Positions 1 through 64,000 of a DNA stretch of 64,000 bases are shown here, piece after piece. The DNA is from Candidatus Melainabacteria bacterium RIFCSPLOWO2_02_FULL_35_15 (GTDB lineage: Bacteria > Cyanobacteriota > Vampirovibrionia > 2-02-FULL-35-15). The stretch covers positions 80,966-144,965 of the forward strand of contig MFRN01000043.1 in assembly GCA_001784585.1 (NCBI GenBank), written 5' to 3'. The translations under genes were made by a program, and so were the position numbers. Below the pieces are notes generated by a model. It was not told the DNA's origin. It did no database searches and was given only the letters and a program-made list of their open reading frames with translations. Numbering within the stretch: the stretch's first letter is position 1; the number at the start of each line of letters is the position of its first letter.

Positions 1-148
1 ATCTTCCTATTTTTTCGTTTCCTTCTACTGATTCAAATAAAAATGAATAAGGTTTTTTATCACAGAGCTTATAAAAGGTGCTTACTGGTGTTTCAAGATC
101 AGCTAAGAGTTCAAGATTTTCCAATAAAACAAAAGATTCATTATTCAT
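1..148 (-). CDS. Anthranilate/aminodeoxychorismate synthase component I family protein (TrpE/PabB-like), N-terminal part only; gene continues beyond the window start
   Basis: Minus-strand translation from the ATG near 146-148 reads MNNESFVLLENLELLADLETPVSTFYKLCDKKPYSFLFESVEGNEKIGR. This is the typical TrpE/PabB N-terminal motif (..LLESVEGGEK.GRYS). Partial gene, not in the ORF track. Confidence 0.5.
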   Translation of the reverse strand, partial: MNNESFVLLENLELLADLETPVSTFYKLCDKKPYSFLFESVEGNEKIGR

Positions 149-260
149 GGATGTATATTGTATAGTATTGAGTCACAGAATAATGTGTAAAATACTTTTA
201 CAGGGGCATTAAACCGGTTTTTTGTGCAGAGTTTTTAAAAGCACTTTCGCTGGTAGGTAT

Positions 261-488
261 CTAACCACCGCCTACAAATGTAACTATCTCAAGCTCATCG
301 TTCTCTGATAGTAAAGTAAAGTCAAACAAGTCTTTTTTTAAAATGTTTTTATTTAACTCTATAACAACTCTGTCTTTATTGATTTTGAATGATTCTATGA
401 GCTTTAAAATAGAAATATTCTGAGGTACAAATTTGTCTTCACCATTAATTTTAATTAGAATGTTTGAATTCCTGGAATCTGTTTTCAT
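261..488 (-). CDS. ThiS/MoaD-family sulfur-carrier protein
   Basis: 75 aa with a beta-grasp-like ThiS pattern (..ILIKINGEDKF..) and a C-terminal Gly-Gly-Gly ending (VTFVGGG) typical of ThiS/MoaD carriers. Confidence 0.55.
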   Translation of the reverse strand: MKTDSRNSNILIKINGEDKFVPQNISILKLIESFKINKDRVVIELNKNILKKDLFDFTLLSENDELEIVTFVGGG

Positions 489-1614
489 TTTTTTGTTTCC
501 GATTAGCCTGGTGACTTCTATAACTTTAGCAGGAATTTTACTTTATCTTGGAATAACTTGTTTTGTCTTGCTTTTTATTTTAAATCAGAGAAAGAATTTA
601 AGTTTTAGTGAGATTGATGTTGCATTTTTAATTTATATATTAGCCCTTACCATAAGTGGAATTATTAATTCTGGCACAGGAAGCGGATTCCATATTTTTC
701 TAAGAACATGTCAGGATTATTTTGTTTATGTGTGGGTAGTATTTTTTCTCTGTAAAAATCCAAAAAACAATAAATTGATTTCTGCTGCCATTTTAATCTC
801 TGCTTTTATTTCGATTTTCTATGGATTTTTACAATTTTTTCATTTTGATTTTTTCCACAGGCAGATAAATTTAGACAGGTTATCCGGGTTTCACAAAAAT
901 CCATATACATACTCAGGGCAACTAATTATTTTTCTTTTTTTTCTCCTGAATGAATGGTTTACAAAAGATAAAAAAGCGGTTGGATTGCTGTTTGCATCAT
1001 TGTGTTTGTTTTGTATATTAAACACTTCAGAGCGAGCTGTGATATTTGGTATCTTTGCAGGACTAATATCGTATTTTATTTTTCAAAAAATAAAAAATAA
1101 AGATCTTATTTTAAGTCTTTTCTTTTTTTTAACCCCTGTTTTTTTTACAATAATGTTTCACAGGAAAGTCTTTAAAAGAATAAAAAATATTGTTTCACCT
1201 GCTCATACGCCAAATGTCAGGTTTAAACTCTGGGGAATTGCTCTTAGCATCTGGAAAAAAAATATATTGTTTGGTAGCGGTAAATTTCCTGCAATACCTT
1301 ATCAGATGGCAGATTCCCTCCACCAGGTTAAATACCTGCAGCATGCACATAATGTTTATCTTCAGATACTGGTTACAAATGGGCTCATAGGTTTTCTTAG
1401 CTTTATTTATTTGTTTTATGCTATTTTAAGGACAGCTTTTTATAGTTTGAAGTCAAACAGATATGCTATTAGTTTAATATCAATACTTTTAGCTTTTGCC
1501 ATAGAGGGAATTTTTGAATATTTCTGGGGTGATAGTGAGGTTAGATATTTCCTTCTGTATTTTATCGGGTTTGTTTTAGCCAATTCGCTAGAATTGAATC
1601 AGGAAAAAGTGTAA
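433..1614 (+). CDS. O-antigen ligase (WaaL/RfaL) family polytopic membrane protein. Start uncertain: the first codon is non-ATG and the ORF overlaps thiS 5' end divergently
   Basis: 393 aa and very hydrophobic, with at least 10 predicted TM helices. The periplasmic loop region (..NTSERAVIFG..) has the Wzy_C/O-antigen ligase architecture. A heptosyltransferase lies nearby. Confidence 0.6.
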   Translation: MSSPLILIRMFEFLESVFIFLFPISLVTSITLAGILLYLGITCFVLLFILNQRKNLSFSEIDVAFLIYILALTISGIINSGTGSGFHIFLRTCQDYFVYVWVVFFLCKNPKNNKLISAAILISAFISIFYGFLQFFHFDFFHRQINLDRLSGFHKNPYTYSGQLIIFLFFLLNEWFTKDKKAVGLLFASLCLFCILNTSERAVIFGIFAGLISYFIFQKIKNKDLILSLFFFLTPVFFTIMFHRKVFKRIKNIVSPAHTPNVRFKLWGIALSIWKKNILFGSGKFPAIPYQMADSLHQVKYLQHAHNVYLQILVTNGLIGFLSFIYLFYAILRTAFYSLKSNRYAISLISILLAFAIEGIFEYFWGDSEVRYFLLYFIGFVLANSLELNQEKV

Positions 1615-1624
1615 AATTATTAGA

Positions 1625-2440
1625 ATGAAGAATAAGCTTAACAAAATTATTTATTTTTTTATGATTTTATTAATTGCATTAGTGTGCTTTTCGTCAAACG
1701 CTCAGGAAACAGAAGAGAGAATTCTGGAGCAAAATTTTGATTTTGATAAGCAGGAAGAACAAATTGAACCTGAAATAAGAATTGATAACAAAGCAGAAAC
1801 TCAAAAATCTCCGCTTCTTAAAGGTCACATAAGCAAAGTCCCTGGCGGAACAAAGTTAAAGATTATTTTAGAAACTCCAATAGATGAAATTACAAGCATG
1901 GTAGATGATGAAATTACTGCAAGAACTGCTGAGAATATTGAAATTGATGGTAAGGTAGTAATTCCTGCAGGCAGTACAGTAGTTGGAAAAATTTCAGAAA
2001 TTAACCTGGCAAAGAGACTGCATAAAGCTGGTAATGTAAGGATAGAATTTCAGAACCTGACAATGCCTGACAACAGGCAAGTGCCTATTCTGGCCAGTGT
2101 TTTAACACATAGCGGTTTAATTAAAGGAAAGTATACTAAAAAAAACGCTCTGATTGCCGGTGCTACTCTTCTGGGCCCTGCAGCAGCTGGTTTTGGAGCT
2201 GGACTTGCTGCTGAAGGTAGTCTTGTGGGAGCTGGAATCGGAGCTTTAGTAGGTACACTGGCTGGAGTTGGTTTATTTACATTTCAAAGGGGAAACATGG
2301 TTGACTTGAAATCCGGGGATGAATTAAGTATAGAATTGACAGAAGAAGCACTTGTGCCTGTGAGTGACAGTGAAGAAACAGATGGAGCAAATAAAAGTTT
2401 TTGTGAATTAAAAAATAAAAAAAATGACAGAAAAAACTAA
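1625..2440 (+). CDS. Secreted/periplasmic hypothetical protein with a C-terminal glycine-zipper segment
   Basis: N-terminal signal peptide (MKNKLNKIIYFFMILLIALVCFSSNAQE). The C-terminus carries GxxxG repeats (GPAAAGFGAGLAAEGSLVGAGIGALVGTLAGVG). Confidence 0.5.
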   Translation: MKNKLNKIIYFFMILLIALVCFSSNAQETEERILEQNFDFDKQEEQIEPEIRIDNKAETQKSPLLKGHISKVPGGTKLKIILETPIDEITSMVDDEITARTAENIEIDGKVVIPAGSTVVGKISEINLAKRLHKAGNVRIEFQNLTMPDNRQVPILASVLTHSGLIKGKYTKKNALIAGATLLGPAAAGFGAGLAAEGSLVGAGIGALVGTLAGVGLFTFQRGNMVDLKSGDELSIELTEEALVPVSDSEETDGANKSFCELKNKKNDRKN

Positions 2441-2945
2441 AAAAGAATTAATTGAATATATTAAATTAAAAGATAAACTTGAATATTTAAATAAAAATCT
2501 TACTTTGGAGAAAAATATAAAAAATCCTTTTGAAACTCTTATCTTTAACAAGGCAGAGACTAAAATCAAAAGAAAAGGAATTTCATATAAGTTCTGGTTT
2601 TTAGTATTAGTTGTATTATTTTTAACCACCAGTATTTTATTTAATAAAACAATTTCTTTAAAGATTGATCCTGTATTATATAAATTTATAAATCATTTAT
2701 CCACCCAGCTTAATAAGCCTTACGTGGTAACAATAGGAAATTTTGAGAGTTTTGATCTTGCAAAGAGTAGAGCTGTCGAGTTTTTGCCTAAACTCAGACA
2801 GATAAACATAAAACAGCTTCCTACCGGGAATTATACTTTTGAAATTGAAAAATGTGGTTCAAAAGAAAAAGCTTACTCTATATCAAAAGAATTTATACAG
2901 AATGGCTTTGAACCTGTGAATGTGCGTTACTTGCCAGGTCAATAA
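2424..2945 (+). CDS. SPOR-domain (peptidoglycan-binding) membrane-anchored protein
   Basis: One TM helix (FWFLVLVVLFLTTSILF). The C-terminal ~75 aa (YVVTIGNFESFDLAKSRAVEFLPKL..) resemble a SPOR domain. Confidence 0.45.
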   Translation: MTEKTKKELIEYIKLKDKLEYLNKNLTLEKNIKNPFETLIFNKAETKIKRKGISYKFWFLVLVVLFLTTSILFNKTISLKIDPVLYKFINHLSTQLNKPYVVTIGNFESFDLAKSRAVEFLPKLRQINIKQLPTGNYTFEIEKCGSKEKAYSISKEFIQNGFEPVNVRYLPGQ

Positions 2946-3684
2946 GTTTCATAAATTCTTCAAAGTTTAAACTGGCACCACCTACTAATCCGCCATCAAT
3001 ATCCGGGTATTTTATATGTTCGCCAAAATTATCTGACTTAACGCTGCCACCGTATAGAATTCTTACAGTTTCAGAAATTTGAGGGGTACTTTTTTCTTTT
3101 ATTGTACTTCTAATCATTTTTATTATTTTGTTTGCATCTTCACCACTACAGATTTTTCCTGTCCCGATTGCCCAGACAGGTTCATATGCAATAATTAGTT
3201 TTTCAATATCAGCACTGTTTAGATCTTTAATACCTTCAAGTACCTGATTTTTAACCTGGCTTTCAGCTTCGCCTTTTTCTCTGATTTTTAAATCTTCTCC
3301 TACACAAAACACTGGTGTAAGTCCAAATTTGAGTGCAGCTTTAATTTTTAGATTTACATCTTTATCACTTTCGTTAAAATATTGCCGTCTTTCGCTATGT
3401 CCGATTATCACCATTTCAATATGCAGGTCTTTTAACATTTTAGGAGAGACTTCCCCTGTATATGCTCCTTCTTCTTTATAGAACATATTTTGAGCACCTG
3501 TTTTGATATGAGGTGTATCTTTTAAGATATTGCTTATGGTTAAGAGATAAACAGATGGCGGACAAACAGTTATTTCAGCAGGTCGTTCAACTTTTATAGA
3601 ACTTTTTAATTTAAAGGTTAAATCCTGTGCATCAGCCAGACTTAAGTTCATTTTCCAGTTTCCAATGATTATTTTATTTCGCAT
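2893..3684 (-). CDS. tpiA: Triosephosphate isomerase
   Basis: IIGNWKMN motif near the N-terminus, catalytic IIGHSERR, and YGGSV near the C-terminus. Confidence 0.95.
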   Translation of the reverse strand: MRNKIIIGNWKMNLSLADAQDLTFKLKSSIKVERPAEITVCPPSVYLLTISNILKDTPHIKTGAQNMFYKEEGAYTGEVSPKMLKDLHIEMVIIGHSERRQYFNESDKDVNLKIKAALKFGLTPVFCVGEDLKIREKGEAESQVKNQVLEGIKDLNSADIEKLIIAYEPVWAIGTGKICSGEDANKIIKMIRSTIKEKSTPQISETVRILYGGSVKSDNFGEHIKYPDIDGGLVGGASLNFEEFMKLIDLASNAHSQVQSHSV

Positions 3685-3712
3685 AAGGAGATATTATATA
3701 ATATAAATCCGT

Positions 3713-3934
3713 ATGGAACCAGAATCTAAAATAAAACTAGACAATATTATTAAAGAACTTACAGGTTTTCTTGAAAGAGACTTTTCATCACGGTTTAGAA
3801 ACTTGACCAATAAAGAAGACAGACAGCTCTTTTTCTTAGCAAAAATACTTACACAGCTAAAGCAAATTTCCAACGAATCCGGAAATAAAGACAAAAAAAT
3901 AGTTCGCTTTCCAGCTTTGCAGAGAATTAAGTAA
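3713..3934 (+). CDS. Small hypothetical protein (73 aa)
   Basis: Only ORF in an otherwise non-coding 425-bp gap. No recognisable motif. Confidence 0.25.
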   Translation: MEPESKIKLDNIIKELTGFLERDFSSRFRNLTNKEDRQLFFLAKILTQLKQISNESGNKDKKIVRFPALQRIK

Positions 3935-4108
3935 ATTAGGCGCTGCCTTAGCTATGTTACTAAGTCTCATCTGACTAACTTACAAAGAAAGGTTTTGTCT
4001 GGTTTATCCAGCAAAACCTGAAAAATGACACAAAAGGCAGACTGCGAGCACTTTGCAAAGCCCGACAAGCGAGGTACGAAGCAAGGAGGGCGGTAGGCAA
4101 AAACTAAA

Positions 4109-5185
4109 TTAGTGGACAGTGCTTAATTCAAGTTGTTTATTTACAGCATTAAGCATTAAATCCGGAGTAACCTCCAGGCATTCAGGTGTTTTACAGGATT
4201 CTTTTCTCTTGTCAAATAAACAAGGCCTGCATTCCAGATTATCTGCATGTATAGCAAGGAATCTTGGATCCTCTGGTAATAGCTTTTTAGGATCAGTCGG
4301 TCCAAAAAATGCTACAAGTTTTTTCCCCAGTGCCACAGCTATATGCATCGGGGCAGAATCTACACAAACCAGCAGATCTGAAGAACTTATTAAAGCAGCA
4401 AGTTTTTCAATTGACAAATCAAATGAGCTAAAGTCAAAGAAATTTTTAGGCTTTGCAAAAAAAGAAAGTTTCTTGTGGATTTCAGCAATTGTTTCAGTAT
4501 CATCTTTTCCGCCAAGAAGAATTACAGTGTTATCATGATTTTCAAGTAGCTTCTCAATCAAGACAGCCCAATTTTTTGCTGCCCACCCCTTTAAAATATT
4601 TTTTTTAATACTCAGTTTACTTACTCCAGGATGAATAAATATTTTTTTTGCAAAATATCTTTCTTTTATTCTTGGATTTAAGGTTTCTTTTGCCCATTCG
4701 ATTAATGCAGGAGTCAGTTTGATTTCAGGCATCAGATACTTGCCATGAATTGTTTTTTTTATATCCGGCAACGCTGGCGTAAGTAATTCAGCAAACATAT
4801 TAGGTATATATTGAGTTGTATTTGGTTTTATGGGATCTGTTAAAAATAATTTGCTAAAAATCCCTTTATAAAAACCAATTTTGATTTCAGCATTACTTAA
4901 AAGAGCAACTATATTAGACTTATACGAGGAACCAGTTAAGATCAGGTATTTATAATATCGTGCTCTCAGTTCCTCTCTTAACTTAAAAATATTCAGATTT
5001 TTTTCTTTGAAGTCAAAAGCTCTAATTTTTCTGTATAAATGTGTCAGTTCCCCGATAATTACACTTCTTGGTTCACAAATTAAATCAATTTGATAATCGC
5101 TAAAATTTTCCTTAAAAATTTTTACTGTAGGTAAAAGGAGAATTTGATCCCCAATTCCTCCTGCATTGACAAATAAAGTCCTCAT
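4109..5185 (-). CDS. Glycosyltransferase family 9 (LPS heptosyltransferase-like)
   Basis: N-terminal LFVNAGGIGDQILLLP, the GT9 signature. The C-terminal region (..GPTDP..) is typical of RfaF/RfaC. The track ORF starts at a TTG at 5200. The internal ATG (MRTLFVNAGG..) at 5185 is the more plausible start. Confidence 0.8.
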   Translation of the reverse strand: MRTLFVNAGGIGDQILLLPTVKIFKENFSDYQIDLICEPRSVIIGELTHLYRKIRAFDFKEKNLNIFKLREELRARYYKYLILTGSSYKSNIVALLSNAEIKIGFYKGIFSKLFLTDPIKPNTTQYIPNMFAELLTPALPDIKKTIHGKYLMPEIKLTPALIEWAKETLNPRIKERYFAKKIFIHPGVSKLSIKKNILKGWAAKNWAVLIEKLLENHDNTVILLGGKDDTETIAEIHKKLSFFAKPKNFFDFSSFDLSIEKLAALISSSDLLVCVDSAPMHIAVALGKKLVAFFGPTDPKKLLPEDPRFLAIHADNLECRPCLFDKRKESCKTPECLEVTPDLMLNAVNKQLELSTVH

Positions 5186-5216
5186 AATGGTTCTAAACAA
5201 TTATTTTTATATTGTT

Positions 5217-5244
5217 GTAGAGACGTTATGCATAACGTCTCTAC
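5217..5244. promoter_or_regulatory. Perfect palindrome GTAGAGACGTT-ATGCAT-AACGTCTCTAC in the divergent region between the GT9 gene and the rplD operon promoter
   Basis: Read directly. 28-bp perfect inverted repeat immediately upstream of a TTGACA box. Confidence 0.45.
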
Positions 5245-5291
5245 TTATTGTTGACACAAGAACACTGAACATACACAAATAATAACAGGCG

Positions 5292-5320
5292 TTGACCAAA
5301 ATAGGATAGACCGTTAGAAT
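5292..5320 (+). promoter_or_regulatory. Candidate sigma-70 promoter for the rplD-led ribosomal protein operon (TTGACC-17-TAGAAT)
   Basis: Hexamers read directly: ttgacc, then aaaataggatagaccgt (17 nt), then tagaat, about 50 nt upstream of the rplD ATG. Confidence 0.4.
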
Positions 5321-5367
5321 TAACCCTTGCATCTTTAAAATATGATTGCAAAAACAAAAACAATCAA

Positions 5368-6033
5368 ATGGCAAAATCAACCGCACAACATAGTAATGAG
5401 AAATCGGGTAGTTCTAAGTTACCGGAAGTTTTTTTAGGATTAAAACCTAACAAGCATTTATTACACTTATCAGTTTTAAGACAATTAGACAATCAGAGAG
5501 CCGGTACTGCTTCTACAAAGACCAAAGCCGAAGTCCGTGGTGGTGGTAAAAAACCCTGGAAACAAAAAGGTACAGGCAGAGCAAGAGCAGGATCAATCAG
5601 ATCACCTTTATGGGTTGGTGGTGGAATTACATTTGGTCCAAAGCCCAGAAGCTTTAAGTCTAATCTGCCTCAAAAAGCTAGAAATTTGGCAGAATTGCAG
5701 GCAATAGTGACAAAATCAGATTCACTGGTTATATTAAAAAATTTGCCTGAAATAAAAGACTGTAAGACAAAAAACTTTTTAAGCGCTATTAATTCCCTCT
5801 CACTAACTGATACCCCGCTTTTAATACTAGCTTCAAAAAAAGAGCAACATTTTAACGAAGCAAGGAGAGCATCAAAAAACATACCAGACATTGTTGTTCG
5901 TGACTGTAATTTTGCAGGTGTGTGGGATATCTTAAAAGTAAAAACCCTGGCAATTACAGAACATGCCTTAAAAGAGCTTGAGAAACGCTTTTTGTGGGTT
6001 TTAAAAAATAAAAAAATGAAAACCGGTAAATAA
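5368..6033 (+). CDS. rplD: 50S ribosomal protein L4
   Basis: GGGKKPWKQKGTGRARAGSIRSPLWVGGGITFGPKPR signature. Confidence 0.95.
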   Translation: MAKSTAQHSNEKSGSSKLPEVFLGLKPNKHLLHLSVLRQLDNQRAGTASTKTKAEVRGGGKKPWKQKGTGRARAGSIRSPLWVGGGITFGPKPRSFKSNLPQKARNLAELQAIVTKSDSLVILKNLPEIKDCKTKNFLSAINSLSLTDTPLLILASKKEQHFNEARRASKNIPDIVVRDCNFAGVWDILKVKTLAITEHALKELEKRFLWVLKNKKMKTGK

Positions 6034-6038
6034 AAAAA

Positions 6039-6329
6039 ATGAATAAAAATCTTACAAATATTTTAGAACCAATTATTACTGAAAAGAGTACTGCTTTAAG
6101 TAAGCAAAATAAATACACGTTTAAGGTTGTAAAGGATGCTACGAAAGATTCAATAAGAAAATCATTTCTTGAAATTTTTCCAGACAGAAAAATTACTTCA
6201 ATAAAAACATTAAAGATAAAAGGGCATTCAAAGCGTACAAAATCCGGTATAAAGTTTCCGGCAGATGGAAAAAAAGTAATTATTACAACTCTTGGTCCAA
6301 AGATAGAATATTTTCCTGATATAGGATAG
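6039..6329 (+). CDS. rplW: 50S ribosomal protein L23
   Basis: Size and position between rplD and rplB. Has an L23-like N-terminus (ILEPIITEKST). Confidence 0.9.
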   Translation: MNKNLTNILEPIITEKSTALSKQNKYTFKVVKDATKDSIRKSFLEIFPDRKITSIKTLKIKGHSKRTKSGIKFPADGKKVIITTLGPKIEYFPDIG

Positions 6330-6350
6330 ATAAGAAAGGAGGTAGATAAT

Positions 6351-7175
6351 ATGCCAGTAAAAGAAAGAAGACCTTTAACTCCCGGACAAAGAGGAATGAA
6401 CTTTATTGATTTTAGTGAAATTACAAAATCAAAACCCCAAAAAAGTTTACTTTTGCCTTATAAGAGAGGTTCAGGCAGAAATAACCAGGGAAGGATTACT
6501 ACCAGACATAAAGGTGGCGGTCATAAAAAACATTACAGAATAATTGATTACAAACGTGATAAAGACAATATCCAGGCAAAGGTAGTTGCTTTTGAATATG
6601 ATCCAAACAGAAACTGTAGAATTGCATTGTTGATTTACAAAGACGGAGAAAAGCGTTATATTCTGGCTCCAAATAATTTAAAAGTAAGCGACTCTGTAAT
6701 GTCCGGTGAAAGTGTTGAGCAAAAAGTCGGGAATTCGATGCCGCTTAGAAATATTACAGTAGGTGAATTCGTTCACAATGTAGAACTTAAGCCACATGCA
6801 GGAGGCCAGCTTGTAAGAACTGCTGGTGGTGCTGCACAACTTTTAGCCAAAGAAAATGAAGATGCTACGCTAAGATTACCCTCCGGTGAAATGAGAAGGG
6901 TTAATATTAACTGTCGTGCTACTCTTGGTCAGTTAGGAAACCTGGATCATTTAAATGTGAAGCTTGGAAAAGCAGGCAGAAAGCGTTATTTAGGTATTAG
7001 ACCTACTGTAAGAGGATCTGCCATGAATCCTGTAGATCATCCGCACGGTGGTGGAGAAGGCAGATGTCCAATTGGTGGTCAGCCAAAAACACCATGGGGC
7101 AAACCAGCAATGGGATTAAAAACCAGGAAGCCAAAGTTATCAGACAGATATATAATTTCAAGGAGGAAGAAGTAA
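6351..7175 (+). CDS. rplB: 50S ribosomal protein L2
   Basis: 274 aa. Motifs [22 protein letters not shown] and [14 protein letters not shown]. Confidence 0.97.
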
Positions 7176-7181
7176 AAAAGT

Positions 7182-7505
7182 ATGGGAAGATCACTAAAAA
7201 AAGGGCCTTATGTTCATCCTTCATTATTAAGAAAAATTAGTGAAATGAATAAATCAGGAAAGAAGCAAGTCGTAAAATCCTGGAAACGTGCTTCTATGAT
7301 TATCCCTGAAATGATTGGGCACACAATAGCTGTTCATAATGGAAAAAAGTTTGTACCTGTTTATATAACTGAACAAATGATAGGTCACAGGCTGGGAGAA
7401 TTTTCAGCTACAAGATATTTTAGAGCACATTCAGGAGTTGCTAAGAAAACTGAAGAAGCAGGGACAGAAGGAGGAAGTGCAGCACCAGCACCAAAATCTG
7501 CCTAA
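7182..7505 (+). CDS. rpsS: 30S ribosomal protein S19, with a C-terminal extension of about 15 aa
   Basis: [18 protein letters not shown] followed by [23 protein letters not shown]. Extra Gly/Ala/Pro-rich tail. Confidence 0.95.
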
Positions 7506-7575
7506 TGTTAATAGGAGGAAATAGGGAAACAGAGAAAGAGAGCAAAAATTTAAGCTTAAATTTTTGCAATAAAAC

Positions 7576-8076
7576 ATGACTAAAGCAATAGCAAAATATA
7601 TAAGAATGTCACCGCGAAAATTACGCCGTGTAGTAAATGAAATTCGTGGTAAGGATACTAACTCTGCACAGGTAATACTTAAGTTTATGCCTTATGCCGG
7701 AGCAAGGGTAGTTGAAAAAGTACTAAAGTCTGCAGTTTCAAATGCAAAAGAAAATGAAAAATTAAATCCTGACGAATTAAGAATTACTAAAGCTTTTGTA
7801 GATCAGTCTACTACTCTTAGAAGATGGAGACCAATGTCGCGTGGCAGGGGATATCCGATTTTAAAAAGAACAAGCCATGTGACTTTAGAAGTTGGTGTAG
7901 ATGAAAATCTTATTAATAACATCAAACATACTCCGGCTAAAAAACAAGTTAAGCATGATCATGACCACGATCACAAACATGATCACGATGAAAAGTCTAA
8001 AGATGAAGCTGTCAAGAAAGAAAAGAAACAAGTAAAAGAAAAAACAAAGAAAGATAAAAAGAAGAAAGAGGAATAA
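7576..8076 (+). CDS. rplV: 50S ribosomal protein L22, with a ~55-aa C-terminal His-Asp repeat and Lys-rich extension
   Basis: L22 core (ARYIRMSPRKLRRVVNEIRGK..) followed by KHDHDHDHKHDHDEKSKDEAVKKEKKQVKEKTKKDKKKKEE. Confidence 0.9.
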   Translation: MTKAIAKYIRMSPRKLRRVVNEIRGKDTNSAQVILKFMPYAGARVVEKVLKSAVSNAKENEKLNPDELRITKAFVDQSTTLRRWRPMSRGRGYPILKRTSHVTLEVGVDENLINNIKHTPAKKQVKHDHDHDHKHDHDEKSKDEAVKKEKKQVKEKTKKDKKKKEE

Positions 8077-8079
8077 GCA

Positions 8080-8817
8080 ATGGGTCAGAAGACACATCCC
8101 AGAGGATTTAGATTAGGTGTTATCCAAACATGGGATTCGCAATGGTTTGCAGCACCTAAAGATTATGCAAATCTTGTTTATGAAGACAAACTTATTCGTG
8201 ATTTTATAAAGGGAAAACTTTTTAATGCTGGCATCAGTAAGATTGAAATATGGAGAAAAGCACAATTAATTCAAGTCAATATTCATTCAGTAAGACCAGG
8301 TATTGTAGTTGGTAAAGGTGGACAAGGTTTAGAAACACTAAAGAATCAGGTTACAGAATTAATAAACAGAAAAGATATTATTGTTCAGATTAATGTAATT
8401 GAAGTTGCAAAAGCTGATCTTGATGCACAGTTAACCGCAGAAGCCATTGCACAACAGCTAGAAAGACGGGTAGCTTTTAGAAAAGCAATGAAACAGGCAA
8501 TGCAAAGAGCAATGCGCTCAGGTGCAAAGGGTGTAAAGGTAATGGTTTCCGGGCGCCTTGGTGGAAATGACATTGCCAGGACAGAATGGCTTAGAGAAGG
8601 AGCTATACCTCTTCATACTTTAAGAGCAGATATTGATTATGGACTTGCAACTGCAAAAACAATATTTGGAATTATTGGAGTGAAAACATGGATTTATAAA
8701 GGGATTCTTGCACCCGGTGAAGTAGCTCAAAGAAATGTTAAATTGGTTTCGAATCTTGATGGCGAAGAAGATGATACTCAGCAAAGAAGAAGAAGGAAAA
8801 AGAGAGGCGAACAGTAA
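8080..8817 (+). CDS. rpsC: 30S ribosomal protein S3
   Basis: [14 protein letters not shown]-terminus, KH domain, charged C-terminal tail. Confidence 0.95.
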
Positions 8818-8823
8818 AGAAAA

Positions 8824-9246
8824 ATGTTAGTGCCAAGACAGACAAAATTCAGGAAGCAAATGCGCGGCAGAATGACCGGAAAAGAGTCACGTGGTGTAAG
8901 ACTTCACTATGGTGAATATGGACTTCAGGCCCTGGCTCCAGCCTGGATTTCTTCAAAACAGCTGGAAGCAGCCAGAAAAGCTATGGTTAGGAGTATTAAA
9001 AGAGGTGGGAAAATTTGGATAATGGTTTTTCCGGATAAACCGGTTACTAAAAAACCTGCCGAGGTAAGAATGGGTTCTGGTAAAGGTAACCCTGAATTCT
9101 GGGTAACTGTTGTAAGACCAGGCCGAATCTTATTTGAAATGACAGGTGTTCCTAAAGATATTGCTGTTGAATCTTTGAGACTGGCATCTCATAAGCTTCC
9201 TATTAAGTGTCGAATTATAGAAAAGGGAGAGCATATTAAAGGATAA
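8824..9246 (+). CDS. rplP: 50S ribosomal protein L16
   Basis: [17 protein letters not shown]-terminus. Confidence 0.95.
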
Positions 9247-9249
9247 GTT

Positions 9250-9564
9250 ATGATGAAATTAGTTGAAATTAAAGAACTGCCAGTTGATGAGATTAGCGAT
9301 CAGCTAAAAAAATCACAACTAGAGCTTGTTAACCTAAAAATGAAATTTGCAAGCAGGCAGCTGGAAGATCCTTCTCAAATAAGAAAAAAAAGAAAGGAAA
9401 TTGCAAGGCTACATACTATAAAAACCCAAAAATTACATGAAGTTATCAGCGAACCTAAGACTGAAAAGGTTAAAAAAGTAAAAAAGAAAGTAGTAACTGA
9501 AACTTTTTCTAAATCTGAAAAGCCAAAACGTCAGACAAAGAAAAGGGGAAAACCGGAGACATAA
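9250..9564 (+). CDS. rpmC: 50S ribosomal protein L29, with a ~40-aa Lys-rich C-terminal extension
   Basis: The L29 core (ELxxLxxExxxLRF-like) occupies the first ~65 aa. The rest is a K/E-rich tail. Confidence 0.8.
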
Positions 9565-9565
9565 A

Positions 9566-9811
9566 ATGCCAAAGAAAGTTTTAAAGGGAAAGGTAGTAAG
9601 TGACAAAATGGATAAAACCATTGTTGTTGCCATTGAAAACAAACGACTTCATCCCAGGTATAAAAAACTTGTTTTAAAAACAAGAAAGTTTAAAGCACAT
9701 GATGAATCAAACCAGTGTAAAACAGGTGATGTGGTCGAAATCATAGAACATGTACCCATGAGCAAAACAAAAAGATGGTTACTGAAGGAGGTATTGGTGA
9801 AAGCTGACTAA
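9566..9811 (+). CDS. rpsQ: 30S ribosomal protein S17
   Basis: [29 protein letters not shown] pattern. Confidence 0.9.
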
Positions 9812-9840
9812 ACAAGATTTATTATGCTTTCATAATTAAA

Positions 9841-9868
9841 GGATTTGAGTGGTTTATCCACCAAATCC
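9841..9868 (+). promoter_or_regulatory. Hairpin element A (ggatttg-a-gtgg-TTTAT-ccac-caaatcc)
   Basis: 7+4 bp interrupted stem with a 5-nt loop. Second copy with compensatory stem changes at 3996-4023. Confidence 0.4.
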
Positions 9869-9887
9869 GATCAAACGTAAAGTAAGG

Positions 9888-9923
9888 ACGAAGGAAGCTT
9901 CAGCTTGTCTGAAGCTATAAAAA
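9888..9923 (+). promoter_or_regulatory. SD-hairpin-AUG leader module (GAAGG, then AAGCTTCAG-CTTGT-CTGAAGCT, then ATAAAAA, then ATG) upstream of rplN
   Basis: Read directly. One of four copies with a constant loop and co-varying stem. Confidence 0.55.
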
Positions 9924-10292
9924 ATGATACAACAAGAATCAAATTTAGAAGTAGCAGACAATACAGGCGCTAAAGCAGTGCGATGTATCAGAGTATTGAA
10001 AGGTGGTAATTCCCGCTATGCAGGAATTGGGGATTTGATTATTGGTGTGGTAAAAGATGCTCTTCCAAATATGCCTGTAAAAGAGCATGAAATTGTAAGA
10101 TGCGTAATAGTAAGGACTAAAAAGACTTTAAGCAGAAATGACGGAAGTAAAATCAGGTTTGATGAAAATGCAGTGGTAATTATTGATAAACAAAACAACC
10201 CTAGAGGCACACGTGTATTTGGTCCGGTAGCACGTGAATTAAGAGAAAAACAATTTATGAAAATTCTTTCTTTAGCACCGGAGGTTTTATAG
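9924..10292 (+). CDS. rplN: 50S ribosomal protein L14
   Basis: [18 protein letters not shown]-terminus. Confidence 0.97.
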
Positions 10293-10303
10293 AAAATTAA
10301 AAA

Positions 10304-10768
10304 ATGAGCGAGCAGTATATAAAAATAAATAGTAAAAATAAAAAACGCAGAGTTATTTTCTCCAAAGCACCTATTAAAGGACATCCTAAGAAAGGTGGCT
10401 TTTATATTGTCTCAGGTGCATTCCTTAAGAAAGATGCATCCAACCCAAGACCAAAATTACATATTAAAAGAGGTGATACTGTAATGATTATTTCCGGTCA
10501 GGACAAAGGAAAAACAGGTAAAGTAATTGCTGCATTTCCTCGTGAATCTAAAGTAATTATAGAAGGAGTAAATATAATTAAAAAACACCAGAAACCAAGA
10601 GGAGTTGGACAAGCTGGTGAAATTATTGAAAAAGAAGCTCCGATATTTGCATCAAAAGTAATGTACTATGATACGACGAAAAAAAAACCAACGAGAATTG
10701 GATATAAAATTTTAAAAGATGGGAAAAAGGTCAGGGTTTCAAAAGCTAGCGGGGAACAAATTGACTAA
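10304..10768 (+). CDS. rplX: 50S ribosomal protein L24, with an apparent N-terminal extension (start uncertain)
   Basis: KOW motif region [24 protein letters not shown] matches L24, preceded by ~50 extra basic residues in the longest ORF. Confidence 0.85.
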
Positions 10769-10773
10769 GTCTT

Positions 10774-11328
10774 TTGAGGTTAAATATGGCAAAAAATTTA
10801 AGAAAAGAATTTAAAACGAAAATTGCAAAAGACCTAATGAGCACATTAGGTTATAAAAATCAGCTTGAAGTTCCTATGCTAAAAAAGATTGTTGTAAATA
10901 TGGGTATGGGCGAAGCAATGTCCGATTCTAAGTATTTAGATAGTGGGCTTAATGACATGAAAACAATTACTGGTCAAAAGCCGCTAATTACAAGAGCAAA
11001 AAAATCTATTGCAACCTATAAAATCAGGGAAGGTGGCCCGGTTGGATGTATTGTTACTTTAAGAGGCCAAAGAATGTATGATTTCTTCAGTAAACTTGTG
11101 AATTTGGTACTACCCAGACTTAGGGATTTTAAAGGAGTTTCTCCAAAAAGCTTTGACGGGAGAGGAAGTTATAATTTAGGATTGAAGGAACAAATTGTTT
11201 TTCCTGAAATTAAATATGATAAGGTCGATAATGTAAGAGGAATGGATATTGCAATTGTTACAACTGCAAGGACAAATAAAGAGGGGCTGGAGCTTTTAAA
11301 AGCTTTAGGAATGCCTTTTAGGAAGTAG
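10774..11328 (+). CDS. rplE: 50S ribosomal protein L5
   Basis: L5 family motifs (..VPMLKKIVVNMG.. and ..RGMDIAIVTTA..). Confidence 0.95.
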   Translation: MRLNMAKNLRKEFKTKIAKDLMSTLGYKNQLEVPMLKKIVVNMGMGEAMSDSKYLDSGLNDMKTITGQKPLITRAKKSIATYKIREGGPVGCIVTLRGQRMYDFFSKLVNLVLPRLRDFKGVSPKSFDGRGSYNLGLKEQIVFPEIKYDKVDNVRGMDIAIVTTARTNKEGLELLKALGMPFRK

Positions 11329-11356
11329 TTTATGGGAAGTAATAAATTTATCACCT

Positions 11357-11428
11357 GCGGGTGTAATTCAGTGGTAGAATGCAAGCTTCCCAAGCTTGAC
11401 GTCGCGGGTTCAAATCCCGTCGCCCGCT
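11357..11428 (+). tRNA. tRNA-Gly (anticodon CCC)
   Basis: Cloverleaf read by hand. Acceptor stem GCGGGTG/CGCCCGC with discriminator U. Anticodon stem CAAGC/GCTTG with loop TTCCCAA. T-loop GGTTCAAATCC. Lies between rplE and rpsZ. Confidence 0.85.
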
Positions 11429-11547
11429 CATTTTTGCGGAGCAAAATGAGCGAGGTCCGCTCAGCATAGCTGAGCGACCCGCTATCCAGAGTCAGTGGTT
11501 AGTGGTCAGAAGTTAGAAGGAAACAAGGAGATAAGTTAAATAAAAAT

Positions 11548-11754
11548 ATGGCTAAATTATGCATGATTGAGAGAGAAAGGAAAAAAAGAATATTAGTCGC
11601 AAAAGGTAAATATCCTAAAATAGGACTTCATAACCGTTGCAGGAGCTGTGGCAGATCACGTGGTTATTATAGAGACTTTGGGCTTTGCAGACTATGTCTA
11701 AGAAAAATGGCACACATGGGATTATTGCCTGGTGTAACAAAAGCCAGCTGGTAG
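11548..11754 (+). CDS. rpsZ: 30S ribosomal protein S14, zinc-binding type Z
   Basis: [38 protein letters not shown]. The C4 zinc ribbon and the KASW end are typical of S14 type Z. Confidence 0.9.
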
Positions 11755-11783
11755 AGAAAAAAGAAGAGGTAAGGAAACAAAAA

Positions 11784-12185
11784 ATGTCTCATACAGATTC
11801 AATAAGTGATATGTTAACAAGGATTAGAAATGCAGTTCATGCAACACATGAAAGTGTTGAAATTCCATTATCCAAATTAAAAATACAGATTGCAGAAGTT
11901 TTGAAAAAAGAAGGATACATTAGTTCTTATGAACTTTTTGAATCAGATCCTGTAAAAAAGAATATTAAAGTATTTTTAAAATATGGTCCACGAGGTGAAA
12001 AGTTAATTACAGGAATTCAAAAAGTTTCCAAGCCGGGTTTAAGAGTTTATACAAAATCAAAAGATGCAAAAAGAGTTCTGGATGGTCTGGGAATTTATAT
12101 TATTAGTACAAGCAGGGGCCTAATGACTGATCGACAGGCCAGGAAAGAAAAAGTTGGAGGAGAAGTTCTTTGTAAGGTCTGGTAA
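11784..12185 (+). CDS. rpsH: 30S ribosomal protein S8
   Basis: [18 protein letters not shown]-terminus. The track ORF starts upstream at 11685 and overlaps rpsZ. The internal ATG at 11784 is in the same frame and gives a canonical 133-aa S8. Confidence 0.9.
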
Positions 12186-12209
12186 GTTAGAGATCAGAGG
12201 AAATAAAAT

Positions 12210-12770
12210 ATGTCGAGAATAGGAAAAAATCCAATAAACATACCGGATAAAGTAGAAATTACTATTACTGATACTCTTGGCGGACAAATCGTTAGAGTTA
12301 AAGGCCCTAAGGGTGAGCTCGAAAGCAAGTTTAGAAAAGAAATTAAAATTACTAAAGAAGACAAAAAAATTATTTTTAACAGGGAAAATGATGAAAAATT
12401 AGTAAGAAGTCTTCATGGTTTAATCAGATCATTAGTACAAAATATGATTCTTGGCGTTACAGAAGGATTTAAAAAAGAATTAGATATTGTAGGTGTAGGT
12501 TATAAAGCTCAGCTTCAGGGGACAAAACTGGTTTTACAAATGGGGTACAGTCATCCGGTTGAAGTTACTCCTCCAAACAAAGAAACAAAAATTGAAGTAG
12601 ATAAAACCCAGACTCACCTTACCATTACTGGAATCAGCAAGCAGACTGTCGGGGACTTAGCTGCTTATATCAGATCTGTTAGATTTCCTGAACCGTATAA
12701 AGGTAAAGGCATTAAGTATTCTGATGAAAAAATCAGAAGAAAGGTTGGAAAATCTGCTGCCAAAAAATAG
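12210..12770 (+). CDS. rplF: 50S ribosomal protein L6
   Basis: MSRIGKNPI N-terminus. Two-domain L6 pattern. Confidence 0.95.
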   Translation: MSRIGKNPINIPDKVEITITDTLGGQIVRVKGPKGELESKFRKEIKITKEDKKIIFNRENDEKLVRSLHGLIRSLVQNMILGVTEGFKKELDIVGVGYKAQLQGTKLVLQMGYSHPVEVTPPNKETKIEVDKTQTHLTITGISKQTVGDLAAYIRSVRFPEPYKGKGIKYSDEKIRRKVGKSAAKK

Positions 12771-12785
12771 GCTAAGGATAAATCA

Positions 12786-13154
12786 ATGATAAATCAAACT
12801 TTAAAAAAAGAAAGAACAAGGAAAAGACACCAGAGAATTAGAAATAAGATTATGGGAACCAAGGAACGCCCAAGACTTTGTATTTATAAATCTAATAAGC
12901 ATATTTATGCTCAGTTAATTGATGATGTTGAAGCAAAGACTTTGCTGTTCTGCTCTACAGTTCAACCATCTTTAAGGTCAAAGATTAAATCAACCTGGAC
13001 AAAAGAAGCAGCTAAGATAGTTGGAGAAATGATTGCTAAAAGTGCTACAGAGAAAGGAATTAAAGATGTTGTATTCGATCGCGGCGGTAACAGATATCAT
13101 GGTAAAGTTATAGCTTTTGCAGAAGGAGCAAGAGGTGCGGGTTTAAAATTTTAG
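12786..13154 (+). CDS. rplR: 50S ribosomal protein L18
   Basis: ..RPRLCIYKSNKHIYAQLIDD.. and C-terminal DRGGNRYHGKV. Confidence 0.9.
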   Translation: MINQTLKKERTRKRHQRIRNKIMGTKERPRLCIYKSNKHIYAQLIDDVEAKTLLFCSTVQPSLRSKIKSTWTKEAAKIVGEMIAKSATEKGIKDVVFDRGGNRYHGKVIAFAEGARGAGLKF

Positions 13155-13175
13155 AAACTTATTAGAGAGGGAAAT

Positions 13176-13946
13176 ATGTCAGAAGAAGAAGAAGAAAAAA
13201 AAGAAGTTAATATTAATGAAGAAAAACAGATTTCTTCAGAAAGTACAGAACAGATAACTGTTCCAGAAACTTCAGAACCAGTGAAAGTTGCTGATGCTAC
13301 TGATGTTCCTGCTTCAGCTGAAGCTGAGGAAGATGAAGTCGATGAACTAACTGGTATTGAAGAGGCTTCTGAACAGGAAATATTCCAAAAAGTTACAAAA
13401 AAAGAAACCAGAAAAAAAAGAAAAAAGCGTAGTGAAAGAGGTCAGGATAAAGGTAAAGAAGCCTCTGAATGGATTGAAAAAGTTGTTCAGATTAGAAGAG
13501 TTACCAAGGTTGTAAAGGGGGGTAAAAAATTAAGTTTTAGAGCAGTTGTTGTAGTTGGGAATGCTAAAGGGCAGGTAGGCGTAGGAGTTGGTAAAGCACT
13601 TGAAGTTATAAGTGCTATTCAAAAAGCTGTTGTTGATGCAAAGAAAAATTTAATTCCAATTCCACTTATAAATTCCACTATTCCTCATCAGATTCTTGGT
13701 AGAGCAGGTGCTGCAAAAGTTCTCTTAAAACCTGCCAGAGAAGGTACTGGTATAAAAGCAGGTGGAGCTGCCAGAACAGTTCTTGAGTTAGGTGGAGTAG
13801 GTGACATTCTTTCAAAGTCATTAGGTTCACGTTCACCATTGAATGTAGCCAGAGCAACACTTAATGGTTTAACCAAGCTTAGACAATTTGGAGGTGTTGC
13901 ACAGCTTAGAGGAATGACTTTAAAAGAAATGATAGCAGCAAATTAG
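13176..13946 (+). CDS. rpsE: 30S ribosomal protein S5, with an ~85-aa acidic N-terminal extension
   Basis: S5 core (..[21 protein letters not shown]..) preceded by an E/D-rich low-complexity region ([22 protein letters not shown]..). Confidence 0.9.
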
Positions 13947-13955
13947 ATATAACAG

Positions 13956-14444
13956 GTGGTAGGGATTATGCAGTTAAGTGAATTAAAATCAGCTAAGGGT
14001 TCAAGAAGAAAAAGAAAAACTGTAGGTCGTGGTCCGGGTTCTGGTCATGGTAAGACTTCCTGCAGAGGAAATAATGGTCAGGGGCAAAGAGCAGGAAAAG
14101 GTCACAGAGCTGGTTTTGAAGGTGGTCAAACCCCAATCTACAGAAGACTTCCAAAATATCAGGTAAATGAGAGACCAAACAGATTAATATGGGCAGTTGT
14201 AAATCTAAAGGATTTGGAAGATCTTTCAGGTTCTAAGGTTATAACTCCGGAATTGCTTTTAGAAAAAAGCATAATAGATAATTTAAATGCTGGCTTAAGA
14301 GTCCTGGGAGACGGTAATATAAATTTTTCTGCTACTATAAAAGCACATTATTTTTCACATTCAGCAAAAGAAAAGATTGAAGCAGCTGGCGGTAAATGTG
14401 AATTAATAAATAACACTAAGGACAATGGCAAATCAGGCAAGTAA
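13956..14444 (+). CDS. rplO: 50S ribosomal protein L15
   Basis: L15 N-terminal pattern. Directly follows rpsE, with no rpmD (L30) gene in between. Confidence 0.9.
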   Translation: MVGIMQLSELKSAKGSRRKRKTVGRGPGSGHGKTSCRGNNGQGQRAGKGHRAGFEGGQTPIYRRLPKYQVNERPNRLIWAVVNLKDLEDLSGSKVITPELLLEKSIIDNLNAGLRVLGDGNINFSATIKAHYFSHSAKEKIEAAGGKCELINNTKDNGKSGK

Positions 14445-15888
14445 ATCAGGTAAAGAAGCAGATCTTTCGACATTTTTAGAAATGTTCCAGTCTGCTGGCT
14501 TAATGAAAAGAATAGTTTTTACTATTTCTATGCTGGCTATTTACAGACTTGGTGTTCACATACCTTTAATAGGTGTTAACCATGAGCTTTTAAAGAGATC
14601 AAATGTTTTAACAAGTGGTCTTTTAGGACTGGTAGATTTATTTGCCGGTGGTGCTCTTAGTGCACTGTCTATATTCGCACTTGGTATTGGCCCTTATATT
14701 ACATCTTCCATTATTATGCAGTTAATGACTGAAGTAATTCCAGCTCTAAAAAATATACAGAGAGAACAGGGTGAGCAGGGAAGAAAACAATTTCAGCAAA
14801 TTACACGGAGAACTACAGTAGCACTGGCAATTATTCAGTCACTTGCTTTAGCCAGATTCCTGGATGTAGCAGGTGTTGCCCCGGCTGGAACACCGGCATT
14901 TTATTTAAATACTATTGTTATACTTACCTGCTCAAGTGTTTTTGTTATGTGGCTCGGAGAAGTCATTACTGAGCGTGGTATCGGGAACGGTGCTTCTATA
15001 TTGATTTTTATAGGGATTGCCTCGAGAATGCCTATTATGATTAGAGATACAATTACTGCTATGAATACAGGTTCGTCTCCTGCCTGGGGCGTTGCCACAT
15101 TGTTGCTTGTGTTCTGTTTGCTTGTATTTTTAATAATTTATATTCAGGAGGGTGCGAGAAAGATTTTAGTATTAGGTGCCAGGAGGCAAGCAGCTGGCGG
15201 GAGAGTAACTGCAGCACCGGATCACTATATGCCATTTAGAATTAATCCTGCAGGTGTTTTGCCTATTATTTTTGCAAGCTCTTTAATGTTCCTTCCATTA
15301 CAGCTTCTTGCTTTTGCAGGTCTTCAGGATAAATCTGTTTCAATTACTTTACGAGATCTCTTTACAAATACCCCGGGACTTGGTCAGCTTTCATTTGCAC
15401 TCTCGCAGATCAAAGTAGGAGAGAGTTATATTTTTGCTGATTTTGGAAACTGGCTGTCACTCCAGGTTGAATATCTCTTTAGAACCGGGCACTGGCAACA
15501 TTCACTGGTTTATTTCTTTTTAATTCTTTTATTTTCATATTTTTATGCTTCGATAATTTTAAATCCGCGTGAAGTAGCAGAAAACCTGAAAAAAAACGGA
15601 TCTGCCATTCAGGGTGTTAAACCAGGGAAAGCAACCAGTGATTACCTCGATATTGTAATTAACCGGATAGTTTTTGTCGGTGCCATTGCGATTGGACTTG
15701 TGGCTGTAATTCCAATCCATGTAGAACAATTATGCCAGGTAGCAACTCTTGGTGGTTTGGGAAGCACTTCACTTATAATTCTTGTAGGGGTTGCTATAGA
15801 TACCAGAAACCAGATTATTGCATATGCTCAAACTCACAGATATCAAACAAGGAGCATTTTAAGTTTTTCGTCTAAGAAAACCTTATGA
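14425..15888 (+). CDS. secY: Preprotein translocase subunit SecY
   Basis: About 10 TM helices. SecY motifs (..GIMPYITASIIMQL..-like IGPYITSSIIMQLM). Confidence 0.95.
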   Translation: MANQASKSGKEADLSTFLEMFQSAGLMKRIVFTISMLAIYRLGVHIPLIGVNHELLKRSNVLTSGLLGLVDLFAGGALSALSIFALGIGPYITSSIIMQLMTEVIPALKNIQREQGEQGRKQFQQITRRTTVALAIIQSLALARFLDVAGVAPAGTPAFYLNTIVILTCSSVFVMWLGEVITERGIGNGASILIFIGIASRMPIMIRDTITAMNTGSSPAWGVATLLLVFCLLVFLIIYIQEGARKILVLGARRQAAGGRVTAAPDHYMPFRINPAGVLPIIFASSLMFLPLQLLAFAGLQDKSVSITLRDLFTNTPGLGQLSFALSQIKVGESYIFADFGNWLSLQVEYLFRTGHWQHSLVYFFLILLFSYFYASIILNPREVAENLKKNGSAIQGVKPGKATSDYLDIVINRIVFVGAIAIGLVAVIPIHVEQLCQVATLGGLGSTSLIILVGVAIDTRNQIIAYAQTHRYQTRSILSFSSKKTL

Positions 15889-16676
15889 GTTTTGTTGAAA
15901 AAATAAATAGTAGATTTTCCGACAAACTGTTTCAAATTAATAATTTTATTTATACCCTGGTAGTAAATTTGCTGGATGCATTTTTTATAATTTTTAGAGA
16001 TTTGCCGCGGGGTAAGTTTTATTATGAAAATTTTCTTGAGAGCTTAAGAAAAATCGCCTGGAACTGTCTGCCCATTGCTACGCTTACTATATCTGCAAGT
16101 GCTTTTATTTACTCTATTCATGGTGCTCCTGAAATGTCAAAAAGAGGTTTAACTGATTATTTAGGCGGGCTTGTGGCACTGGCGTTAATTCGTGAAAGTG
16201 TCCCTGTTATGGCAGCACTGGCAATTGTTTCCCAGTATTCATCTGGTATGACTGCTCAGATAGGTTCTATGAAGGTAACCGAACAATTAGATGCCATGAA
16301 AGTTTTAAAAGTTTATCCCAGTGCATACTTGCTTGTACCTATGTTGTTAGCAGGCTTAATTGGTTTTCCGATTGTAATCATGATTTGTATTTTAGTAGGG
16401 ATATTTATAAATTATCTGGTTTCAAATGTATTAATTGATATCAGTTATCATCTTTATTTTTCATCAATTTTAAGAGCTGTAGTTATGAAGGATATTTTCC
16501 TTGCATTGATTAAAGCATCCATGTTCGGATTTTTTATTGCTTTAATAAGTTATATTTGTGGCATTCTTACTCAGGGCGGAGCTAAAGCAGTTGGAAATTC
16601 TACCAGGCTCTCAGTAGTGATTAATTTTATTTTAGTAGTAATTCTGGATTATATAATTACAGCGTTGTGGTTATAG
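15885..16676 (+). CDS. MlaE/Ttg2B-family ABC transporter permease (lipid-trafficking-type permease)
   Basis: 263 aa, multi-TM, with a conserved MlaE-like core (..LIRESVPVMAALAIVSQYSSGMTAQIGSMKVTEQLDAMKVLKVYP..). Overlaps the secY stop by 4 nt. Confidence 0.75.
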   Translation: MSFVEKINSRFSDKLFQINNFIYTLVVNLLDAFFIIFRDLPRGKFYYENFLESLRKIAWNCLPIATLTISASAFIYSIHGAPEMSKRGLTDYLGGLVALALIRESVPVMAALAIVSQYSSGMTAQIGSMKVTEQLDAMKVLKVYPSAYLLVPMLLAGLIGFPIVIMICILVGIFINYLVSNVLIDISYHLYFSSILRAVVMKDIFLALIKASMFGFFIALISYICGILTQGGAKAVGNSTRLSVVINFILVVILDYIITALWL

Positions 16677-16681
16677 TTATG

Positions 16682-17350
16682 CTATGCTACATTCCATTTC
16701 TTAATCGATGGCTTAATTATAAGCATTGTCCCTTCTGCACCAGGAACAGCTCCTTTAACTAATAAAAGATTTTTTTCTTTATCAAAATCTATAACTTCCA
16801 GATTTCTAACTGTTACTTCTTCATTTCCCATACGGGACGGCATGTTTTTCCCTGGCAATACTCTTCCCGGAAAAGTATGTGCACCGATAGAACCTGGAAG
16901 TCTGTGTGACTTAGAGCCATGCGTTTCAGGCCCTCTGTGTTTGTTATGCAGTTTAACCATACCCTGGAAACCTTTTCCTATAGATATCCCGGAGACATCT
17001 ACTTTTTCTTTTAAAACAATTATTTTTGAATGATCTAAAACTTGTCCAACTTTGTATGAATCTAATTCTTCAGGTTTTACTCTAAACTCCTTTAAATAGC
17101 TAAGATTTGGAAGATTTTTCTTTTTTAAGTTTCCAAGTTTTGGTTTATTTAAGTGTTTATCTTTTTTTACATTTGCCCCGATCTGTACTGCTGAATAACC
17201 GTCTCTTACAGGTATTTTAATATCAGTAATAATATTTTCAGCCAGTTCTATAACTGTTACAGGAACAGCATCTCCATCCTGGTTAAAAAACTGTGTCATG
17301 CCAAGCTTTTTACCTAATATCTCTATTCTGAATCTGGATAGCTGCGTCAT
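16682..17350 (-). CDS. rplC: 50S ribosomal protein L3
   Basis: ..[10 protein letters not shown].. N-terminal region and a C-terminal region typical of L3. Confidence 0.95.
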
Positions 17351-17676
17351 AATTTTAGTTCTATATCTACTCCGGCAGGTAAGTCTAATCTGGTCAGAGC
17401 ATCTGTAGTTTCATTTGTCGGATTTTCAATGTCAACAAGTCTCTTATGAATCCTGATTTCAAAATGTTCTCTGGATTTTTTATCTACATGTGGAGATCTG
17501 TTTACACAATAGATATGACGATCTGTCGGTAGATAAATAGGACCTGTTATAGATGCACCTGTACGGTTAGCTGCATCTACAATCTGATCACATGAAGCAT
17601 CTAATGCTCTATGATCGTATCCTTTTAAGCGAATACGAATCCTGTTTTTCAGAGATTGTTGTGCTGTTTTTGACAT
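17347..17676 (-). CDS. rpsJ: 30S ribosomal protein S10
   Basis: ..[21 protein letters not shown].. S10 signature. Confidence 0.95.
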
Positions 17677-17712
17677 TTTTTATAGCTCCAGACAAGCTGG
17701 AGCTTTCCTCTC
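17677..17712 (-). promoter_or_regulatory. SD-hairpin-AUG leader module upstream of rpsJ (minus strand: GAGG, AAAGCTCCAG-CTTGT-CTGGAGCT, ATAAAAA, ATG)
   Basis: Reverse complement of 17677-17712 read directly. Same module as at rplN, accB and the acyl-CoA synthetase gene. Confidence 0.55.
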
Positions 17713-17780
17713 GATCTTCCTTTGTGATTGATCACATTTGCCGAATGAATCGGACAAATGCTCTCTCTTTAATAAGCATA

Positions 17781-18995
17781 TTAGCTTAAAATTTTACTTA
17801 CTACACCAGCTCCTACAGTTCTACCGCCTTCACGGATTGCAAATCTCATGCCTTCTTCAATTGCAACTGGCTGAATAAGTTCTACTTCCATGGCAATATT
17901 ATCTCCAGGCATTACCATTTCAACCCCGGCTGGAAGTATTACTGAACCGGTTACATCAGTAGTTCTGACATAAAACTGAGGTCTGTAACCCGGGAAAAAT
18001 GGAGTATGTCTGCCACCTTCTTCTTTGGTTAATATATAAACCTCAGCATTAAACTTTGTGTGAGGCTTTATGCTGCCTGGCTTTGCAATTACCTGACCGC
18101 GTTCAATACCTTCTTTTTCAATACCTCTTAAAAGCACACCTGCATTATCACCTGCTTGAATTTCATCAAGTGTTTTTCTGAACATTTCAAGGCCGGTTGC
18201 TATTGTCTTAGTAGTATCTTTAATACCAATAATTTCAATTTCTTCCTGTACTTTTAATTTACCTCTTTCTACACGACCGGTTGCAACTGTTCCACGACCG
18301 GTAATAGAAAAGACATCTTCAACTGCCATAAGAAATGGTTTGTCTACATCTCTTTGCGGGGTTGGTATGGATTTATCTATAACATCCATAAGTTCATGAA
18401 TACAGTCTACATCTTTATTTTCACCTTTTTTTATTGCAGGGTTTTTTAGCAAAGCTTCCATTGCTTTTAGAGCAGAGCCTTTAACAATGGGGATCTCAGC
18501 TCCTTTAAATCCATACTTTGTTAAAAGTTCTCTGGTTTCAACCTCAACAAGGTCAACTAACTCTTTGTCGTCAACCATATCTACTTTATTTAAAAAGACA
18601 ACAATATTTGGAACACCTACTTGTCTTGCCAATAAAATATGTTCTCTAGTCTGTGGCATAGGACCATCTGCAGCAGAAATAACCAGGATTGCTCCGTCCA
18701 TCTGTGCTGCACCTGTAATCATATTTTTAATATAGTCAGCATGCCCTGGGCAGTCTACGTGTGCATAGTGTCTGCTTTTTGTTTCATATTCCTGGTGAGA
18801 TGTGTTTATAGTAATCCCACGTGCTTTTTCTTCCGGCGCTGAATCAATTTCATCGTATTTTCTTGGTTTGGCAAGTCCTTCAGCAGCTAGTGCCATTGTT
18901 ATAGCTGCAGTTAAAGTTGTCTTACCATGATCTACGTGTCCAATTGTTCCAATATTTACATTTGGTTTTGTTCTTTCAAACTTTTGCCTTGCCAT
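17781..18995 (-). CDS. tuf: Elongation factor Tu
   Basis: [18 protein letters not shown] and NKVD GTPase motifs. 404 aa. Confidence 0.98.
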
Positions 18996-19333
18996 TTTAG
19001 TTGACTCCTTAATTAAAAAATCTATTGCTAAATCGAGCTTTAATATTCTACACTAGAAAATAATTCCTTGAAAAGGTCTTTTGTTTTAAATATACTGAAG
19101 ATAGGTTTTAGAAAGTATCTATTGAGTAGTTTGTCCTAGTCTATAAGGATGAATCAGAAATACAACATAAAAAAACCCTCCTGGAATTAGACATAAATAC
19201 TATTTTAAGTGTTTAAAAAGGTGAATTTTGAAGTATATTATGGACAGGGTTGGCTCTAGGAGCCAAGCTATCCGTCATAATACTATGTTAAGATCAGCTA
19301 CTTAGCAAAGCTAACAAGTAAAAGGGAAATAGT

Positions 19334-21385
19334 TTGCAAAAGAATAGATGTGTTTATAAAGCATGCTCCAGGCATATTAGCTTGCTGTTTTCTTTTTTGG
19401 TTTTATTTAATTTTATTCTTCCTGCTTCTGCACAATCCGGGTTTTCAAACATAGGTTCGTTTTTTAATAAAAACAAGCATCAGCAAAACCAGGAAAGCAA
19501 TTTTGATAATGCACTTACTATAAAAGAAATACTAATTGAGGGTAATAGATTAATCTCTGAAGAGAGTATTTTGGATGTAATTAATTCTAAAGTTGGTATT
19601 AAATTTGATAAGGATAATGTTCTGAAAGATCTTGAAGCAATTGACAAACTTGGATATTTTGTTCATGACAGTATTCAAGCTAATCCAGAACAGACTGAAG
19701 AAGGTATTTTGCTTAAGATAAGAATTGAGGAAAATAATCCAATTTCAAGTGTGCAGATTATAGGAAACAGCTTAGTAAGCACTGACGAGCTTTTGTTAAT
19801 ATCTCAGGATTTGGTCGGAAAACCTGAAAGCCTTATAAAAATTTCAGAAGTTTTAGATCGGATAGAAAAAAAATATCAAGAAAGAGGTTTTATTCTTGCC
19901 AGGGTAACTGATATAGGACTGGATCCTGACGGAACCCTGACCATTAAGCTGAATGAAGGAGTCATAGACAAAGTAGTAATTAAAGGAAATACAAAGACAA
20001 AAGAAAAGTATATAAAAAGATTTTTGCCAGATCTGCTTCCAAATGAACCTTATAATGAAATTTTACTTGTTCAGGATTTTAGAGCTCTTCAGGGAACCGG
20101 ACTCTTTGAAGATATTAAACGAAATTTAACTCCTTCAAAAGAAAATCCGGATAAGTATGACCTGAATATTGAGCTTGAAGAAAAAAGAAGCAGCTCATTT
20201 GGATTTGGAGGGGGGGTAAACACATTAAACGGGGTCTTTGCAAATCTTGGATACAGCAACAGTAATCTTTTCGGAGAAGGTAAACAGGCATCTTTTAATA
20301 CACAGTTTGGAACAGGAATTTTAGCTAACACTTTTGTAGATCAAAGATTTTTGGCTGATCGTAAAACTATTCAAGTAGAAGCAAAATACTCAGATCCAAA
20401 TTTTTTAAATACAAAAAATTCAGTAACACTTTTTACACATGGTTATACATTTAATAGTTATCTGGTAGATTTGGCTCAGGAAAAAAATATTGGATTAGGT
20501 GCATCCATTACAAGGCCGCTTGGAATGAATTTGTTTGGTGGGCTGGATTTGAGTGGTGAAGCAGTTCAGATAAAAGAGTTTGGTTCTAGTGCTACAGACT
20601 TTTTAACAGAACAGCTGGTTAATATTGGTGGTGGAAAGTTTATTAATGATTTTACTGAAAAGGGCGTATTTAAACCCGGGCAAACTTTTAGTGAGCATGA
20701 AGATGCCATTAAAAAAGCAGCAGCAGCAGATACAGCTAAATTAATCAGAGAAGAACAGCTAAAAGGCGGAAAATATTTAAACTTTAATCCATCACTTGCA
20801 TTTGATACACGCGATAATCCTCTAAATCCAAGAAATGGCTGGAATAATAAGGTAAATATTGGACAGGGAATAGGAATCGGAAATGATAGCTTTACTAAGC
20901 TTGGAATTGATTTAAGAAGATATATACCAATTGGCCAAAAAACTACACTTGCATTTAATTTACAGGGTGCTTCAAAATTAATAGGAGACCTGCCCATGTA
21001 CAATCAGTTTAAAGCAGGTGGTTATTATGGTGTAAGAGGTTACAGGCCTTTTTCTGATTTAGGAATAGGTTCAAGAAGTTTACTGGCATCTCTTGAAGTC
21101 AGAACACCACTGTTAGATACAATACCAGGGATTCAAAAAACACCTCTTGGAAAAGATTTAAGATTAGTATTTTTTGGTGACTTTGGCTACGTCGGTGGTA
21201 ACAATAAAATCAACCGCTTATTTAACAGACTTGATACAGCAGCTTCAGCAGGTATTGGAATCAGAGCAAACATACCTATGTTAGGTGCCATTAGAATTGA
21301 TTATGGTATACCATTCATTAAGTCCTTATGGAATAATAAAAACATCTTAGGCAGATTTAATTTTGGGTTTAGTGACAGATTTTAA
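19334..21385 (+). CDS. bamA: Omp85/BamA-family outer membrane protein assembly factor (POTRA domains plus beta-barrel)
   Basis: Signal peptide. POTRA-like repeats. The C-terminal beta-barrel ends in an aromatic residue (..NFGFSDRF), typical of OMPs. Followed by skp and lpxD. Confidence 0.85.
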   Translation: MQKNRCVYKACSRHISLLFSFLVLFNFILPASAQSGFSNIGSFFNKNKHQQNQESNFDNALTIKEILIEGNRLISEESILDVINSKVGIKFDKDNVLKDLEAIDKLGYFVHDSIQANPEQTEEGILLKIRIEENNPISSVQIIGNSLVSTDELLLISQDLVGKPESLIKISEVLDRIEKKYQERGFILARVTDIGLDPDGTLTIKLNEGVIDKVVIKGNTKTKEKYIKRFLPDLLPNEPYNEILLVQDFRALQGTGLFEDIKRNLTPSKENPDKYDLNIELEEKRSSSFGFGGGVNTLNGVFANLGYSNSNLFGEGKQASFNTQFGTGILANTFVDQRFLADRKTIQVEAKYSDPNFLNTKNSVTLFTHGYTFNSYLVDLAQEKNIGLGASITRPLGMNLFGGLDLSGEAVQIKEFGSSATDFLTEQLVNIGGGKFINDFTEKGVFKPGQTFSEHEDAIKKAAAADTAKLIREEQLKGGKYLNFNPSLAFDTRDNPLNPRNGWNNKVNIGQGIGIGNDSFTKLGIDLRRYIPIGQKTTLAFNLQGASKLIGDLPMYNQFKAGGYYGVRGYRPFSDLGIGSRSLLASLEVRTPLLDTIPGIQKTPLGKDLRLVFFGDFGYVGGNNKINRLFNRLDTAASAGIGIRANIPMLGAIRIDYGIPFIKSLWNNKNILGRFNFGFSDRF

Positions 21386-21434
21386 TAATTTTAGGTTAAT
21401 ATTAATAAGGAAATCTTAAGAGGAGATATTAAAA

Positions 21435-21950
21435 ATGTATAGAATTTTACTTTTAGTTCTTGTGTTAGGTATTAGTTTTTGGCCTGTCAGTTCTTATGCT
21501 GAAGGAAGCTCAAAAATTGGTGTTGTAGACGGAGAAAAGCTTTTTGATGAATATCCAAATGCTCAGGAAGCGACTAAAAAAATTGCAGATGCTCAGGATG
21601 AGCTAAAAGAAGCTATTTCTGAGTCAGAAAGAATTTATACTGAATTTGAAAAACAAAAAAAATCAGAAGCTGAAAAATTAACCAAACAAAAAGAACTTCA
21701 GGCAAAAATTGATACAAAAGCAAAAGATACAAAAAAAATGATTGAGAGTCTGTCCGGTAAGATCGAACAGGATATTTTACAGTCTATAAAAACTGTAGCC
21801 GGTGAAAAGGGACTTGATGTAGTCTTTGATAAGAGAGCAGTATTGCATGGCGGTACAGATGTCACACAGCCGGTTTTGGAAGTTTTAAAGAAAAAGGTTC
21901 CAATTGCCAATCAGCCTGAAAATAAAAAAGACACTAAAGGTACAAATTAA
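21435..21950 (+). CDS. skp: Skp/OmpH-family periplasmic chaperone
   Basis: Signal peptide and coiled-coil-rich ~170 aa (KIGVVDGEKLFDEYPNAQEATKKI..). Sits in the canonical position between bamA and lpxD. Confidence 0.7.
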   Translation: MYRILLLVLVLGISFWPVSSYAEGSSKIGVVDGEKLFDEYPNAQEATKKIADAQDELKEAISESERIYTEFEKQKKSEAEKLTKQKELQAKIDTKAKDTKKMIESLSGKIEQDILQSIKTVAGEKGLDVVFDKRAVLHGGTDVTQPVLEVLKKKVPIANQPENKKDTKGTN

Positions 21951-21953
21951 AAA

Positions 21954-23033
21954 ATGCCCCGGGTCCTGACAAAGAAATTAAGTGAAATTGCAAAAACGAT
22001 TGACGGTGAAGTTAGTAATCCGGTTCATTTAGATCTTCAAATTACAAATCTGGCTGTATCTCCTGAACATTCCACCCAAAACGATCTTGCCCTTGTTTTT
22101 GATCAAAAATATATTAAAAATATTACAGGCATAAAAGCAAAAGCAATTGTGCTGCCTGATTCAGTTAAGAGCCAAATCCCGTCTTTGGATGTTCCCATTA
22201 TATGGGTTAAAAGACCAAGAATTGTTTTAAAAAAACTTTTAGATATTTTTAATACTAAAAAGTTTAAAGAGGAGATTCATCCGGCTGCTGTTATTGATCC
22301 ATCCAGCAAGATTGATAAAACGTGTGTAATCGGTGCAAATGTTTTTATCGGTGCACATGTTTCTATCGGAAAAAATTGTTTAATATACCCAAATGTTACT
22401 ATTTTAGATAATTCGGAGATTGGAAATAATGTTACTCTTCATCCCGGATGTGTTATAGGTTCAGATGGATACAGTTATGTGACAGAAGAAGAAAGCAATT
22501 TAGAAAAAGCCAGGAAAGGAGATTTTAATTTTAAGACGGAAAGACAAATACAACACAAGATCCAATCAATTGGAAATGTAGTCATAGAAGATGATGTAGA
22601 AATCGGTGCAAACACTTGTATCGATCGCGGAACTATTGGTTCTACGGTTATCGGAGCTGGCACAAAGATAGATAATCTGGTTCAGATAGCACATAATTGT
22701 AAAATTGGAAAAGATTGTTTAATAGTAGGTCAGGCAGGTTTTGCAGGAAGTGTAAGTATAGGTGACAGAGTAGTAGCAGGTGGTCAGGCAGGTTTTGCAG
22801 ATAATATAAATATTGGCTCTGATGTGATTTTTCTGGCTAAAGCTGGTGTTCATGGTGAGATACCTTCAAATAGTGTTTATATGGGAATGCCTGCTGTACC
22901 TTATCAGGAATATTTTAAAAATGAAAAAGCAATGCGAAGACTTCCAAAGAAGCAGGAAAAATTAGAAGAACAGGTTAAACAATTAGAAATTAAAATCAAA
23001 GAACTGGAAGAAAGATTACGTATAGGGGTATGA
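21954..23033 (+). CDS. lpxD: UDP-3-O-acylglucosamine N-acyltransferase
   Basis: Left-handed beta-helix hexapeptide repeats throughout the C-terminal two thirds. LpxD-like N-terminal domain. Downstream of skp. Confidence 0.9.
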
Positions 23034-24148
23034 AGATAGCTGTTGTTGTAGGTACCCGCCCTGAAGTTATTAAACTTGCTCCTGTATATCTTGAATTAAA
23101 AAAATCTAAAAAATTAAAACCAGTATTAATCAGCACTGGTCAACACAAAGAAATGGTAAATGAGATGTTTCAGTGGTTTGGTATTAAAGAAGATCACAAT
23201 TTAAAACTAATGCAAAAAAATCAATCTTTGCAATGCATTACTGCAAGAGTAATTGAAGCTACTTATAATTTATTTTCAAAAATTAAACCGGACTTAGTAA
23301 TGGTAGAAGGCGATACTGTATCAGTAATGGCAGCAGGCCTGGCTGCCTTTTATTTAAAGATTCCTTTAGCTCATGTAGAAGCAGGTTTAAGAACAAATAA
23401 TATTTATAATCCATTTCCTGAAGAAATGGCCAGGAGAATAGTCTCGCAGCTTACCAATATTCATTTTGCACCTACGAAGCAGGCTGTTATAAATTTGAGA
23501 AAAGAAAACATTAAAAAAAATGTTTATCTGGCAGGAAATACGGTGATTGATTCTTTGATGTATACGGTTAGGAAAATTAAAAATTCCGCAAAGACATTGC
23601 ATGCCACATCCCTGCGTCCTGATTTTAAAAAATATCGGATTATTCTGGTTACAATGCACCGCAGGGAAAATTTCGGAAAAGCCCATAAAAACATTGCAAA
23701 AACTTTAATTAAAATTTTAAATAAATTTCCGGATACTGCCATTCTTTTACCGCTTCATAAAAATCCAAAAGTCAGAGATGTAATAAGGCCTATTTTAAAA
23801 AATCATAAAAGAGTTTTTTTAACCGGGCCACTGGGTTATGTACCGTTTGTGTATGCTATGAAAAACAGCTATTTAATTTTGACTGATTCTGGTGGAGTAC
23901 AGGAAGAGGCTCCAAGTCTTGGAAAACCAGCTCTGGTGCTGCGTACCACTACTGAGCGTCCGGAGGGAATAAAAGCAGGTTCAGCAAAACTGGTAGGAAT
24001 AGATTCAAAAAAAATATTTAATGAAACTTCGAAACTTTTAACAGATAAAAAAGCCTACAATAAAATGTCAAAGATAAAAAATCCTTATGGGGACGGGAGA
24101 GCGAGTAAGAGAATTGTTAAAATATTAAGTAATTTATTTGTTTCTTAA
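23030..24148 (+). CDS. wecB: UDP-N-acetylglucosamine 2-epimerase (non-hydrolysing)
   Basis: [20 protein letters not shown]-terminus, ..HVEAGLRT.. and C-terminal [15 protein letters not shown] motifs. Confidence 0.9.
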
Positions 24149-25456
24149 CTTTTCATACTTTATCTGTCTCTTTAATTCTATTTCTACTTTTCTTTGAACT
24201 TCATTCAAAGCTTCCTCGGGTGTTTTATTTAGTCTCACAACAGACTCAAATGCTCTTTTTAATTCCCTTCTGTAAAACTCATAAAATGTAGCTTGAGGAA
24301 AAAATACAGCATCTTTTGATCTGGCAAGATCTATAAATGTCTTTATGTAAGGATGAGGGTGTTTTTTTATAAACTCATCTCTGTCTGAATAGACAAGAGG
24401 AGAAAATTTGTACTGTCCTATGCAGAGTTCTTCAATATTTTCCGGCTTCATAAGCCAGCTTATAAATTCAAATGCTTCTTTAGGATGTTTAGATCCCCTT
24501 GGAATTAGAATGCAGTCTTCATCTACGATAGTTATTAATCTTCCGTCTTTTCCTGGCATTGGAGCTACTCCATATTTTAGATGTGGAGCGAAACGAGGAA
24601 TAAAATTCCCTTCCCAAACACCGTTTATTTCCAGTGCAATTTTTTCTGTGTAAAAAGGGTTGTTTGGCCCCTGATAATTTCCAAACTCTTCCTGAAAAAT
24701 CTGAATATTTTTCCCGCCAAGTTTTTTTATAAAGCTTTGTGTCCACTTCCACGCTTCAATGTTTTTAGGATTATTTGCGGTAATGGCTTTCCCATCAGTT
24801 GCTCCCCATTTACCACCAAACAATACCCCGTAAAATCCAAATGCCCATGAAGGCCAGCTCGGCAAGAAACCTATTCGGATAATTTTTCCGTTTTTATCTT
24901 TTTTAGTTAATCTTTCTGAAAATATTTCTAATTCTTTAAGTGTTCTTGGCGGTATTTCTGGATTTAAACCAGATTCTTTAAACAAATTTTTATTCCAGTA
25001 AAGTGCCACAGCTGAAGGTGTAGTAGGCAGAGCCCATGTGTGTCCATAAAGGTTTAGCATCTTCCAATATACTGGTATAAAAAGATCTTTGCTAATCATG
25101 TTTTCTTTGCAGTAAGTATCCAGTGGAATTATTGCTCCACGCGATGCTAACTCTGGTACCCATGCTGCAATTGAACTTATGACATCGGGAGGTGTTCCGC
25201 CTATTATAGATAGCAAAGTTTTTTTTCTGGGCTCCGAAACAGTTAACATTTTTATTTTTATATCTGAATGTGTTTCGTTAAATTTATCTACAAGTTTTTC
25301 TATGGCCTTTCCTTCAAAGCCTGTCCAGTATTGCCAGTAAGTAATTTCTGTAATTTTTCCTCCGCCTGTAGGGGCAGGATAAATCCTGCCCTGCTTTTGG
25401 TTCACAATACAGCCTGTAATAATTAATGCTATTAGTAAAATCAGAAATTTCTTCAT
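24134..25456 (-). CDS. ABC transporter substrate-binding lipoprotein (carbohydrate-type family 1 solute-binding protein)
   Basis: Lipoprotein signal (LIALIITGC). ~440 aa with the family-1 extracellular solute-binding pattern. Confidence 0.75.
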   Translation of the reverse strand: MKKFLILLIALIITGCIVNQKQGRIYPAPTGGGKITEITYWQYWTGFEGKAIEKLVDKFNETHSDIKIKMLTVSEPRKKTLLSIIGGTPPDVISSIAAWVPELASRGAIIPLDTYCKENMISKDLFIPVYWKMLNLYGHTWALPTTPSAVALYWNKNLFKESGLNPEIPPRTLKELEIFSERLTKKDKNGKIIRIGFLPSWPSWAFGFYGVLFGGKWGATDGKAITANNPKNIEAWKWTQSFIKKLGGKNIQIFQEEFGNYQGPNNPFYTEKIALEINGVWEGNFIPRFAPHLKYGVAPMPGKDGRLITIVDEDCILIPRGSKHPKEAFEFISWLMKPENIEELCIGQYKFSPLVYSDRDEFIKKHPHPYIKTFIDLARSKDAVFFPQATFYEFYRRELKRAFESVVRLNKTPEEALNEVQRKVEIELKRQIKYEKLRNK

Positions 25457-25457
25457 T

Positions 25458-27041
25458 TTAAATATTAGTAAATGTATTTAATCTAAACTGCAGAGCTTCC
25501 AGAATATGTTCATCCCTAATGATATCTGAATTTCCTAAATCAGCAATTGTTCTTGCTACTTTTAAAACCCGATCAAAACTTCTGGCTGTTAGTGAAAAGG
25601 TTTTAATGGCTTCTCTGAGGATAAGTTCTCCGTTTTTGTCAGTCTTACAGAAATATTTTATTTCTTTTGAGGACAAGTGTGAATTTGATGGAATGTTTAA
25701 TTTCTTATATCTGTTTAACTGAATTTTTCTTACTTTTAAAACCCTTTCTTTAACACTTTCTGAATTTTCTGAGCTTTTAGTGCTCATTATTTCATTTTCA
25801 TTAAGACGTTTTACTTCTATTTGTAAATCTATTCTGTCTATTATGGGTCCTGAGATTTTGCCCTGATATTTTTTTATATTATTTAAATTACATTTGCATT
25901 TTTTAATATTATCTCCAAAATATCCGCATGGACACGGGTTACATGCAGCTATCAAAGTAAAATCACAGGGAAAAGTACAGCTTTTTCTGGAACGGGATAT
26001 TGTAACTTCTTTGGCTTCAATGGCTTGTCTTAAACTATCTAAAACCTGTTTTGGAAATTCCGTAAACTCATCCAAAAATAAAATTCCATTATGAGCCAGT
26101 GATATTTCTCCAGGCTGAGGAATTGATCCTCCTCCTATTAATCCTGCAGGGCTTATATTGTGATGCGGAGAGCGAAAAGGTCTCAGGGAAACTAAACTGT
26201 TTTCTTTATTTAATTTTCCTGCAGCAGAGTAAACTTGTGTGGTTTCAATTTTTTCTTCATAAGCCAGCGGTGGAAGTATTGTAGTAAGTCTCTGAGCCAG
26301 CATAGACTTCCCGCTGCCAGGCGGTCCGATCATTAGAACATGATGCTGTCCACCTGCAGAAATTTCCAAAGCTCTTTTAGCTAATGCCTGACCCTTTACA
26401 TCGCTAAAGTCAATGCTCAACTTGTTTATATTTTTTGTATCAGATAAAGTTGTATTTTTAAACGGGGAAATGTTTTTAAGATTATTTATTACATTTATAG
26501 CTTCTGCTAAATCAGATACAGGATAAATGTTAATCTCTTCTATTAATGATGCTTCAAGTGAATTATCTTTTGGAATAATTATGCCTTTTGCGCCTTTCTT
26601 TTTTGCAAGTATTACAAATGAAAGAACACCGTTTATTGGTCTGACCTTTCCGGAAAGTCCCAGTTCGCCAACCACATATAAACTTTCCAGATTTGTTTTA
26701 TTTATAACTTCAGGTTCATAACAGGTGAGTATTCCAATTGCAATTGGCAGATCATAAGTAGGCCCTGCTTTTTTTGTATCTGCAGGGGCAAGATTTACTA
26801 CAATTTTTTTACTTGGAAATTCCAACCCGCTTGATCTTATGGCAGATCTGACTCTTTCTCTTGATTCATTTATGGCTGTATCAGGAAGCCCTACTAAAAT
26901 AAAATTTGGCAGTCCACCTGCAATATCTGTTTCAATTTCTACAGCATATCCATTTACACCGATAAGTCCGCAAGAACTAATTTTTGCAAATGAGCTTTTT
27001 GTATCTGTTTCTATAATTTCAATTTCTTGCGTTGCAGTCAT
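25458..27041 (-). CDS. comM: YifB/ComM-family Mg-chelatase-like AAA+ ATPase
   Basis: Lon-like N-terminal domain. Walker A (GPPGSGKSM). MCM/ChlI-like C-terminal domain. Confidence 0.9.
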   Translation of the reverse strand: MTATQEIEIIETDTKSSFAKISSCGLIGVNGYAVEIETDIAGGLPNFILVGLPDTAINESRERVRSAIRSSGLEFPSKKIVVNLAPADTKKAGPTYDLPIAIGILTCYEPEVINKTNLESLYVVGELGLSGKVRPINGVLSFVILAKKKGAKGIIIPKDNSLEASLIEEINIYPVSDLAEAINVINNLKNISPFKNTTLSDTKNINKLSIDFSDVKGQALAKRALEISAGGQHHVLMIGPPGSGKSMLAQRLTTILPPLAYEEKIETTQVYSAAGKLNKENSLVSLRPFRSPHHNISPAGLIGGGSIPQPGEISLAHNGILFLDEFTEFPKQVLDSLRQAIEAKEVTISRSRKSCTFPCDFTLIAACNPCPCGYFGDNIKKCKCNLNNIKKYQGKISGPIIDRIDLQIEVKRLNENEIMSTKSSENSESVKERVLKVRKIQLNRYKKLNIPSNSHLSSKEIKYFCKTDKNGELILREAIKTFSLTARSFDRVLKVARTIADLGNSDIIRDEHILEALQFRLNTFTNI

Positions 27042-27073
27042 TTAGATTATTTAATCATCAAGGTGATTAAATT

Positions 27074-27143
27074 CATGTAACCTACGGTTACATGAAAAGA
27101 TTAAATTTTTCTCATATTCGTGAGATGTAACCTGGGGTTACAT
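27074..27143. promoter_or_regulatory. Two operator-like palindromes, ATGTAACC-N3-GGTTACAT, centred ~50 bp apart, upstream of comM
   Basis: catgtaacc-tac-ggttacatg at 27074-27094 and atgtaacc-tgg-ggttacat at 27125-27143, read directly. Confidence 0.4.
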
Positions 27144-27171
27144 GTAGAGACTTACCTCGGCAAGTCTCTAC
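27144..27171. repeat. GTAGAGACTT-N8-AAGTCTCTAC hairpin/palindrome at the 3' end of cdd
   Basis: Perfect 10-bp arms. Shares the GTAGAGAC arm sequence with the palindromes at 5217, 32887 and 33036. Confidence 0.4.
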
Positions 27172-28049
27172 AATTTAAACGCCCATGGCAAAAGCTCTTC
27201 GATAGTCGTTATGCCCATATTGTCAATAATAATTTTTGTTTTTGGATCACAATAATCCGATATTAACTGAAGTGCATCACCAGGTGGATATTTTACAAAT
27301 GGAAATGCAAATATAATAGCTTTAATCTTATTCTTTAAATTTTTTATCGAGCCGCTTGCCGTGTATGCTCCAAAGACAGCTTTTAACGGTTCTGCAGAGC
27401 ATCCAAATGAGCTGCTGTCTAAAGTACATGCTGAATATTTTTCATTTGTATTTTCTGTAAGCATTGCAATACCATATTTTTCTTTTGAATATGGTACATG
27501 AGCATGGTGAAGAGCAGCTCTGGCTAAATCCAAAGTATCCATTTCTTCTATGGTTAAAGTTTTCAGTTTATTTTGATCAAGCAATGGATGTGGTAACAAT
27601 TCTTTTGGTGTAAAAGTCCTTTCATGTCCGTCAAGTAAAATAATTCCCTTTGTATCTAGTTTTTGAGAAATAACTTCTCTGCATGCACCGCAGGGAGTCA
27701 AAAAATTAAGCTCTGCTTTATCTGTCTGTTTTTCAAGTGCTTTTGGAGCACTGATCGCAAGTGCAATAAATTTTTTATAGCCGGCTGAAATACCATTAAA
27801 GATTGCATTCCTTTCAGCACAGATACTTTGTGAAACAGTTGGTTCTACATTTGTACCTGAGAAAATTTTTGGTTTTTTGCTCTGGTCAATACCCACCACG
27901 ACAGCTCCTACAGGAAAATGGCTGTATGGAGACCACGAATTTGCTGATACCTCTTTTGCTAAGTATTTTAAGTTATCAAATGACAAATTTGAGCTATTTA
28001 ATATCTCTTCGATTTCTTTGTATGAATTTATAATTCCCTCTGGTGTCAT
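27168..28049 (-). CDS. cdd: Cytidine deaminase (two-domain, Cdd type)
   Basis: Zinc-binding CAERNAI and PCGACRE motifs. ~293 aa, like the homodimeric two-domain Cdd. Confidence 0.8.
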   Translation of the reverse strand: MTPEGIINSYKEIEEILNSSNLSFDNLKYLAKEVSANSWSPYSHFPVGAVVVGIDQSKKPKIFSGTNVEPTVSQSICAERNAIFNGISAGYKKFIALAISAPKALEKQTDKAELNFLTPCGACREVISQKLDTKGIILLDGHERTFTPKELLPHPLLDQNKLKTLTIEEMDTLDLARAALHHAHVPYSKEKYGIAMLTENTNEKYSACTLDSSSFGCSAEPLKAVFGAYTASGSIKNLKNKIKAIIFAFPFVKYPPGDALQLISDYCDPKTKIIIDNMGITTIEELLPWAFKL

Positions 28050-28108
28050 TATCTGTTAAAATCCTTTTGTTATAAGTTAACATAGAGAAGTAAAAAATAC
28101 AGATTCAA

Positions 28109-28672
28109 ATGATATCTTCTAATGATTTTAGAACAGGTCAAACAATTCTCTGGAATAACGGTATCTGGACAGTTATTGAATTCCTGCATGTAAAGCCTGG
28201 CAAAGGAGCTGCATTTGTCCGGGCCAAACTTAAAAATGTGGAAAAGGGTAATGTCATCGAAACTACTTTTAGAGGTGGTGAAAAGGTTCCGGTTGCAAAT
28301 GTAGAAAAGCGTGAAATGCAATATCTTTTTAAGACCGGCGATAGAATCACATTTATGGATAATCAGACCTATGAGCAGTTAGAAGTAGGAGAAAGTCAGA
28401 TTGGTGAACCGGTTAAATTTTTAAAAGAAGGCACAAATGTTATGGTCGTATTCTTTGATGAAAAGATTATAGGAATTGATCTTCCTGCACATGTTGAACT
28501 TAAAGTTGCAGAAACACCTCCCGGTGTTCGCGGTGATACTGCTGCAGGAAACAATAAACCTGCTACACTTGAAACAGGTGCTCAGGTTCAGGTACCGTTC
28601 TTTGTTAATATTGGCGATATTGTCAGAATCGATACCAGGACTAACCAATATATCGATCGGGTAAAGGCATGA
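28109..28672 (+). CDS. efp: Elongation factor P
   Basis: MISSNDFRTGQTI.. and KPGKGAAFVRAKLKN (site of the conserved modified Lys). 187 aa. Confidence 0.95.
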   Translation: MISSNDFRTGQTILWNNGIWTVIEFLHVKPGKGAAFVRAKLKNVEKGNVIETTFRGGEKVPVANVEKREMQYLFKTGDRITFMDNQTYEQLEVGESQIGEPVKFLKEGTNVMVVFFDEKIIGIDLPAHVELKVAETPPGVRGDTAAGNNKPATLETGAQVQVPFFVNIGDIVRIDTRTNQYIDRVKA

Positions 28673-28705
28673 AATGGAGGCAGCTTGTCTGGAGCGAAAT
28701 AAAAA
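28673..28705 (+). promoter_or_regulatory. SD-hairpin-AUG leader module (shortened copy: GGAGG, CAG-CTTGT-CTGGAGC, GAAATAAAAA, ATG) upstream of accB
   Basis: Read directly. Same conserved CAGCTTGTCTG core as the other three copies. Confidence 0.45.
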
Positions 28706-29146
28706 ATGAAATTGCCATGGGAAGAGATAGAAGAATTAACCAAATACCTTAGAGAAAAAGGTCTTAGTGAGATTACCATTGAAACAAAAGATGGAAAAAT
28801 TACCGTTAAAAAAGATGCACAGGGAGTAATAAAATCATCTGCCATATCTTCGCAGGAAAGTTCTCAGAAACATAACACTGCAGAACCAGAGACACAAAAA
28901 TCAAAATACTATGAGGTAACTTCTCCAATGGTTGGTACTTTTTATGTATCTTCAAGCCCCGGAGCAGAACCATTTGTAAAAACCGGATCAAAGATAAAAA
29001 CAGGAGATGTCTTGTGTATTATAGAAGCTATGAAAATAATGAATGAGCTGCCTGCTGAAGTAAGCGGTACAGTTAAGGAGATTCTTGTGAAAGACAACCA
29101 AACTGTTGAATATGGACAAGTATTAATGAGACTTGATACAAAATAA
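28706..29146 (+). CDS. accB: Biotin carboxyl carrier protein of acetyl-CoA carboxylase
   Basis: Biotinyl-lysine motif CIIEAMKIMNEL. ~146 aa. Confidence 0.9.
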   Translation: MKLPWEEIEELTKYLREKGLSEITIETKDGKITVKKDAQGVIKSSAISSQESSQKHNTAEPETQKSKYYEVTSPMVGTFYVSSSPGAEPFVKTGSKIKTGDVLCIIEAMKIMNELPAEVSGTVKEILVKDNQTVEYGQVLMRLDTK

Positions 29147-29165
29147 CAATGGCAGATTCCAGGTT

Positions 29166-30098
29166 ATGAATAAAGTAATAAATCTTCTGATTGTTTTAAT
29201 GATTATTTTGAATAATTATTTTGTTGTTTATGCTAAAGAAGATAATTTAAATAAAAATAAACCAGGGCAAAAACAATTTAATAAGATTGAAAAAAAGAAA
29301 CCTGTTGTACCGGATATTTCGTTTGGAGCGGAAGATTCCAGGACACCAGAAGAGTTAGTGCAGGTATTTGTAAAAAATGATTTTGATGAAGAGATTAAAG
29401 TTAAACTGGACACAAACAGAGAATACCCGATTGGCCCGCATGAATCAATTACCCTTGGGCAAAGGAAACCAGGGAAATATACTTTAACTGTTTATAATAA
29501 AAAAGGTGAGTTTGTAGATAACTTAACCAGAAGTATTGATTACAAAAACAAGTTTGTTTTAAATAAAGATACTGTCTCTGATTCAGATAAAATCACAGGT
29601 CTAACAACAGGTCAAAAAGTAGCTATTACTGCCGGAGCACTAGGTGCTGCTGGTGTTGGCAGTTTGCTTATAAATAAAGCATTGCAGGAAAGCAGCCAGC
29701 CACAGCAGGAAGCAGTACAAGAACAAAATCAAATTCCAGCACCACTTCCCCAGTTACCGCCACCAGTACAACAGGCAATTATTCCTGAACAACAAATTAT
29801 TCAAAGTAATGCTTTTGCTGAAAATGGAATGTCAATCAAATTTTTAAATACAAAATATTCCCAACTTACAATTATAGTTGAAGGGATTGACGGTCAGCCA
29901 ATTGGAAATAACTGGGTTATTCCTCTTGCACCACCAGCTCAAAAACCACAACCACTTGTTCTTAGCGGTGAAAAAATTGCTATTAATCCTGAGCAAAAAA
30001 TAAAAGTTATTTTGCCAAATAATTTTGAACTACAGAGACTTGGATTTGAATTAGATGTTGATCCTATGGACAACAGTTATGTTTGGGTTTTGAAATAG
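29166..30098 (+). CDS. Secreted hypothetical protein with a Pro/Gln-rich linker
   Basis: Signal peptide/TM (MNKVINLLIVLMIILNNYFVVYA). No recognisable domain. The track ORF starts earlier, at 29133, and overlaps accB. Confidence 0.5.
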   Translation: MNKVINLLIVLMIILNNYFVVYAKEDNLNKNKPGQKQFNKIEKKKPVVPDISFGAEDSRTPEELVQVFVKNDFDEEIKVKLDTNREYPIGPHESITLGQRKPGKYTLTVYNKKGEFVDNLTRSIDYKNKFVLNKDTVSDSDKITGLTTGQKVAITAGALGAAGVGSLLINKALQESSQPQQEAVQEQNQIPAPLPQLPPPVQQAIIPEQQIIQSNAFAENGMSIKFLNTKYSQLTIIVEGIDGQPIGNNWVIPLAPPAQKPQPLVLSGEKIAINPEQKIKVILPNNFELQRLGFELDVDPMDNSYVWVLK

Positions 30099-31455
30099 TT
30101 TGTGCTGTTGTTAAACTGTGCCTTATCACATCTAAAATTTTCTTAGCCTGAAAAATTTCAATTCTGCTGTTTTGTATTTTTGTATCTATATCAGGAATTA
30201 CAACCTGCTCAAAACCTAATTTTATACATTCTTTTATCCTGTTTTCAATTTGATTTACCTGCCTAATTTCACCCGTTAAACCTATTTCCCCAATAAAAAC
30301 TGTTTTTTTAGACGGGATTACATCCTGCTTGCAGCTAACTATTGACATGGCTATTGATAAATCAAGAGCAGGTTCACAGCTGCTTAATCCACCTACAAGA
30401 TTTACAAATAAATCATGCTTTGAAAAATTAAACCCAACCCTTCTCTCTAAAATTGCAATAATCTGAAGAACCCTATTATAATCAAGTCCGTTAACAACTC
30501 TTCGCGGGGTAGTATACGCCGTCCCGCCAACCAGTGCCTGAACTTCTGCAATAATTGTTTTGCTTCCTTCTACTATAGCTGAATAAGTGCTTCCAGGCAC
30601 CGGGTCTTTATTTTGAGACATAAAAAGGAAGCTGGGATTTGATATAGGTTTTAACCCGGTATCTTTCATTTCAAAAACTGAAATTTCATTCGTACAGCCA
30701 TATCGGTTTTTTGTAGCACGCAAAATCCTGAAATTATGAAATTTTTCTCCTTCAAAATATAAGACTGTATCTACTATGTGTTCTAAAACTTTTGGCCCGG
30801 CAATTAGCCCTTCTTTGTTTACATGCCCGACTAAAATTGTGGTTATGTTTTTGCTTTTTGCAAGATGTAAAATTTTATTTGCGCATTCTCTGACCTGGCT
30901 TACATTTCCGGCTGATGATTCAAGCTCAGGATGATATATGGCCTGGATAGAATCAATGATTAAAAATTCCGGCTTTTCTTTTTCAATTAAATTTATTATG
31001 GTTTCAAGATTATTTTCTGCAAGTAAAAGTAAATTTTCACTGTCCAAATTTAATCTCTGGGCACGGAGTTTTATCTGGTAAATAGATTCTTCGGCGGTAA
31101 TGTAAGCTACTTTTAATTTGTTTGACAAATAATCTGCTACCTGTAATAAAATCGTAGATTTTCCAATGCCAGGTTCTCCTGCAAGCAAGACTAAAGATCC
31201 ATGCACAAAACCACCGCCAAGAACGTTATCCAGCTCTTTATCAAATGATTTAATTCTTTGAACGCTTTGAACGTCTATAGTAGCAGCAGAGCTAAATAAA
31301 TTTTCTGAAGAGTTTAAATTTGATTTTGGCAATTTCTTATAAACTACTTCTTCTATTAAGCTGCTCCATGAATTACATTCAGGACATTTACCAATATAAC
31401 TTGGTGAAATATATCCGCATTCCTGACATGTCCATTTTGATGATATTTTAGGCAT
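30064..31455 (-). CDS. radA: DNA repair protein RadA/Sms
   Basis: N-terminal C4 zinc finger (CQECGYISPSYIGKCPECNSW). RecA-like ATPase (GEPGIGKST). Lon-like C-terminal domain. Confidence 0.95.
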   Translation of the reverse strand: MPKISSKWTCQECGYISPSYIGKCPECNSWSSLIEEVVYKKLPKSNLNSSENLFSSAATIDVQSVQRIKSFDKELDNVLGGGFVHGSLVLLAGEPGIGKSTILLQVADYLSNKLKVAYITAEESIYQIKLRAQRLNLDSENLLLLAENNLETIINLIEKEKPEFLIIDSIQAIYHPELESSAGNVSQVRECANKILHLAKSKNITTILVGHVNKEGLIAGPKVLEHIVDTVLYFEGEKFHNFRILRATKNRYGCTNEISVFEMKDTGLKPISNPSFLFMSQNKDPVPGSTYSAIVEGSKTIIAEVQALVGGTAYTTPRRVVNGLDYNRVLQIIAILERRVGFNFSKHDLFVNLVGGLSSCEPALDLSIAMSIVSCKQDVIPSKKTVFIGEIGLTGEIRQVNQIENRIKECIKLGFEQVVIPDIDTKIQNSRIEIFQAKKILDVIRHSLTTAQTISKPKHNCCP

Positions 31456-32986
31456 GATGATTTTGTGTAGAGGCGTAGTTGGTTAGATAATTGATTAATG
31501 TTCTTACTCCAACGCCTGTCGGTCCTTTTGGTCCATATTCATTTTCTTTATCGATCCATGAAGGACCAGCTATATCTATGTGAACCCAGGGAATATCAGA
31601 AACAAATTTTTCTATAAACACAGCACCATTTTGTGCACCTGATTTTCCTTTTGAACCAGTGTTTATCATATCGGCAATATCGCTCTTTATTTTTTCCCTA
31701 TCTTCATCATATAAAGGTAACTGCCACATTCTTTCACCAGCTTCATTTCCTGCTTTAATAATTTTATCTGCAAGTTTTTGATTATTTGTCATAACTCCGT
31801 TTGCAGTATCGCCTAAAGCTACTACACATGCGCCGGTTAATGTAGCCAGATCAATAATTTCATCCGGCTTTTGTTTTGCTGCATAAGATACTGCATCTGC
31901 CAGTGTTACACGTCCTTCCGCATCAGTGTTTAAAACCTCAATTGTTTTTCCGTTCATGGCACGGATTACATCGCCTGGTCTGTACGCTTTTCCGCTTGGC
32001 ATATTTTCAGCAGCAGCTACTATCATAGTAATTGCTACATCAGGCTGAAGTTCTTTCATAGCACTCATTGTGCTTATTGTTGCAGCAGAACCTGACATAT
32101 CGTCTTTCATGGTTTCCATGGAGTTGGCTGGCTTAAGTGAAAGACCACCTGAGTCAAATGTAATTCCTTTTCCTACAATTACAACATGTTTCTTAGGTTT
32201 TCTTTTTGGCGTATATTTTATTTCAATAAATTTTGGCGGTTCATCACTTCCCTGAGCTACAGCTAAAAATGCCCCCATTCCAAGTTTTTTACATGCAGCA
32301 CTATCTAAAACTTTTATTTTTAATTTATTTTCTTTTGCTACTTTTCTGGCTATATTTGCAATCTTTGTGGGAGTCATGGTTATAGCTGATTCAGCAACCA
32401 TGTCACGGGCAAGGGCCTGTGCTCTTGCTACAATATTTCCTCTTTTTATTCCAGATTCAATATCTTTTAGCTTTGACTTATCAGTTTCAGCAATGATTAA
32501 AGTTTTAATTTCCATTTTAGGTTCTTTTTTATCTTTTGATTTAAGTCTGTCAAACTCATAAAGCGCAAGCTGAGAAACCTCAGTTATAGCCTGTGCTGCA
32601 TTTTTTATATCAATTTTTCCTGCTCCTGCACCATGTAAAATGGTGCAGACTGTTTTTGCTTTTTCTTTTTTAGCACATCTTATAGCAGACGCAGATATCT
32701 TCCTTATACTATTTAAATCAAATTTTTCTTTTTCACCCAATCCTATTACAATAACTTTCTTTGCTGGGATCAAACCATTTGTTCTTATTACCAGAGTAGT
32801 CCCGGCTTTCCCTTTGAAATTTTCTTCCTTTATTATTTTTTTTATTAATCCATTCAACGCAAAATCGACTGCTCCTGTCCCTCCCCATAGAGACGTGCTA
32901 CGACGCGTCTCTACTTCGAATAAATTTAAAATCAATACATCACATGAAATGTTTTCCAGCTTTTGATTTTTTAGAGTTATCTTCAT
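31448..32986 (-). CDS. pepA: Leucyl aminopeptidase (M17 family)
   Basis: NTDAEGRL motif (VLNTDAEGRVTLADAV). ~500 aa M17 architecture. Confidence 0.9.
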   Translation of the reverse strand: MKITLKNQKLENISCDVLILNLFEVETRRSTSLWGGTGAVDFALNGLIKKIIKEENFKGKAGTTLVIRTNGLIPAKKVIVIGLGEKEKFDLNSIRKISASAIRCAKKEKAKTVCTILHGAGAGKIDIKNAAQAITEVSQLALYEFDRLKSKDKKEPKMEIKTLIIAETDKSKLKDIESGIKRGNIVARAQALARDMVAESAITMTPTKIANIARKVAKENKLKIKVLDSAACKKLGMGAFLAVAQGSDEPPKFIEIKYTPKRKPKKHVVIVGKGITFDSGGLSLKPANSMETMKDDMSGSAATISTMSAMKELQPDVAITMIVAAAENMPSGKAYRPGDVIRAMNGKTIEVLNTDAEGRVTLADAVSYAAKQKPDEIIDLATLTGACVVALGDTANGVMTNNQKLADKIIKAGNEAGERMWQLPLYDEDREKIKSDIADMINTGSKGKSGAQNGAVFIEKFVSDIPWVHIDIAGPSWIDKENEYGPKGPTGVGVRTLINYLTNYASTQNHHA

Positions 32987-33035
32987 TTGTTTCGTATTAT
33001 CCTTTCTTAAAAATCTGTAAAACTAATTTTAGCGT

Positions 33036-33059
33036 GGAGACGTTGCATGCAACGTCTCC
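33036..33059. promoter_or_regulatory. Perfect 24-bp palindrome GGAGACGTTGCATGCAACGTCTCC, followed by a half-site repeat at 33066-33080, in the pepA/5S divergent region
   Basis: Read directly. The core GAGACGTT-N6-AACGTCTC matches the palindrome at 5217-5244. Confidence 0.45.
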
Positions 33060-33103
33060 ATATCTTGCATGCAACGTCTTTACAATCTTCTATGTGTAAT
33101 ATA

Positions 33104-33132
33104 TTGCATTGAGTCATATGCTTGTGTATAAT
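33104..33132 (+). promoter_or_regulatory. Sigma-70 promoter of the 5S rRNA gene (TTGCAT-17-TATAAT)
   Basis: ttgcat, tgagtcatatgcttgtg (17 nt), tataat, ending about 7 nt before the 5S 5' end. Confidence 0.6.
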
Positions 33133-33138
33133 TAGTAG

Positions 33139-33257
33139 TCCTTGGTGAGGATGCGGCTGGATCACACTCGTTCCCATTCCGAACACGACAGTAAAGACAG
33201 CTAGCAGTGACAATATTTAGATCGCAAGGTCTTGAGAAGATAACCATTCGCCAGGGA
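33139..33257 (+). rRNA. rrf: 5S ribosomal RNA (orphan copy, no adjacent 16S/23S)
   Basis: ~119 nt. The terminal helix I pairs (tccttggtg with cgccaggga). Internal conserved CCCATTCCGAACACG..GTAAAG loop-C region. Own promoter upstream and an intrinsic terminator downstream. Confidence 0.75.
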
Positions 33258-33261
33258 TTTA

Positions 33262-33300
33262 TAAAAAACCCTCCGTTAATAGTGGAGGGTTTTTTATTTT
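33262..33300. terminator. Rho-independent terminator (CCCTCC-gttaatagtg-GGAGGG, then TTTTTTATTTT). Bidirectional: A-run upstream, T-run downstream
   Basis: Read directly. Lies between the 5S 3' end and the 3' end of the minus-strand gene 33321-33917. Confidence 0.7.
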
Positions 33301-33320
33301 AGTCGTTTATTTATTTTAGG

Positions 33321-33917
33321 TTATGCGGCTTGTTGTGTTTCTTTTGCTTCTTCTCTACAGGCTTCTTTCGCTTTCGTAAAGTCTTTTTGATAATATTTAA
33401 CAGTAGAAGGTGAAACTGTTTCTAAGTCTCTTATAAGTTCTCTTACGAATCTGGTTGAATCATCATCATAAGCAGTTGCTACCATAGTTTTAATTCCCTT
33501 TGCAAGAACGCCACTGGTTTTATAAAAAGCCCTATCTGGAGAGTATCCACTATTTGCTATAAGAACCTGAGCTCTACCAACAGCATCTTTTATTTGAGCT
33601 TTAGCTTCAGTCATTGACTTTTTAGTTCCTTTTGGTATAGTTCTAGCTTTATCTAGCTGTGCTTTGCCCTCCATGGCAAGATTAGAAGTTTTTCCACTCA
33701 TATTAAATTCTCCAGCTGCAATTAGTTTTTGCCTTTTATCTAAAGGTTTTATGAAACCTTCTGGTGGTCTAAATTTCAAAACCTTATCAAGTTCTACAGC
33801 TGTAACTTCTAAATCTGATTCTTTATATGGAGTTCTTTGCCTTTGTTGTGGTGCGCCACTAGCTGGATTTGCACCTGCTGCACTCGCTGCTCCACCTACT
33901 GCTCCTGTTCCTGCCAT
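33321..33917 (-). CDS. Hypothetical protein with a Gly/Ala-rich N-terminus
   Basis: 198 aa. N-terminal low-complexity region (MAGTGAVGGAASAAGANPASGAP), then a Lys-rich alpha-helical-looking region. No recognisable motif. Confidence 0.5.
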   Translation of the reverse strand: MAGTGAVGGAASAAGANPASGAPQQRQRTPYKESDLEVTAVELDKVLKFRPPEGFIKPLDKRQKLIAAGEFNMSGKTSNLAMEGKAQLDKARTIPKGTKKSMTEAKAQIKDAVGRAQVLIANSGYSPDRAFYKTSGVLAKGIKTMVATAYDDDSTRFVRELIRDLETVSPSTVKYYQKDFTKAKEACREEAKETQQAA

Positions 33918-34140
33918 AATATTTTCTCCTCAAAAATCCTTCTTAAATATTATATTAAATAAATCAATTACTTTCTTCTAACATAATCTATTTTGATTAT
34001 GACATAACCGAATCTTAAAATGCAATACTAAATTGTTAAAAGAATATGAAATTTGGTGTTAACGTTTGTATGTGAATTGTAATTGCTTTTTGTTTACCTA
34101 CATTAAGAAAAAAGGTTAAGATGTAAGGTTAAAACCTAAT

Positions 34141-36098
<1,958 letters not shown>

Positions 36099-36308
36099 TA
36101 AAAAGCTGGTTATCCCTGTTATGCCTGGGGAATCAAAAGTAGTATAGAGTTATCTCTCAGATTATTAAATAAAAATTTATCTTTTTAGCTCAGCACATCT
36201 TCTGCCTTAGCATGAATGACCCTTGAAAAAAATTTTTGTAGGGATAACCAGTCTAACTCACTGTTAATTATTTTGTACAATTAAAATGATATACCGATTA
36301 ACTAAATT

Positions 36309-37016
36309 ATGAATAACTTTGTACATAAATCTCTTGTTAACAACAGTCTTTTAAGTAATCAGATACTTGGGGCAGTTCTTTTGTTTTCTTACTTTGCAGT
36401 ATATGGAATTACTGCTCAGGCTGCATTGTATGGTTTAGAGTTTATTTATTTTCTAAGTTCAATCGGGTTTGCTGCATTAATATTTTATATCCGGGACCCT
36501 GAAGCCCAAAAGAAGAAAATCAAAAAGGGGATTTTATTTAATCAAATTTTTGGTACAGTTCTGCTTTTTGCTTATCTTTTGATTTATGGAGTTTCCAGTA
36601 TTGCTTTATTACAAGGGTTTGGGCTTATATTTTTTATGAGTTCATATATCTTTTTCCTGTCAATAGCTTATATCAGGGATCCTGAACGCATTAAAAAACA
36701 GGAAGAAGCATCTGCTTCAATTACATACAGTCCTTTTGCAGAAAGAACCCCATGTTTTATAAATAATAAGGATTTAAGCTGGTTAGTCAGGGAAGTAAAC
36801 AGTGCACTATCAGTTATTATCGGATTTTCAGAACTCTTAATGAAGAGAGAACACAGTGAAGCTGAAAAAGAATACATGCTAAGAAATATTTATGAGCAGT
36901 CGCTTCATATAAATAGCAGTATTAGTAAGGTTGCATCTCTTGTCCCTGACTCTGTTACAAAGCCAAAACCAACTCATGAAGTCGCTGACTTATTGGCTGA
37001 TAGTAATTTTGTATAA
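36309..37016 (+). CDS. Membrane protein with an internal tandem duplication and a degenerate HisKA-like segment lacking the phospho-accepting His
   Basis: Two ~55-aa hydrophobic repeats, each ending in IRDPE. C-terminal ..VREVNSALSVIIGFSELLMKRE.. aligns to the HisKA consensus SHELRTPLtaIiGFSELL, with Arg in place of His. No ATPase domain. Confidence 0.5.
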   Translation: MNNFVHKSLVNNSLLSNQILGAVLLFSYFAVYGITAQAALYGLEFIYFLSSIGFAALIFYIRDPEAQKKKIKKGILFNQIFGTVLLFAYLLIYGVSSIALLQGFGLIFFMSSYIFFLSIAYIRDPERIKKQEEASASITYSPFAERTPCFINNKDLSWLVREVNSALSVIIGFSELLMKREHSEAEKEYMLRNIYEQSLHINSSISKVASLVPDSVTKPKPTHEVADLLADSNFV

Positions 37017-37053
37017 AACTTAAAACTTTTTTGTCCTGTATAATATTTCACAT

Positions 37054-37136
37054 GCCGGTGTGACGAAATGGCAAACGTAGCTGACTCAAAATCAGCCGAG
37101 CGTAAGCTCTTGTGGGTTCAAGTCCCTCCACCGGCA
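37054..37136 (+). tRNA. tRNA-Leu (anticodon CAA)
   Basis: Acceptor stem GCCGGTG/CACCGGC with discriminator A. Anticodon stem GCTGA/TCAGC with loop CTCAAAA. Long variable arm. T-loop GGTTCAAGTCC. A TATAAT box sits ~10 nt upstream. Confidence 0.85.
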
Positions 37137-37250
37137 ATTATGTAAAGCATCTTTGTTTCAGAGTTGTCTTTGCCATCTTGACAATCTATTAGGTAAGACT
37201 ATATAGTGTTAGATAATAACAAAAAGAAACATAATATACTCATATACAAG

Positions 37251-37279
37251 TTGACATAAGAGGCAAGGGAAAATATAAT
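37251..37279 (+). promoter_or_regulatory. Consensus sigma-70 promoter for rpoB (TTGACA-17-TATAAT)
   Basis: ttgaca, taagaggcaagggaaaa (17 nt), tataat, about 70 nt upstream of the rpoB ATG. A GAGG Shine-Dalgarno sits before the ATG. Confidence 0.55.
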
Positions 37280-37350
37280 TTTACCCTTACTTGCTGTAAT
37301 TTTTTGAAAAAAATAAATTGTTTTATTTGATAAAGATATTGAGGTAATAA

Positions 37351-40300
37351 ATGACAGTTAAAGCGCCTGAGCGGGTGCAACCCTACGCAAAGGCTGGCCA
37401 AAGGACTGCTGTCCTTCCAGATCTCGCTGAAATTCAAAAAGCCTCCTTTGAATGGTTCCTGAGAGAAGGGCTTTCAGAGGAGTTAAAGTCATTCTCACCC
37501 ATTAGAGATTATACGGGCCGGCTTGAATTATATTTTTTACACGATAATTATTCTTTTGAAGATCATACAGAACCTAAAAAAGCTAAAACTCCACAAGAAG
37601 CCCGGGATAACGATCAGAGCTATACAAAAAAACTTTATATCCAGATGCGCCTTGTTAATCGTGACACTGGTGAAATAAAAGAAAATAAAATGTTTGTGGG
37701 TGAAATTCCCATGATGACTGATCGCGGTACATTTATTATTAATGGCGCAGAGAGAGTAGTAGTTTCTCAGATTGTCAGATCACCTGGTATTTACTATAAA
37801 CGTGATGTTGATCCAAATGGGAAAAGAACATTTAATGCCACTCTTATCCCAAACAGAGGTGCATGGTTAAAACTTGAATCTGATAATAATGACATTGTTC
37901 ATGTAAAGATTGATAAGAACAGAAAATTATATGCTACTACCCTGCTAAAAGCACTTGGCTATACAGCAAATGAAATGGAAACACTTTTCCATCACTTTGA
38001 TTTCCTGCACAAAACACTGGAAAAAGATCCTGCTGAAAACAGAGAACAAGCGTTAATTGAAGTCTATAAAAAATTAAGACCTGGAGATCCTACCAGTGTG
38101 GAAGGCGGAAGACAAATATTAGAATCCAGATTTTTTGATGATAAAAGATATAACCTTGGTAAAGTAGGCCGTTATAAAATAAACAAAAAACTTAGCTTAT
38201 CTGTTCCTGAAGATGTAAGAGTATTAACCAGGGACGATATCGTGGCATCAATAGATTATTTAATAAATCTTCATTATGATGAAGGGCAAATTGATGATAT
38301 TGATCATTTGGGAAACAGAAGAATCAGATCAGTTGGTGAGCTTTTGCAAAACCAGTTCAGGGTAGGTCTTTCACGCCTGGAAAGAATTATTAAAGAAAGA
38401 ATGACTTTGCAGGATGCAGATACCTTAACTCCGGCAAATCTTTTAAATCCAAAACCATTGATTGCAGCTATCAGAGAATTCTTTGGCTCATCCCAGTTAA
38501 GTCAGTTCATGGATCAGACAAATGCACTTGCTGAATTAACACATAAAAGAAGATTGTCAGCATTAGGTCCTGGTGGTTTATCAAGAGAGCGTGCGGGTTT
38601 TGCAGTTCGGGATATTCATCCTAGTCATTATGGAAGAATATGTCCTGTAGAAACTCCGGAAGGTCCAAATGCAGGATTGATTGGTTCGCTTGCTACTCAT
38701 GCTCGTGTTAACCAGTATGGTTTTATAGAAACACCGTACAGAAAAGTTATAAACGGTACTGTGGCCAGCGAAGTTCAGTATTTGTCTGCTGATGAGGAAG
38801 ATAATTTCAGAGTAGCTCCCGGTGATGTACCTTTAAATGAAGATGGATCTTTTAAAGCAGAGTTTATACCTGCCAGATATAAAAGTGAGTTTATTGTAGT
38901 GCCGCCTGAAGAAGTAGACTTTGTAGGTGTAAGTCCTATTCAGATAGTTTCTGTAGGTACAGCACTCATTCCGTTCCTTGAACATGATGATGCAAACAGA
39001 GCTTTAATGGGTTCAAATATGCAGCGTCAGTCAGTACCACTTATTACCACTGAGAGACCTTACGTCGGTACTGGTATTGAAAAGCAGACAGCAAGAGACT
39101 CCGGAATGGTTATTGTAGCAGGTGACTTTGGTGAGGTTACTTATGTCAGCTCACAAAGAATCAGAATTAAATATAAATCATTTAATCATGAGGTTGAATA
39201 TTCTCTTACCAAATTTAACAGAAGTAACCAGGATACCTGCTTAAATCAAAAACCAATTGTAAGCACTGGTGATAAAGTTATTCCGGGTCAGGTGCTGGCT
39301 GACGGACCAGCTACAGATTGTGGAGAGCTTGCGCTTGGGAAAAATATTCTTGTTGCATTTATGCCATGGGAAGGATATAACTTTGAAGATGCTATTTTAG
39401 TCAGTGAAAGACTGGTAATGGATGATGTTTTTACATCTATTCACATAGAAAAATTAGAGATTGATGCCAGATCTACAAAACTTGGACCTGAAGAAATAAC
39501 AAGAGAAGTTCCAAATGTTTCCGAAGAAGCTTTAAGACATTTGGATGAAAATGGAATTGTAAGAATCGGGGCCAGAGTTTTTCCGGATGATGTTCTGGTT
39601 GGAAAGATTACTCCAAAAGGAGAGTCTGATCATCCTCCTGAGGAAAGGCTTTTAAGAGCAATCTTTGGTGAAAAGGCCCGTGATGTAAGGGATAATTCCT
39701 TAAGGGTTCCGCATGGTGAAGGTGGAAGGGTTGTAGATGTAAAAGTATTTGATCGTGAAAAAGGAGATGAATTGCCTCCTGTAGCAAATAAAGTAGTGCG
39801 TGTTTTTATTGCTCAGAAAAGAAAGATTTCAGTAGGTGACAAGGTGGCAGGACGACATGGTAACAAAGGTATAATTGCAAAGATTCTGCCTGTTGAAGAT
39901 ATGCCATTTTTATCTGATGGTACGCCGGTGGATATTGTTTTAAATCCGCTTGGTGTGCCAAGTCGTATGAATATCGGGCAAACCTATGAAACAATGCTTG
40001 GTCTGGCTTCCATGTTAAATAATACTCACTATGAAGTTCCGCCTTTTGATGAAATGTATGGATCAGAAGCCAGTAAAACACTTGTTCTTAACGAAATTAA
40101 CAATGCAAAGAAAAATAAAAATGTTGAATGGATTGATGATAACGGCAAAGTTAAATTAATTGATGGCAGGACCGGTGAACCTTTTGATAATCCGTGCTCT
40201 GTTGGAAAAATCTACATGATGAAACTTGTTCACCTTGTAGACGATAAGATTCATGCAAGAAGTACAGGGCCTTACAGCCTGGTAACACAACAACCTCTTG

Positions 40301-40845
40301 GCGGGAAAGCTCAGTTTGGCGGTCAAAGACTTGGAGAAATGGAGTGCTGGGCACTTGAAGCATATGGTGCAGCATATACACTTCAGGAAATGCTAACAGT
40401 AAAATCTGATGATGTCTCTGGCAGAAGTCGTGCTTATGAATCAATTGTAAAAGGTGAAAATATACCAAGACCTGGCGTTCCTGAATCATTTAAGGTGTTG
40501 GTTAGAGAACTGCAATCTCTTGGTCTGGATGTAACAGTCTTGAGAAGAACACGTGAAGGAAATGACGAAGAAATTGATTTGACAAGTGATGAGTCAGAAC
40601 AAAGAAGAACTCAGCCCAATATTTCATTATCCAGTCGTGATATTGGACTTGAAGAGGAATTACAGGGGCTACGTTCTAAAGCTGAGCCTCTGGCAGGAGT
40701 TGCCATTCAGACTAAAGAATTAGTTTCTGAAAAAGAGACAGGTAGTGCAGAAGCAGTAGCAGAAGCAGTAAAAGAAGAGCTTTTTGAAGAAGTGTCTCTT
40801 GATGAGATTGAGGGAGAGGGGGAAGGAGAAAGCGAAGCTAGCTAA
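37351..40845 (+). CDS. rpoB: DNA-directed RNA polymerase subunit beta
   Basis: 1164 aa. N-terminus ..[34 protein letters not shown].. and conserved beta-subunit blocks throughout. Confidence 0.98.
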
Positions 40846-40864
40846 CTTTGCATTCTTAGGGAAA

Positions 40865-42712
40865 ATGGCAATTCAGGAAAATACAGTAAAATCAAATGGA
40901 AGCTTTAGTGATCTTTCAATCTTTGATCGATTTAATCACCTTCAGATTAAAATTGCTTCACCTGTAAGGATCATGGGATGGTCATTTGGTGAAGTTACAA
41001 AACCTGAAACCATTAACTATAGAACTTTAAAACCTGAAAAAGATGGCTTGTTTTGTGAAAGAATTTTTGGACCCACAAAAGACTGGGAATGTTATTGTGG
41101 AAAGTATAAAAGAGTCAGACATAAAGGTATTATCTGCGAACGTTGCGGTGTTGAAGTAACTGAATCAAAAGTCAGAAGACACAGAATGGGGCATATTAAG
41201 CTGGCTGCACCGGTTTGTCATATATGGTTTTTAAAAGGAATTCCAAGTTATTTAAGTTTGCTGAGTGATATTCCGCTAAGAGATCTTGAACAGGTTATTT
41301 ACTTTAACCAGTACATAGTTTTAAACCCCGGCAATGTTGAAACAATTGTAAAACACCAGTTATTAACTGAAGAAGAATATGAACTTTTAAGCAGTGACGA
41401 AAATGCTCAGTTTGAAGTTGCAATTGGGGCAGAAGCACTAAAACTTATCTTAGAAGAAATTTCCAAACCTGTTTATGAATTTCCTGATGCTAAGACAAGA
41501 GATGAAAGAGGAGAACTAAAATCTACACCCGGACTGGAAGAGCTTGCTCAAAAGCTAAGACAGGAATTAGCACTTAGCAGTGGAAGTCAGCAAAGAAGAG
41601 CAAAAATTATTAAAAGACTTAGATTGGCAGAAAGTTTAATTCTTTCAAAAACAGATCCAACTTCAATGGTATTAGAGGTTTTGCCTGTTACCCCGCCTGA
41701 TTTACGTCCAATGGTCCAGCTGGATGGCGGCAGGTTTGCAACCAGTGATTTAAACGATTTATACAGGAGAGTTATTAATAGAAATAACAGACTTGCCAGA
41801 CTGCTTGATATGGGTGCTCCTGAAATTATTGTCCGGAATGAAAAAAGAATGCTTCAGGAAGCAGTAGATGCATTGATTGATAATGGAAGAAGAGGCAGGG
41901 TGGTTACCGGATCAAACGGAAGACCGCTAAAATCCCTTTCAAATATTATTGAAGGTAAACAAGGCAGGTTCCGTCAAAATTTACTCGGAAAAAGAGTTGA
42001 CTATTCAGGCAGATCTGTAATTGTTGTTGGTCCTCAGTTAAAAATTCACCAGTGTGGTTTGCCAAGGGAAATGGCCATTGAATTATTTAAACCATTTGTT
42101 ATTAATAAGCTAATTGAACGTCAGATTTGTCAGAATATTAAATCAGCTAAAAAACAAATTGAAAAAGGTTCTTCAATTATCTGGGAAATTCTTGAACAGG
42201 TTATCCAGGGACACCCGGTTCTTTTAAATCGTGCGCCTACTTTACACAGGCTGGGTATACAGTCTTTTGAACCGGTACTGGTAGAAGGAAGAGCAATTCA
42301 GCTTCATCCGCTTGTTTGTGCAGCATTTAATGCAGACTTTGACGGAGATCAGATGGCAGTTCATATCCCGTTATCAGTTGAAGCTCAGTCAGAAGCAAGA
42401 ATGCTTATGATGGCATTTAATAATATTCTTTTACCGGCAAGCGGTAAGCCTACTATTACTCCTACACAGGATATGGTGTTAGGGATTTATTATTTAACAG
42501 TTGAAAAACCAGGCGCAGACGATCAGAAGATTTGCAAAGGCGCAGGAATGAACTTTTATAATTTTAAAGATGCAATCGCAGCATATGAAGCTGATGTTGT
42601 TGATTTACATGCAAACATTAATGTCAGGGATGAAAATAATAAGAGGATAAGTACAACAGCAGGACGAATTATTTTTAATCAGACTATTAAGGATACATTT
42701 GATATCAGGTAA
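40865..42712 (+). CDS. rpoC1: DNA-directed RNA polymerase subunit gamma (N-terminal half of beta-prime; split rpoC)
   Basis: ..[59 protein letters not shown].. zinc-binding region, and [12 protein letters not shown] (the catalytic DFDGD). Ends after ~615 aa. The track ORF start at 40784 overlaps rpoB. The in-frame ATG at 40865 was chosen. Confidence 0.95.
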
Positions 42713-42736
42713 ATTTGAAAGTGGAGATAAATAAAA

Positions 42737-45700
42737 ATGCCTCAGACAGTTAAAACCAAAGAAACATACGAATTCCAGAATTCTACTATTGATAAAAAGA
42801 AGCTGTCAGGGCTCATGCTGGAAATTTATGAAAAATATGGTTCTGCCAGAGCAAGCGATGTTGCAGATGCACTAAAAAATTTAGGGTTTCATTTTGCTAC
42901 TAAAGCTGGTGTAACTATAAGTATTGAAGATCTGACAGTTCCGGAAGATAAAAAAGATTTAATTAGTTCTGCAGAAGAGCAGATTGAAGATGCCCAGAAA
43001 AAATTTGAAAGGGGAGATATTACTGAAGTAGAAAGATATAACAAAGTTATTGATACATGGTCTGAGACTACAGAAAAATTAACTGAAAAGGTCGTAGAAA
43101 GATTTAACAGACTTAATCCTGTTTATATGATGGCATTTTCAGGTGCCAGAGGTAACATCAGTCAGGTACGTCAGCTGGTCGGTATGAGAGGTTTGATGGC
43201 TGACTCTCAGGGACAGATTATTGACCTGCCGATTAAAACAAACTTTAAAGAGGGTTTAAATGTTACTGAGTATATTATTTCAAGTTACGGTGCAAGAAAA
43301 GGACTGGTTGATACTGCTTTAAAAACAGCAGACTCAGGTTATTTGACCAGGCGGCTTGTGGATGTTGCCCAGGATGTAACTATTCGTGCTCATGACTGTG
43401 GAAGCAAGAGAGGCGTTGTTGTTCATGCCTTGTTTGAAGGGGAAAAATTAACTGTAGGGATCGTTGAGAGAGTAATCGGACGTGTCGCTGTAGAAGATAT
43501 TATAAGTTTAAAAACCAAAGAAGTTATTGTTAAAAGAAATGAATTAATTGACAGGCAAAAATCCAAACTAATTGAAGAACATGGGGTAGCTTCAGCTAAA
43601 GTCAGATCTCCGCTTGTCTGTGATTTACCATATGGGATTTGTCAAACATGTTACGGCTGGAGCTTAACTACAAATACCATTGTAGACATTGGTGAGGCAA
43701 TAGGCATAATTGCTGCTCAGTCAATTGGTGAACCCGGGACTCAGCTCACAATGAGAACATTTCATACCGGTGGAGTAGTGGCAGGTGCTGCAAAAAGAAA
43801 ACAAATCAGGTCTCCACTAAGTGACATTTTAAAATTTGATATTCCTGTAAAAGAAATCAGGACAAGATATGGAGATACCGTTTTACAAACCACAAAGGAA
43901 GGAAAAATTAAAATTGGAAAAGATGACTTTTTCTTACCTGCAGGTTCACAGATTAGATTTAAGAGTGGAGCCAAAATAGAAAAAGATACAGTTGTTGCAG
44001 AGTATACGGAAATTCAACAAAAGGGTCTTATTGAAAAAGCAACAAAAGATATTATTTCAGATCATTCAGGACAAATTTTGTTTGAAGGATTTAGTGTTGA
44101 TGAAAGAAGAGATCGCCAGGGAAATATTTCCAAAACTGCAAACAAAAACGGAATTATCTGGATTATGGAAGGTGATGTTTACAATCTCCCAGCAGGCAGC
44201 AAGCTTATCCCGGAGGACGGTCAGCATGTAAAGGTAAGCGATATACTTGCAGAAACATTAATTATTTCAGAGCGTGGTGGTGAAGTACGTTTTAATAATG
44301 ATCTTGTAATTGAAGAAGTAAAAGTCGGGAAAGAAAAAATCAAAAGATTAATTCAGGGGCGTGAAGTTAGTATTGTTATAGCCAGGGTTGGTGCAGAAAA
44401 CGCAAAACTGGAAAGCACAAAGCAAGGTAACTCATGGAAAGTAAAAGCTACAAAAACTAATCCTGAAGAACTTTATACCATTAAAGTAGTTCCTGGTGAA
44501 ACCATTGAAAACAAGAGTGTTATTGCAGAGCTTGTGGATGACGGAGTTATGGCTGTTACCACTGCAGGAGAAATCAGATATGACGGACTTGAAGTGGATG
44601 AGTCCAGAATTATTACTCAGCCGGGGAAAATTATTTTTATTCCTGAAGAAGTTCATTATTTAAGTAAGGATGTAAGTTTAAAGCTTGTTGAAAATGAAGA
44701 TCGCGTTAAGGCTGGACAGGAAATTGTAAAAGATGTGTTTACTCACCTGGACGGATTTATTGAGATTAAAGTTGATAATGATATTATCCATGAGGTTATT
44801 GTAAGACCTGGCGAATTATTTGATATTCCGGAACCATCTTTATTAAAGTGTGAAGATGAGGAAATCGTTAAAGAAGGTATGGAAATTTACCCCGGTATAA
44901 AAATAAATGATACAAAAGTTGTAACCCTTATTGAAAACGAAGAAAAAGGAACTGTAAAACTTCTTTTAAGGCCTGTTCAAACATTTGCAATTGAACCCAA
45001 GAAAGTATTTTTCCAGGGATATTCCACTGATAACAATATTGCTTTATTAGCTGTTACACAAATGCTCTATCGTGATGGAGAGAGAGTAAGAAATTTTAAC
45101 GGTGGGCCGCTTTCAAAAACCAGTCTGGTGCTTACAATGGGTGGTGATTTATCTGCCTTAAAAGGGAAGGTTGAAATCGGGAAAATAGTTGATTCAAAGC
45201 AGGAATTACAAATTATAGTTCAGGAAAATATTGTTTTAAGAAGAGAGCAGGATACAAATGTTACCCAGTTATTAATAAATAATAATGATCACATTGCACC
45301 TGGAGTTGCATTAGCGAAGACTCAGGTTTTAGCCAGATCAAATGGTGAGGTAAGCTTAAGTACACAGCAGGAAAAAAGACTGCTCTTAATTACCATTAAT
45401 GATTTAATTAAACAGGAAACTACCATAAAACCTGCTGTAAAAGTTGGTGATTTTGTTAAACTGGGAGATAAATTAGCTGGTGGAACAGAGTCTGCATGCT
45501 CCGGTCAGATTGTATCTGCAGAAAATAAGTCAGTAATAATCAGAAAAGGAAGACCATATCTTGTTAATGCTGGCGCGCAACTTCAGTGTGATCAGGGACA
45601 TTTAGTTCAAAGAGGCGATCAGTTAGCTGCACTAATTTATGAAAGAGTAAAAACTGCAGATATAGTGCAGGGTTTACCGCGTGTAGAAGAATTATTAGAA

Positions 45701-46438
45701 GGCAGAAAACCAAAAGATGCAGCAATTTTATCCGAGTTCAATGCAAAAGTAAAAATCATTGAAGAAGATGATGCAAGAAGATTAATTTTAGCTTCAGGAG
45801 AGACAGAGCAGGAAGTATCTATTCCGCCTGGTTTAAATGTAATTGTAGAAAATGGACAGGCAGTAAAAATCGGAGAACCTTTAACAGATGGTCCTGCAAA
45901 CCCACACGATATTTTAAACCTGCTTGGCATTGAAGCTGTCCAGCAATATCTTTTGGATGAAGTTCAAAAAGTATACAGAAGTCAGGGCGTTGAAATTGCA
46001 GACAAACACGTTGAAACGATTATAAGACAAATGACACGCAAGGTAAGAATTGAAGATGCAGGTGATACCATACTTCTGCCTGGTGAGCTTGTTGAATTAG
46101 CTGACATAAAAAAAGAAACAGAAAAAGCAAGAAAGTTAATTTCCAAGGATGCAAGACCTCCTGCTTATAAACCAATATTATTGGGTATTACAAAGGCAAG
46201 CTTAAATACTGAAAGCTTTATTTCTGCTGCAAGCTTCCAGGAAACTACCAGAATACTTTCTGAAGCTGCTATTCAGGGAAAGAAAGACTGGCTCAGAGGG
46301 TTAAAAGAAAATGTTATTATCGGACGTTTAATACCGGCTGGTACTGGTTATTTATATTCCAGGGCTTTAGAGTCAAACATTCCTGACTATGGACAGTTAA
46401 CTTCTGAAGGATTTGCTGCTGAACCTAGTCTGAATTAG
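42737..46438 (+). CDS. rpoC2: DNA-directed RNA polymerase subunit beta-prime (C-terminal part, with a large lineage-specific insertion)
   Basis: 1233 aa. Conserved beta-prime C-terminal blocks (..MAFSGARGNISQVRQLVGMRGLM.., ..GIIAAQSIGEPGTQLTMRTFHTGG..). The rpoC1/rpoC2 split is the cyanobacterial-type arrangement. Confidence 0.95.
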   Translation: MPQTVKTKETYEFQNSTIDKKKLSGLMLEIYEKYGSARASDVADALKNLGFHFATKAGVTISIEDLTVPEDKKDLISSAEEQIEDAQKKFERGDITEVERYNKVIDTWSETTEKLTEKVVERFNRLNPVYMMAFSGARGNISQVRQLVGMRGLMADSQGQIIDLPIKTNFKEGLNVTEYIISSYGARKGLVDTALKTADSGYLTRRLVDVAQDVTIRAHDCGSKRGVVVHALFEGEKLTVGIVERVIGRVAVEDIISLKTKEVIVKRNELIDRQKSKLIEEHGVASAKVRSPLVCDLPYGICQTCYGWSLTTNTIVDIGEAIGIIAAQSIGEPGTQLTMRTFHTGGVVAGAAKRKQIRSPLSDILKFDIPVKEIRTRYGDTVLQTTKEGKIKIGKDDFFLPAGSQIRFKSGAKIEKDTVVAEYTEIQQKGLIEKATKDIISDHSGQILFEGFSVDERRDRQGNISKTANKNGIIWIMEGDVYNLPAGSKLIPEDGQHVKVSDILAETLIISERGGEVRFNNDLVIEEVKVGKEKIKRLIQGREVSIVIARVGAENAKLESTKQGNSWKVKATKTNPEELYTIKVVPGETIENKSVIAELVDDGVMAVTTAGEIRYDGLEVDESRIITQPGKIIFIPEEVHYLSKDVSLKLVENEDRVKAGQEIVKDVFTHLDGFIEIKVDNDIIHEVIVRPGELFDIPEPSLLKCEDEEIVKEGMEIYPGIKINDTKVVTLIENEEKGTVKLLLRPVQTFAIEPKKVFFQGYSTDNNIALLAVTQMLYRDGERVRNFNGGPLSKTSLVLTMGGDLSALKGKVEIGKIVDSKQELQIIVQENIVLRREQDTNVTQLLINNNDHIAPGVALAKTQVLARSNGEVSLSTQQEKRLLLITINDLIKQETTIKPAVKVGDFVKLGDKLAGGTESACSGQIVSAENKSVIIRKGRPYLVNAGAQLQCDQGHLVQRGDQLAALIYERVKTADIVQGLPRVEELLEGRKPKDAAILSEFNAKVKIIEEDDARRLILASGETEQEVSIPPGLNVIVENGQAVKIGEPLTDGPANPHDILNLLGIEAVQQYLLDEVQKVYRSQGVEIADKHVETIIRQMTRKVRIEDAGDTILLPGELVELADIKKETEKARKLISKDARPPAYKPILLGITKASLNTESFISAASFQETTRILSEAAIQGKKDWLRGLKENVIIGRLIPAGTGYLYSRALESNIPDYGQLTSEGFAAEPSLN

Positions 46439-47672
46439 CATTTGTTTTTTTAATTTCTTCTAATCCTTTTCTTCTTCTTGCAGAAAAATACACGTCACTT
46501 GCACTAGCTTTGAGCTTTCTTCCGATTTCTACCAAATGTTGTAAGCTGCCGCTAGATTCTTTAATTTTGTTTTCACCAACAATCAATCCAAAGTCAAATA
46601 TATCTGCAATTGTTGAGGCTAACAATAAATCAGAAAGAGTAACTGATGGAAACAGCTTGTTTCTGTCTTCAGGTCCATGCGTTAATTTTTCCGGGATATA
46701 AAATCTAAAAATATTAGTTAACCAAATTAAAGGTCTATCTATTACGCTAAGTATACGGATTATAGTTCTTGGTAAGCCTTGAATATCAAACCTACGGGCT
46801 AATGGTCTTGTTATACCTCCAAAGACACTAAGCCAGTTTACGATTGGTGTAAAACATGAAATCGTTTTATCTAGATGCTGCGAGATGTTTAATTTTTCTT
46901 CACAGCTTAAGCTTTTTGATGTTTTGTATTTATTCCAAGCATTTTTTAATTTGCCTATATGACTGGAGAATCTATTTTTGATAAAATTCCAGTTTATTGT
47001 GTCATCATTCTTAGTAACTTTATTTTCATCTTCGTTACCTTTAAAAAGCTTATTCCAAATTGTTTTGTAAAGTTTATTTGAGAAATTAGGACCATAAGCT
47101 ATATTTATCCCCATATTTCTCCACCACATACCGTCAAACAGTCTTATACAAACCCATTCAAGATCATTAGCTATAGCAGGGCTTACTAAACCTAGGGCAG
47201 AAATTAAAAATTTCCCTTTTGTTTGGAGTTCATTATTAAATAAAGCAAGAGAGGGTATCCATGATTTTTTATCTTCTTCGCTTCTTGTAAATTCTTCTGC
47301 ACCTACGTTATCATCTCTGTTTCCATTGCTATCTTTGTGTCCATAAATCATGTTTCTAAACATATCTCCAAAAGTACCAGTAATTCTTTCTATGGTAAAA
47401 ACCGCTTTTGCTACCCAGGTATCACTGAGTTCAGAATGTGTTAAAAAATAAGATGGTATTTTTAATATTGCTTCTAAAATATAAGTTCTTATACTATTTT
47501 TAGCTAGGTTATCAGTATCAACGGCCCAATTTTTCTTAGTGTCTTCTGTTCTAGCAGGGGACTCATTTAGATAACCTGCAAACACTTCTTGTTTCCCAGA
47601 TGACTCCGGTTTTGAATAGTCATCTGGTGGAGATATTTCACCGAGTCCAATTTTTGTGATATTTATTGTCAT
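46425..47672 (-). CDS. Hypothetical protein (415 aa), no recognisable domain
   Basis: Long uninterrupted ORF convergent with rpoC2 and overlapping its stop by 14 nt. No signal peptide or TM helix. Trp/Asn-rich. No motif recognised. Confidence 0.5.
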   Translation of the reverse strand: MTINITKIGLGEISPPDDYSKPESSGKQEVFAGYLNESPARTEDTKKNWAVDTDNLAKNSIRTYILEAILKIPSYFLTHSELSDTWVAKAVFTIERITGTFGDMFRNMIYGHKDSNGNRDDNVGAEEFTRSEEDKKSWIPSLALFNNELQTKGKFLISALGLVSPAIANDLEWVCIRLFDGMWWRNMGINIAYGPNFSNKLYKTIWNKLFKGNEDENKVTKNDDTINWNFIKNRFSSHIGKLKNAWNKYKTSKSLSCEEKLNISQHLDKTISCFTPIVNWLSVFGGITRPLARRFDIQGLPRTIIRILSVIDRPLIWLTNIFRFYIPEKLTHGPEDRNKLFPSVTLSDLLLASTIADIFDFGLIVGENKIKESSGSLQHLVEIGRKLKASASDVYFSARRRKGLEEIKKTNANSD

Positions 47673-47844
47673 TTATTGATTTCTATAATAATTTTTTCAA
47701 AAAAAATACAAGCCAAACAAAATAACAAAGACTTTTTAAAAATTAAAAAGCCTCTGTAATTTTATGTGTACAGCCTGATTCTATTAATATTGAAATACCG
47801 TTGTCTATAATTTCTTAACCATTAAGATAGAGATTTAGAATTTT

Positions 47845-49032
47845 TTAAGAATTGGAATTAAGCCCTGAAGATTTTACCGTATTAATATCCTTATCTCCCC
47901 GCCCCGAAAGATTTACCACCACCACCTCGTTTTTCTTTGTCTTTGGCATTAAATATTTTAAATAAGCAACTGCATGTGATGATTCCAGGGCTGGAATGAT
48001 TCCTTCCATCTTTGAAAGGAAATTAAAAGCCTGAAGAGCTTCTTTGTCTGAGATGTTTTTATATTGAACAATATTTTTGTCCTTTAAATATGCATGTTGT
48101 GGCCCGACACCAGGATAATCCAAACCTGCTGAAATACTGTGAGCTTCTTTAATAATTCCATTCTTATCCTGAAGAAGATAACTATATGAACCGTGCAATA
48201 CGCCTGGTTTTCCAAGGGTTAATGTAGCAGCATGGTGACCGTTTTTCAATGATACGCCACCGGCTTCAACACCGATCAATCTGGTGTTTTCAAAATTTAG
48301 GTATGGATAAAAAATTCCCATGGAATTTGATCCGCCGCCTACACATGCCACAATATAGTCTGGATCTTTTTTTAATTGTTTTTTTAATTCATCTCCGATT
48401 ACTGACTGAAAATAGCTAACTATTGCAGGATACGGATGCGGACCAACAGTAGAACCGATAATATAATGAGTAGTTTTTATATTTGTAATCCAGTCTCTTA
48501 TAGCTTCACTGGTAGCATCTTTTAATGTCCGGGAGCCGCTTTTGACAGGGATAACTTGTGCACCAAGTAATTGCATTTTAAAGACATTAAGCTCTTGTCG
48601 TTTAATATCGACTGCTCCCATATAAATCTCACATTCAAGTCCAAACAAAGCACAAACTGTAGCTGTAGCCAGACCATGCTGGCCGGCACCGGTTTCTGCA
48701 ATTATTCTTTTTTTACCAAGTTTTTTAGCTAATAATGCCTGACCAATACAATTGTTTATTTTATGTGCACCGGTATGACAAAGATCCTCTCGTTTTAGAA
48801 ATATTTTTGCTTTTCTGTAATGCTCTGTAAGTCTTTTAGCAAAATATAATGGTGTAGGTCTGCCTACATAGGTTTTTAAAAGTAAATCTAATTCAGCTTT
48901 AAAGCTTTTATCATTTTTATATTTATTAAATGTAATTTCTAATTCTTCCAGCGCAGGCATTATGGTTTCAGGAACAAATTGTCCGCCGTATTTGCCAAAG
49001 TAGCCTTTTTGTCTGGTTTTCATGACAAACAT
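47845..49032 (-). CDS. trpB: Tryptophan synthase beta chain
   Basis: PLP-lysine region [16 protein letters not shown]-terminal ..SGRGDKD... Confidence 0.95.
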
Positions 49033-49075
49033 AATATTACCATTTTATGATGACAACCAATGTTATATTTAATTT

Positions 49076-50209
49076 ATGTCCCAAAAAATCCTCATTGCTC
49101 CCAATGCATTTAAATATTCTCTCAGCGCTGTAGAAGCAGCTAAAACAATTAAACAAGCTTTAGACTCTCCGGATTTGAATTTGAAATATGAACTTTTACC
49201 AATAGCTGATGGTGGCGATGGCACAATTGATATTTTGAATTTTAGTTTTCCAAAATCTAAATTTATTAAAGTCAGGGTACATGATCCGTTAATGCGTGAG
49301 ATTGAATCGTTATGGCTACTATGGGATGAAAATACTGCTGTAATAGAGCTTGCAAAGGCTTCCGGAGTTGCACTTTTGTCTAAAGATGAACTAAATCCTT
49401 TCTGGGCAAATACTTATGGTACCGGTGAATTAATTCTTTCTGCATTAGACAAAAGCTGTAAAAAGATAATTATTGCTTTGGGTGGCAGTGCCACTATTGA
49501 TGCAGGAGCAGGAATATTAGAAGCGCTTGGAGTCAGATTTGAAGATAAGAAAAGAAACAAAGTTAAATCAGGAGGAGGATTTTTAGGCTCAATAGAGAAA
49601 ATAGATTTACACCATCTTGATAAAAGAATAAAGGATTGTGAGTTTCATATGCTTTGTGACGTTAGTATTCCGCTTACAGGAGAGAAAGGAACTATACAAA
49701 GATTTGGAACTCAAAAAGGTGCCAGGGAAGGAGAAAAAATTATTTTAGAAAATGGGATGAAGCACTTAGCAAAAGTAGCAAAGCAATATACTGGAAATGA
49801 TTTTGAATCAGCTCCAATGGTAGGAGCTGCAGGCGGAGTAGCATTCTCACTTAAGACTTTTTTAGGTACAAAATTATTTGGTGGTTTTTCGTATCTGGCT
49901 AATTTGATTTCATTAGAAGAAAAAATAAAAAATGTTGATCTGGTAGTTACAGGTGAAGGTAATCTTGATGCTCAAAGTTTAATGGGTAAAGGAGTAATTG
50001 AACTTGCTAAATTGGCCAAAAAGCATGGTAAAAAAGTAATTGCTTTATGTGGTGACTATGATAAGAATATTAACTGGAGAGAACACTATATTGAGCATGT
50101 AATTGAAATAAAGCCGGAAAACTTATCTTTAGAGGAATCATTAAAAAATACTAAAAATTTAATTTTAAGTGCTATTACTCAAAACTCTCATTTGTTTGTG
50201 AATTTTTAA
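49076..50209 (+). CDS. Glycerate kinase
   Basis: N-terminus ..ILIAPNAFKYSLSAVEAAKTI.. and ..PIADGGDGT.. are typical of the GlxK/GarK family. ~377 aa. Confidence 0.85.
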   Translation: MSQKILIAPNAFKYSLSAVEAAKTIKQALDSPDLNLKYELLPIADGGDGTIDILNFSFPKSKFIKVRVHDPLMREIESLWLLWDENTAVIELAKASGVALLSKDELNPFWANTYGTGELILSALDKSCKKIIIALGGSATIDAGAGILEALGVRFEDKKRNKVKSGGGFLGSIEKIDLHHLDKRIKDCEFHMLCDVSIPLTGEKGTIQRFGTQKGAREGEKIILENGMKHLAKVAKQYTGNDFESAPMVGAAGGVAFSLKTFLGTKLFGGFSYLANLISLEEKIKNVDLVVTGEGNLDAQSLMGKGVIELAKLAKKHGKKVIALCGDYDKNINWREHYIEHVIEIKPENLSLEESLKNTKNLILSAITQNSHLFVNF

Positions 50210-50355
50210 AGATTTGGCAAGTTGCAATTTAACGATAATTACATTAAAATAAAACTGTTATAAAAAATATAAGCGAAAAATATTGCGAGGAGCAATATTT
50301 TGAGCGCCAAGAAGAAGAGAAAATATTTAAGCCTAAATGTTTTCAAATAAAAAAA

Positions 50356-50667
50356 ATGAATGTAAAGAGCAGGTTAGAAAGAGCAGCAGAAAATAAACAG
50401 TGGATAAAAGTTTATTTCCATGATGGCAGTGGACTTATTGGAAAAGTTATAAGGGTTGGTCAGGACTATGTAGAGCTGGAAAGTTATGGATATGATGACC
50501 TGCCACATGCCAGAAATTATGCAAAAAATATTATCCCGTTAAGCTTTATAAAAATGTTTATGGTTGAGTCATCTAATTTTGCTGAAGCAGAAAGAAAAAG
50601 ATTGGAATATCTTAATCAGCTAGAGCATCTTACCCATGAAGCAGCTTCAGAAATAGAAAACAAATAA
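50356..50667 (+). CDS. Small hypothetical protein (103 aa), possibly a beta-barrel fold
   Basis: ..KVYFHDGSGLIGKVIRVGQDYVELESYG.. alternating pattern. No confident family assignment. Confidence 0.35.
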   Translation: MNVKSRLERAAENKQWIKVYFHDGSGLIGKVIRVGQDYVELESYGYDDLPHARNYAKNIIPLSFIKMFMVESSNFAEAERKRLEYLNQLEHLTHEAASEIENK

Positions 50668-51687
50668 TTAGTTTAATTTAAGTTCTCCGGCATAATGACA
50701 TGCAACCTGTTGATTATTATATAACTCTAATTTAGGAATTTCGCTCGTACACCTTTCCTTTGCTATTGGACATCTTGTTCTAAAAACACAACCGCTGGGT
50801 GGATTTGAAGGATCGGGAATCTCTCCGCTTAGTATAATTCTTTTTTCTTTCCTGAGCTTTGATCTCAGATCTCCAATCTCTGGATTAGCACTTAACAAAG
50901 CTATTGTATACGGGTGTTTAGGAGATTTTATTATGTCTTCCTTATGTCCGAATTCAACTATACGTCCCAGGTACATTACAGCAATTTGTGTGGAGATATA
51001 GCTAACTACAGATAAATTGTGTGAAATAAACAGATAAGTTAAATTTAATTTTTTCTGTAAATCAATTAAAAGATTTAGTATTTGAGCCTGAACAGACACA
51101 TCAAGAGCACTTACAGGTTCATCTAAAATTAAAAACTCCGGACTTAATGACAGTGCCCGTGCAATAGCTACTCTCTGTCTTTGCCCCCCTGACAGTTCAT
51201 GAGGATATTTATTTCCATGTTGTTCTTCAAGTCCTGCAAGGTTTAATAACTCATTAACTCTTTTCATTATTCCTTCTTTATCCTGAATAATTTTATGTAC
51301 AATTATTGGTTCTGCGATGATATCTTTAATTTTCATCCTCGGACTAAGACTTGAATACGGATTCTGAAAAACAATTTGTAGCCTTTGGCGAATTGAACGC
51401 ATTTCTTTGTTTGACAGGGAGAAAATATTTCTTTCCTTATAGAGAATCTCTCCATCGGTAGGTTCTAATAGTTTTAAAATGAGCTTGCCCAGGGTTGATT
51501 TTCCCGATCCGGATTCTCCGACAATTCCAATTATCTGCCTTTTTTTTATTCCCAGATTTATATCTTTTAATGCCTGTACATAACCTACTGTTTTTGACCA
51601 GAAACCTCTTTGAATGGGGAAAAATTTTGTCAGATTTTTAACTTGGACAAGAAAATCGTGATCCGTTACTTGTGGCTCGTTACTCAT
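50668..51687 (-). CDS. Oligopeptide/dipeptide-type ABC transporter ATP-binding protein (OppF/DppF-like)
   Basis: Walker A GESGSGKST. ABC signature LSGGQRQRV. C-terminal oligopeptide/dipeptide ABC domain with Cys residues (CVFRTRCPIAKERC). Confidence 0.85.
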   Translation of the reverse strand: MSNEPQVTDHDFLVQVKNLTKFFPIQRGFWSKTVGYVQALKDINLGIKKRQIIGIVGESGSGKSTLGKLILKLLEPTDGEILYKERNIFSLSNKEMRSIRQRLQIVFQNPYSSLSPRMKIKDIIAEPIIVHKIIQDKEGIMKRVNELLNLAGLEEQHGNKYPHELSGGQRQRVAIARALSLSPEFLILDEPVSALDVSVQAQILNLLIDLQKKLNLTYLFISHNLSVVSYISTQIAVMYLGRIVEFGHKEDIIKSPKHPYTIALLSANPEIGDLRSKLRKEKRIILSGEIPDPSNPPSGCVFRTRCPIAKERCTSEIPKLELYNNQQVACHYAGELKLN

Positions 51688-52205
51688 TACTGAATCTCGA
51701 TTGAGTCTTTATTATCGACTTCTGAAAGGCAAACCCTTATTGATTGTTTTGGTGTGGTGGAAATATTTTTACCGGTAAAATCTGCACTGATAGGCAGCCT
51801 TCTGTGCCCTCTGTCCACAAGAACAAGTAATTTTACACTTGTCGGTCTGCCAAAATCTTTTATAGCATCCAGGGCAGCCCTTACAGTTCTGCCTTCATAT
51901 AAGACATCATCGACTATTAGTACATTTTTATTATCTATATTAGGAACAGTGCTAGGTTTACTTTGTTTTAGAGACTTTCTGTGATCTAAATCATCTCTGT
52001 AAAGAGTTACATCTAAATAACCAAATGGTATATCTACTTTTTCTATTTGCAGGATGATATCGTGCAGTCTTTTTGCCAGGAATTCTCCTCTGGTTACAAT
52101 ACCTACAATTACAAGGTTATTTAAATCTACATAGTTTTCTATTACCTCATGAGCTAATCTTCTTAAGGTTTTTGTTAGTTCGTTACTGTCCAGTAATACG
52201 TTCAT
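51687..52205 (-). CDS. pyrR: Bifunctional pyrimidine operon regulator / uracil phosphoribosyltransferase PyrR
   Basis: 172 aa. PRT-fold motif VLIVDDVLYEGRTVRAALDAI. PyrR-like N-terminus. Confidence 0.85.
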   Translation of the reverse strand: MNVLLDSNELTKTLRRLAHEVIENYVDLNNLVIVGIVTRGEFLAKRLHDIILQIEKVDIPFGYLDVTLYRDDLDHRKSLKQSKPSTVPNIDNKNVLIVDDVLYEGRTVRAALDAIKDFGRPTSVKLLVLVDRGHRRLPISADFTGKNISTTPKQSIRVCLSEVDNKDSIEIQ

Positions 52206-52320
52206 TTTGTAGCCTAATTTAGCAACTAATCAGCTAGAATTATATAATCATTATGATGTTTTGTGTAATAAAACTGATCACTAATATATGATTTTGTACT
52301 TGTAATTATCGGAATTGACC

Positions 52321-52355
52321 GACGGAAGCTGCAGCTTGTCTGCAGCATTAAAAAA
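52321..52355 (+). promoter_or_regulatory. SD-hairpin-AUG leader module (GACGGAAG, CTGCAG-CTTGT-CTGCAGC, ATTAAAAAA, ATG) upstream of the acyl-CoA synthetase gene
   Basis: Read directly. Fourth copy of the conserved module. Confidence 0.5.
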
Positions 52356-54176
52356 ATGATACCAAAGAACATACCGAATCTTTTTATAGAACAGGCCAAT
52401 AAGTACAGTGAAAAAACAGCAGTTGAGTACAGATTAAGGCGTAATCAGCCATATAAAAGTATTTCCTGGACACATTTAAGTACTATCGTGCAGGAGGTAG
52501 CATATGGGTTAATTGAGCTTGGAGTTAAAAAAGGTGACAATGTTGCGATTTTATCCGGCACAAGATATGAATGGTCTGTTTTTGATTTAGCACTTTTGTC
52601 TATTGGTGCTGTTGTTGTACCTATATATCCCAGCTTACCTGAGCACAGTGTAAATTATATTTTAAATGATTCAATGAGTAAGATTATAATCCTCGAAGAC
52701 AAAGGACAGCTTCAAAAAATCAGATCACAGTGGGATAGTGTACCACAAGTTCGATATGCAATTGTAATTGAAGATCTTGGAGATCTGCCTCAATATGATC
52801 CCAGAATAATAAGTTTTAAAAATTTAAAAGACAAGGGCAAATTAAATTTTGCAGGTGATCCGGATTTGTTTGAAAGGCATCTTGCTGATATACGTGAAAA
52901 CGATCTCGCTTCAATAATTTATACATCCGGTACTACAGGCCCGCCAAAAGGAGTAATGCTTACCCATAAAAATATTTTAAGTGTTATATCTGTTCTTCCT
53001 GAGGTGTTGCCTATGAAACCATCTGACAAGTTTCTTTCTTTTTTACCTCTTTCTCATGTTTTTGAGAGAGTAGGAGGCCTTCATTATGCTGTTTCAACAG
53101 CTGTTACCATCTGTTACTGCTCAAGTATTGATCAAATAGGACCTGCTCTTAAAGATTCCGGTGCAACAATAATGTTAGTCGTTCCGAGGATACTTGAAAA
53201 AATCATAACAAAAATAAACCATGAACTTGAAGCTCTGCCTCCTTTTAAAAAAAATCTGTTTGCCCAGGCAATATCCTGCGGCAGGAAATTATTAGAGTTA
53301 AAAGAAAATAAAAAAAAATGTACATTTGATTTTTTCATTAATTCAGTTAAATATTTTTTTGCTGACAAATTTGTTTTTTCTTCAGTTCGTAAAAAGCTTG
53401 CACCAGAATTAAAACGTTTTGTATCTGGCGGTGCACCCCTTGCAAAAGAAATTGCAGAGTTTTTTTGTATTATTGGAATACCGGTACTTGAAGGTTATGG
53501 TTTAACTGAGACCAGTGCTCCTGCTACAGTAAACACTTTAAAACAAATGAAAATTGGCACTGTCGGAAAACCACTGCCAAATGTACAAATTAAAATTGCT
53601 GATGATGGTGAAATATTAATTAAGGGTCCAAATGTGTTTTGTGGTTATTACAAGGATGAAAAGGCAACAAAAGACTCTTTTGCAGACAACTGGTTTCTTA
53701 CCGGTGATATAGGAAGTATTGACAATGATGGATTTTTAAAAATTACAGGAAGAAAGAAAGATATAATTGTAAACTCTGCCGGAAAAAATATTGCTCCTCA
53801 AAATATTGAAAATGCCATAAGAAACTCACCATACATTAGCAATGTGGTAGTAATAGGAGACAAGAAAAAATATTTATCGGCACTGGTAACCCTGGAGCCA
53901 TCTTCAATATTAAATTACGCAAAGGAGTATAATTTATTTTTGGATAATGGAATGGAGAGCTTGGCAAAAGAGCCAAATGTTATTAAGTTAATAGATAAAG
54001 AAATTAAAATCAGAACTGCGGAATTTGCTGATTATGAACAAATCAGAAAGTTTACTGTTTTTCCTCAGGATTTTAGTATTGAATCAGGCGAGATTACACC
54101 TACTTTAAAAATCAAAAGAAAATTTATTGAGGAGAAGTATAAAAAAATAATTGATGATATGTATCCGACAGAATAA
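52356..54176 (+). CDS. Long-chain fatty acid-CoA ligase (AMP-binding superfamily)
   Basis: AMP-binding motif IYTSGTTGPPKGVMLTH. ..GYGLTET.. and ..TGDIG.. motifs. 606 aa. Confidence 0.9.
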   Translation: MIPKNIPNLFIEQANKYSEKTAVEYRLRRNQPYKSISWTHLSTIVQEVAYGLIELGVKKGDNVAILSGTRYEWSVFDLALLSIGAVVVPIYPSLPEHSVNYILNDSMSKIIILEDKGQLQKIRSQWDSVPQVRYAIVIEDLGDLPQYDPRIISFKNLKDKGKLNFAGDPDLFERHLADIRENDLASIIYTSGTTGPPKGVMLTHKNILSVISVLPEVLPMKPSDKFLSFLPLSHVFERVGGLHYAVSTAVTICYCSSIDQIGPALKDSGATIMLVVPRILEKIITKINHELEALPPFKKNLFAQAISCGRKLLELKENKKKCTFDFFINSVKYFFADKFVFSSVRKKLAPELKRFVSGGAPLAKEIAEFFCIIGIPVLEGYGLTETSAPATVNTLKQMKIGTVGKPLPNVQIKIADDGEILIKGPNVFCGYYKDEKATKDSFADNWFLTGDIGSIDNDGFLKITGRKKDIIVNSAGKNIAPQNIENAIRNSPYISNVVVIGDKKKYLSALVTLEPSSILNYAKEYNLFLDNGMESLAKEPNVIKLIDKEIKIRTAEFADYEQIRKFTVFPQDFSIESGEITPTLKIKRKFIEEKYKKIIDDMYPTE

Positions 54177-54228
54177 GTTACAGACGCCTCGCCGGGGCGT
54201 CTGTACAAAGTGGAAAGCAGTTTGCCTC

Positions 54229-55572
54229 ATGTTTCCTTGTTTCCTTGTTTCCTTGTTTCTTTGCTTCTCTGCCTCTTTTGCCCAAGAGAATTATCCGGTT
54301 ATAGAAAAAATTGAAAACATTATATTCGGGAAATCATTTCCAAATTTAAAAATCTCAAACAGGATTGGTGCAATTGAAAAAAATGTTTTTGGCAAGACTT
54401 ATCCGAATGATTCCTTGGATATAAGAACTAAACGCTTAAAAACCAATGTTCTTGGCATCTCTGATAATTTGCCGAATGAGAACAGTGAGACTGTTGAAAC
54501 ACCGTTAAATACAAATCAAGAGTTTCAGGACAATAATAATTATGAAAATTTGCAAACAGCAGAAATAAACAGTGAAAAATTCCAGGATATTCTCTATGAG
54601 TTTATAAATGAAGAGAGAAGTTTTAAGGGCTTGCTTCCGCTTGTAAAAGATGAAACAGCTCTTAGTGTTGCTTTTGAACAGGCAAAAGAAATATTAGCTA
54701 AAGGATATGTTTCATATAAAAATTTAAAAAACCAGTATCCGGACGAAAGATATACTCTCTCTGGCGGTACCGGTGCCATAATAGAAGTTATAAAAGGTTT
54801 TGAAAATGACTCAAATAAAAAACAGATTAAACTGACAGAACTTTTAGCTAAACAACTGGTACAGGCTATAGAAGCAAATCCGGATGATGCTCAGATTTTA
54901 TATAGTCCTTATATAAATCATTTTGGACTTGGATTTGCTCTGTCGAAAGACAAGAAAAAATTTGTTTCTGTAGTTGAGTTTGTAACAAAGGGAGGAGAAT
55001 TCGAACCTGTTAAACCACAAATAAGTCTTAATGAAAAATTAAAAGTTCTTGGCAAAATTAATCTTCCTTATAAATTTAAAGCAATATCAGTGGCATATTA
55101 TGATTCTGCCAGACTAAATTTTGAAGATGAAAATAATAATCCAGGATATTTTACAAGTGAAAGTCTTAAACCATATTTCCCTCCTCAGGATTATATTGCT
55201 TACAGCAATACTGCAAAAAGTACCTTTATAAAGGTAATAAAAGGAATTGGTGTAATAGGAGCAATAGGAGCAGCACCATTTACAGGCGGTGCCAGTGCCA
55301 TTTTAGCTCCTGCACTTATATCTTCAATTCAAAATGCTCCCCCGAGAGAAATACCTTTAAGAGGCGGGATAAAAGTTAATAAAAAAGGGGAATTTTCGGG
55401 AGAAATTGAATTAAATTATGAAGGGAGGGGAGGACTTTATTATGTTAGTGTTTTAGCTGAACTGCCCGGAGTTAATTTCCCGATTGTAATAAGCAGGAGA
55501 ACAGTCAGGGTTAATGGCTTTTTGCCAGCAGCAGGAAAAACTATACATGCAAATCAATCAAGAACAATTTAA
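54229..55572 (+). CDS. Secreted CAP/SCP (YkwD-like) domain protein. The signal peptide is encoded by an 8-bp tandem repeat
   Basis: Signal peptide MFPCFLVSLFLCFSASFAQE. Central region ..ILYEFINEERSFKGLLPLVKDETALSVAFEQAKEI.. resembles a CAP domain. The track ORF starts at 54151. The in-frame ATG at 54229 is the more plausible start. Confidence 0.5.
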   Translation: MFPCFLVSLFLCFSASFAQENYPVIEKIENIIFGKSFPNLKISNRIGAIEKNVFGKTYPNDSLDIRTKRLKTNVLGISDNLPNENSETVETPLNTNQEFQDNNNYENLQTAEINSEKFQDILYEFINEERSFKGLLPLVKDETALSVAFEQAKEILAKGYVSYKNLKNQYPDERYTLSGGTGAIIEVIKGFENDSNKKQIKLTELLAKQLVQAIEANPDDAQILYSPYINHFGLGFALSKDKKKFVSVVEFVTKGGEFEPVKPQISLNEKLKVLGKINLPYKFKAISVAYYDSARLNFEDENNNPGYFTSESLKPYFPPQDYIAYSNTAKSTFIKVIKGIGVIGAIGAAPFTGGASAILAPALISSIQNAPPREIPLRGGIKVNKKGEFSGEIELNYEGRGGLYYVSVLAELPGVNFPIVISRRTVRVNGFLPAAGKTIHANQSRTI

Positions 55573-55597
55573 TGATATTACTCAGGCAGAATATTAT

Positions 55598-56677
55598 ATG
55601 CGTGAGTGTTTTGAGCTTGCTAAAAAATCATTAGGCAGGACATCGCCAAATCCAGTTGTTGGAGCAATAATTTTGGATAAAAATGGTTTTCCTTCAGGGA
55701 AAGGCTATCATAAAGCTGCTGGCGCTGAACATGCAGAAGTAATTGCTATTAGAGAAGCCGGGGAAAAAACAAAAGGCGGGACTTTGATCGTTAACCTGGA
55801 GCCCTGCTGTCATGAAGGCAGAACTCCACCCTGCACAGAACTAATAATTCAAAGTCAAATACGTGAGGTGATTTTTAGCTGTCATGATGCAAATCCCCTG
55901 GTGCATAAGAAAGGAGAAGGGATTCTTTTAAAAAATAATATAAAAGTTTATTCATGCGTACTGGAATCTGAAGGTATTGAACTTAATAAATTTTTCTTTA
56001 AATGGGTTAAATCAAAACTTCCATGGGTTACTTTAAAGCAGGCTCAGACACTGGATGGAAAAGTTGCTCTCAGTAATAAACAAAGCAAATGGATTAGTGG
56101 AGAGTTCTCCGGAAAAGAAGTCCATAATCTACGCAATATTTACGATGCTGTTTTAGCAGGAGCAAGAACAGTAGAAATTGATAATCCGGAACTTACCGTG
56201 AGAGGTATTAAAAATTCAAGAAACCCAGCCAGAGTAATTATTGATTTAAATTTGATTACAAAACCTGACTCCAATATTTACAAAAATGACTCGGTTATTT
56301 ATTTGGTGACAAGAGCAGATCACTCCAGGGATAAATTAGATAACTATTTAAGATTAAACAATAACCTGAAATTTATCCAGTTCCCGGAAGTAACCAAAGG
56401 TAAAATTAATTTTAAACATTTGTTTGAAGAGCTCGGAAAAAAAGATATCTTAAGTATTTTAGTAGAAGCAGGGCCTAACCTTGCCGGTGAGCTTATTTCA
56501 GGTGGATTGGTAGATGAATATATTTTGTTTATTGCACCAAAAATATTTGGTGACAGTACAGCTCTTTCCAGCGTACAAATGAAACCACTGGATAATATTG
56601 AAAATTCTTACGAATTCAGGCTATTTGACTACAAATCAATAGGTAATGACCTTATGCTTTCTTTACGACCCAAATAA
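55598..56677 (+). CDS. ribD: Bifunctional riboflavin biosynthesis protein RibD (deaminase/reductase)
   Basis: CMP/dCMP deaminase zinc motifs HAEVIAI and LEPCCHEGRTPPC. C-terminal RibD reductase domain. The track ORF starts at 55514. ATG 55598 was chosen by homology. Confidence 0.9.
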   Translation: MRECFELAKKSLGRTSPNPVVGAIILDKNGFPSGKGYHKAAGAEHAEVIAIREAGEKTKGGTLIVNLEPCCHEGRTPPCTELIIQSQIREVIFSCHDANPLVHKKGEGILLKNNIKVYSCVLESEGIELNKFFFKWVKSKLPWVTLKQAQTLDGKVALSNKQSKWISGEFSGKEVHNLRNIYDAVLAGARTVEIDNPELTVRGIKNSRNPARVIIDLNLITKPDSNIYKNDSVIYLVTRADHSRDKLDNYLRLNNNLKFIQFPEVTKGKINFKHLFEELGKKDILSILVEAGPNLAGELISGGLVDEYILFIAPKIFGDSTALSSVQMKPLDNIENSYEFRLFDYKSIGNDLMLSLRPK

Positions 56678-56778
56678 TAGCTCAGTTACATGTTTTTAAA
56701 TATTTGTGCGGGTCTGGTAATTATGCTTCTATAATTAAACTTAGTTACTTTAGTAGCTTGAACTCAGGAGACGTACAG

Positions 56779-57408
56779 ATGACATTTAAAAATTTTATTC
56801 AATGTTTGTTGGTTTTAAGTTTTACTTTTTTTATCTCACAGAGTGTTTATGCTCAGGCAGCACAACAAAAAGATGCTTCTGTCGTTTCTGTAAATGAGCT
56901 GTCTGATATCCAGGGAGATGAATGGGCATATAAAGCAATACAAGAGCTTGTTGAAAAATATGATGTCCTGGAAGGTTATCCTGATGGTACTTTTAAAGGT
57001 AAAAAACCATCTACCAGATTTGAGCTGGCAGCAGCCGTTTATGATCTGGCTACATATTTTAGCGATCAAGTTGCTTTGGATCGTGATGACTTAGCTAAGC
57101 TTGCAAAGCTTCTGGATGAATTTTCAAGTGACATTAAGGCAATTCAGGGAAGAGTTGAACAACTGGAAACAAAAGTTACTGTAGTTGAAGGCAAGACTAC
57201 TGCCCTGGAAGCTAAGACCATGATATTAGAAGGCCAGGTTGCCCAGCATACAGCAAAACTACAAGAACATGAACAAAGACTTGCTTATGCTGAAAGAAGA
57301 AAAGGATTTATCTTTGAAAGATTAATGAAAGGCATAACAGTTGATGTAAGAGATTTTTCAAGAGGTTTTCTGGCTGCAATTACCTCTCCGTTTACTAAAA
57401 AGCCGTAA
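56779..57408 (+). CDS. S-layer homology (SLH) domain protein with a coiled-coil C-terminus
   Basis: Signal peptide. SLH motif ..LSDIQGDEWAYKAIQELVEKYDVLEGYPDGTFKGKKPSTRFELAAAV... Coiled coil follows. The track ORF starts at 56704. The ATG at 56779 (MTFKNF..) is the likely start. Confidence 0.7.
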   Translation: MTFKNFIQCLLVLSFTFFISQSVYAQAAQQKDASVVSVNELSDIQGDEWAYKAIQELVEKYDVLEGYPDGTFKGKKPSTRFELAAAVYDLATYFSDQVALDRDDLAKLAKLLDEFSSDIKAIQGRVEQLETKVTVVEGKTTALEAKTMILEGQVAQHTAKLQEHEQRLAYAERRKGFIFERLMKGITVDVRDFSRGFLAAITSPFTKKP

Positions 57409-57447
57409 CTCATTTCAAAGAATTAATAAAAAAATCTTCCTTAATTA

Positions 57448-58203
57448 ATGGAAAAATATCATATAGTTCAAATCTCAGATACCCATCTTTTTGGGGATAA
57501 AAATCAGAAAATTAATGGTTCAAATTCATATCAGAACTTAAAAAATGTTATAAATCATTTAATTTCTCTGGAGAAAAACCCGGATTTAATTGTAGTAAGT
57601 GGAGATCTTTCACAGGACTGTACTTTTGAATCTTATCAGCATCTGGCAAATCTGCTTAACAGATGCAAAATTAAATATTATTTTTTCCCGGGAAACCATG
57701 ATGATGTTAATGTTATAAATAAAGTTTTTGATATGAACTGGATGCAGGATAAAGCTGATTATTCCTTTGATTTAAATGGATGGTCGGTAAATGTTATAGA
57801 CACATCTGTTTATCCTGAAGTCGGTGGTGAATTATCAGATAAGCAATTAAAAACTCTTGAAGAGAACTTAAAACAAAACAAGAATAAACCAACAATTATT
57901 TTTATGCATCATCATCCTGTCCTGGTTAATAGCAGGTGGCTGGATAAAATGATTTTAAAAAATGCTGATAAGTTCAATGCTGTAATAAAATCAAATCTTC
58001 AGATAAAAGCAGTTTTATTTGGACACATACACCAGGTTTTTGAAAAAGATATTAATGGAATATTTTACGGAAGTGCTCCTGCCTGTTGCTATCAGGTTTT
58101 GCCAAAAACAGAGACCTTTACTATTGAAAAACTTAACGCTGGCTATAGACTGATTGAATTAGATGGGGATAAATTTAGCTCAAGGGTTATTTGGGTGGAT
58201 TAA
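57448..58203 (+). CDS. Calcineurin-like metallophosphoesterase (CpdA-like cyclic-nucleotide phosphodiesterase family)
   Basis: Motifs DTH, GDLS, GNHD and GH.H in the canonical order for class III PDE/CpdA. Confidence 0.8.
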   Translation: MEKYHIVQISDTHLFGDKNQKINGSNSYQNLKNVINHLISLEKNPDLIVVSGDLSQDCTFESYQHLANLLNRCKIKYYFFPGNHDDVNVINKVFDMNWMQDKADYSFDLNGWSVNVIDTSVYPEVGGELSDKQLKTLEENLKQNKNKPTIIFMHHHPVLVNSRWLDKMILKNADKFNAVIKSNLQIKAVLFGHIHQVFEKDINGIFYGSAPACCYQVLPKTETFTIEKLNAGYRLIELDGDKFSSRVIWVD

Positions 58204-58405
58204 AAAACGACATTAACTTATTTAAAAAACCACTTTTTGGTTTTAAGTGAGATTCTTCTGAAAGCATCTCTCCACAATGATGACAGCTTCCACAAATAAA
58301 TTTTGATTCAATGAGTGTCTGACAGCGAGGGCATTTTTGTTCTACAAACGTCTCGCTGACTTCAAAGCTACAAGTAGGACAGTTAATAGTTTTGCATTTG
58401 CTCAT
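58187..58405 (-). CDS. Small double zinc-ribbon protein, translationally coupled to feoB
   Basis: 72 aa with CPTC..CPRC..CGSC..HHC. Its start overlaps the feoB stop by 4 nt. Confidence 0.5.
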   Translation of the reverse strand: MSKCKTINCPTCSFEVSETFVEQKCPRCQTLIESKFICGSCHHCGEMLSEESHLKPKSGFLNKLMSFFNPPK

Positions 58406-60426
58406 GCACCTAATATTCTAGCAAGAATACTCCCTACACTAATAGCTAAAACCATTGAAGAAAGCCATATTCCGGCAGCAATCTTCCAGTTTTGTTCTTT
58501 AGCCATCACAGCTACAGTAGCAATACATGGAACAAATAGTGTTAAAACTATGCTGGCTACTGTAACCTGAGCTGCTGTCATATGAAGTTCAGTTAAACCA
58601 AATGCCCCGAAATCTCTTCTTACCATTCCTAAAATAAATGATACAGAGACTTCTTCAGGCAGATGTAATAGATTTTTTGATACTGGTCTAAAAATATCAA
58701 TTACCCTGTTTAATAAACCTGTCACCTGCATAAGAGAAACTATAAATGCAGCTATAAAAAAGGCAGGCACTGCTTCAGTCATAAAAAACATTATTTTTGT
58801 TCTTGCTTTGTAAAAAACATTTGAAATTCTTGGAAACCTTAATGGCGGAAGATCTATAAGAAGAGGTGTTGCTTTGCCCGGAAGAAACTTATTCATAATG
58901 AACCCGGTTAAAACTAAAACCATACTTATAATTGAGAGCCAGATTAACCAGAATGCTATTCCACCTGATTTAGCAAGCAAAGACTGGATGACACCCAGCT
59001 GAGCAGAACACGGTATTGCAAAGCCTAAAATAGTTATTGCAATTATTTTTTCTCTTTTTGTCGTTAAGAGTCTGGTGGTAACTGTAGCCATGGTTACGCA
59101 GCCAAGCCCGAGTATTAATGGAATTATGGCGCGACCATTCATTCCGATTCTTGTTAACAAGCCATCTACTAAAACAGCAAGTCGTGGCAAATAACCTGTA
59201 TCTTCTAAAATTGCCAGTGCAGTATAAAATGCAATAACCAGCGGTAATAACAAGCCTAACAGATAGGTAACTGTAAGAGTCAGAACACCGTATTTTCCTG
59301 CAAGTATTGTGCCGACTGCACTTAAAAAATTATTTTTGAGCTGAGAGCTCTGAGGTCGGAGTTCTAAACTCTGCTCTTCTATATAGTCACTTGGTCCAAA
59401 AAAGAACTCTTTCTTTTCTGTCTGATATTGTTTTAATTTATTATATTTTTCTTTTTCAGCCATAAAGCCTTTAGGAAAGCTGTATAGGTTATTATTTGCA
59501 AGAACTTCTACAGGAAAAAATTGCCCGGTAATCTCTCTTACCACAGGTTCATAATAAGCATTCATTATCTTTTTTTCAGTAAAGCTTATTAAATCACTCC
59601 CAATCCAGATTCCAAGAAATTGATATAAAAACAAAAATCCTATAAACAGTGCAATGATCGAACCCCAGACAGGCTCAGTCAGAACATTTGAAATCTTTGT
59701 TAAAAATCTTTCTTTTTTGTTTTTTATGCTGATTACATTTGAAATTATTTCATTTACATTTTTCCGTCTTTGGCTGTAAATCTCATTTCTTTTATTTCTT
59801 GGTTTTATTTTATGTCTTTCTGAAATTACTAAATCTCCTTCCAGAAGTAATAATGCTTCTGCCTGATTTGTTACCTCTGGAAGTAACTCTGTAAGCTCTC
59901 TTTGTAAAACAGGATCCACACTTCCTGTTTTTGCTTTTCCGCTCAGCAATGCATTTTTAACATCTGCCATGCCTTCGCCGGTTGTTGCAACAGTAAAATA
60001 AACAGGAACTTCAAGTATTTCACTTAGCTTTTTAATATTTATTTCCAAACCAATTTCCCTGGCTTCGTCCATTTGATTAACAGCTACAATTAATGGTTTT
60101 CCCATGTCAATTAATTGTTTAGTAAGAAACAAATCTCTCTCAAGGCTTATTGCAGATACTACATTTAATATTTCATCTGAATATAAAATTACATCCCGAG
60201 CTACTTTTTCTTCATCATTAAAGCTGCTAACACCATATATACCCGGAGTGTCTTTTACAATAAAATCTTTGTTTAGTAAAGCAGAAGTTATTTCCACTGT
60301 TGTACCAGGATAATTACTTACATCTACATAAACACTGCTTAGATAATGAAAAAAAACAGACTTACCTACATTTGGATTTCCTACGAGAACTATATGTTTT
60401 TGTGTTGCCTTTGTTAGATCAATCAT
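58402..60426 (-). CDS. feoB: Ferrous iron transporter FeoB
   Basis: N-terminal G-domain (LVGNPNVGKS, DTPG, NxxD-like). Polytopic C-terminal permease. 674 aa. Confidence 0.95.
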   Translation of the reverse strand: MIDLTKATQKHIVLVGNPNVGKSVFFHYLSSVYVDVSNYPGTTVEITSALLNKDFIVKDTPGIYGVSSFNDEEKVARDVILYSDEILNVVSAISLERDLFLTKQLIDMGKPLIVAVNQMDEAREIGLEINIKKLSEILEVPVYFTVATTGEGMADVKNALLSGKAKTGSVDPVLQRELTELLPEVTNQAEALLLLEGDLVISERHKIKPRNKRNEIYSQRRKNVNEIISNVISIKNKKERFLTKISNVLTEPVWGSIIALFIGFLFLYQFLGIWIGSDLISFTEKKIMNAYYEPVVREITGQFFPVEVLANNNLYSFPKGFMAEKEKYNKLKQYQTEKKEFFFGPSDYIEEQSLELRPQSSQLKNNFLSAVGTILAGKYGVLTLTVTYLLGLLLPLVIAFYTALAILEDTGYLPRLAVLVDGLLTRIGMNGRAIIPLILGLGCVTMATVTTRLLTTKREKIIAITILGFAIPCSAQLGVIQSLLAKSGGIAFWLIWLSIISMVLVLTGFIMNKFLPGKATPLLIDLPPLRFPRISNVFYKARTKIMFFMTEAVPAFFIAAFIVSLMQVTGLLNRVIDIFRPVSKNLLHLPEEVSVSFILGMVRRDFGAFGLTELHMTAAQVTVASIVLTLFVPCIATVAVMAKEQNWKIAAGIWLSSMVLAISVGSILARILGA

Positions 60427-60557
60427 AGTGCATTATTATATCAATTTATCGCCATTTTATTGGTGTTCAGGAATTGTTTGAATAAGATATCATATTAAGA
60501 TGTCAAAGTTTTATCAGAGGTGCAGGTCTTGAAAAAATTAATAAAATAAATACCGGG

Positions 60558-62279
60558 ATGAGTTTAAAAGCTTTTATGTTTAATGAATTTTTATTTATTT
60601 CCTTGCTTCTGCTTCTCACTTTAGTCCTGGCTGTGCCGCTTGGTGAATACATTGCAAAAGTATTTAATGGCAAAGATACAACTGTCAAATCTTTATTTCA
60701 ATGGCTGGAAAAATTAATTTATAAGATATCTGGCATTGATGAAAATAAAGAAATGTCGTGGAAAACTTATGTGTTTTCTGTTTTAATCTTTAGTATTTTC
60801 AGTATCTTTGGGCTTTTTTTACTGCAGGAACTACAGGGCCATTTACCATTAAATCATGAACACTTTGGCCCTGTAAGATGGGATACTGCTTTAAACACAG
60901 CTATATCTTTTGCCACTAACACAAACTGGCAGTCTTATAGTGGTGAAGAAACAATGAGTTACCTTACGCAGATGCTTGGTCTTGCAGTACAAAATTTTGT
61001 TTCTGCTGCAACTGGGATTGCTGTTTGTATGGCATTTATTCGTGGTTTTACAAGGGCTGCTACAAATACCATTGGAAATTTCTGGGTAGATTTAACACGT
61101 TCAATTGTCTATCTTCTCTTACCATTATCAATAATATTAGCTTTTATTTTTATTTCAGAAGGAATAATTCAGTCGCTTAAACCTTATGTTATTGTACAAA
61201 CTCTTGAAAAAAACAGCCAAATAATACCCCTTGGTCCGGTCGCATCACAGGTTGCAATAAAGTTTTTAGGTACTAACGGCGGTGGTTTTTTTCATGCAAA
61301 CTCAGCTCACCCGTTTGAAAATCCTACTCTAATTACAAATTTTTTTGAAATCCTGGCAATGTTACTTATACCGGTAGCATTGCCATTTGCTTTTGGTGCA
61401 ATGATAAATTCCAGAAAACAAGGATGGTCAATTTTTGCCACAATGGCTATTTTGTTTTTTGTGGAATTTCTTACAGCAACTTGCTTTGAATTAAAAGGAA
61501 ATCCTCTGCTTAAACAGTTAGGCATAGCTGGTGGAACTAATATGGAAGGAAAAGAAGTAAGGTTTGGGATAATTTCTTCAGTTCTTTTTGCCCACAGTAC
61601 TACAGCAACTTCATGCGGAGGAGTATGTAGTATGCATGATAGCTTTACACCTATTCCCGGATTGATTCTTTTATTTAACATGGGAATTGGTGAAGTTATT
61701 TTTGGCGGTGTTGGTGTTGGACTTATTGGGTTACTTATTTATGCAATTCTGACAATGTTTATAGTCGGTCTGATGATAGGAAGAAGCCCGGAGTTTCTGG
61801 GGAAAAAGCTGGAGCCATTTGAAATGTTAATGTCAGTTATCTGCCTTTTATCACCACCCTTGTCGGTACTTATATTTGGAGGAATTGCTATTTCAATTAG
61901 TGCAGGGCTATCAGCATTAAATAATTTTGGACCACATGGTTTATCTGAGATCCTTTATACATTTGCTTCTGCCAGTGGAAATAATGGTTCAGCATTTGGG
62001 GGGGTAAATGCAAACACTTTGTTTTATAATTTTGCAACCTCACTTGCTATGCTTATAGGAAGATTTACCACTCTTATTCCGGCACTTGCAATTGCCGGCT
62101 CACTTTCACAAAAACGTTTTATACCAAAAGGTTCCGCTACATTCACTACCCATGTCCCTATTTTTGTATGGCTATTGGTTGTGGTAGTTATTATTATGGG
62201 AGGATTAACTTATTTCCCGGTTTTGGCATTAGGACCAATACTGGAGCACATGCTAATGCATCTTGGTTCTACTTTTTAA
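60558..62279 (+). CDS. kdpA: Potassium-transporting ATPase subunit A
   Basis: 573 aa, ~10 TM helices. KdpA selectivity-filter-like motifs (..ATNTNWQSYSGE.., ..GTNGGGFF..). Confidence 0.9.
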   Translation: MSLKAFMFNEFLFISLLLLLTLVLAVPLGEYIAKVFNGKDTTVKSLFQWLEKLIYKISGIDENKEMSWKTYVFSVLIFSIFSIFGLFLLQELQGHLPLNHEHFGPVRWDTALNTAISFATNTNWQSYSGEETMSYLTQMLGLAVQNFVSAATGIAVCMAFIRGFTRAATNTIGNFWVDLTRSIVYLLLPLSIILAFIFISEGIIQSLKPYVIVQTLEKNSQIIPLGPVASQVAIKFLGTNGGGFFHANSAHPFENPTLITNFFEILAMLLIPVALPFAFGAMINSRKQGWSIFATMAILFFVEFLTATCFELKGNPLLKQLGIAGGTNMEGKEVRFGIISSVLFAHSTTATSCGGVCSMHDSFTPIPGLILLFNMGIGEVIFGGVGVGLIGLLIYAILTMFIVGLMIGRSPEFLGKKLEPFEMLMSVICLLSPPLSVLIFGGIAISISAGLSALNNFGPHGLSEILYTFASASGNNGSAFGGVNANTLFYNFATSLAMLIGRFTTLIPALAIAGSLSQKRFIPKGSATFTTHVPIFVWLLVVVVIIMGGLTYFPVLALGPILEHMLMHLGSTF

Positions 62280-62288
62280 AAGAAATTT

Positions 62289-64000
62289 ATGGACACTGAA
62301 AAAACAACAATCTGGGAATCAAAATTATTTTGGGAGGCTTTTAAAGAGTCTTTCATTAAGCTAAATCCGTTTAGCCTAAGAAGAAATATTGTAATGCTTG
62401 TAGTTGAAATAGGCTCAATAATTACAACTGTTGTAACTGTGCAAAACATAATTAATCATGAAAGTTTTTCTTTTAATCTTCAAATAACTTTGTGGCTCTG
62501 GTTTACTATCTTATTTGCTAATTTTGCAGAGTCGCTTGCTGAAGGGAGAAGTAAAGCACAGGCAAGATCGCTTCAGCAGACCCGTATCGAGACTTTTGGA
62601 AACAGATTATCAGCAGATGGAACTTGTGAGCGTGTTTCTGCCATGTCTCTAAGAAAAGGAGATATAGTCTTGGTTTGTGAAAATGAAATAATACCAGGGG
62701 ACGGTGAAATTGTTCATGGAGCAGGGCTTATTGATGAATCAGCAATTACAGGTGAATCAGCTGCTGTTTTAAGGGAAGCAGGCAGTGACAGGGATGCTGT
62801 AACAATAGGGACAAGAATAATTTCAGGTAAAATAAAAGTTAAAATTACTGCTGACCCTGGCAATACTTTTCTTGACCATATGATTGCAATGGTAGAAAGT
62901 GCTCACAGGCAAAAGACACCCAGTGAGGTTGCGCTTGAAATTTTGCTCATTGGATTAACAGTTGTATTTTTAGTTGTAACAATTACGCTGATTGGGTTTG
63001 CCGGCTATTTGAATATATTTATCAGCGTAACTGTCCTCATTTCACTTTTAGTATGTCTTATGCCGACAACAATTGGCGGATTACTGCCTGCTATTGGAAT
63101 AGCAGGAATGGAACGACTGGTTAGAAATAATGTAATTGCAATTAGTGGAAGAGCTATTGAAGCATCAGGTGATGTTGATATTGTTCTGCTTGATAAGACA
63201 GGAACAATTACTCTTGGAAACAGAATTGCCTCTGATTTTATTCCTGATGACGGTATAGATGAGCAGCTTTTAGCTGAGACAGCATTACTGTCTTCTATAG
63301 CAGATGAAACACCTGAAGGTAGAAGTATAGTAACTCTGGCCAAAAATAAACTTGGTGTAAGAGGAAAAGATATTCAGGTTCCGGAAGAAGCTATTTTTGT
63401 GCCTTTTAGTGTTCATACCAGGATGAGCGGACTTACTTGTCCTGATGGTGAAATCCGAAAAGGTGCATATGATGCAATAGAAAAATTTATTGCTGAACGC
63501 CAGGGTGTTATTTCAGAAAAATTAAAAGGATATGTAGAAATTATTGCTAAAGAAGGCGGGACACCGCTTGTTGTGGCAAGAGGCGGGAAAGCAATAGGAG
63601 TGATATACCTGAAAGATATTATTAAGCATGGGATTAAAGAGAGATTGTCTGAGCTGCGGAAGTTAGGAATCCGTTCAGTAATGATTACAGGGGACAATCC
63701 GCTTACTGCATCTACAATTGCAAGAGAATCCGGTGTTGATGATTTTATTGCTGAAGCTAAACCTGAAATCAAGTTACAGCTAATAAGAGAATATCAAAGC
63801 AAAGGATATCTTGTGGCAATGATTGGGGATGGAACAAACGATGCACCGGCACTTGCACAGGCAGATGTAGGCATTGCAATGAATGCAGGTACACAGGCAG
63901 CCAGGGAAGCATCAAATATGGTTGATTTGGATTCTAATCCTACAAAGGTAATAAGCATTGTTGAAATCGGAAAACAAATTCTCATTACACGGGGTTCACT
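62289..64000 (+). CDS. kdpB: Potassium-transporting ATPase subunit B (P-type ATPase), 3'-truncated by the window end
   Basis: Frame continuing from the ATG near 62289 (MDTEKTTIWESKLFWEAFKESFIKLNP..). Downstream P-type motifs DKTGTIT and GDGTNDAPALAQADVGIAM. Not in the ORF track because it has no stop within the window. Confidence 0.9.
   Translation, partial: MDTEKTTIWESKLFWEAFKESFIKLNPFSLRRNIVMLVVEIGSIITTVVTVQNIINHESFSFNLQITLWLWFTILFANFAESLAEGRSKAQARSLQQTRIETFGNRLSADGTCERVSAMSLRKGDIVLVCENEIIPGDGEIVHGAGLIDESAITGESAAVLREAGSDRDAVTIGTRIISGKIKVKITADPGNTFLDHMIAMVESAHRQKTPSEVALEILLIGLTVVFLVVTITLIGFAGYLNIFISVTVLISLLVCLMPTTIGGLLPAIGIAGMERLVRNNVIAISGRAIEASGDVDIVLLDKTGTITLGNRIASDFIPDDGIDEQLLAETALLSSIADETPEGRSIVTLAKNKLGVRGKDIQVPEEAIFVPFSVHTRMSGLTCPDGEIRKGAYDAIEKFIAERQGVISEKLKGYVEIIAKEGGTPLVVARGGKAIGVIYLKDIIKHGIKERLSELRKLGIRSVMITGDNPLTASTIARESGVDDFIAEAKPEIKLQLIREYQSKGYLVAMIGDGTNDAPALAQADVGIAMNAGTQAAREASNMVDLDSNPTKVISIVEIGKQILITRGS

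Follow-up and report, generated by a model that had tools for sequence, protein, structure and literature searches.

Paired palindromes upstream of comM form a predicted cis-regulatory module with a small regulon in Melainabacteria

Two near-identical palindromes precede the comM gene in Melainabacteria and very probably represent the operators of a regulator. Together with their counterparts at other genes they make up a predicted conserved cis-regulatory module, consisting of a previously undescribed motif and a small regulon in an uncultured lineage. Melainabacteria are a non-photosynthetic sister lineage of Cyanobacteria with few cultured members, and we know of nothing that has been established about their gene regulation. 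The window, that is the whole 64-kb stretch of DNA that was analyzed, has a G+C content of 35% and carries housekeeping genes for ribosomal proteins, SecY, BamA/OmpH/LpxD, EF-P, AccB, RadA, PepA and enolase. Its Rfam matches are limited to tRNAs and 5S rRNA. ComM is the branch-migration helicase of natural transformation, and the closest named homologues of the protein encoded here are YifB proteins from Candidatus Melainabacteria MAGs. We predict that comM is the gene under the control of the paired sites. The features of the locus, in window positions, are:

25458-27041, minus strand: comM/yifB, 527 aa, encoding a Mg-chelatase-like AAA+ ATPase (Pfam Mg_chelatase/ChlI)
27049-27057, minus strand: TGATTAAAT, predicted extended -10 for comM transcription, with P 18 nt upstream and the ATG 7 nt downstream
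27076-27092, no strand assigned: TGTAACCTACGGTTACA, putative proximal operator (P), with perfect 11-bp arms TTCATGTAACC/GGTTACATGAA spanning 27072-27096
27093-27125, plus strand: 33-nt inter-site element composed of GATTAAAT (27099-27106), TTTT and CTCATATTCGTGA (27111-27123), pointing away from comM
27126-27142, no strand assigned: TGTAACCTGGGGTTACA, putative distal operator (D), with 8-bp arms at 27125-27143
27144-27171, no strand assigned: 10/11-bp hairpin GTAGAGACTT-N8-AAGTCTCTAC, overlapping the TAG stop of cdd (27168-27170)
27168-28049, minus strand: cdd, 293 aa, encoding a two-domain cytidine deaminase (Pfam dCMP_cyt_deam_1 and _2)

The palindromes lie in the spacer between cdd and comM and exceed chance expectation in the window. 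cdd is the upstream neighbor of comM, from which it is separated by 126 bp, and along the minus (coding) strand the cdd stop codon with its hairpin is followed by the distal site, the proximal site and comM. A preceding reading of the sequence alone had described two near-identical palindromes about 50 bp apart, the first of them about 43 bp upstream of the comM ATG. Both statements proved accurate: the sites at 27076-27092 and 27126-27142 have a start-to-start spacing of 50 bp, and 43 nt separate the center of P (27084) from the A of the ATG (27041). Relative to each other, the two palindromes are at once inverted and direct repeats. A search of the 64 kb with the pattern TGTAACCNNNGGTTACA (TGTAACC-N3-GGTTACA), allowing at most two mismatches over the 14 specified bases, returned exactly these two matches where 0.16 would be expected by chance, and none of 100 shuffles reached two.

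The paired sites are conserved at comM promoters amid diverging flanks. comM loci were fetched from the same species (L001 and L002) and from species whose ComM proteins are 87%, 82%, 74%, 68% and 63% identical, and ten comM upstream regions were aligned, comprising the window, four relatives (down to 68%) and five metagenome contigs. Both palindromes are present in all ten regions (ComM 68-100% identical), 49-51 bp apart. Essentially the only invariant columns across the ten species are the TGTAAC/GTTACA arms of both sites and TGnTnnAAT. The distal site of some relatives has one mismatch at the inner arm positions 7/11, and the 3-bp center differs by species (CCA, GTA, TAC, TAA, TTT and others), with only an S-W-S preference discernible over 77 unique sites. 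Between the sites the sequence diverges, and some relatives have it inverted. efp, cdd, comM and the gene for a solute-binding protein keep their order in the fetched relatives; in L003, two small opposite-strand genes are inserted between cdd and the sites, which are still found beside comM. The sites had been described as a feature of the cdd-comM junction, yet it is comM that they track. The 63% relative (L302) has lost the distal site and retains a half-degenerate proximal one together with TGcTTAAAT-N7-ATG, which indicates that the motif is restricted to one clade.

The same pair precedes several unrelated genes. A strict paired-site pattern was run on a metagenome collection and identified 51 loci, a list biased by that pattern, 39 of which have a G+C content of 30-39% and Melainabacteria-like genes. 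Nearly all of these 39 low-GC loci adjoin gene starts. The predicted targets are:

About 16 loci: smp, 68-91-aa two-helix membrane proteins with the consensus MITEEQKY..L.N.GFAFLAPLGSI.FQ
7 loci in the metagenome scan and 4 orthologous loci fetched via ComM: comM
5 loci: small Lys-rich secreted peptides
3 loci: Zn-dependent dehydrogenase (adh)
3-5 loci: ORF6N-domain proteins, matching PHROG anti-repressor families
Single cases: a GIY-YIG protein, a RAYT-like Y1 transposase, a methyltransferase and others

The smp proteins have only 18 database relatives, none with a domain, and the sole named one is from Melainabacteria. Several genes per genome can carry the pair at low copy number: GCA_016201905.1 has two pairs, at comM (L006) and between ftsY and smp (L298), and GCA_964602915.1 has three, at comM (L301), an ORF6N gene (L148) and smp (L158). 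The idea of a regulator site dedicated to comM is therefore abandoned, as is the concern, raised along with it, that the motif might be unique to this locus. Beyond the targeted pairs we found one extra pair, upstream of a second smp gene in L267. Neither the window nor the ~20-kb flanks of five relatives nor the other low-GC contigs contained an isolated site, perfect or with one mismatch. Since almost nothing was found beyond the targeted pairs, the element appears to be low-copy and promoter-associated, and since pairs precede other genes too, it is best described as a small regulon motif, neither comM-only nor a high-copy repeat. A relaxed pattern (TGTAAC-N5-GTTAC...GTAAC-N5-GTTACA) applied to genome contigs yielded few Melainabacteria loci among the matches listed. 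Most of the matches listed for this pattern belong to an unrelated ~70-bp long-hairpin repeat family of Nocardioides/Propionibacteriales. A single-site scan of viral contigs gave chance-level matches only among the matches listed.

The proximal site is held at a fixed distance from an extended -10 element in most promoters. Among 45 unique pairs, spacings of 30-32 bp (n = 13), 39 bp (n = 1) and 48-51 bp (n = 28) were observed; values of ~31, 39 and ~50 bp are close to three, four and five helical turns. Sites are near-perfect, with 76 of 102 matching at 14/14 positions under a search pattern that demanded at least one near-perfect site per pair. At comM loci the proximal site is always located 18 nt upstream of TGnTTAAAT, gap-free between site and -10, and the -10 is 6-9 nt from the start codon in 8 of the 9 aligned comM loci where it is seen. 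Most smp start codons likewise lie 6-9 nt past the hexamer. Numbered from the end of the site, TG occupies +19/+20 and the hexamer +22 to +27 at comM and most of the checked smp promoters, a geometry that a RAYT-like promoter and one ORF6N promoter match within 1 nt. The spacer between proximal site and -10 is unrelated in sequence across gene families and constant in length. Exceptions in site-to-(-10) distance are L148 (+7 nt) and L249 and adh (-2 to -3 nt). The Lys-rich genes have a complete -35/-10 promoter, and relative to it the sites are shifted upstream by ~31 nt; these sites may serve the divergent ORF6N gene instead. The comM hexamer is weak (TTAAAT) and the smp extended -10 near-consensus (TGaTATATT). 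No -35 box was found at the comM promoter and no Shine-Dalgarno sequence in the DNA upstream of comM; elsewhere in the window there are genes with TGnTATAAT directly before the ATG. The comM mRNA is probably leaderless because the -10 is so near the ATG, a Shine-Dalgarno sequence is lacking and similar genes are found in the window. Counted from the predicted transcription start, the site would be centered near -42 and its partner near -73 or -92, and with this start the distance to the conserved extended -10 fits a class II layout at comM, from which L148, L249 and adh deviate. Arms that are invariant in ten species between variable centers and flanks, near-exclusive pairing and the fixed -10 distance all favor the cooperative operators that the sequence-only reading had suggested.

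The DNA between the two sites carries a promoter-like element that is found in either orientation. Within the 33-nt element of the window, a -10-like CATATT (27113-27118) follows P by 20 nt and reproduces the comM promoter geometry. Its consensus, GATTAAAT-TTTT-CTCATATTCGTGAAA, is recognizable and directional in most of the 25 unique ~50-bp modules, about 19 of which score at least 18/26 against it while the reverse strand scores at most 16. In its hexamer, 20 nt past the upstream site, A2 and T6 are conserved, and inter-site sequences are alike at different loci. The element points away from comM in the window, L005, L264 and L284 and towards comM in L003, L006, L250, L262 and L293, so that either orientation relative to comM or smp is seen across species. 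L284 and L003 have an identical smp/sites/comM arrangement with opposite orientation of the element; no difference is seen among independent assemblies of one species (window/L001/L002 and L003/L004). As it repeats the promoter geometry, the element may be a second promoter starting at the downstream site. Its direction in the window is towards the place where relatives carry smp. As that position is taken up here by just the hairpin and the cdd 3' end, the element is probably a remnant, possibly of a promoter for a lost divergent gene. The orientation flips are most simply ascribed to rare inversions between the two mutually inverted palindromes. In chloroplast DNA, short inverted repeats are known to give rise to hairpin- or template-switch inversions, and by analogy the flips appear better explained as rare events of this kind. 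There is no sign of active switching, with no invertase seen and orientation uniform within species assemblies, and mismatches of the half-sites look independent and give no signal of inversion breakpoints. A bolder reading sees a compact reversible promoter cassette, the 33-nt element being flipped between comM and smp by evolution or by the cell, together with an ORF6N/anti-repressor-like autoregulator or a head-to-head RpaB-like regulator, in either case a type of regulator for which such a role is not known so far, and a Melainabacteria-specific recombination/stress regulon; we consider this combination unlikely.

The hairpin at the cdd stop codon is a dispersed REP-like hairpin unrelated to the operators. 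It had been placed directly after the palindromes and over the cdd stop; the overlap holds, but in the direction of transcription the hairpin precedes the sites. Further members of its family in the window are:

5217-5244: hairpin copy
32887-32914: hairpin copy
33034-33061: hairpin copy
54179-54205: variant copy

Hairpins of the GTAGAGAC-N12-GTCTCTAC type, similar to one another and with a conserved 5' GTAG, number 4-5 in the window and 12 in the ~400 kb of clade DNA sampled. The cdd copy is kept beside the cdd stop in L003 and L005, and in L005 its stem carries a compensatory change from GAGAC/GTCTC to GGGAC/GTCCC. Staying with cdd and belonging to a dispersed family, it is not part of the operator as had been proposed. 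The GTAGAGAC family resembles REP/RAYT systems in being a short, GC-richer hairpin that starts with GTAG and occurs in many dispersed copies, often just after stop codons, in its compensatory stem changes and in the presence of a RAYT-like Y1 transposase in the clade. It differs from REPs in that some copies lie in frame within genes, and its copy number is drawn from ~400 kb only. The in-frame copies were seen inside the coding regions of pepA and the RAYT-like gene. Neither the palindromes nor the GTAGAGAC hairpin were scored as intrinsic terminators in 26900-27300, in the case of the hairpin because a following T-run is missing. It possibly acts as an mRNA 3' stabilizer.

Explanations of the palindromes other than protein binding account poorly for their distribution. 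That they act as RNA hairpins in a cdd-comM co-transcript, as terminator, attenuator, processing site or stabilizer, is hardly credible. The minus-strand intergenic RNA does fold as a row of hairpins (-55.6 kcal/mol, z = -7.4), but the strong z-score is trivial because the palindromes themselves fold. The arms are conserved in sequence without covariation, the single-base variants C7 to T and G11 to A/T disrupt pairing on one strand or on both, and the sites are found before genes on either strand, in divergent promoters and after such unrelated genes as ftsY, gltX and hisB. The palindromes also have no trailing T-run and hence are not terminator-like. A mobile or recombinogenic repeat, either a REP/MITE-like cassette or the inverted-repeat ends of an invertible promoter, would account for the occurrence of the 33-nt segment in both orientations (window/L005/L264 versus L003/L006/L250/L262; L284 versus L003), for sites that are mutually inverted and direct repeats with similar inter-site sequences at different loci, and for the pair upstream of the RAYT-like Y1 transposase gene. 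We nevertheless regard it as very improbable, since copy number is low, the position is orthologous across 68-100% ComM identity, distances to -10 and start codons are constant, assemblies of one species share one orientation (window/L001/L002; L003/L004) and most loci have no adjacent recombinase. In addition, none of the known invertase synapses would accommodate crossover sites at a distance of only 50 bp. Membership of a repeat family had been named as a finding that would speak against operators; with one pair in 64 kb and a constant 18 nt to the -10, the TGTAACC palindromes do not behave as a REP or MITE family.

With operators as the preferred reading, activation and repression have to be weighed against each other. 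We propose that one dimeric, two-fold-symmetric, sequence-specific factor would bind both palindromes and control comM together with a small clade-specific regulon. The 17-bp site aTGTAACC-S-W-S-GGTTACAt (7-3-7, half-site centers 10 bp apart) would take one dimer, and two dimers on roughly the same face of the DNA, mainly ~31 or 50 bp apart, would act together. The proximal dimer (near -42) would replace the absent -35 contact and the upstream dimer (near -92 at comM) would assist. Activation of the class II/III type appears to be the most likely mode, by analogy with CRP/FNR/NtcA-type promoters and lambda PRM and at about even chances; it is favored by the strict site-to-(-10) distance, the lack of a -35, the weak TTAAAT and the partner near -73/-92. 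Against activation, near-perfect palindromes, near-obligatory pairing and the near-consensus smp -10 are at least as typical of repressors, and the geometry is not universal (L148, L249, adh, Lys-rich genes). A cooperative repressor (LexA-, cI- or XRE-type) of an SOS-like or stress regulon, binding the same sites, is possible though less probable; such a repressor pair would occlude the -35/UP region of constitutive extended -10 promoters and be released by, for example, DNA damage. In its support, the palindromes are perfect, predicted to be of high affinity and almost always paired, the smp promoters with near-consensus TGnTATATT should fire unaided, and the 7-3-7, 17-bp layout is that of lambda operators. 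The targets are SOS/prophage-like, including comM, ORF6N anti-repressor-like genes, a GIY-YIG nuclease and an IS200-like Y1 transposase, and the small membrane proteins are reminiscent of SOS division inhibitors. SOS networks often have several boxes per promoter; none of the LexA motifs quoted in the same source matches the sites (PMC8565304). Also speaking against a repressor, recA, lexA, uvr and polymerase genes are missing from the ~40 target loci, 340 kb of clade DNA yielded no LexA homologue (a small sample and a weak argument), simple occlusion does not need a strict site-to-(-10) distance over unrelated spacers, and a site at -42 leaves -10 and +1 unoccupied. Gene identity alone cannot decide the sign of control because comM is activated in gamma-proteobacteria, through CRP-S/Sxy (PMC1635313), and LexA-repressed in Caulobacter and other alpha-proteobacteria (PMC3323433, PMC6473078).

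Searches for the regulator point to two weak leads. Scans with Pfam, NCBIfam and PHROGs revealed no regulator gene beside the sites or among the 23 ORFs of the window, the sole exceptions among all scanned proteins being the ORF6N/anti-repressor-like targets and one OmpR-type gene (L155), 5 kb from a pair. The first weak lead is an ORF6N/anti-repressor-like protein, whose own gene carries the sites. The second is an OmpR/RpaB-type regulator, put forward because the half-site GTTACAT/TGTAAC is the RpaB HLR1/WalR hexamer. tblastn searches with E. coli and B. subtilis LexA detected no LexA homologue in the 340 kb of clade DNA, and we know of no LexA motif that matches the sites. BirA, ParB/parS, an ECF-sigma -35 box and integron attC were rejected by eye on comparison of motifs and layouts. 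Literature searches on the motif and on Melainabacteria together with LexA returned nothing relevant; the sole match to TGTAACC/GGTTACA was to mutated oligonucleotides of an Acinetobacter UmuDAb box.

The module supplies a precise motif (aTGTAACC-SWS-GGTTACAt) and a promoter architecture in which TGnTAnnnT follows the site by 18 nt and the start is probably leaderless. It further provides a first list of predicted targets (comM, a lineage-specific small membrane protein, an anti-repressor-like gene and others) and concrete genomes for regulator hunting. It would tie ComM to a dedicated control circuit outside Proteobacteria and, on a small scale, makes orientation flipping between palindromic operators accessible to testing. 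As binding sites of regulators are an ordinary kind of element, the gain is incremental, and interest would be higher only if the regulator proved unusual or inter-site flipping active.

Comparison with known regulator systems indicates partial likeness to several of them. LexA boxes, with 17 lineage-specific motifs, are palindromes often present in at least two copies per promoter, and comM is a LexA target elsewhere (PMC3323433, PMC6473078). Accessory targets typically include anti-repressor, nuclease, transposase and small-membrane-protein genes. Unlike in LexA regulons, lexA, recA and uvrA are absent from the loci found here and the operator lies at -42 instead of over -10/+1. RpaB HLR1/WalR sites share the hexamer and half-sites ~10-11 bp apart; these are direct repeats, in contrast to the inverted half-sites in all 77 sites here, and a site of this type was rejected for that reason. 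The lambda cI/Cro operators are likewise 17-bp 7-3-7 pseudo-palindromes, with the half-site TATCACC compared to TGTAACC here, are occupied as paired sites, and include OR2, where a dimer centered at -42 activates PRM. In lambda the operators are 23-24 bp apart instead of ~31 or 50 bp, and the sites found here, for which no cI-like or S24 gene was detected, belong to a chromosomal regulon and not to a prophage immunity region. The cyanobacterial NtcA promoter layout is GTA-N8-TAC-N22-TAN3T, which the present geometry matches but for one additional base within the site. NtcA, CRP and FNR sites differ from the present ones in being 16 bp long (TGTGA-N6-TCACA or GTA-N8-TAC), whereas all 77 unique sites are 17 bp, GTA-N9-TAC with a central base pair, and are nearly always paired. 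As in NtcA/CRP/FNR class II/III promoters, a palindrome lies directly upstream of a -35-less promoter and would be centered at about -42 from the predicted transcription start. Also shared with this promoter group are the promoter-proximal TAC located 22 nt before the -10 hexamer, a half-site beginning with TGTA and a partner near -73/-92, which would occupy class I/III positions.

The gene order ftsY - site pair - smp, in which the paired TGTAACC-N3-GGTTACA palindromes precede the gene for the small membrane protein family of Melainabacteria, is conserved and found in both L298 and L299. The smp neighbourhoods lie as follows.

L298:8968-12415, smp neighbourhood
L299:6275-7649, smp neighbourhood
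L217:6201-7754, smp neighbourhood

Downstream of smp, L298 and L217 contain an 80-aa ORF followed by RNase J; in L299, L300 and L003 a gene for a 37-39-aa hydrophobic peptide is found at this position. The relative GCA_964602915.1 (L148, L158 and L301; contigs CAZRTB0100000xx) bears the title 'uncultured Gammaproteobacteria bacterium'. It is probably a mislabelled Melainabacteria MAG: its G+C content is 31-34%, efp, cdd and comM are syntenic, and its ComM shares 68% identity with that of the window.

Repeats were also observed in other genomes. A very abundant long-hairpin repeat of ~70-72 bp with termini TGTAACGCACCGTTAC...GTAACGGTGCGTTACA occurs in Nocardioides / Propionibacteriales genomes (L127-L246), with several copies in each 8-kb block, and is a REP/MITE-like family without relation to the Melainabacteria sites. 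A 39-bp unit that is repeated in tandem arrays, TGTAACC(A/C)C(T/C)GGTTACAAGATTCACTCGGCTGGCGAGGC, includes the same palindrome core as the comM sites.

L248, L260, L265, L269, L283, L292 and L294, metagenome contigs of 56-59% G+C, 39-bp-unit arrays

The phage-like contig L257 (39% G+C) carries three 45-bp repeats in tandem (5733-5860), each containing TGTAACCTTTGGTTACA and a variant of TGTCACCTTTGGTTACA. This looks like an iteron-like array built on the comM palindrome.

Several window genes lack a Shine-Dalgarno sequence and have a consensus-like (extended) -10 element whose distance to the start codon is only 5-8 nt, which suggests that this organism commonly uses leaderless mRNAs.

58402-60426, minus strand, gene with start-adjacent -10
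2893-3684, minus strand, gene with start-adjacent -10
24134-25456, minus strand, gene with start-adjacent -10

In the window, the dispersed TAGAGAC hairpin family is also represented by these copies of the GTAGAGAC(G/T) type.

5217-5244, hairpin in a divergent region before rplD, with ORF 4109-5200 starting 17 bp away
33034-33079, hairpin within a longer repeat with a 15-bp stem, close to the 5S rRNA gene on its upstream side
54179-54205, hairpin

A solitary 5S rRNA gene occupies 33141-33256; no 23S or 16S rRNA accompanies it in the 64-kb window, and a strong terminator-like hairpin follows it (33261-33297).

TAGAGAC hairpins are also present in frame within coding regions.

32887-32914, in pepA (31448-32986, minus strand), encoding VETRRSTSL
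L285:590-621, in a RAYT-like transposase gene, encoding VETCRGMSL

L003 pepA likewise contains an in-frame copy (peptide VESRHGVTL). The insertion gives PepA four extra residues compared with the proteins of L005 and L006, which lack them. These hairpins within genes bring to mind the in-frame palindromic elements of Rickettsia.

Follow-up and report, generated by a model that had tools for sequence, protein, structure and literature searches.

The window analysed here is a 64-kb stretch of a Candidatus Melainabacteria genome in which the gene for elongation factor EF-P (efp) is separated from that for the biotin carboxyl carrier protein (accB) by a spacer of 33 nt, with both identities backed by the Pfam domains of orthologues (Table 1). 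A first-pass annotation had read this spacer as a Shine-Dalgarno (SD) sequence, a short hairpin and a tail leading into the accB start codon, and had taken it for a shortened copy of a module present elsewhere in the window. That reading matches the letters exactly, which confirms the layout, and the spacer is indeed homologous to three longer copies, which precede rplN, rpsJ and a gene for an acyl-CoA synthetase. It is identical to the rpsJ copy at 15/15 bases (CAGCTTGTCTGGAGC), has the same 3' arm (CTGGAGC), and is likewise followed directly after its tail by a start codon in the same orientation, while the tail itself, GAAATAAAAA, is the tail variant of full copies in another locus (L196).

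What remains in the spacer, which we call the stump, is the 3' arm, loop and tail of a hairpin (hairpin 2) whose 5' arm is missing together with everything upstream. Hairpin 1, the GATC and the purine-rich linker of longer copies are absent, and efp coding sequence stands in their place. Aligned to the family profile, the sequence of the window is AATGGAGG, a gap of three columns and CAGCTTGTCTGGAGCGAAATAAA, at a place where the consensus has cgaaGGAAGCTTCAGCTTGTCTGAAGCTATATAAA. The stump is recovered by a profile of 55 full copies (E=0.006), in an alignment that runs partly through a chance likeness of the efp 3' end to the linker of the element, and this likeness is also found in a relative that has no insert (L203). 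With moderate confidence, we regard the spacer as a 5'-truncated, structurally disabled copy of a dispersed Melainabacteria repeat of ~105 nt, which is gained and lost and which forms translation-initiation regions.

Table 1. Features of the efp-accB region and related copies in the window (window coordinates).
Feature	Position	Strand	Description
efp ORF	28109-28672		EF-P; TGA stop at 28670-28672
Left direct repeat ATGAAAT	28669..28675	+	Holds efp stop and relic ATG
efp-accB spacer	28673..28705	+	33 nt; AAT, GGAGG, CAG-CTTGT-CTG, GAGC, GAAATAAAAA; probable 5'-truncated relic
GGAGG	28676-80		
CAG	28681-83		
Loop CTTGT of stump	28684..28688	+	Sole sequence constant across all hairpin-2 variants of the family
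CTG	28689-91		
CTGGAGC	28689..28695	+	Remaining 3' arm of hairpin 2; contains unmasked GGAG (28691-94), 11 nt 5' of accB AUG
GAGC	28692-95		
Tail GAAATAAAAA	28696-28705		
accB ORF	28706-29146		Biotin carboxyl carrier protein, 146 aa; ATG at 28706-08
Right direct repeat ATGAAAT	28706..28712	+	accB start
Solo hairpin-1 copy	3976..4018	+	Intergenic; AGGTTTTGTCTGG-TTTAT-CCAGCAAAACC
Full copy, rpsQ-rplN	9826..9923	+	Hairpin 1 at 9841-9868; hairpin 2 at 9896-9916; tail ATAAAAA; rplN ATG at 9924
Full copy, tuf-rpsJ	17677..17773	-	Hairpin 2 at 17704-17684; rpsJ ATG at 17676
Sigma-70-like site	52219-52248		10-of-12 consensus match, upstream of acyl-CoA synthetase copy
Linker and hairpin-2-only copy	52309..52354	+	5' leader of acyl-CoA synthetase gene; GCTGCAG-CTTGT-CTGCAGC at 52328-52346; ATG at 52356

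Within the window, the exact 11-mer CAGCTTGTCTG occurs four times, each time 15-25 nt 5' of a start codon, and it is absent from 1.12 Mb of control loci from other phyla. When up to one mismatch is allowed, 0.89 matches are expected in the window and five are found, a number reached by 0/100 shuffles; the sole one-mismatch match (at 43610) lies within a coding region and is a chance occurrence. The three longer copies that contain the 11-mer form hairpins of 7-8 bp whose variable positions change on both arms. Hairpin 2 is AGCTTCAG-CTTGT-CTGAAGCT in the rplN copy and AGCTCCAG-CTTGT-CTGGAGCT in the rpsJ copy, ending 7 nt before the gene in both cases, and it ends 9 nt from the start of the acyl-CoA synthetase gene. 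The rplN and rpsJ copies also have in common a second hairpin ~30 nt farther upstream.

A two-hairpin repeat in Melainabacteria

To define the family, metagenomes were scanned with the pattern CAGCTTGTCTGNNNNNATAWAAA, which leaves the 5' arm and all upstream sequence unspecified and fixes the core and part of the tail, so that the conservation of these last two is partly imposed. Among the 119 loci recovered, 66 hold copies of the family, recognised by a 5' arm that complements the 3' arm and by the same hairpin farther upstream, and the remaining 53 are unrelated chance matches with a 3-bp stem only. The consensus begins ..AYGnnnTTGCAAnTAT-AGGATTTGTCCGA-TTTAT-TCGGCAAATCC-GATCaagcgAAAGGAATTGACCgAaGGA and continues AGCTYCAG-CTTGT-CTGRAGCT-ATA(TA)AAAAA, for a total of ~105 nt. 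In order, the repeat consists of a weakly conserved 5' end, hairpin 1, GATC, a linker (..GGAATTGACC..GGA), hairpin 2 (8 bp, CUUGU loop) and a tail, AUA(UA)AAAA. The upstream hairpin had gone unrecognised in the first-pass annotation. A profile HMM of the element finds 148 matches in 0.82 Mb of Melainabacteria-like loci versus one in 1.12 Mb of controls, with the caveat that the copies are related and the counts are not independent events; the controls are 80 loci of other phyla from an AccB protein scan, which match the universal biotinylation motif EAMKIMNE.

Both stems are supported by covariation. In an alignment of 55 distinct full copies (A1), 98.7% of the cells in the two hairpins are paired, compared with 84% in column shuffles, and 152 cells show double changes, compared with 36; neither observed value is reached by any of 500 shuffles. 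When the registers are slid, pairing collapses to 19-52%. Compensatory changes are seen at 9/11 pairs of hairpin 1, a part of the element that the search left unconstrained. For hairpin 2, flank copies found independently of the pattern include AAG-CTTGT-CTT, CAA-CTTGT-TTG and GAG-CTTGT-CGA (with a tandem G.A), again with a constant loop. The cases available for comparing G.U with A.C mismatches, as an indication of the folding strand, are too few.

A search of Rfam gives no match at gathering thresholds, the best scores of an E-value search being 18-21 bits against thresholds of 60-90. Searching the literature with the sequence returns only matches to pUC-type vectors and primers, and a search for repeats in Melainabacteria found nothing relevant. 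By these searches, this structured, two-hairpin dispersed repeat of Melainabacteria is previously undescribed.

The efp-accB junction and the spread of copies

When the junction is compared among relatives, five of them, including the two closest, have no insert between efp and accB. The closest (L001, 94-95% nucleotide identity to the window) has a 1-nt spacer (TAA-A-ATG), and the next (L203, 88-90%) a spacer of 2 nt. Spacers of 2 nt are also found in the P0016 contig (81% identity in the AccB protein) and in L003 (72-79% nucleotide identity), and in L204 (80-88%) the two genes overlap by ATGA. The full element is present at the same junction in L100 and in L002 (81-86%), where it makes up a 109-nt spacer. 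From this comparison, a tight junction is ancestral and the element entered the site more than once. Loss from most lineages instead of repeated gain fits less well, as the TAA-A-ATG of L001 is not what precise excision from the state of the window would leave. Recombination with an L002-like allele was rejected as a source of the junction. Over the full length of efp and accB, L001 is the locus nearest to the window, and the K-L-P and GATCGGGT states that are shared also occur in L203 and L204, which makes them ancestral. Because the two closest relatives lack the insert, the stump is young and lineage-specific rather than a conserved minimal element, and its most economical reading is as a relic of a mobile repeat and not as a minimal functional unit.

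The stump is flanked by ATGAAAT on both sides, with 8/9 bases identical when the next two bases are counted, and L204 holds the corresponding site in a single copy, GCATGAAATTACC, where the stop of efp overlaps the start of accB. On this basis, the efp stop now derives from the left repeat and the accB start from the right. The relic ATG within the left repeat opens an out-of-frame ORF of 27 codons that crosses the accB start and ends at 28752. Since the truncation point of the stump directly abuts the left ATGAAAT, the copy appears to have been truncated already upon insertion. In the lineage of the window, then, a copy that was probably truncated beforehand would have entered the ATGA stop-start overlap of efp and accB and duplicated ATGAAAT. 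The stump itself is of little weight; its consequence is that efp and accB, translationally coupled in relatives, are uncoupled in this lineage.

Flanking repeats that include the start codon recur elsewhere: AACATGCA in L087, AAAAATGC in L090, TAAAATGA in L110, AAAAATGA in L147, AATGAAAAG in L201, ATGAAAA in L100, AAAGATG in L175, AAAATGA in L084 and ATGAT in L003. Those of L201 and L084 abut truncated copies, and overall lengths vary from 5 to 19 nt. Start-codon words of at least 7 nt flank 10/45 gene-adjacent copies, compared with 4.8 in mismatched pairs, and none of 200 shuffles reaches 10. Over all copies and all words, the excess of direct repeats is modest (15 versus 9.1, P about 0.03), and the L002 junction has only ATGA as a flanking repeat. 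These patterns are suggestive of target-site duplication by the element, and a single 7-nt repeat in an A-rich context could also arise by chance.

The repeat would appear to spread to new sites, often in A-rich start-codon contexts and in the orientation of the gene. We saw no transposase linked to the element in the loci examined, and the Y1_Tnp (RAYT-like) genes found in L003 and L163 have no copies of the element on their flanks, so that a link to them was rejected. Copying that begins at the 3' end, as by a SINE-like retroposon or some other element, is a speculative mechanism and in our estimate a distinctly unlikely one. The A-rich 3' tail would pair with A-runs in the target, typically those just 5' of a start codon or those complementary to the U-tract of a terminator, and synthesis would proceed from 3' to 5', often aborting. 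Such copying would explain why copies lie parallel to genes and before start codons, why their tails abut reversed terminators and tRNA 3' ends, and why many have no 5' part; it would also explain the start-codon-bearing duplications of 5-19 nt and the truncation before accB that abuts ATGAAAT. Of what a non-LTR retroposon would be expected to show, an A-rich 3' tail, frequent hairpin-2-only copies and repeats that abut the truncation point (window, L084 and L201) are seen; the solo hairpin-1 copies are at odds with such a model. Were this mechanism true, every insertion would hand a gene a ready-made initiation region.

Distribution of copies and alternative readings

We located 81 unique copies with enough flanking sequence to be placed relative to genes. 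The largest gene-associated group, 35 copies (~43%), ends 5-13 nt before the start of an ORF in the same orientation, with a mode of 10 nt; nine copies end 14-30 nt before a start, and 37 adjoin no start at all. In 16/37 gene-adjacent copies, a co-directional gene ends within 60 nt, such that the element fills an intercistronic spacer, as it does between rpsQ and rplN and between tuf and rpsJ. Copies away from genes take the form of solo hairpin 1, hairpin 2 only (frequently), tandem copies and clusters. Head-to-head pairs are found in convergent 3'-3' regions, with tails that abut reversed terminators or tRNA 3' ends (L094, L168 and L108), and two copies precede tRNA genes by 7-12 nt (L149 and L140). 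The stems are perfect in copies away from genes as well, and hairpin integrity therefore does not result from translation alone.

These observations bear on an alternative in which the element is not mobile and is instead a cis-regulatory leader RNA of a translation and lipid regulon, recognised by one trans-acting factor, with the accB copy being an escaped, degenerate operator. The housekeeping genes that copies precede in the same orientation (rplN, rpsJ, efp, accB, a lysC-like gene and an acyl-CoA synthetase gene) would suit such a regulon, orthologous genes bear the element in different lineages, and both hairpins covary around conserved loops, as expected of a bound RNA. We nonetheless consider it unlikely, as nearly half of the copies (37/81) lie away from any gene start, in the clusters, solo modules and head-to-head pairs described above, some of them beside reversed tRNA genes or terminators. 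Further arguments against it are the presence or absence of the element at the efp-accB junction among near-identical relatives, the excess of flanking direct repeats and the lack of an Rfam match. The hairpin-1 subfamily before one and the same lysC-like gene also differs between loci (L090 versus L159). The element is found before efp in L003 and L199 and not in the window. Such a mosaic and in part "junk-like" pattern characterises a dispersed repeat, not a regulon operator.

The fold of the stump bears on a second alternative, in which the CAGCTTGTCTG core, i.e., the CUUGU loop on a 3-bp stem, is itself the unit of function, as suggested in the first-pass annotation; it could be recognised by an RNA-binding protein or by rRNA, for instance, and be kept by selection before accB while a dispensable outer stem is being lost. 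In its favour, CTTGT is constant in every hairpin-2 variant, including those free of pattern bias, and the loop, inner stem and tail are all intact in the stump. The outer stem is indeed partly lost: a stem of 8 bp closing CTTGT is present in the rplN, rpsJ and acyl-CoA synthetase copies and not in the accB copy, where CAG/CUG is the only pairing possible in the family register (3 pairs). What is left, however, folds no better than shuffled sequence. The minimum-free-energy structure of the stump (RNAfold) adopts a shifted register of 4 bp at -3.6 kcal/mol (z=0.04), compared with -12.8 kcal/mol (z=-4.1) for the intact rpsJ copy. The claim that loop and inner stem are conserved holds for the loop, which is constant family-wide, and insofar as both are retained in the stump, but the inner three pairs covary (AAG/CTT, CAA/TTG, GAG/CGA), and the 11-mer is hence not conserved in sequence. 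The outer five pairs, in turn, are paired in 55/55 full copies, with compensatory changes at every position. Among 83 unique copies bearing hairpin 2, only one other is degenerate (L087, 4 bp) and one has 6 bp. With all eight stem pairs covarying, the stump unfolded and the nearest relatives free of any insert, we regard a functional core as quite unlikely; the conserved entity is the full-length hairpin plus its fixed loop and not an 11-mer. As for the label of an SD-hairpin-AUG module, it is fair for many copies, in which GGA is enriched near starts, but it covers merely the 3' half of the ~105-nt repeat. The CUUGU loop has its complement in ACAAG, a universal sequence close to the 16S rRNA 3' terminus in a region that is buried in the decoding centre, and we give this complementarity no weight.

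A third alternative is that the element is a mobile promoter with -35 and -10 boxes (TTGACC and TATAAA), of which the stump would be a remnant. The TTGACC of the linker and the TATA(TA)AA after hairpin 2 do resemble sigma-70 hexamers, the copies upstream of tRNA genes could be read in this way, and rpsQ-rplN and tuf-rpsJ are classical operon boundaries in the S10, spc and str operons of E. coli. Yet the hexamers are 26-28 nt apart, the -10-like box has no conserved final T, and a consensus scan of three copies places no promoter inside the element. The 10-of-12 site at the acyl-CoA synthetase gene lies upstream of the element, which puts the element in the 5' UTR. Since, moreover, the ATG can be as close as 6 nt or as far away as 22 nt, 16/37 gene-adjacent copies are intercistronic and the stump lacks the TTGACC part, this reading is very unlikely. 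An intrinsic terminator was ruled out by the absence of a T-run, and a transcription-factor operator by stems that covary rather than keep a half-site sequence and by a loop that is asymmetric and strand-specific. Finally, chance resemblance of a spacer unrelated to the other copies is almost certainly wrong: the 11-mer with an A-rich tail does arise by chance in very large databases (53/119 loci; a coding match in L136), but the spacer combines 15-nt identity to a copy in the same 64 kb, a tail variant common to L196 and the pre-ATG position of other copies, and the full element occupies the identical junction in L002 and L100.

Translation initiation and comparison with known systems

In full copies, a purine tract ending in GA, usually GGA, is followed by the 21-nt hairpin 2, then by 6-12 A-rich nt and the AUG. 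There is no SD sequence in the spacer of 7-10 nt between hairpin and start codon in the full copies at rplN, rpsJ, efp and accB, nor is there room for one. GGA stands just 5' of hairpin 2 in 24/35 start-abutting copies (69%) and in 13/37 non-adjacent copies (35%; odds ratio 4.0, p=0.005), and about one third of the gene-adjacent copies are without it. Copies that end 14-30 nt from the start often have a GGAG of their own in the spacer, and most of those that do lack the upstream GGA. A canonical SD is found in only about a quarter of the genes in the window, and many have just an A-rich leader.

The enrichment of GGA is consistent with a hairpin-bridged SD site. On landing, the 3' half of the repeat would become the translation-initiation region of the gene: the stable hairpin would place the GGA on its 5' side about 7-10 nt from the AUG, with the A-rich spacer and the AUG kept unpaired. 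That the element supports efficient initiation can be inferred from its being tolerated by the essential, highly expressed rplN, rpsJ, efp and accB. The bridge may be helpful without being required, and is perhaps dispensable, given that about three quarters of the genes in the window do without a canonical SD; the hairpin may mainly free the A-rich start region from upstream pairing. In the accB copy, the GGAGG is 25 nt from the AUG without a stable hairpin between them, and the stump has no bridge because the 5' arm of hairpin 2 is missing. Judged from its letters, accB most likely initiates from an unstructured A-rich leader helped by the unmasked GGAG.

Among known small, non-autonomous bacterial repeats are the MITEs (Correia/NEMIS, ERIC and RUP) and the modular BOX elements, which are often co-transcribed with their neighbours and able to alter gene expression (PMC3184786, PMC2229807, PMC10969869). 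The element resembles these in being ~100 nt long, non-coding, multicopy, intergenic and modular, with stable hairpins, in its presence or absence between relatives and in the short direct repeats that flank some copies. Unlike MITEs, it has no long terminal inverted repeats, the consensus showing only a 5-nt TATAG...CTATA beside the hairpins. It further differs from both types in having two dissimilar hairpins, each with a conserved loop, many 5'-truncated copies, a strong tendency to end 5-13 nt ahead of a start codon and parallel to the gene, and no parent insertion sequence among the loci examined.

A second point of comparison is the REP/BIME/REPIN sequences and their RAYT (Y1) transposases (PMC3733652, PMC8049555). 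Shared with these are compensated imperfect palindromes, mosaic clusters and inverted doublets in convergent regions, and the (A/G)TAG before hairpin 1 (mostly ATAG, sometimes GTAG) recalls the GTAG tag of REPs. REPs, in contrast, are 20-40 nt long, lie usually 3' of genes and make no target duplication, and the RAYT-like genes in L003 and L163 are without flanking copies of our element. A separate family of GTAG palindromes in the same genomes is a better fit to REPs.

The MIRUs of Mycobacterium, as reportedly described by Supply et al. in 1997, are intercistronic repeats with small ORFs that overlap the flanking stop and start codons. The element is like them in filling intercistronic operon spacers in gene orientation, and in L100, by reading the sequence, an ORF of 38 codons can be followed from the duplicated ATG across the element as far as a TAA that lies 5 nt 5' of accB. 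A MIRU-like small ORF was rejected as a general feature, as the ORF through the element is not frame-conserved: by the same reading, the linker carries indels and the frame in L002 differs from that in L100. MIRUs are, in addition, tandem minisatellites without conserved hairpins. Putative mobile promoters, or promoter reuse, are known as highly similar upstream regions before unrelated genes (PMC3575422). The element shares such similar regions before unrelated genes, but has no credible promoter within it, and many of its copies are intercistronic.

In kind, the element is therefore a structured dispersed repeat of the MITE/REP/BOX type that fails the defining tests of each named class, because it lacks long terminal inverted repeats, an association with RAYT genes and an Rfam match. 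Its unusual traits, as far as they can be read from the copies, appear to be a pair of dissimilar hairpins that both covary, insertion at start codons parallel to the gene, a built-in and putatively hairpin-bridged initiation region, and 5'-truncated copies. This undescribed structured repeat, which belongs to an uncultured sister group of cyanobacteria, has landed repeatedly at the starts of essential genes (ribosomal proteins, EF-P and the biotin carboxyl carrier protein), and its filled and empty sites are markers for the strain-level population genetics of Melainabacteria.

The same anatomy is seen in T4 genes 38 and 25, whose ribosome-binding sites are split and where a hairpin cuts an otherwise non-functional SD-AUG spacing from 22 to 5 nt and from 27 to 11 nt, respectively (PMC3014915). 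The full copies are alike in that about 28 nt would become 7-10 nt. They differ in forming a repeat family rather than single phage genes and in having an SD that is merely GGA, present in about two thirds of gene-adjacent copies, while the accB stump is without a bridging hairpin. The family offers a natural set of variants for the SD-hairpin-AUG function, and the element appears to be a natural, portable form of a ribosome-binding site bridged by a hairpin, for which the examples known so far are these two T4 genes.

Reading frames and start contexts at the efp–accB boundary

The truncated copy of the two-hairpin element (the stump) that lies between efp and accB is flanked by a direct repeat, ATGAAAT, whose left copy retains an ATG that shares bases with the efp stop codon (ATGA). 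The short ORF that begins at this ATG (see table) could capture ribosomes that re-initiate once efp has been translated. Immediately upstream, the 3' end of efp, CGATCGGGTAAAGGCATGA (window 28654-28672), is similar to the GATC-linker region of the two-hairpin element. This resemblance is due to chance, since the same sequence is also found in relatives that lack the insert (L203), but it inflates the alignment of the stump to the profile built from full copies. As for start contexts across the window, a crude count finds GGAG, GAGG or AGGA at the canonical distance in only ~15 of 58 ORFs, and many starts are directly preceded by a plain A-run (..aaaaaATG).

Composite and tandem arrangements of the two-hairpin element

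Among the loci of relatives and metagenomes (L-numbers), we observe a recurrent composite cluster, in which a solo hairpin 1 is followed by a minus-strand copy and then a plus-strand copy of the element, arranged head to head. These clusters lie in convergent intergenic regions, adjoining terminators or tRNA genes, and those on different contigs repeat identical stem variants, GACTTCAG and GCCGCAAG. This pattern suggests a larger repeat unit. Tandem arrangements are also found. In the window itself, at 3935-4108, an intergenic stretch richer in G+C (..GGCAGACTGCGAGCACTTTGCAAAGCCCGACAAGCGAGGTACGAAGCAAGGAGGGCGGTAGGC..) lies downstream of a solo hairpin 1; it looks structured, and at the gathering threshold Rfam gives no family matching it.

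Features of the window and of related loci
Feature	Location	Strand	Remarks
27-codon ORF MKWRQLVWSEIKNEIAMGRDRRINQIP	window 28669-28752	+	starts at left-repeat ATG; crosses accB start out of frame
Composite cluster	L094 3299-3519		
Composite cluster	L168 3621-3857		
Composite cluster	L201 9659-9879		
Composite cluster	L003 17663-17956		
Tandem arrangement	L155 4081-4204		full copy, then second hairpin-2 unit 11 nt on
Tandem arrangement	L196 5919-7506		3 full copies in 1.6 kb
Tandem arrangement	L087 1440-1602		full copy with degenerate 4-bp copy ~110 nt upstream
GTAG palindrome	window 5217-5244		intergenic
GTAG palindrome	window 32888-32914	-	in frame within M17 aminopeptidase gene (31448-32986)
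5S rRNA gene	window 33141-33256	+	adjoins divergently oriented M17 aminopeptidase gene
IS200-like Y1_Tnp (RAYT-like) gene	L003 4821-5369	-	internal palindrome at 5048-5075
IS200-like Y1_Tnp (RAYT-like) gene	L163 618-1118	+	internal palindrome at 877-904

GTAG-tagged palindromes and Y1_Tnp genes

Besides the two-hairpin element, the window carries a second repeat family, consisting of perfect palindromes with a GTAG tag, GTAGAGACG...CGTCTCTA. At the palindrome site in the M17 aminopeptidase, the window protein reads LFE-VETRRSTSLW-GGTGAV, whereas the closest relative, L001 (94% identical), reads LFE-GTKTIS-GGAV. No 23S rRNA gene adjoins the neighboring 5S rRNA gene. The two Y1_Tnp genes, in L003 and L163, share 45% identity; neither is flanked by the two-hairpin element, and both contain a perfect 28-nt GTAG...CTAC palindrome within the coding region.

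Follow-up and report, generated by a model that had tools for sequence, protein, structure and literature searches.

The window analysed here is a stretch of 64,000 nucleotides from the contig MFRN01000043.1 of Candidatus Melainabacteria bacterium RIFCSPLOWO2_02_FULL_35_15, and it contains a gene for an acyl-CoA synthetase-like enzyme whose start codon is directly preceded by a short hairpin flanked by a purine-rich element. This arrangement raises the question of what the hairpin is, and whether it links the gene to others that carry it. A sequence-only reading of the same DNA had described the unit as a Shine-Dalgarno (SD)-hairpin-AUG module and suggested that it defines a regulon shared by ribosomal operons and lipid metabolism genes. 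In Melainabacteria, which are sister to the cyanobacteria and non-photosynthetic, almost nothing has, to our knowledge, been established about gene expression.

The sequence at positions 52321-52358 reads GACGGAAG CTGCAG CTTGT CTGCAGC ATTAAAAAA ATG, which agrees letter by letter, hairpin included, with that earlier description. The two arms of the hairpin (52328-52334 and 52340-52346) form a 7-bp stem, in which the outermost pair joins the last G of ‘GGAAG’ to the final C, and the structure has an MFE of −11.5 kcal/mol (z = −2.4). Folding of the whole leader recovers the hairpin in the MFE structure as well as in the centroid, and leaves the AUG region unpaired. The ORF that begins at 52356 encodes AMP-binding and AMP-binding_C_3 domains, and the promoter predicted upstream of it would place the hairpin within a 5' UTR of ~100 nt; its −10 region, TAGAATTATATAATCATTATGA, is identical in an 80%-identical orthologue of the gene (L130). 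That orthologue retains a considerably longer element, consisting of a first hairpin (P1) and a linker followed by the hairpin described above (P2). Pairwise alignment with L130 indicates that a ~40-nt deletion has removed P1 together with the 5' half of the linker from the window locus; the nhmmer match of the window copy is restricted to profile positions 46-89, and its CM alignment skips P1. The P2 stem of L130 is GCUCCAG/CUGGAGC, which differs from the window copy by a compensatory G-C to C-G swap. We therefore conclude that the hairpin at the acyl-CoA synthetase gene is the 3' hairpin surviving from a ~90-nt, two-hairpin leader, and is not the complete element that it had been taken for.

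Table 1. Positions of the leader elements, predicted promoter and associated gene in the window.
Feature	Position	Strand	Basis
Predicted sigma-70-type promoter, TTAGCA-18-TATAAT	52219..52248	+	Consensus scan, 10/12 matches
Linker remnant ATTGACCGAC + GGAA	52311..52327	+	nhmmer, CM alignment, comparison with L130
P2 hairpin, 7-bp stem GCUGCAG/CUGCAGC, pentaloop CUUGU	52328..52346	+	Folding, covariation
A-rich single-stranded tail AUUAAAAAA, 9 nt, without SD	52347..52355	+	Lies between P2 and AUG
Acyl-CoA synthetase-like AMP-binding enzyme, 606 aa	52356..54176	+	Pfam PF00501 (1e-80), PF23562
Full module before rplN (P1 9841-9868, linker 9869-9892, GGAA 9893-9896, P2 9897-9915, tail 9916-9923, ATG 9924)	9832..9929	+	CM R1 101.7 bits; Pfam Ribosomal_L14
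Full module between tuf and rpsJ (P1 17761-17734, P2 17703-17685, tail 17684-17677, ATG 17676)	17671..17770	-	CM R1 85.3 bits; Pfam Ribosomal_S10, EF-Tu
Degenerate copy before accB, hairpin absent	28677..28705	+	CM 21.9 bits

The motif GGAAGCNNNNGCTTGTCNNNNGC occurs three times in the window (0.63 expected), at 9893 (before rplN), 17707 (minus strand, before rpsJ) and 52324. The stem varies at three pairs, with compensation at each site (TTC/GAA, TCC/GGA and TGC/GCA), and rplN, rpsJ and the acyl-CoA synthetase gene do indeed share this hairpin and A-rich tail directly before their start codons. The further statement that accB has the same leader is correct for its orthologues L105 and L128, whose leaders carry the full module. 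The window copy itself has kept the loop, 3' arm and tail (CAGCTTGTCTGGAGC GAAATAAAAA) and has lost P1 and the 5' arm of P2: the 5' arm reads GAGGCAG, and positions 28677-28695 fold at only −3.6 kcal/mol (z = 0.04) and form no hairpin. The shared leader of accB therefore persists in this genome only as a degenerate relic.

A full module consists of P1, a purine-rich linker of ~30 nt, GGAA, P2 and the A-rich tail, in that order. P1 carries a bulged T and has CCGAUC on its 3' side, where P2 has UAUAAAAA; in sequence, neither hairpin is related to the other. The ends of the module read AAAGGATTTG... and ...GCTATAAAAA, with no terminal inverted repeats. TTGAC is found in about half of the linkers and TATAAA in most tails, which are 7-13 nt long and conserved in their first ~6 bases (UAUAAA), even before tRNAs. 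Two further pairings were considered and rejected. For a third helix, which would join CAAUU in the conserved 5' flank to AAUUG in the linker, complementarity was no greater between true partners than between shuffled ones (5.42 and 5.57), and a pairing of the P1 loop with the tail (UUUAU with AUAAA) was dropped since the loop variants, judged by eye, do not covary.

We collected 151 unique full copies from Melainabacteria MAGs and from metagenome contigs of unstated origin. The host is a low-GC lineage of Melainabacteria (Vampirovibrionia), and the density observed, when extrapolated, corresponds to about one copy every 25 kb and to on the order of 100 copies in a genome. All are strictly intergenic, and some are orphan, tandem or convergent. 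Rfam 15 at gathering thresholds matched two tRNAs and a 5S rRNA in the whole window and tRNAs alone in 18 related loci, with no family for the module; at E ≤ 10, regions 9780-9960 and 52200-52400 returned chance matches to snoRNAs and lncRNAs far below threshold. A literature search for a Melainabacteria motif or a split SD returned nothing usable. The viral contigs that were searched contained zero copies, and a phage origin was rejected on that ground.

The structure is conserved and covaries beyond chance, which indicates that it is under selection, to judge from the alignments. Among 112 distinct copies, the share of cells that pair is 98.0%, where shuffled alignments give 83.1% and slid partners at most 47%. 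Double changes are present at 15 of the 18 pairs, in 299 cells as compared with 77.5 ± 7.1 after shuffling; none of 500 shuffles reached the observed values. RNAalifold, applied to an independent MAFFT alignment, found compensatory changes at 14 of the 18 pairs. For P2 alone there are at least 25 stem variants, with Watson-Crick pairing in 1032 of 1050 pairs, around a CTTGT loop that is invariant (150/150 copies). Compensatory base pairs thus recur across many independent copies, as in structured cis-acting elements generally, and the stem covaries as had been expected of a functional single-stranded structure. Over ~2700 pairs we counted 30 G-U pairs and 21 A-C mismatches, an asymmetry that is not significant; the sequence therefore proves neither which strand is transcribed nor that the structure forms in RNA over single-stranded DNA, and strand assignment by such counts was dropped. 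Thirteen copies within one MAG average 68% identity (range 49-85%), and the module keeps its position in the orthologous leaders of rplN, rpsJ, accB and the acyl-CoA synthetase gene, where the differences are compensatory; this points to copies that are old and have evolved in place.

Most copies are positioned with respect to start codons: 97 of 157 unique copies (62%) are located 3-32 nt upstream of a same-strand ORF, with a modal tail of 8 nt and 64 tails of at most 13 nt. Forty-three are intercistronic, with a same-strand stop codon no more than 50 nt upstream, and the two ribosomal copies in the window fall exactly at the tuf|rpsJ and rpsQ|rplN boundaries. About 10% of copies are unconnected with translation. 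Copies that abut tRNAs make up ~10% and those at convergent gene ends 5%; four precede same-strand tRNAs, one, in L054, occupies a tRNA-Arg/tRNA-Leu spacer, six to eight lie 12-15 nt from a convergent tRNA and oppose its 3' end, and eight oppose a convergent ORF stop at 1-16 nt. Terminator-like hairpins lie directly 3' of some copies.

The genes downstream show no functional enrichment, the 95 proteins matching 155 Pfam families. The proposed ribosome-lipid regulon accordingly finds only partial support: given this breadth and the presence of the module before tRNAs as well, the module is not specific to ribosomal and lipid genes. Since it precedes many unrelated genes and some tRNAs, the module looks like a general, undescribed gene-expression signal instead. 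The suspicion that the motif might be a generic repeat, which had been raised as counting against the regulon, turns out to be half right: the module is generic and multi-copy, but its orthologous positions are kept and its stems evolve by compensation. A likeness to ribosomal protein leaders (S10/L4, L10 and L20 in Rfam) is found in its position in the rpsJ operon leader and before rplN. Unlike those leaders, it has no Rfam match even at E ≤ 10, and its presence before ~100 unrelated genes rules out an autoregulatory mimic of one ribosomal protein's rRNA site.

The module and SD motifs exclude one another. An SD-like motif is found in 0 of the 64 tails of at most 13 nt and in 14 of the 17 tails of at least 19 nt, against a background of 16 of 44 window genes that lack the module (Fisher p = 8e-8 and 0.0016 for short and long tails, respectively), although its absence from short tails is partly forced by the conservation of their first ~6 bases. 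The GGAA flank itself looks like a weak SD: it offers three pairs (GGA) with a canonical CCUCC tail, from which the 16S tail of this lineage may differ, and an SD calls for at least 4-5. In a third of copies it is extended to AAGGAA, of which AAGGA could form five pairs with the same canonical tail, and in ~10% it is replaced by GAAAGC, which is dead as an SD. Any of the four bases (A, U, G or C) may stand 5' of GGAA, and a better SD, GGAGGC, was found in 0 of 35 Melainabacteria matches in a search that permitted it. The linear distance from GGAA to the AUG is 27-31 nt; with P2 folded it becomes 8-12 nt of single strand plus the end-to-end width of the helix, a geometry that would permit an SD, for which 5-10 nt from the AUG is the expected spacing. 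Of the proposed SD-hairpin-AUG module, then, a role in initiation is compatible with the short tails that lack an SD, while the SD itself looks weak and the split-SD idea has only partial support. A-rich starts without an SD are also common in this genome where the module is absent.

We tentatively favor, at a probability of about 0.4, the reading that P2 of this lineage-specific, multi-copy leader, together with the tail, serves as a standard translation-initiation cassette that is independent of an SD. We infer that the module acts as RNA and promotes or controls initiation. It would be transcribed within 5' UTRs and intercistronic spacers (for the acyl-CoA synthetase gene, from the predicted sigma-70-like promoter ~100 nt upstream), and a stable P2 hairpin of fixed sequence would keep the short A-rich stretch before the AUG single-stranded. 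P2 would occupy the distance from the AUG that is normally taken by the SD helix, and we therefore propose that translation of the downstream cistron starts in the absence of a conventional SD. A putative trans-acting factor could also find a common recognition site in the invariant loop and the GGAA flank. P1 and the linker would constitute a separable 5' sub-module, possibly a 5'-end stabilizer or standby region, which has been deleted at the acyl-CoA synthetase locus while P2 was kept.

In a more specific and, in our estimate, unlikely version, GGAA-P2(CUUGU) would be the operator of one trans-acting factor on ~100 transcripts, or P2 would dock on the 30S platform as a replacement for the SD:anti-SD helix. 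As an operator it would unite ribosomal protein operons, tRNA precursors, fatty-acid synthesis and many housekeeping genes under a factor that jointly sets their translation or processing, as a bacterial counterpart of IRE- or TOP-type control. The invariant loop and flank, freely covarying stem and location near the translation start of many different mRNAs do resemble operator hairpins such as the iron-responsive element and the phage coat-protein/replicase operator; unlike these, the module has targets with no common function and some copies with no adjacent ORF, and its factor is hypothetical. One candidate antisense partner in trans, a conserved RNA at 3986-4100 containing GACAAGC (complementary to the P2 loop and closing pair), was rejected: a 7-mer is weak evidence, the RNA itself belongs to a multi-copy leader family, and one homologue lacks GACAAGC.

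Several other explanations have to be weighed against an SD-independent cassette. The module might primarily be a site of RNA processing, or ‘punctuation’, at which an endonuclease cuts in or near the A/U-rich tail or the linker and separates upstream and downstream RNAs, leaving P2 as a protective 3' hairpin on one and P1 as a protective 5' hairpin on the other, with any effect on translation secondary. We place this on the unlikely side. Such a mechanism would cover the intercistronic, tRNA spacer, pre-tRNA, orphan and convergent contexts at once, and would suit both the exact placement of the two ribosomal copies at cistron boundaries and the retention of UAUAAA before tRNAs; by itself, it leaves the sharp 8-nt spacing to the AUG and the exclusion of SD motifs unexplained, no known nuclease recognition motif was identified, and the hairpins are below the length needed by RNase III. 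A putative role of this kind at cistron boundaries, including the definition of RNA ends and the freeing of a downstream initiation region, would resemble that of the ompA and ermC 5' hairpins, T7 RNase III sites, chloroplast intercistronic protein-binding sites and mitochondrial tRNA punctuation, but these are individual or heterogeneous, whereas the module is one conserved sequence family. A literal split SD, with GGAA(G) paired to the 16S 3' tail and brought effectively closer to the AUG by the hairpin, strikes us as decidedly unlikely. It would account for the constant position of a purine-rich GGAA beside P2 at a suitable folded distance from the AUG, for the stronger AAGGAA copies, and for the way in which a further SD is lacking in copies with short tails and gained by those with long ones. 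It does not predict that the base 5' of GGAA is free to vary, that GGAGGC is absent where permitted and the dead GAAAGC tolerated, or that the G and C of GGAAGC sit in the stem; GGAAGC is also equally invariant before tRNAs and convergent genes, in a comparison biased by the search pattern. Hairpin-bridged (‘split’) ribosome-binding sites are found in phage T4 genes 38 and 25, where, as here, a stable hairpin separates a purine-rich element from an AUG a few nt 3' of the stem. Those are single-gene cases with a genuine SD as the 5' element, as opposed to an invariant GGAA(GC) that is a poor SD, and the module differs further in its ~100 copies per genome, its occurrence before tRNAs and its place within a larger two-hairpin element.

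A selfish or DNA-level repeat (REP/BIME-, MITE- or PATE-like), forming hairpins in single-stranded DNA and located at gene starts through a preference in insertion, is very unlikely. REP/BIME, ERIC, Correia/NEMIS and MITE elements are likewise multi-copy, intergenic, hairpin-forming and ~100 nt long; near-pure Watson-Crick pairing is expected of DNA hairpins or two-strand constraints, the orphan, tandem and convergent copies fit, and a bulged T, as in P1, is a feature of IS200/IS605 end hairpins. Against this, the copies are far from near-identical, have neither terminal inverted repeats nor REP-pair architecture (P1 and P2 being unrelated), are absent from viral contigs, show a fixed orientation and a start-codon spacing of 8-12 nt, and are retained at orthologous loci with compensatory substitutions. 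Most improbable is a transcriptional element, either a promoter or a terminator-promoter junction in which P1 terminates and the TTGAC of the linker and TATAAA of the tail are promoter boxes. The frequency of these two motifs would agree with it, as would the location of copies at classical operon boundaries and ahead of both mRNA and tRNA genes, and an enrichment of good −10 boxes ending 5 nt before P1 (14/144, background 2.3). However, TTGACC and TATAAA are 26 nt apart, no sigma-70 promoter with −35 and −10 boxes 16-18 bp apart was found inside the module, and scans locate promoters only upstream of it, at variable distances for the acyl-CoA synthetase copy and others. Some tails measure only 7-8 nt, so that a −10 box located there would put the transcription start on the true ATG or past it, and a leaderless-mRNA design (start at the ATG) was discarded because such tails are too short. 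Neither hairpin is followed by a U-tract, no rho-independent terminator was detected on either strand at the three window copies, and on the opposite strand the T-run comes before the hairpin, not after. Covariation of the stems would also be unexpected if a protein recognized duplex DNA.

The element is documented by at least 150 independent examples; it covaries very strongly, has no counterpart in Rfam and takes up a stereotyped location 8-12 nt before start codons that lack an SD. If it is an SD substitute or a common operator, it would represent a new bacterial way to standardize or co-regulate initiation on ~3% of genes and a natural analogue of the synthetic ‘insulator’ parts placed upstream of ribosome-binding sites; docking of the hairpin on the 30S subunit in place of the SD helix would, if it occurs, make the module a new class of initiation signal in bacteria. 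Even as a processing signal, it would be a directly testable RNA motif with a CM and clear mutational predictions. For annotation, the ~110-nt spacers that carry the module should not be regarded as empty.

The hairpin before the acyl-CoA synthetase gene, whose sequence reads exactly as the sequence-only reading gave it, consists of a 7-bp stem (GCUGCAG/CUGCAGC, 52328–52334 and 52340–52346) closed by a CUUGU loop and followed by nine A-rich bases and the ATG of a 606-residue AMP-binding enzyme. In isolation it folds at −11.5 kcal/mol (z = −2.4), and it survives when the whole predicted leader is folded, in the minimum free energy and the centroid structure alike, with the AUG region unpaired. 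Because a predicted promoter lies upstream and its TATAAT region is identical in the orthologous region of a metagenome contig (L130, ∼80% identity), the hairpin should be part of a 5' UTR of ∼100 nt.

Scanning one genome per species with the pattern GRARGC-NNN-AGCTTGTCT-NNN-GC returned 114 loci, 33 of them from 'Candidatus Melainabacteria' or Caenarcanales MAGs. The three free positions were all complementary in 34 of the 35 matches within those 33 loci and in only 6 of the ∼80 from other taxa, apparently chance hits. Comparison of the Melainabacteria matches revealed that the hairpin (P2) forms the 3' portion of a larger conserved module. In it, P1, an 11-bp hairpin containing one bulged U (GGAUUUG-U-CCGr, loop UUUAU), is followed by a purine-rich linker of ∼30 nt (CCGAUC..GAAAGGaAUUGAc.GAa), GGAA, P2 and a UAUAAAAA-type tail. 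RNAalifold recovered exactly the P1 and P2 helices from 39 copies, 14 of the 18 pairs showing compensatory changes. A stricter pattern located 111 further loci in metagenomes, and a profile search over all loci gave 183 matches (164 full length), bringing this motif search across genomes to 151 unique full-length copies.

In an alignment of 112 distinct copies derived from a covariance model, 98.0% of cells pair; shuffles reach 83.1%, and sliding the partners gives no more than 47%. Double changes occur in 15 of 18 pairs and in 299 cells (77.5 ± 7.1 in shuffles; none of 500 as high). The P2 loop reads CTTGT in 150 of 150 copies, with no fewer than 25 Watson-Crick variants of the stem. In both hairpins, pairs other than Watson-Crick are rare (G-U 1.1% and A-C 0.8% of pairs over all copies); since G-U pairs do not outnumber A-C mismatches appreciably (30 versus 21), neither the strand of the structure nor indeed its nucleic acid is formally proven.

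Within the window, the pattern taken from the acyl-CoA synthetase site matched three times (0.63 expected), and a looser one added the accB site. The middle stem pairs are compensated at the three sites that fold (TTC/GAA, TCC/GGA, TGC/GCA). The accB site has lost its 5' arm and forms no hairpin on folding; orthologous accB leaders (L105, L128) carry full modules, so that the proposal that accB shares this leader holds for its orthologues, but the window copy is a relic. In the acyl-CoA synthetase copy, covariance model and HMM align to the 3' half only: relative to the complete module of L130, a ∼40-nt deletion has removed P1 together with half of the linker (its first half), and P2 differs by a compensatory G-C/C-G swap. 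Of the four window copies, two are thus decaying relative to their orthologues; at accB, P1 and the P2 5' arm are gone, loop, 3' arm and tail are perfectly kept, and the deletion has created GGAGG 24 nt from the ATG. The full module is retained by the orthologues of the rplN and rpsJ copies (L142, L122), whose P1 differs by several compensatory changes. Because orthologous leaders keep the module and 13 copies of one MAG average only 68% identity, we infer that the family is old and maintained in place, with no recent transposition burst.

Coordinates of modules, type B leaders and other features
Feature	Sequence	Position	Strand	Basis or remark
Module before rplN	window	ATG 9924		pattern match; gene by Pfam
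Module between tuf and rpsJ	window	ATG 17676	−	pattern match; gene by Pfam
Module before accB	window	28677–28705; ATG 28706	+	looser pattern; gene by Pfam
Module before acyl-CoA synthetase gene	window	52321–52358		pattern match; gene by Pfam
Promoter TTAGCA-18-TATAAT	window	52219–52248	+	predicted
Variant P2	L018	3349–3472		
Module facing tRNA 3' end	L009	2425–2590		
Module facing tRNA 3' end	L020	7526–7942		
Module facing tRNA 3' end	L041	5732–5896		
Module facing tRNA 3' end	L140	∼1050–1146		
Type B leader	window	3986–4100	+	
Type B homologue	L107	506–622		
Type B homologue	L114	2615–2730		
Type B homologue	L211	2263–2381		
Type B homologue	L151	4382–4495		
Type B homologue	L161	276–166	−	
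Type B homologue	L183	8400–8282	−	
5S rRNA gene	window	33141–33256	+	isolated
tuf-rpsJ-rplC	window	18995–16682	−	
rplD-rplW-...-rpsQ-rplN...	window	5368–16676	+	
rplE	window	10774–11328		
tRNA-Gly(CCC)	window	11357–11429	+	
rpsH	window	11685–12185		

Among 157 unique P2-bearing copies, 97 precede a same-strand ORF start by 3–32 nt (mode 8 nt; 64 with tails of at most 13 nt) and four a same-strand tRNA by 8–16 nt. Others lie head-on to a convergent tRNA 3' end at 12–15 nt (6–8 copies) or to a convergent ORF stop (8), and the remainder adjoin tiny ORFs, terminator-like hairpins or tandem P2 copies. A same-strand ORF ends within 250 nt upstream of 67 of 141 copies (within 50 nt in 43 of these) and a divergent gene lies upstream of 37 more; copies thus occur inside operons as well as close to promoters. 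Seed matches excluded, the fetched DNA holds ∼1 copy per 25 kb, which extrapolates to ∼100 per genome. The 95 downstream proteins match 155 Pfam families without a prevailing theme (among them Dus, KAS, AMP-binding, S10, BCCP, SOD, NarH, GDP-mannose dehydratase and RibD), and the ribosome-lipid regulon proposed earlier finds no support in them.

The same reading had described the shared leader as Shine-Dalgarno (SD), hairpin and AUG; the shared leader is real, but the SD role is doubtful. GGAG, GAGG or AGGA occurs in none of 64 short tails (p = 8e-8 against background), in which, however, the conserved UAUAAA leaves little space for an SD. An SD-like motif is present in 14 of 17 tails of at least 19 nt (p = 0.0016), the background being 16 of 44 module-less ATG genes of the window. 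This suggests that a conventional SD is dispensable for start codons 8–13 nt from P2 and needed by module-bearing genes whose start is distant. Because SD motifs are absent from short tails and present in most long ones, we favour a reading in which P2 and its tail would act as a translation-initiation cassette. An alternative in which the GGAA 5' of P2 itself serves as a split SD is weak: it can form 3–5 pairs at most, the base before it is unconstrained, GGAGGC is absent wherever the search pattern permitted it, GAAAGC is tolerated, and the G and C of GGAAGC belong to the stem. In the window generally, SD-like motifs precede only ∼36% of ATG-start ORFs, mostly 8–10 nt from the ATG, and many module-less genes likewise have none and are A-rich at −1 to −10.

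A role in RNA processing or end protection ranks second to the initiation cassette and accounts better for tRNA-adjacent, convergent and orphan copies; modules facing a convergent tRNA are well explained by none of the models. Wrong hexamer spacing and the lack of U-tracts contradict a promoter or terminator within the module; ∼10% of copies do have a good −10 box placed for transcription to start at the first base of P1. The symmetry of G-U and A-C pairs is atypical for RNA and would be expected from a constraint on DNA or on both strands, but conservation at orthologous loci and low identity between copies contradict the reading as a selfish DNA repeat.

The general kind is familiar, that of a conserved structured leader or intergenic hairpin, and the module would work most like a hairpin-bridged ribosome binding site or like a shared operator or insulator hairpin. 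It could be placed in none of the tested families and matches no Rfam family, permissive thresholds included. In Rfam 15 and the searched literature we found no description of this particular architecture, of so many copies, of a use before both SD-less ORFs and tRNAs, or of the restriction to one Melainabacteria lineage.

Modules face the 3' end of a convergent tRNA gene across a constant 12–15-nt gap at L009, L020, L041, L140 and other loci; L020 also contains a 249-bp tandem duplication of module and partial tRNA-Ala. At L018, the P2 of the module has another stem and closing pair (CCACCAA-CUUGU-UUGGUGG), and a second P2 unit, lacking P1, comes directly after it. L024, L114, L178 and L185 likewise contain tandem or P2-only units; P2 and its tail thus behave as a sub-module that is separable.

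In a second conserved leader family (type B), a P1-like hairpin, GGUUUUG...CAAAACC, precedes UGAAUAAUG, a stretch resembling an extended −10 box. Next comes a strongly conserved core, GCACUUUGCAAAGCCYGACAAGCGAAGAAUGAGCGAGGAGGGCGGUAGG, whose helix GCCY/RGGC covaries (C-G, U-A, U-G). The family has no Rfam match even at E ≤ 10 and is a candidate new riboswitch-like or leader RNA. In other genomes it is placed 3–13 nt upstream of ORFs of diverse kinds (M16 peptidase-like, permease-like, epimerase), and in the window it is head-on to a convergent glycosyltransferase gene. Its GACAAGC is complementary to the P2 loop and closing pair, possibly by chance.

The 5S rRNA gene stands isolated, 23S and 16S rRNA genes being absent from the 64-kb window. 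The S10 cluster is split, with tuf-rpsJ-rplC inverted and the rest beginning ∼11 kb away at rplD, which no module precedes in the window. Within the spc ribosomal-protein cluster, rplE and rpsH are separated by a tRNA-Gly(CCC) gene.
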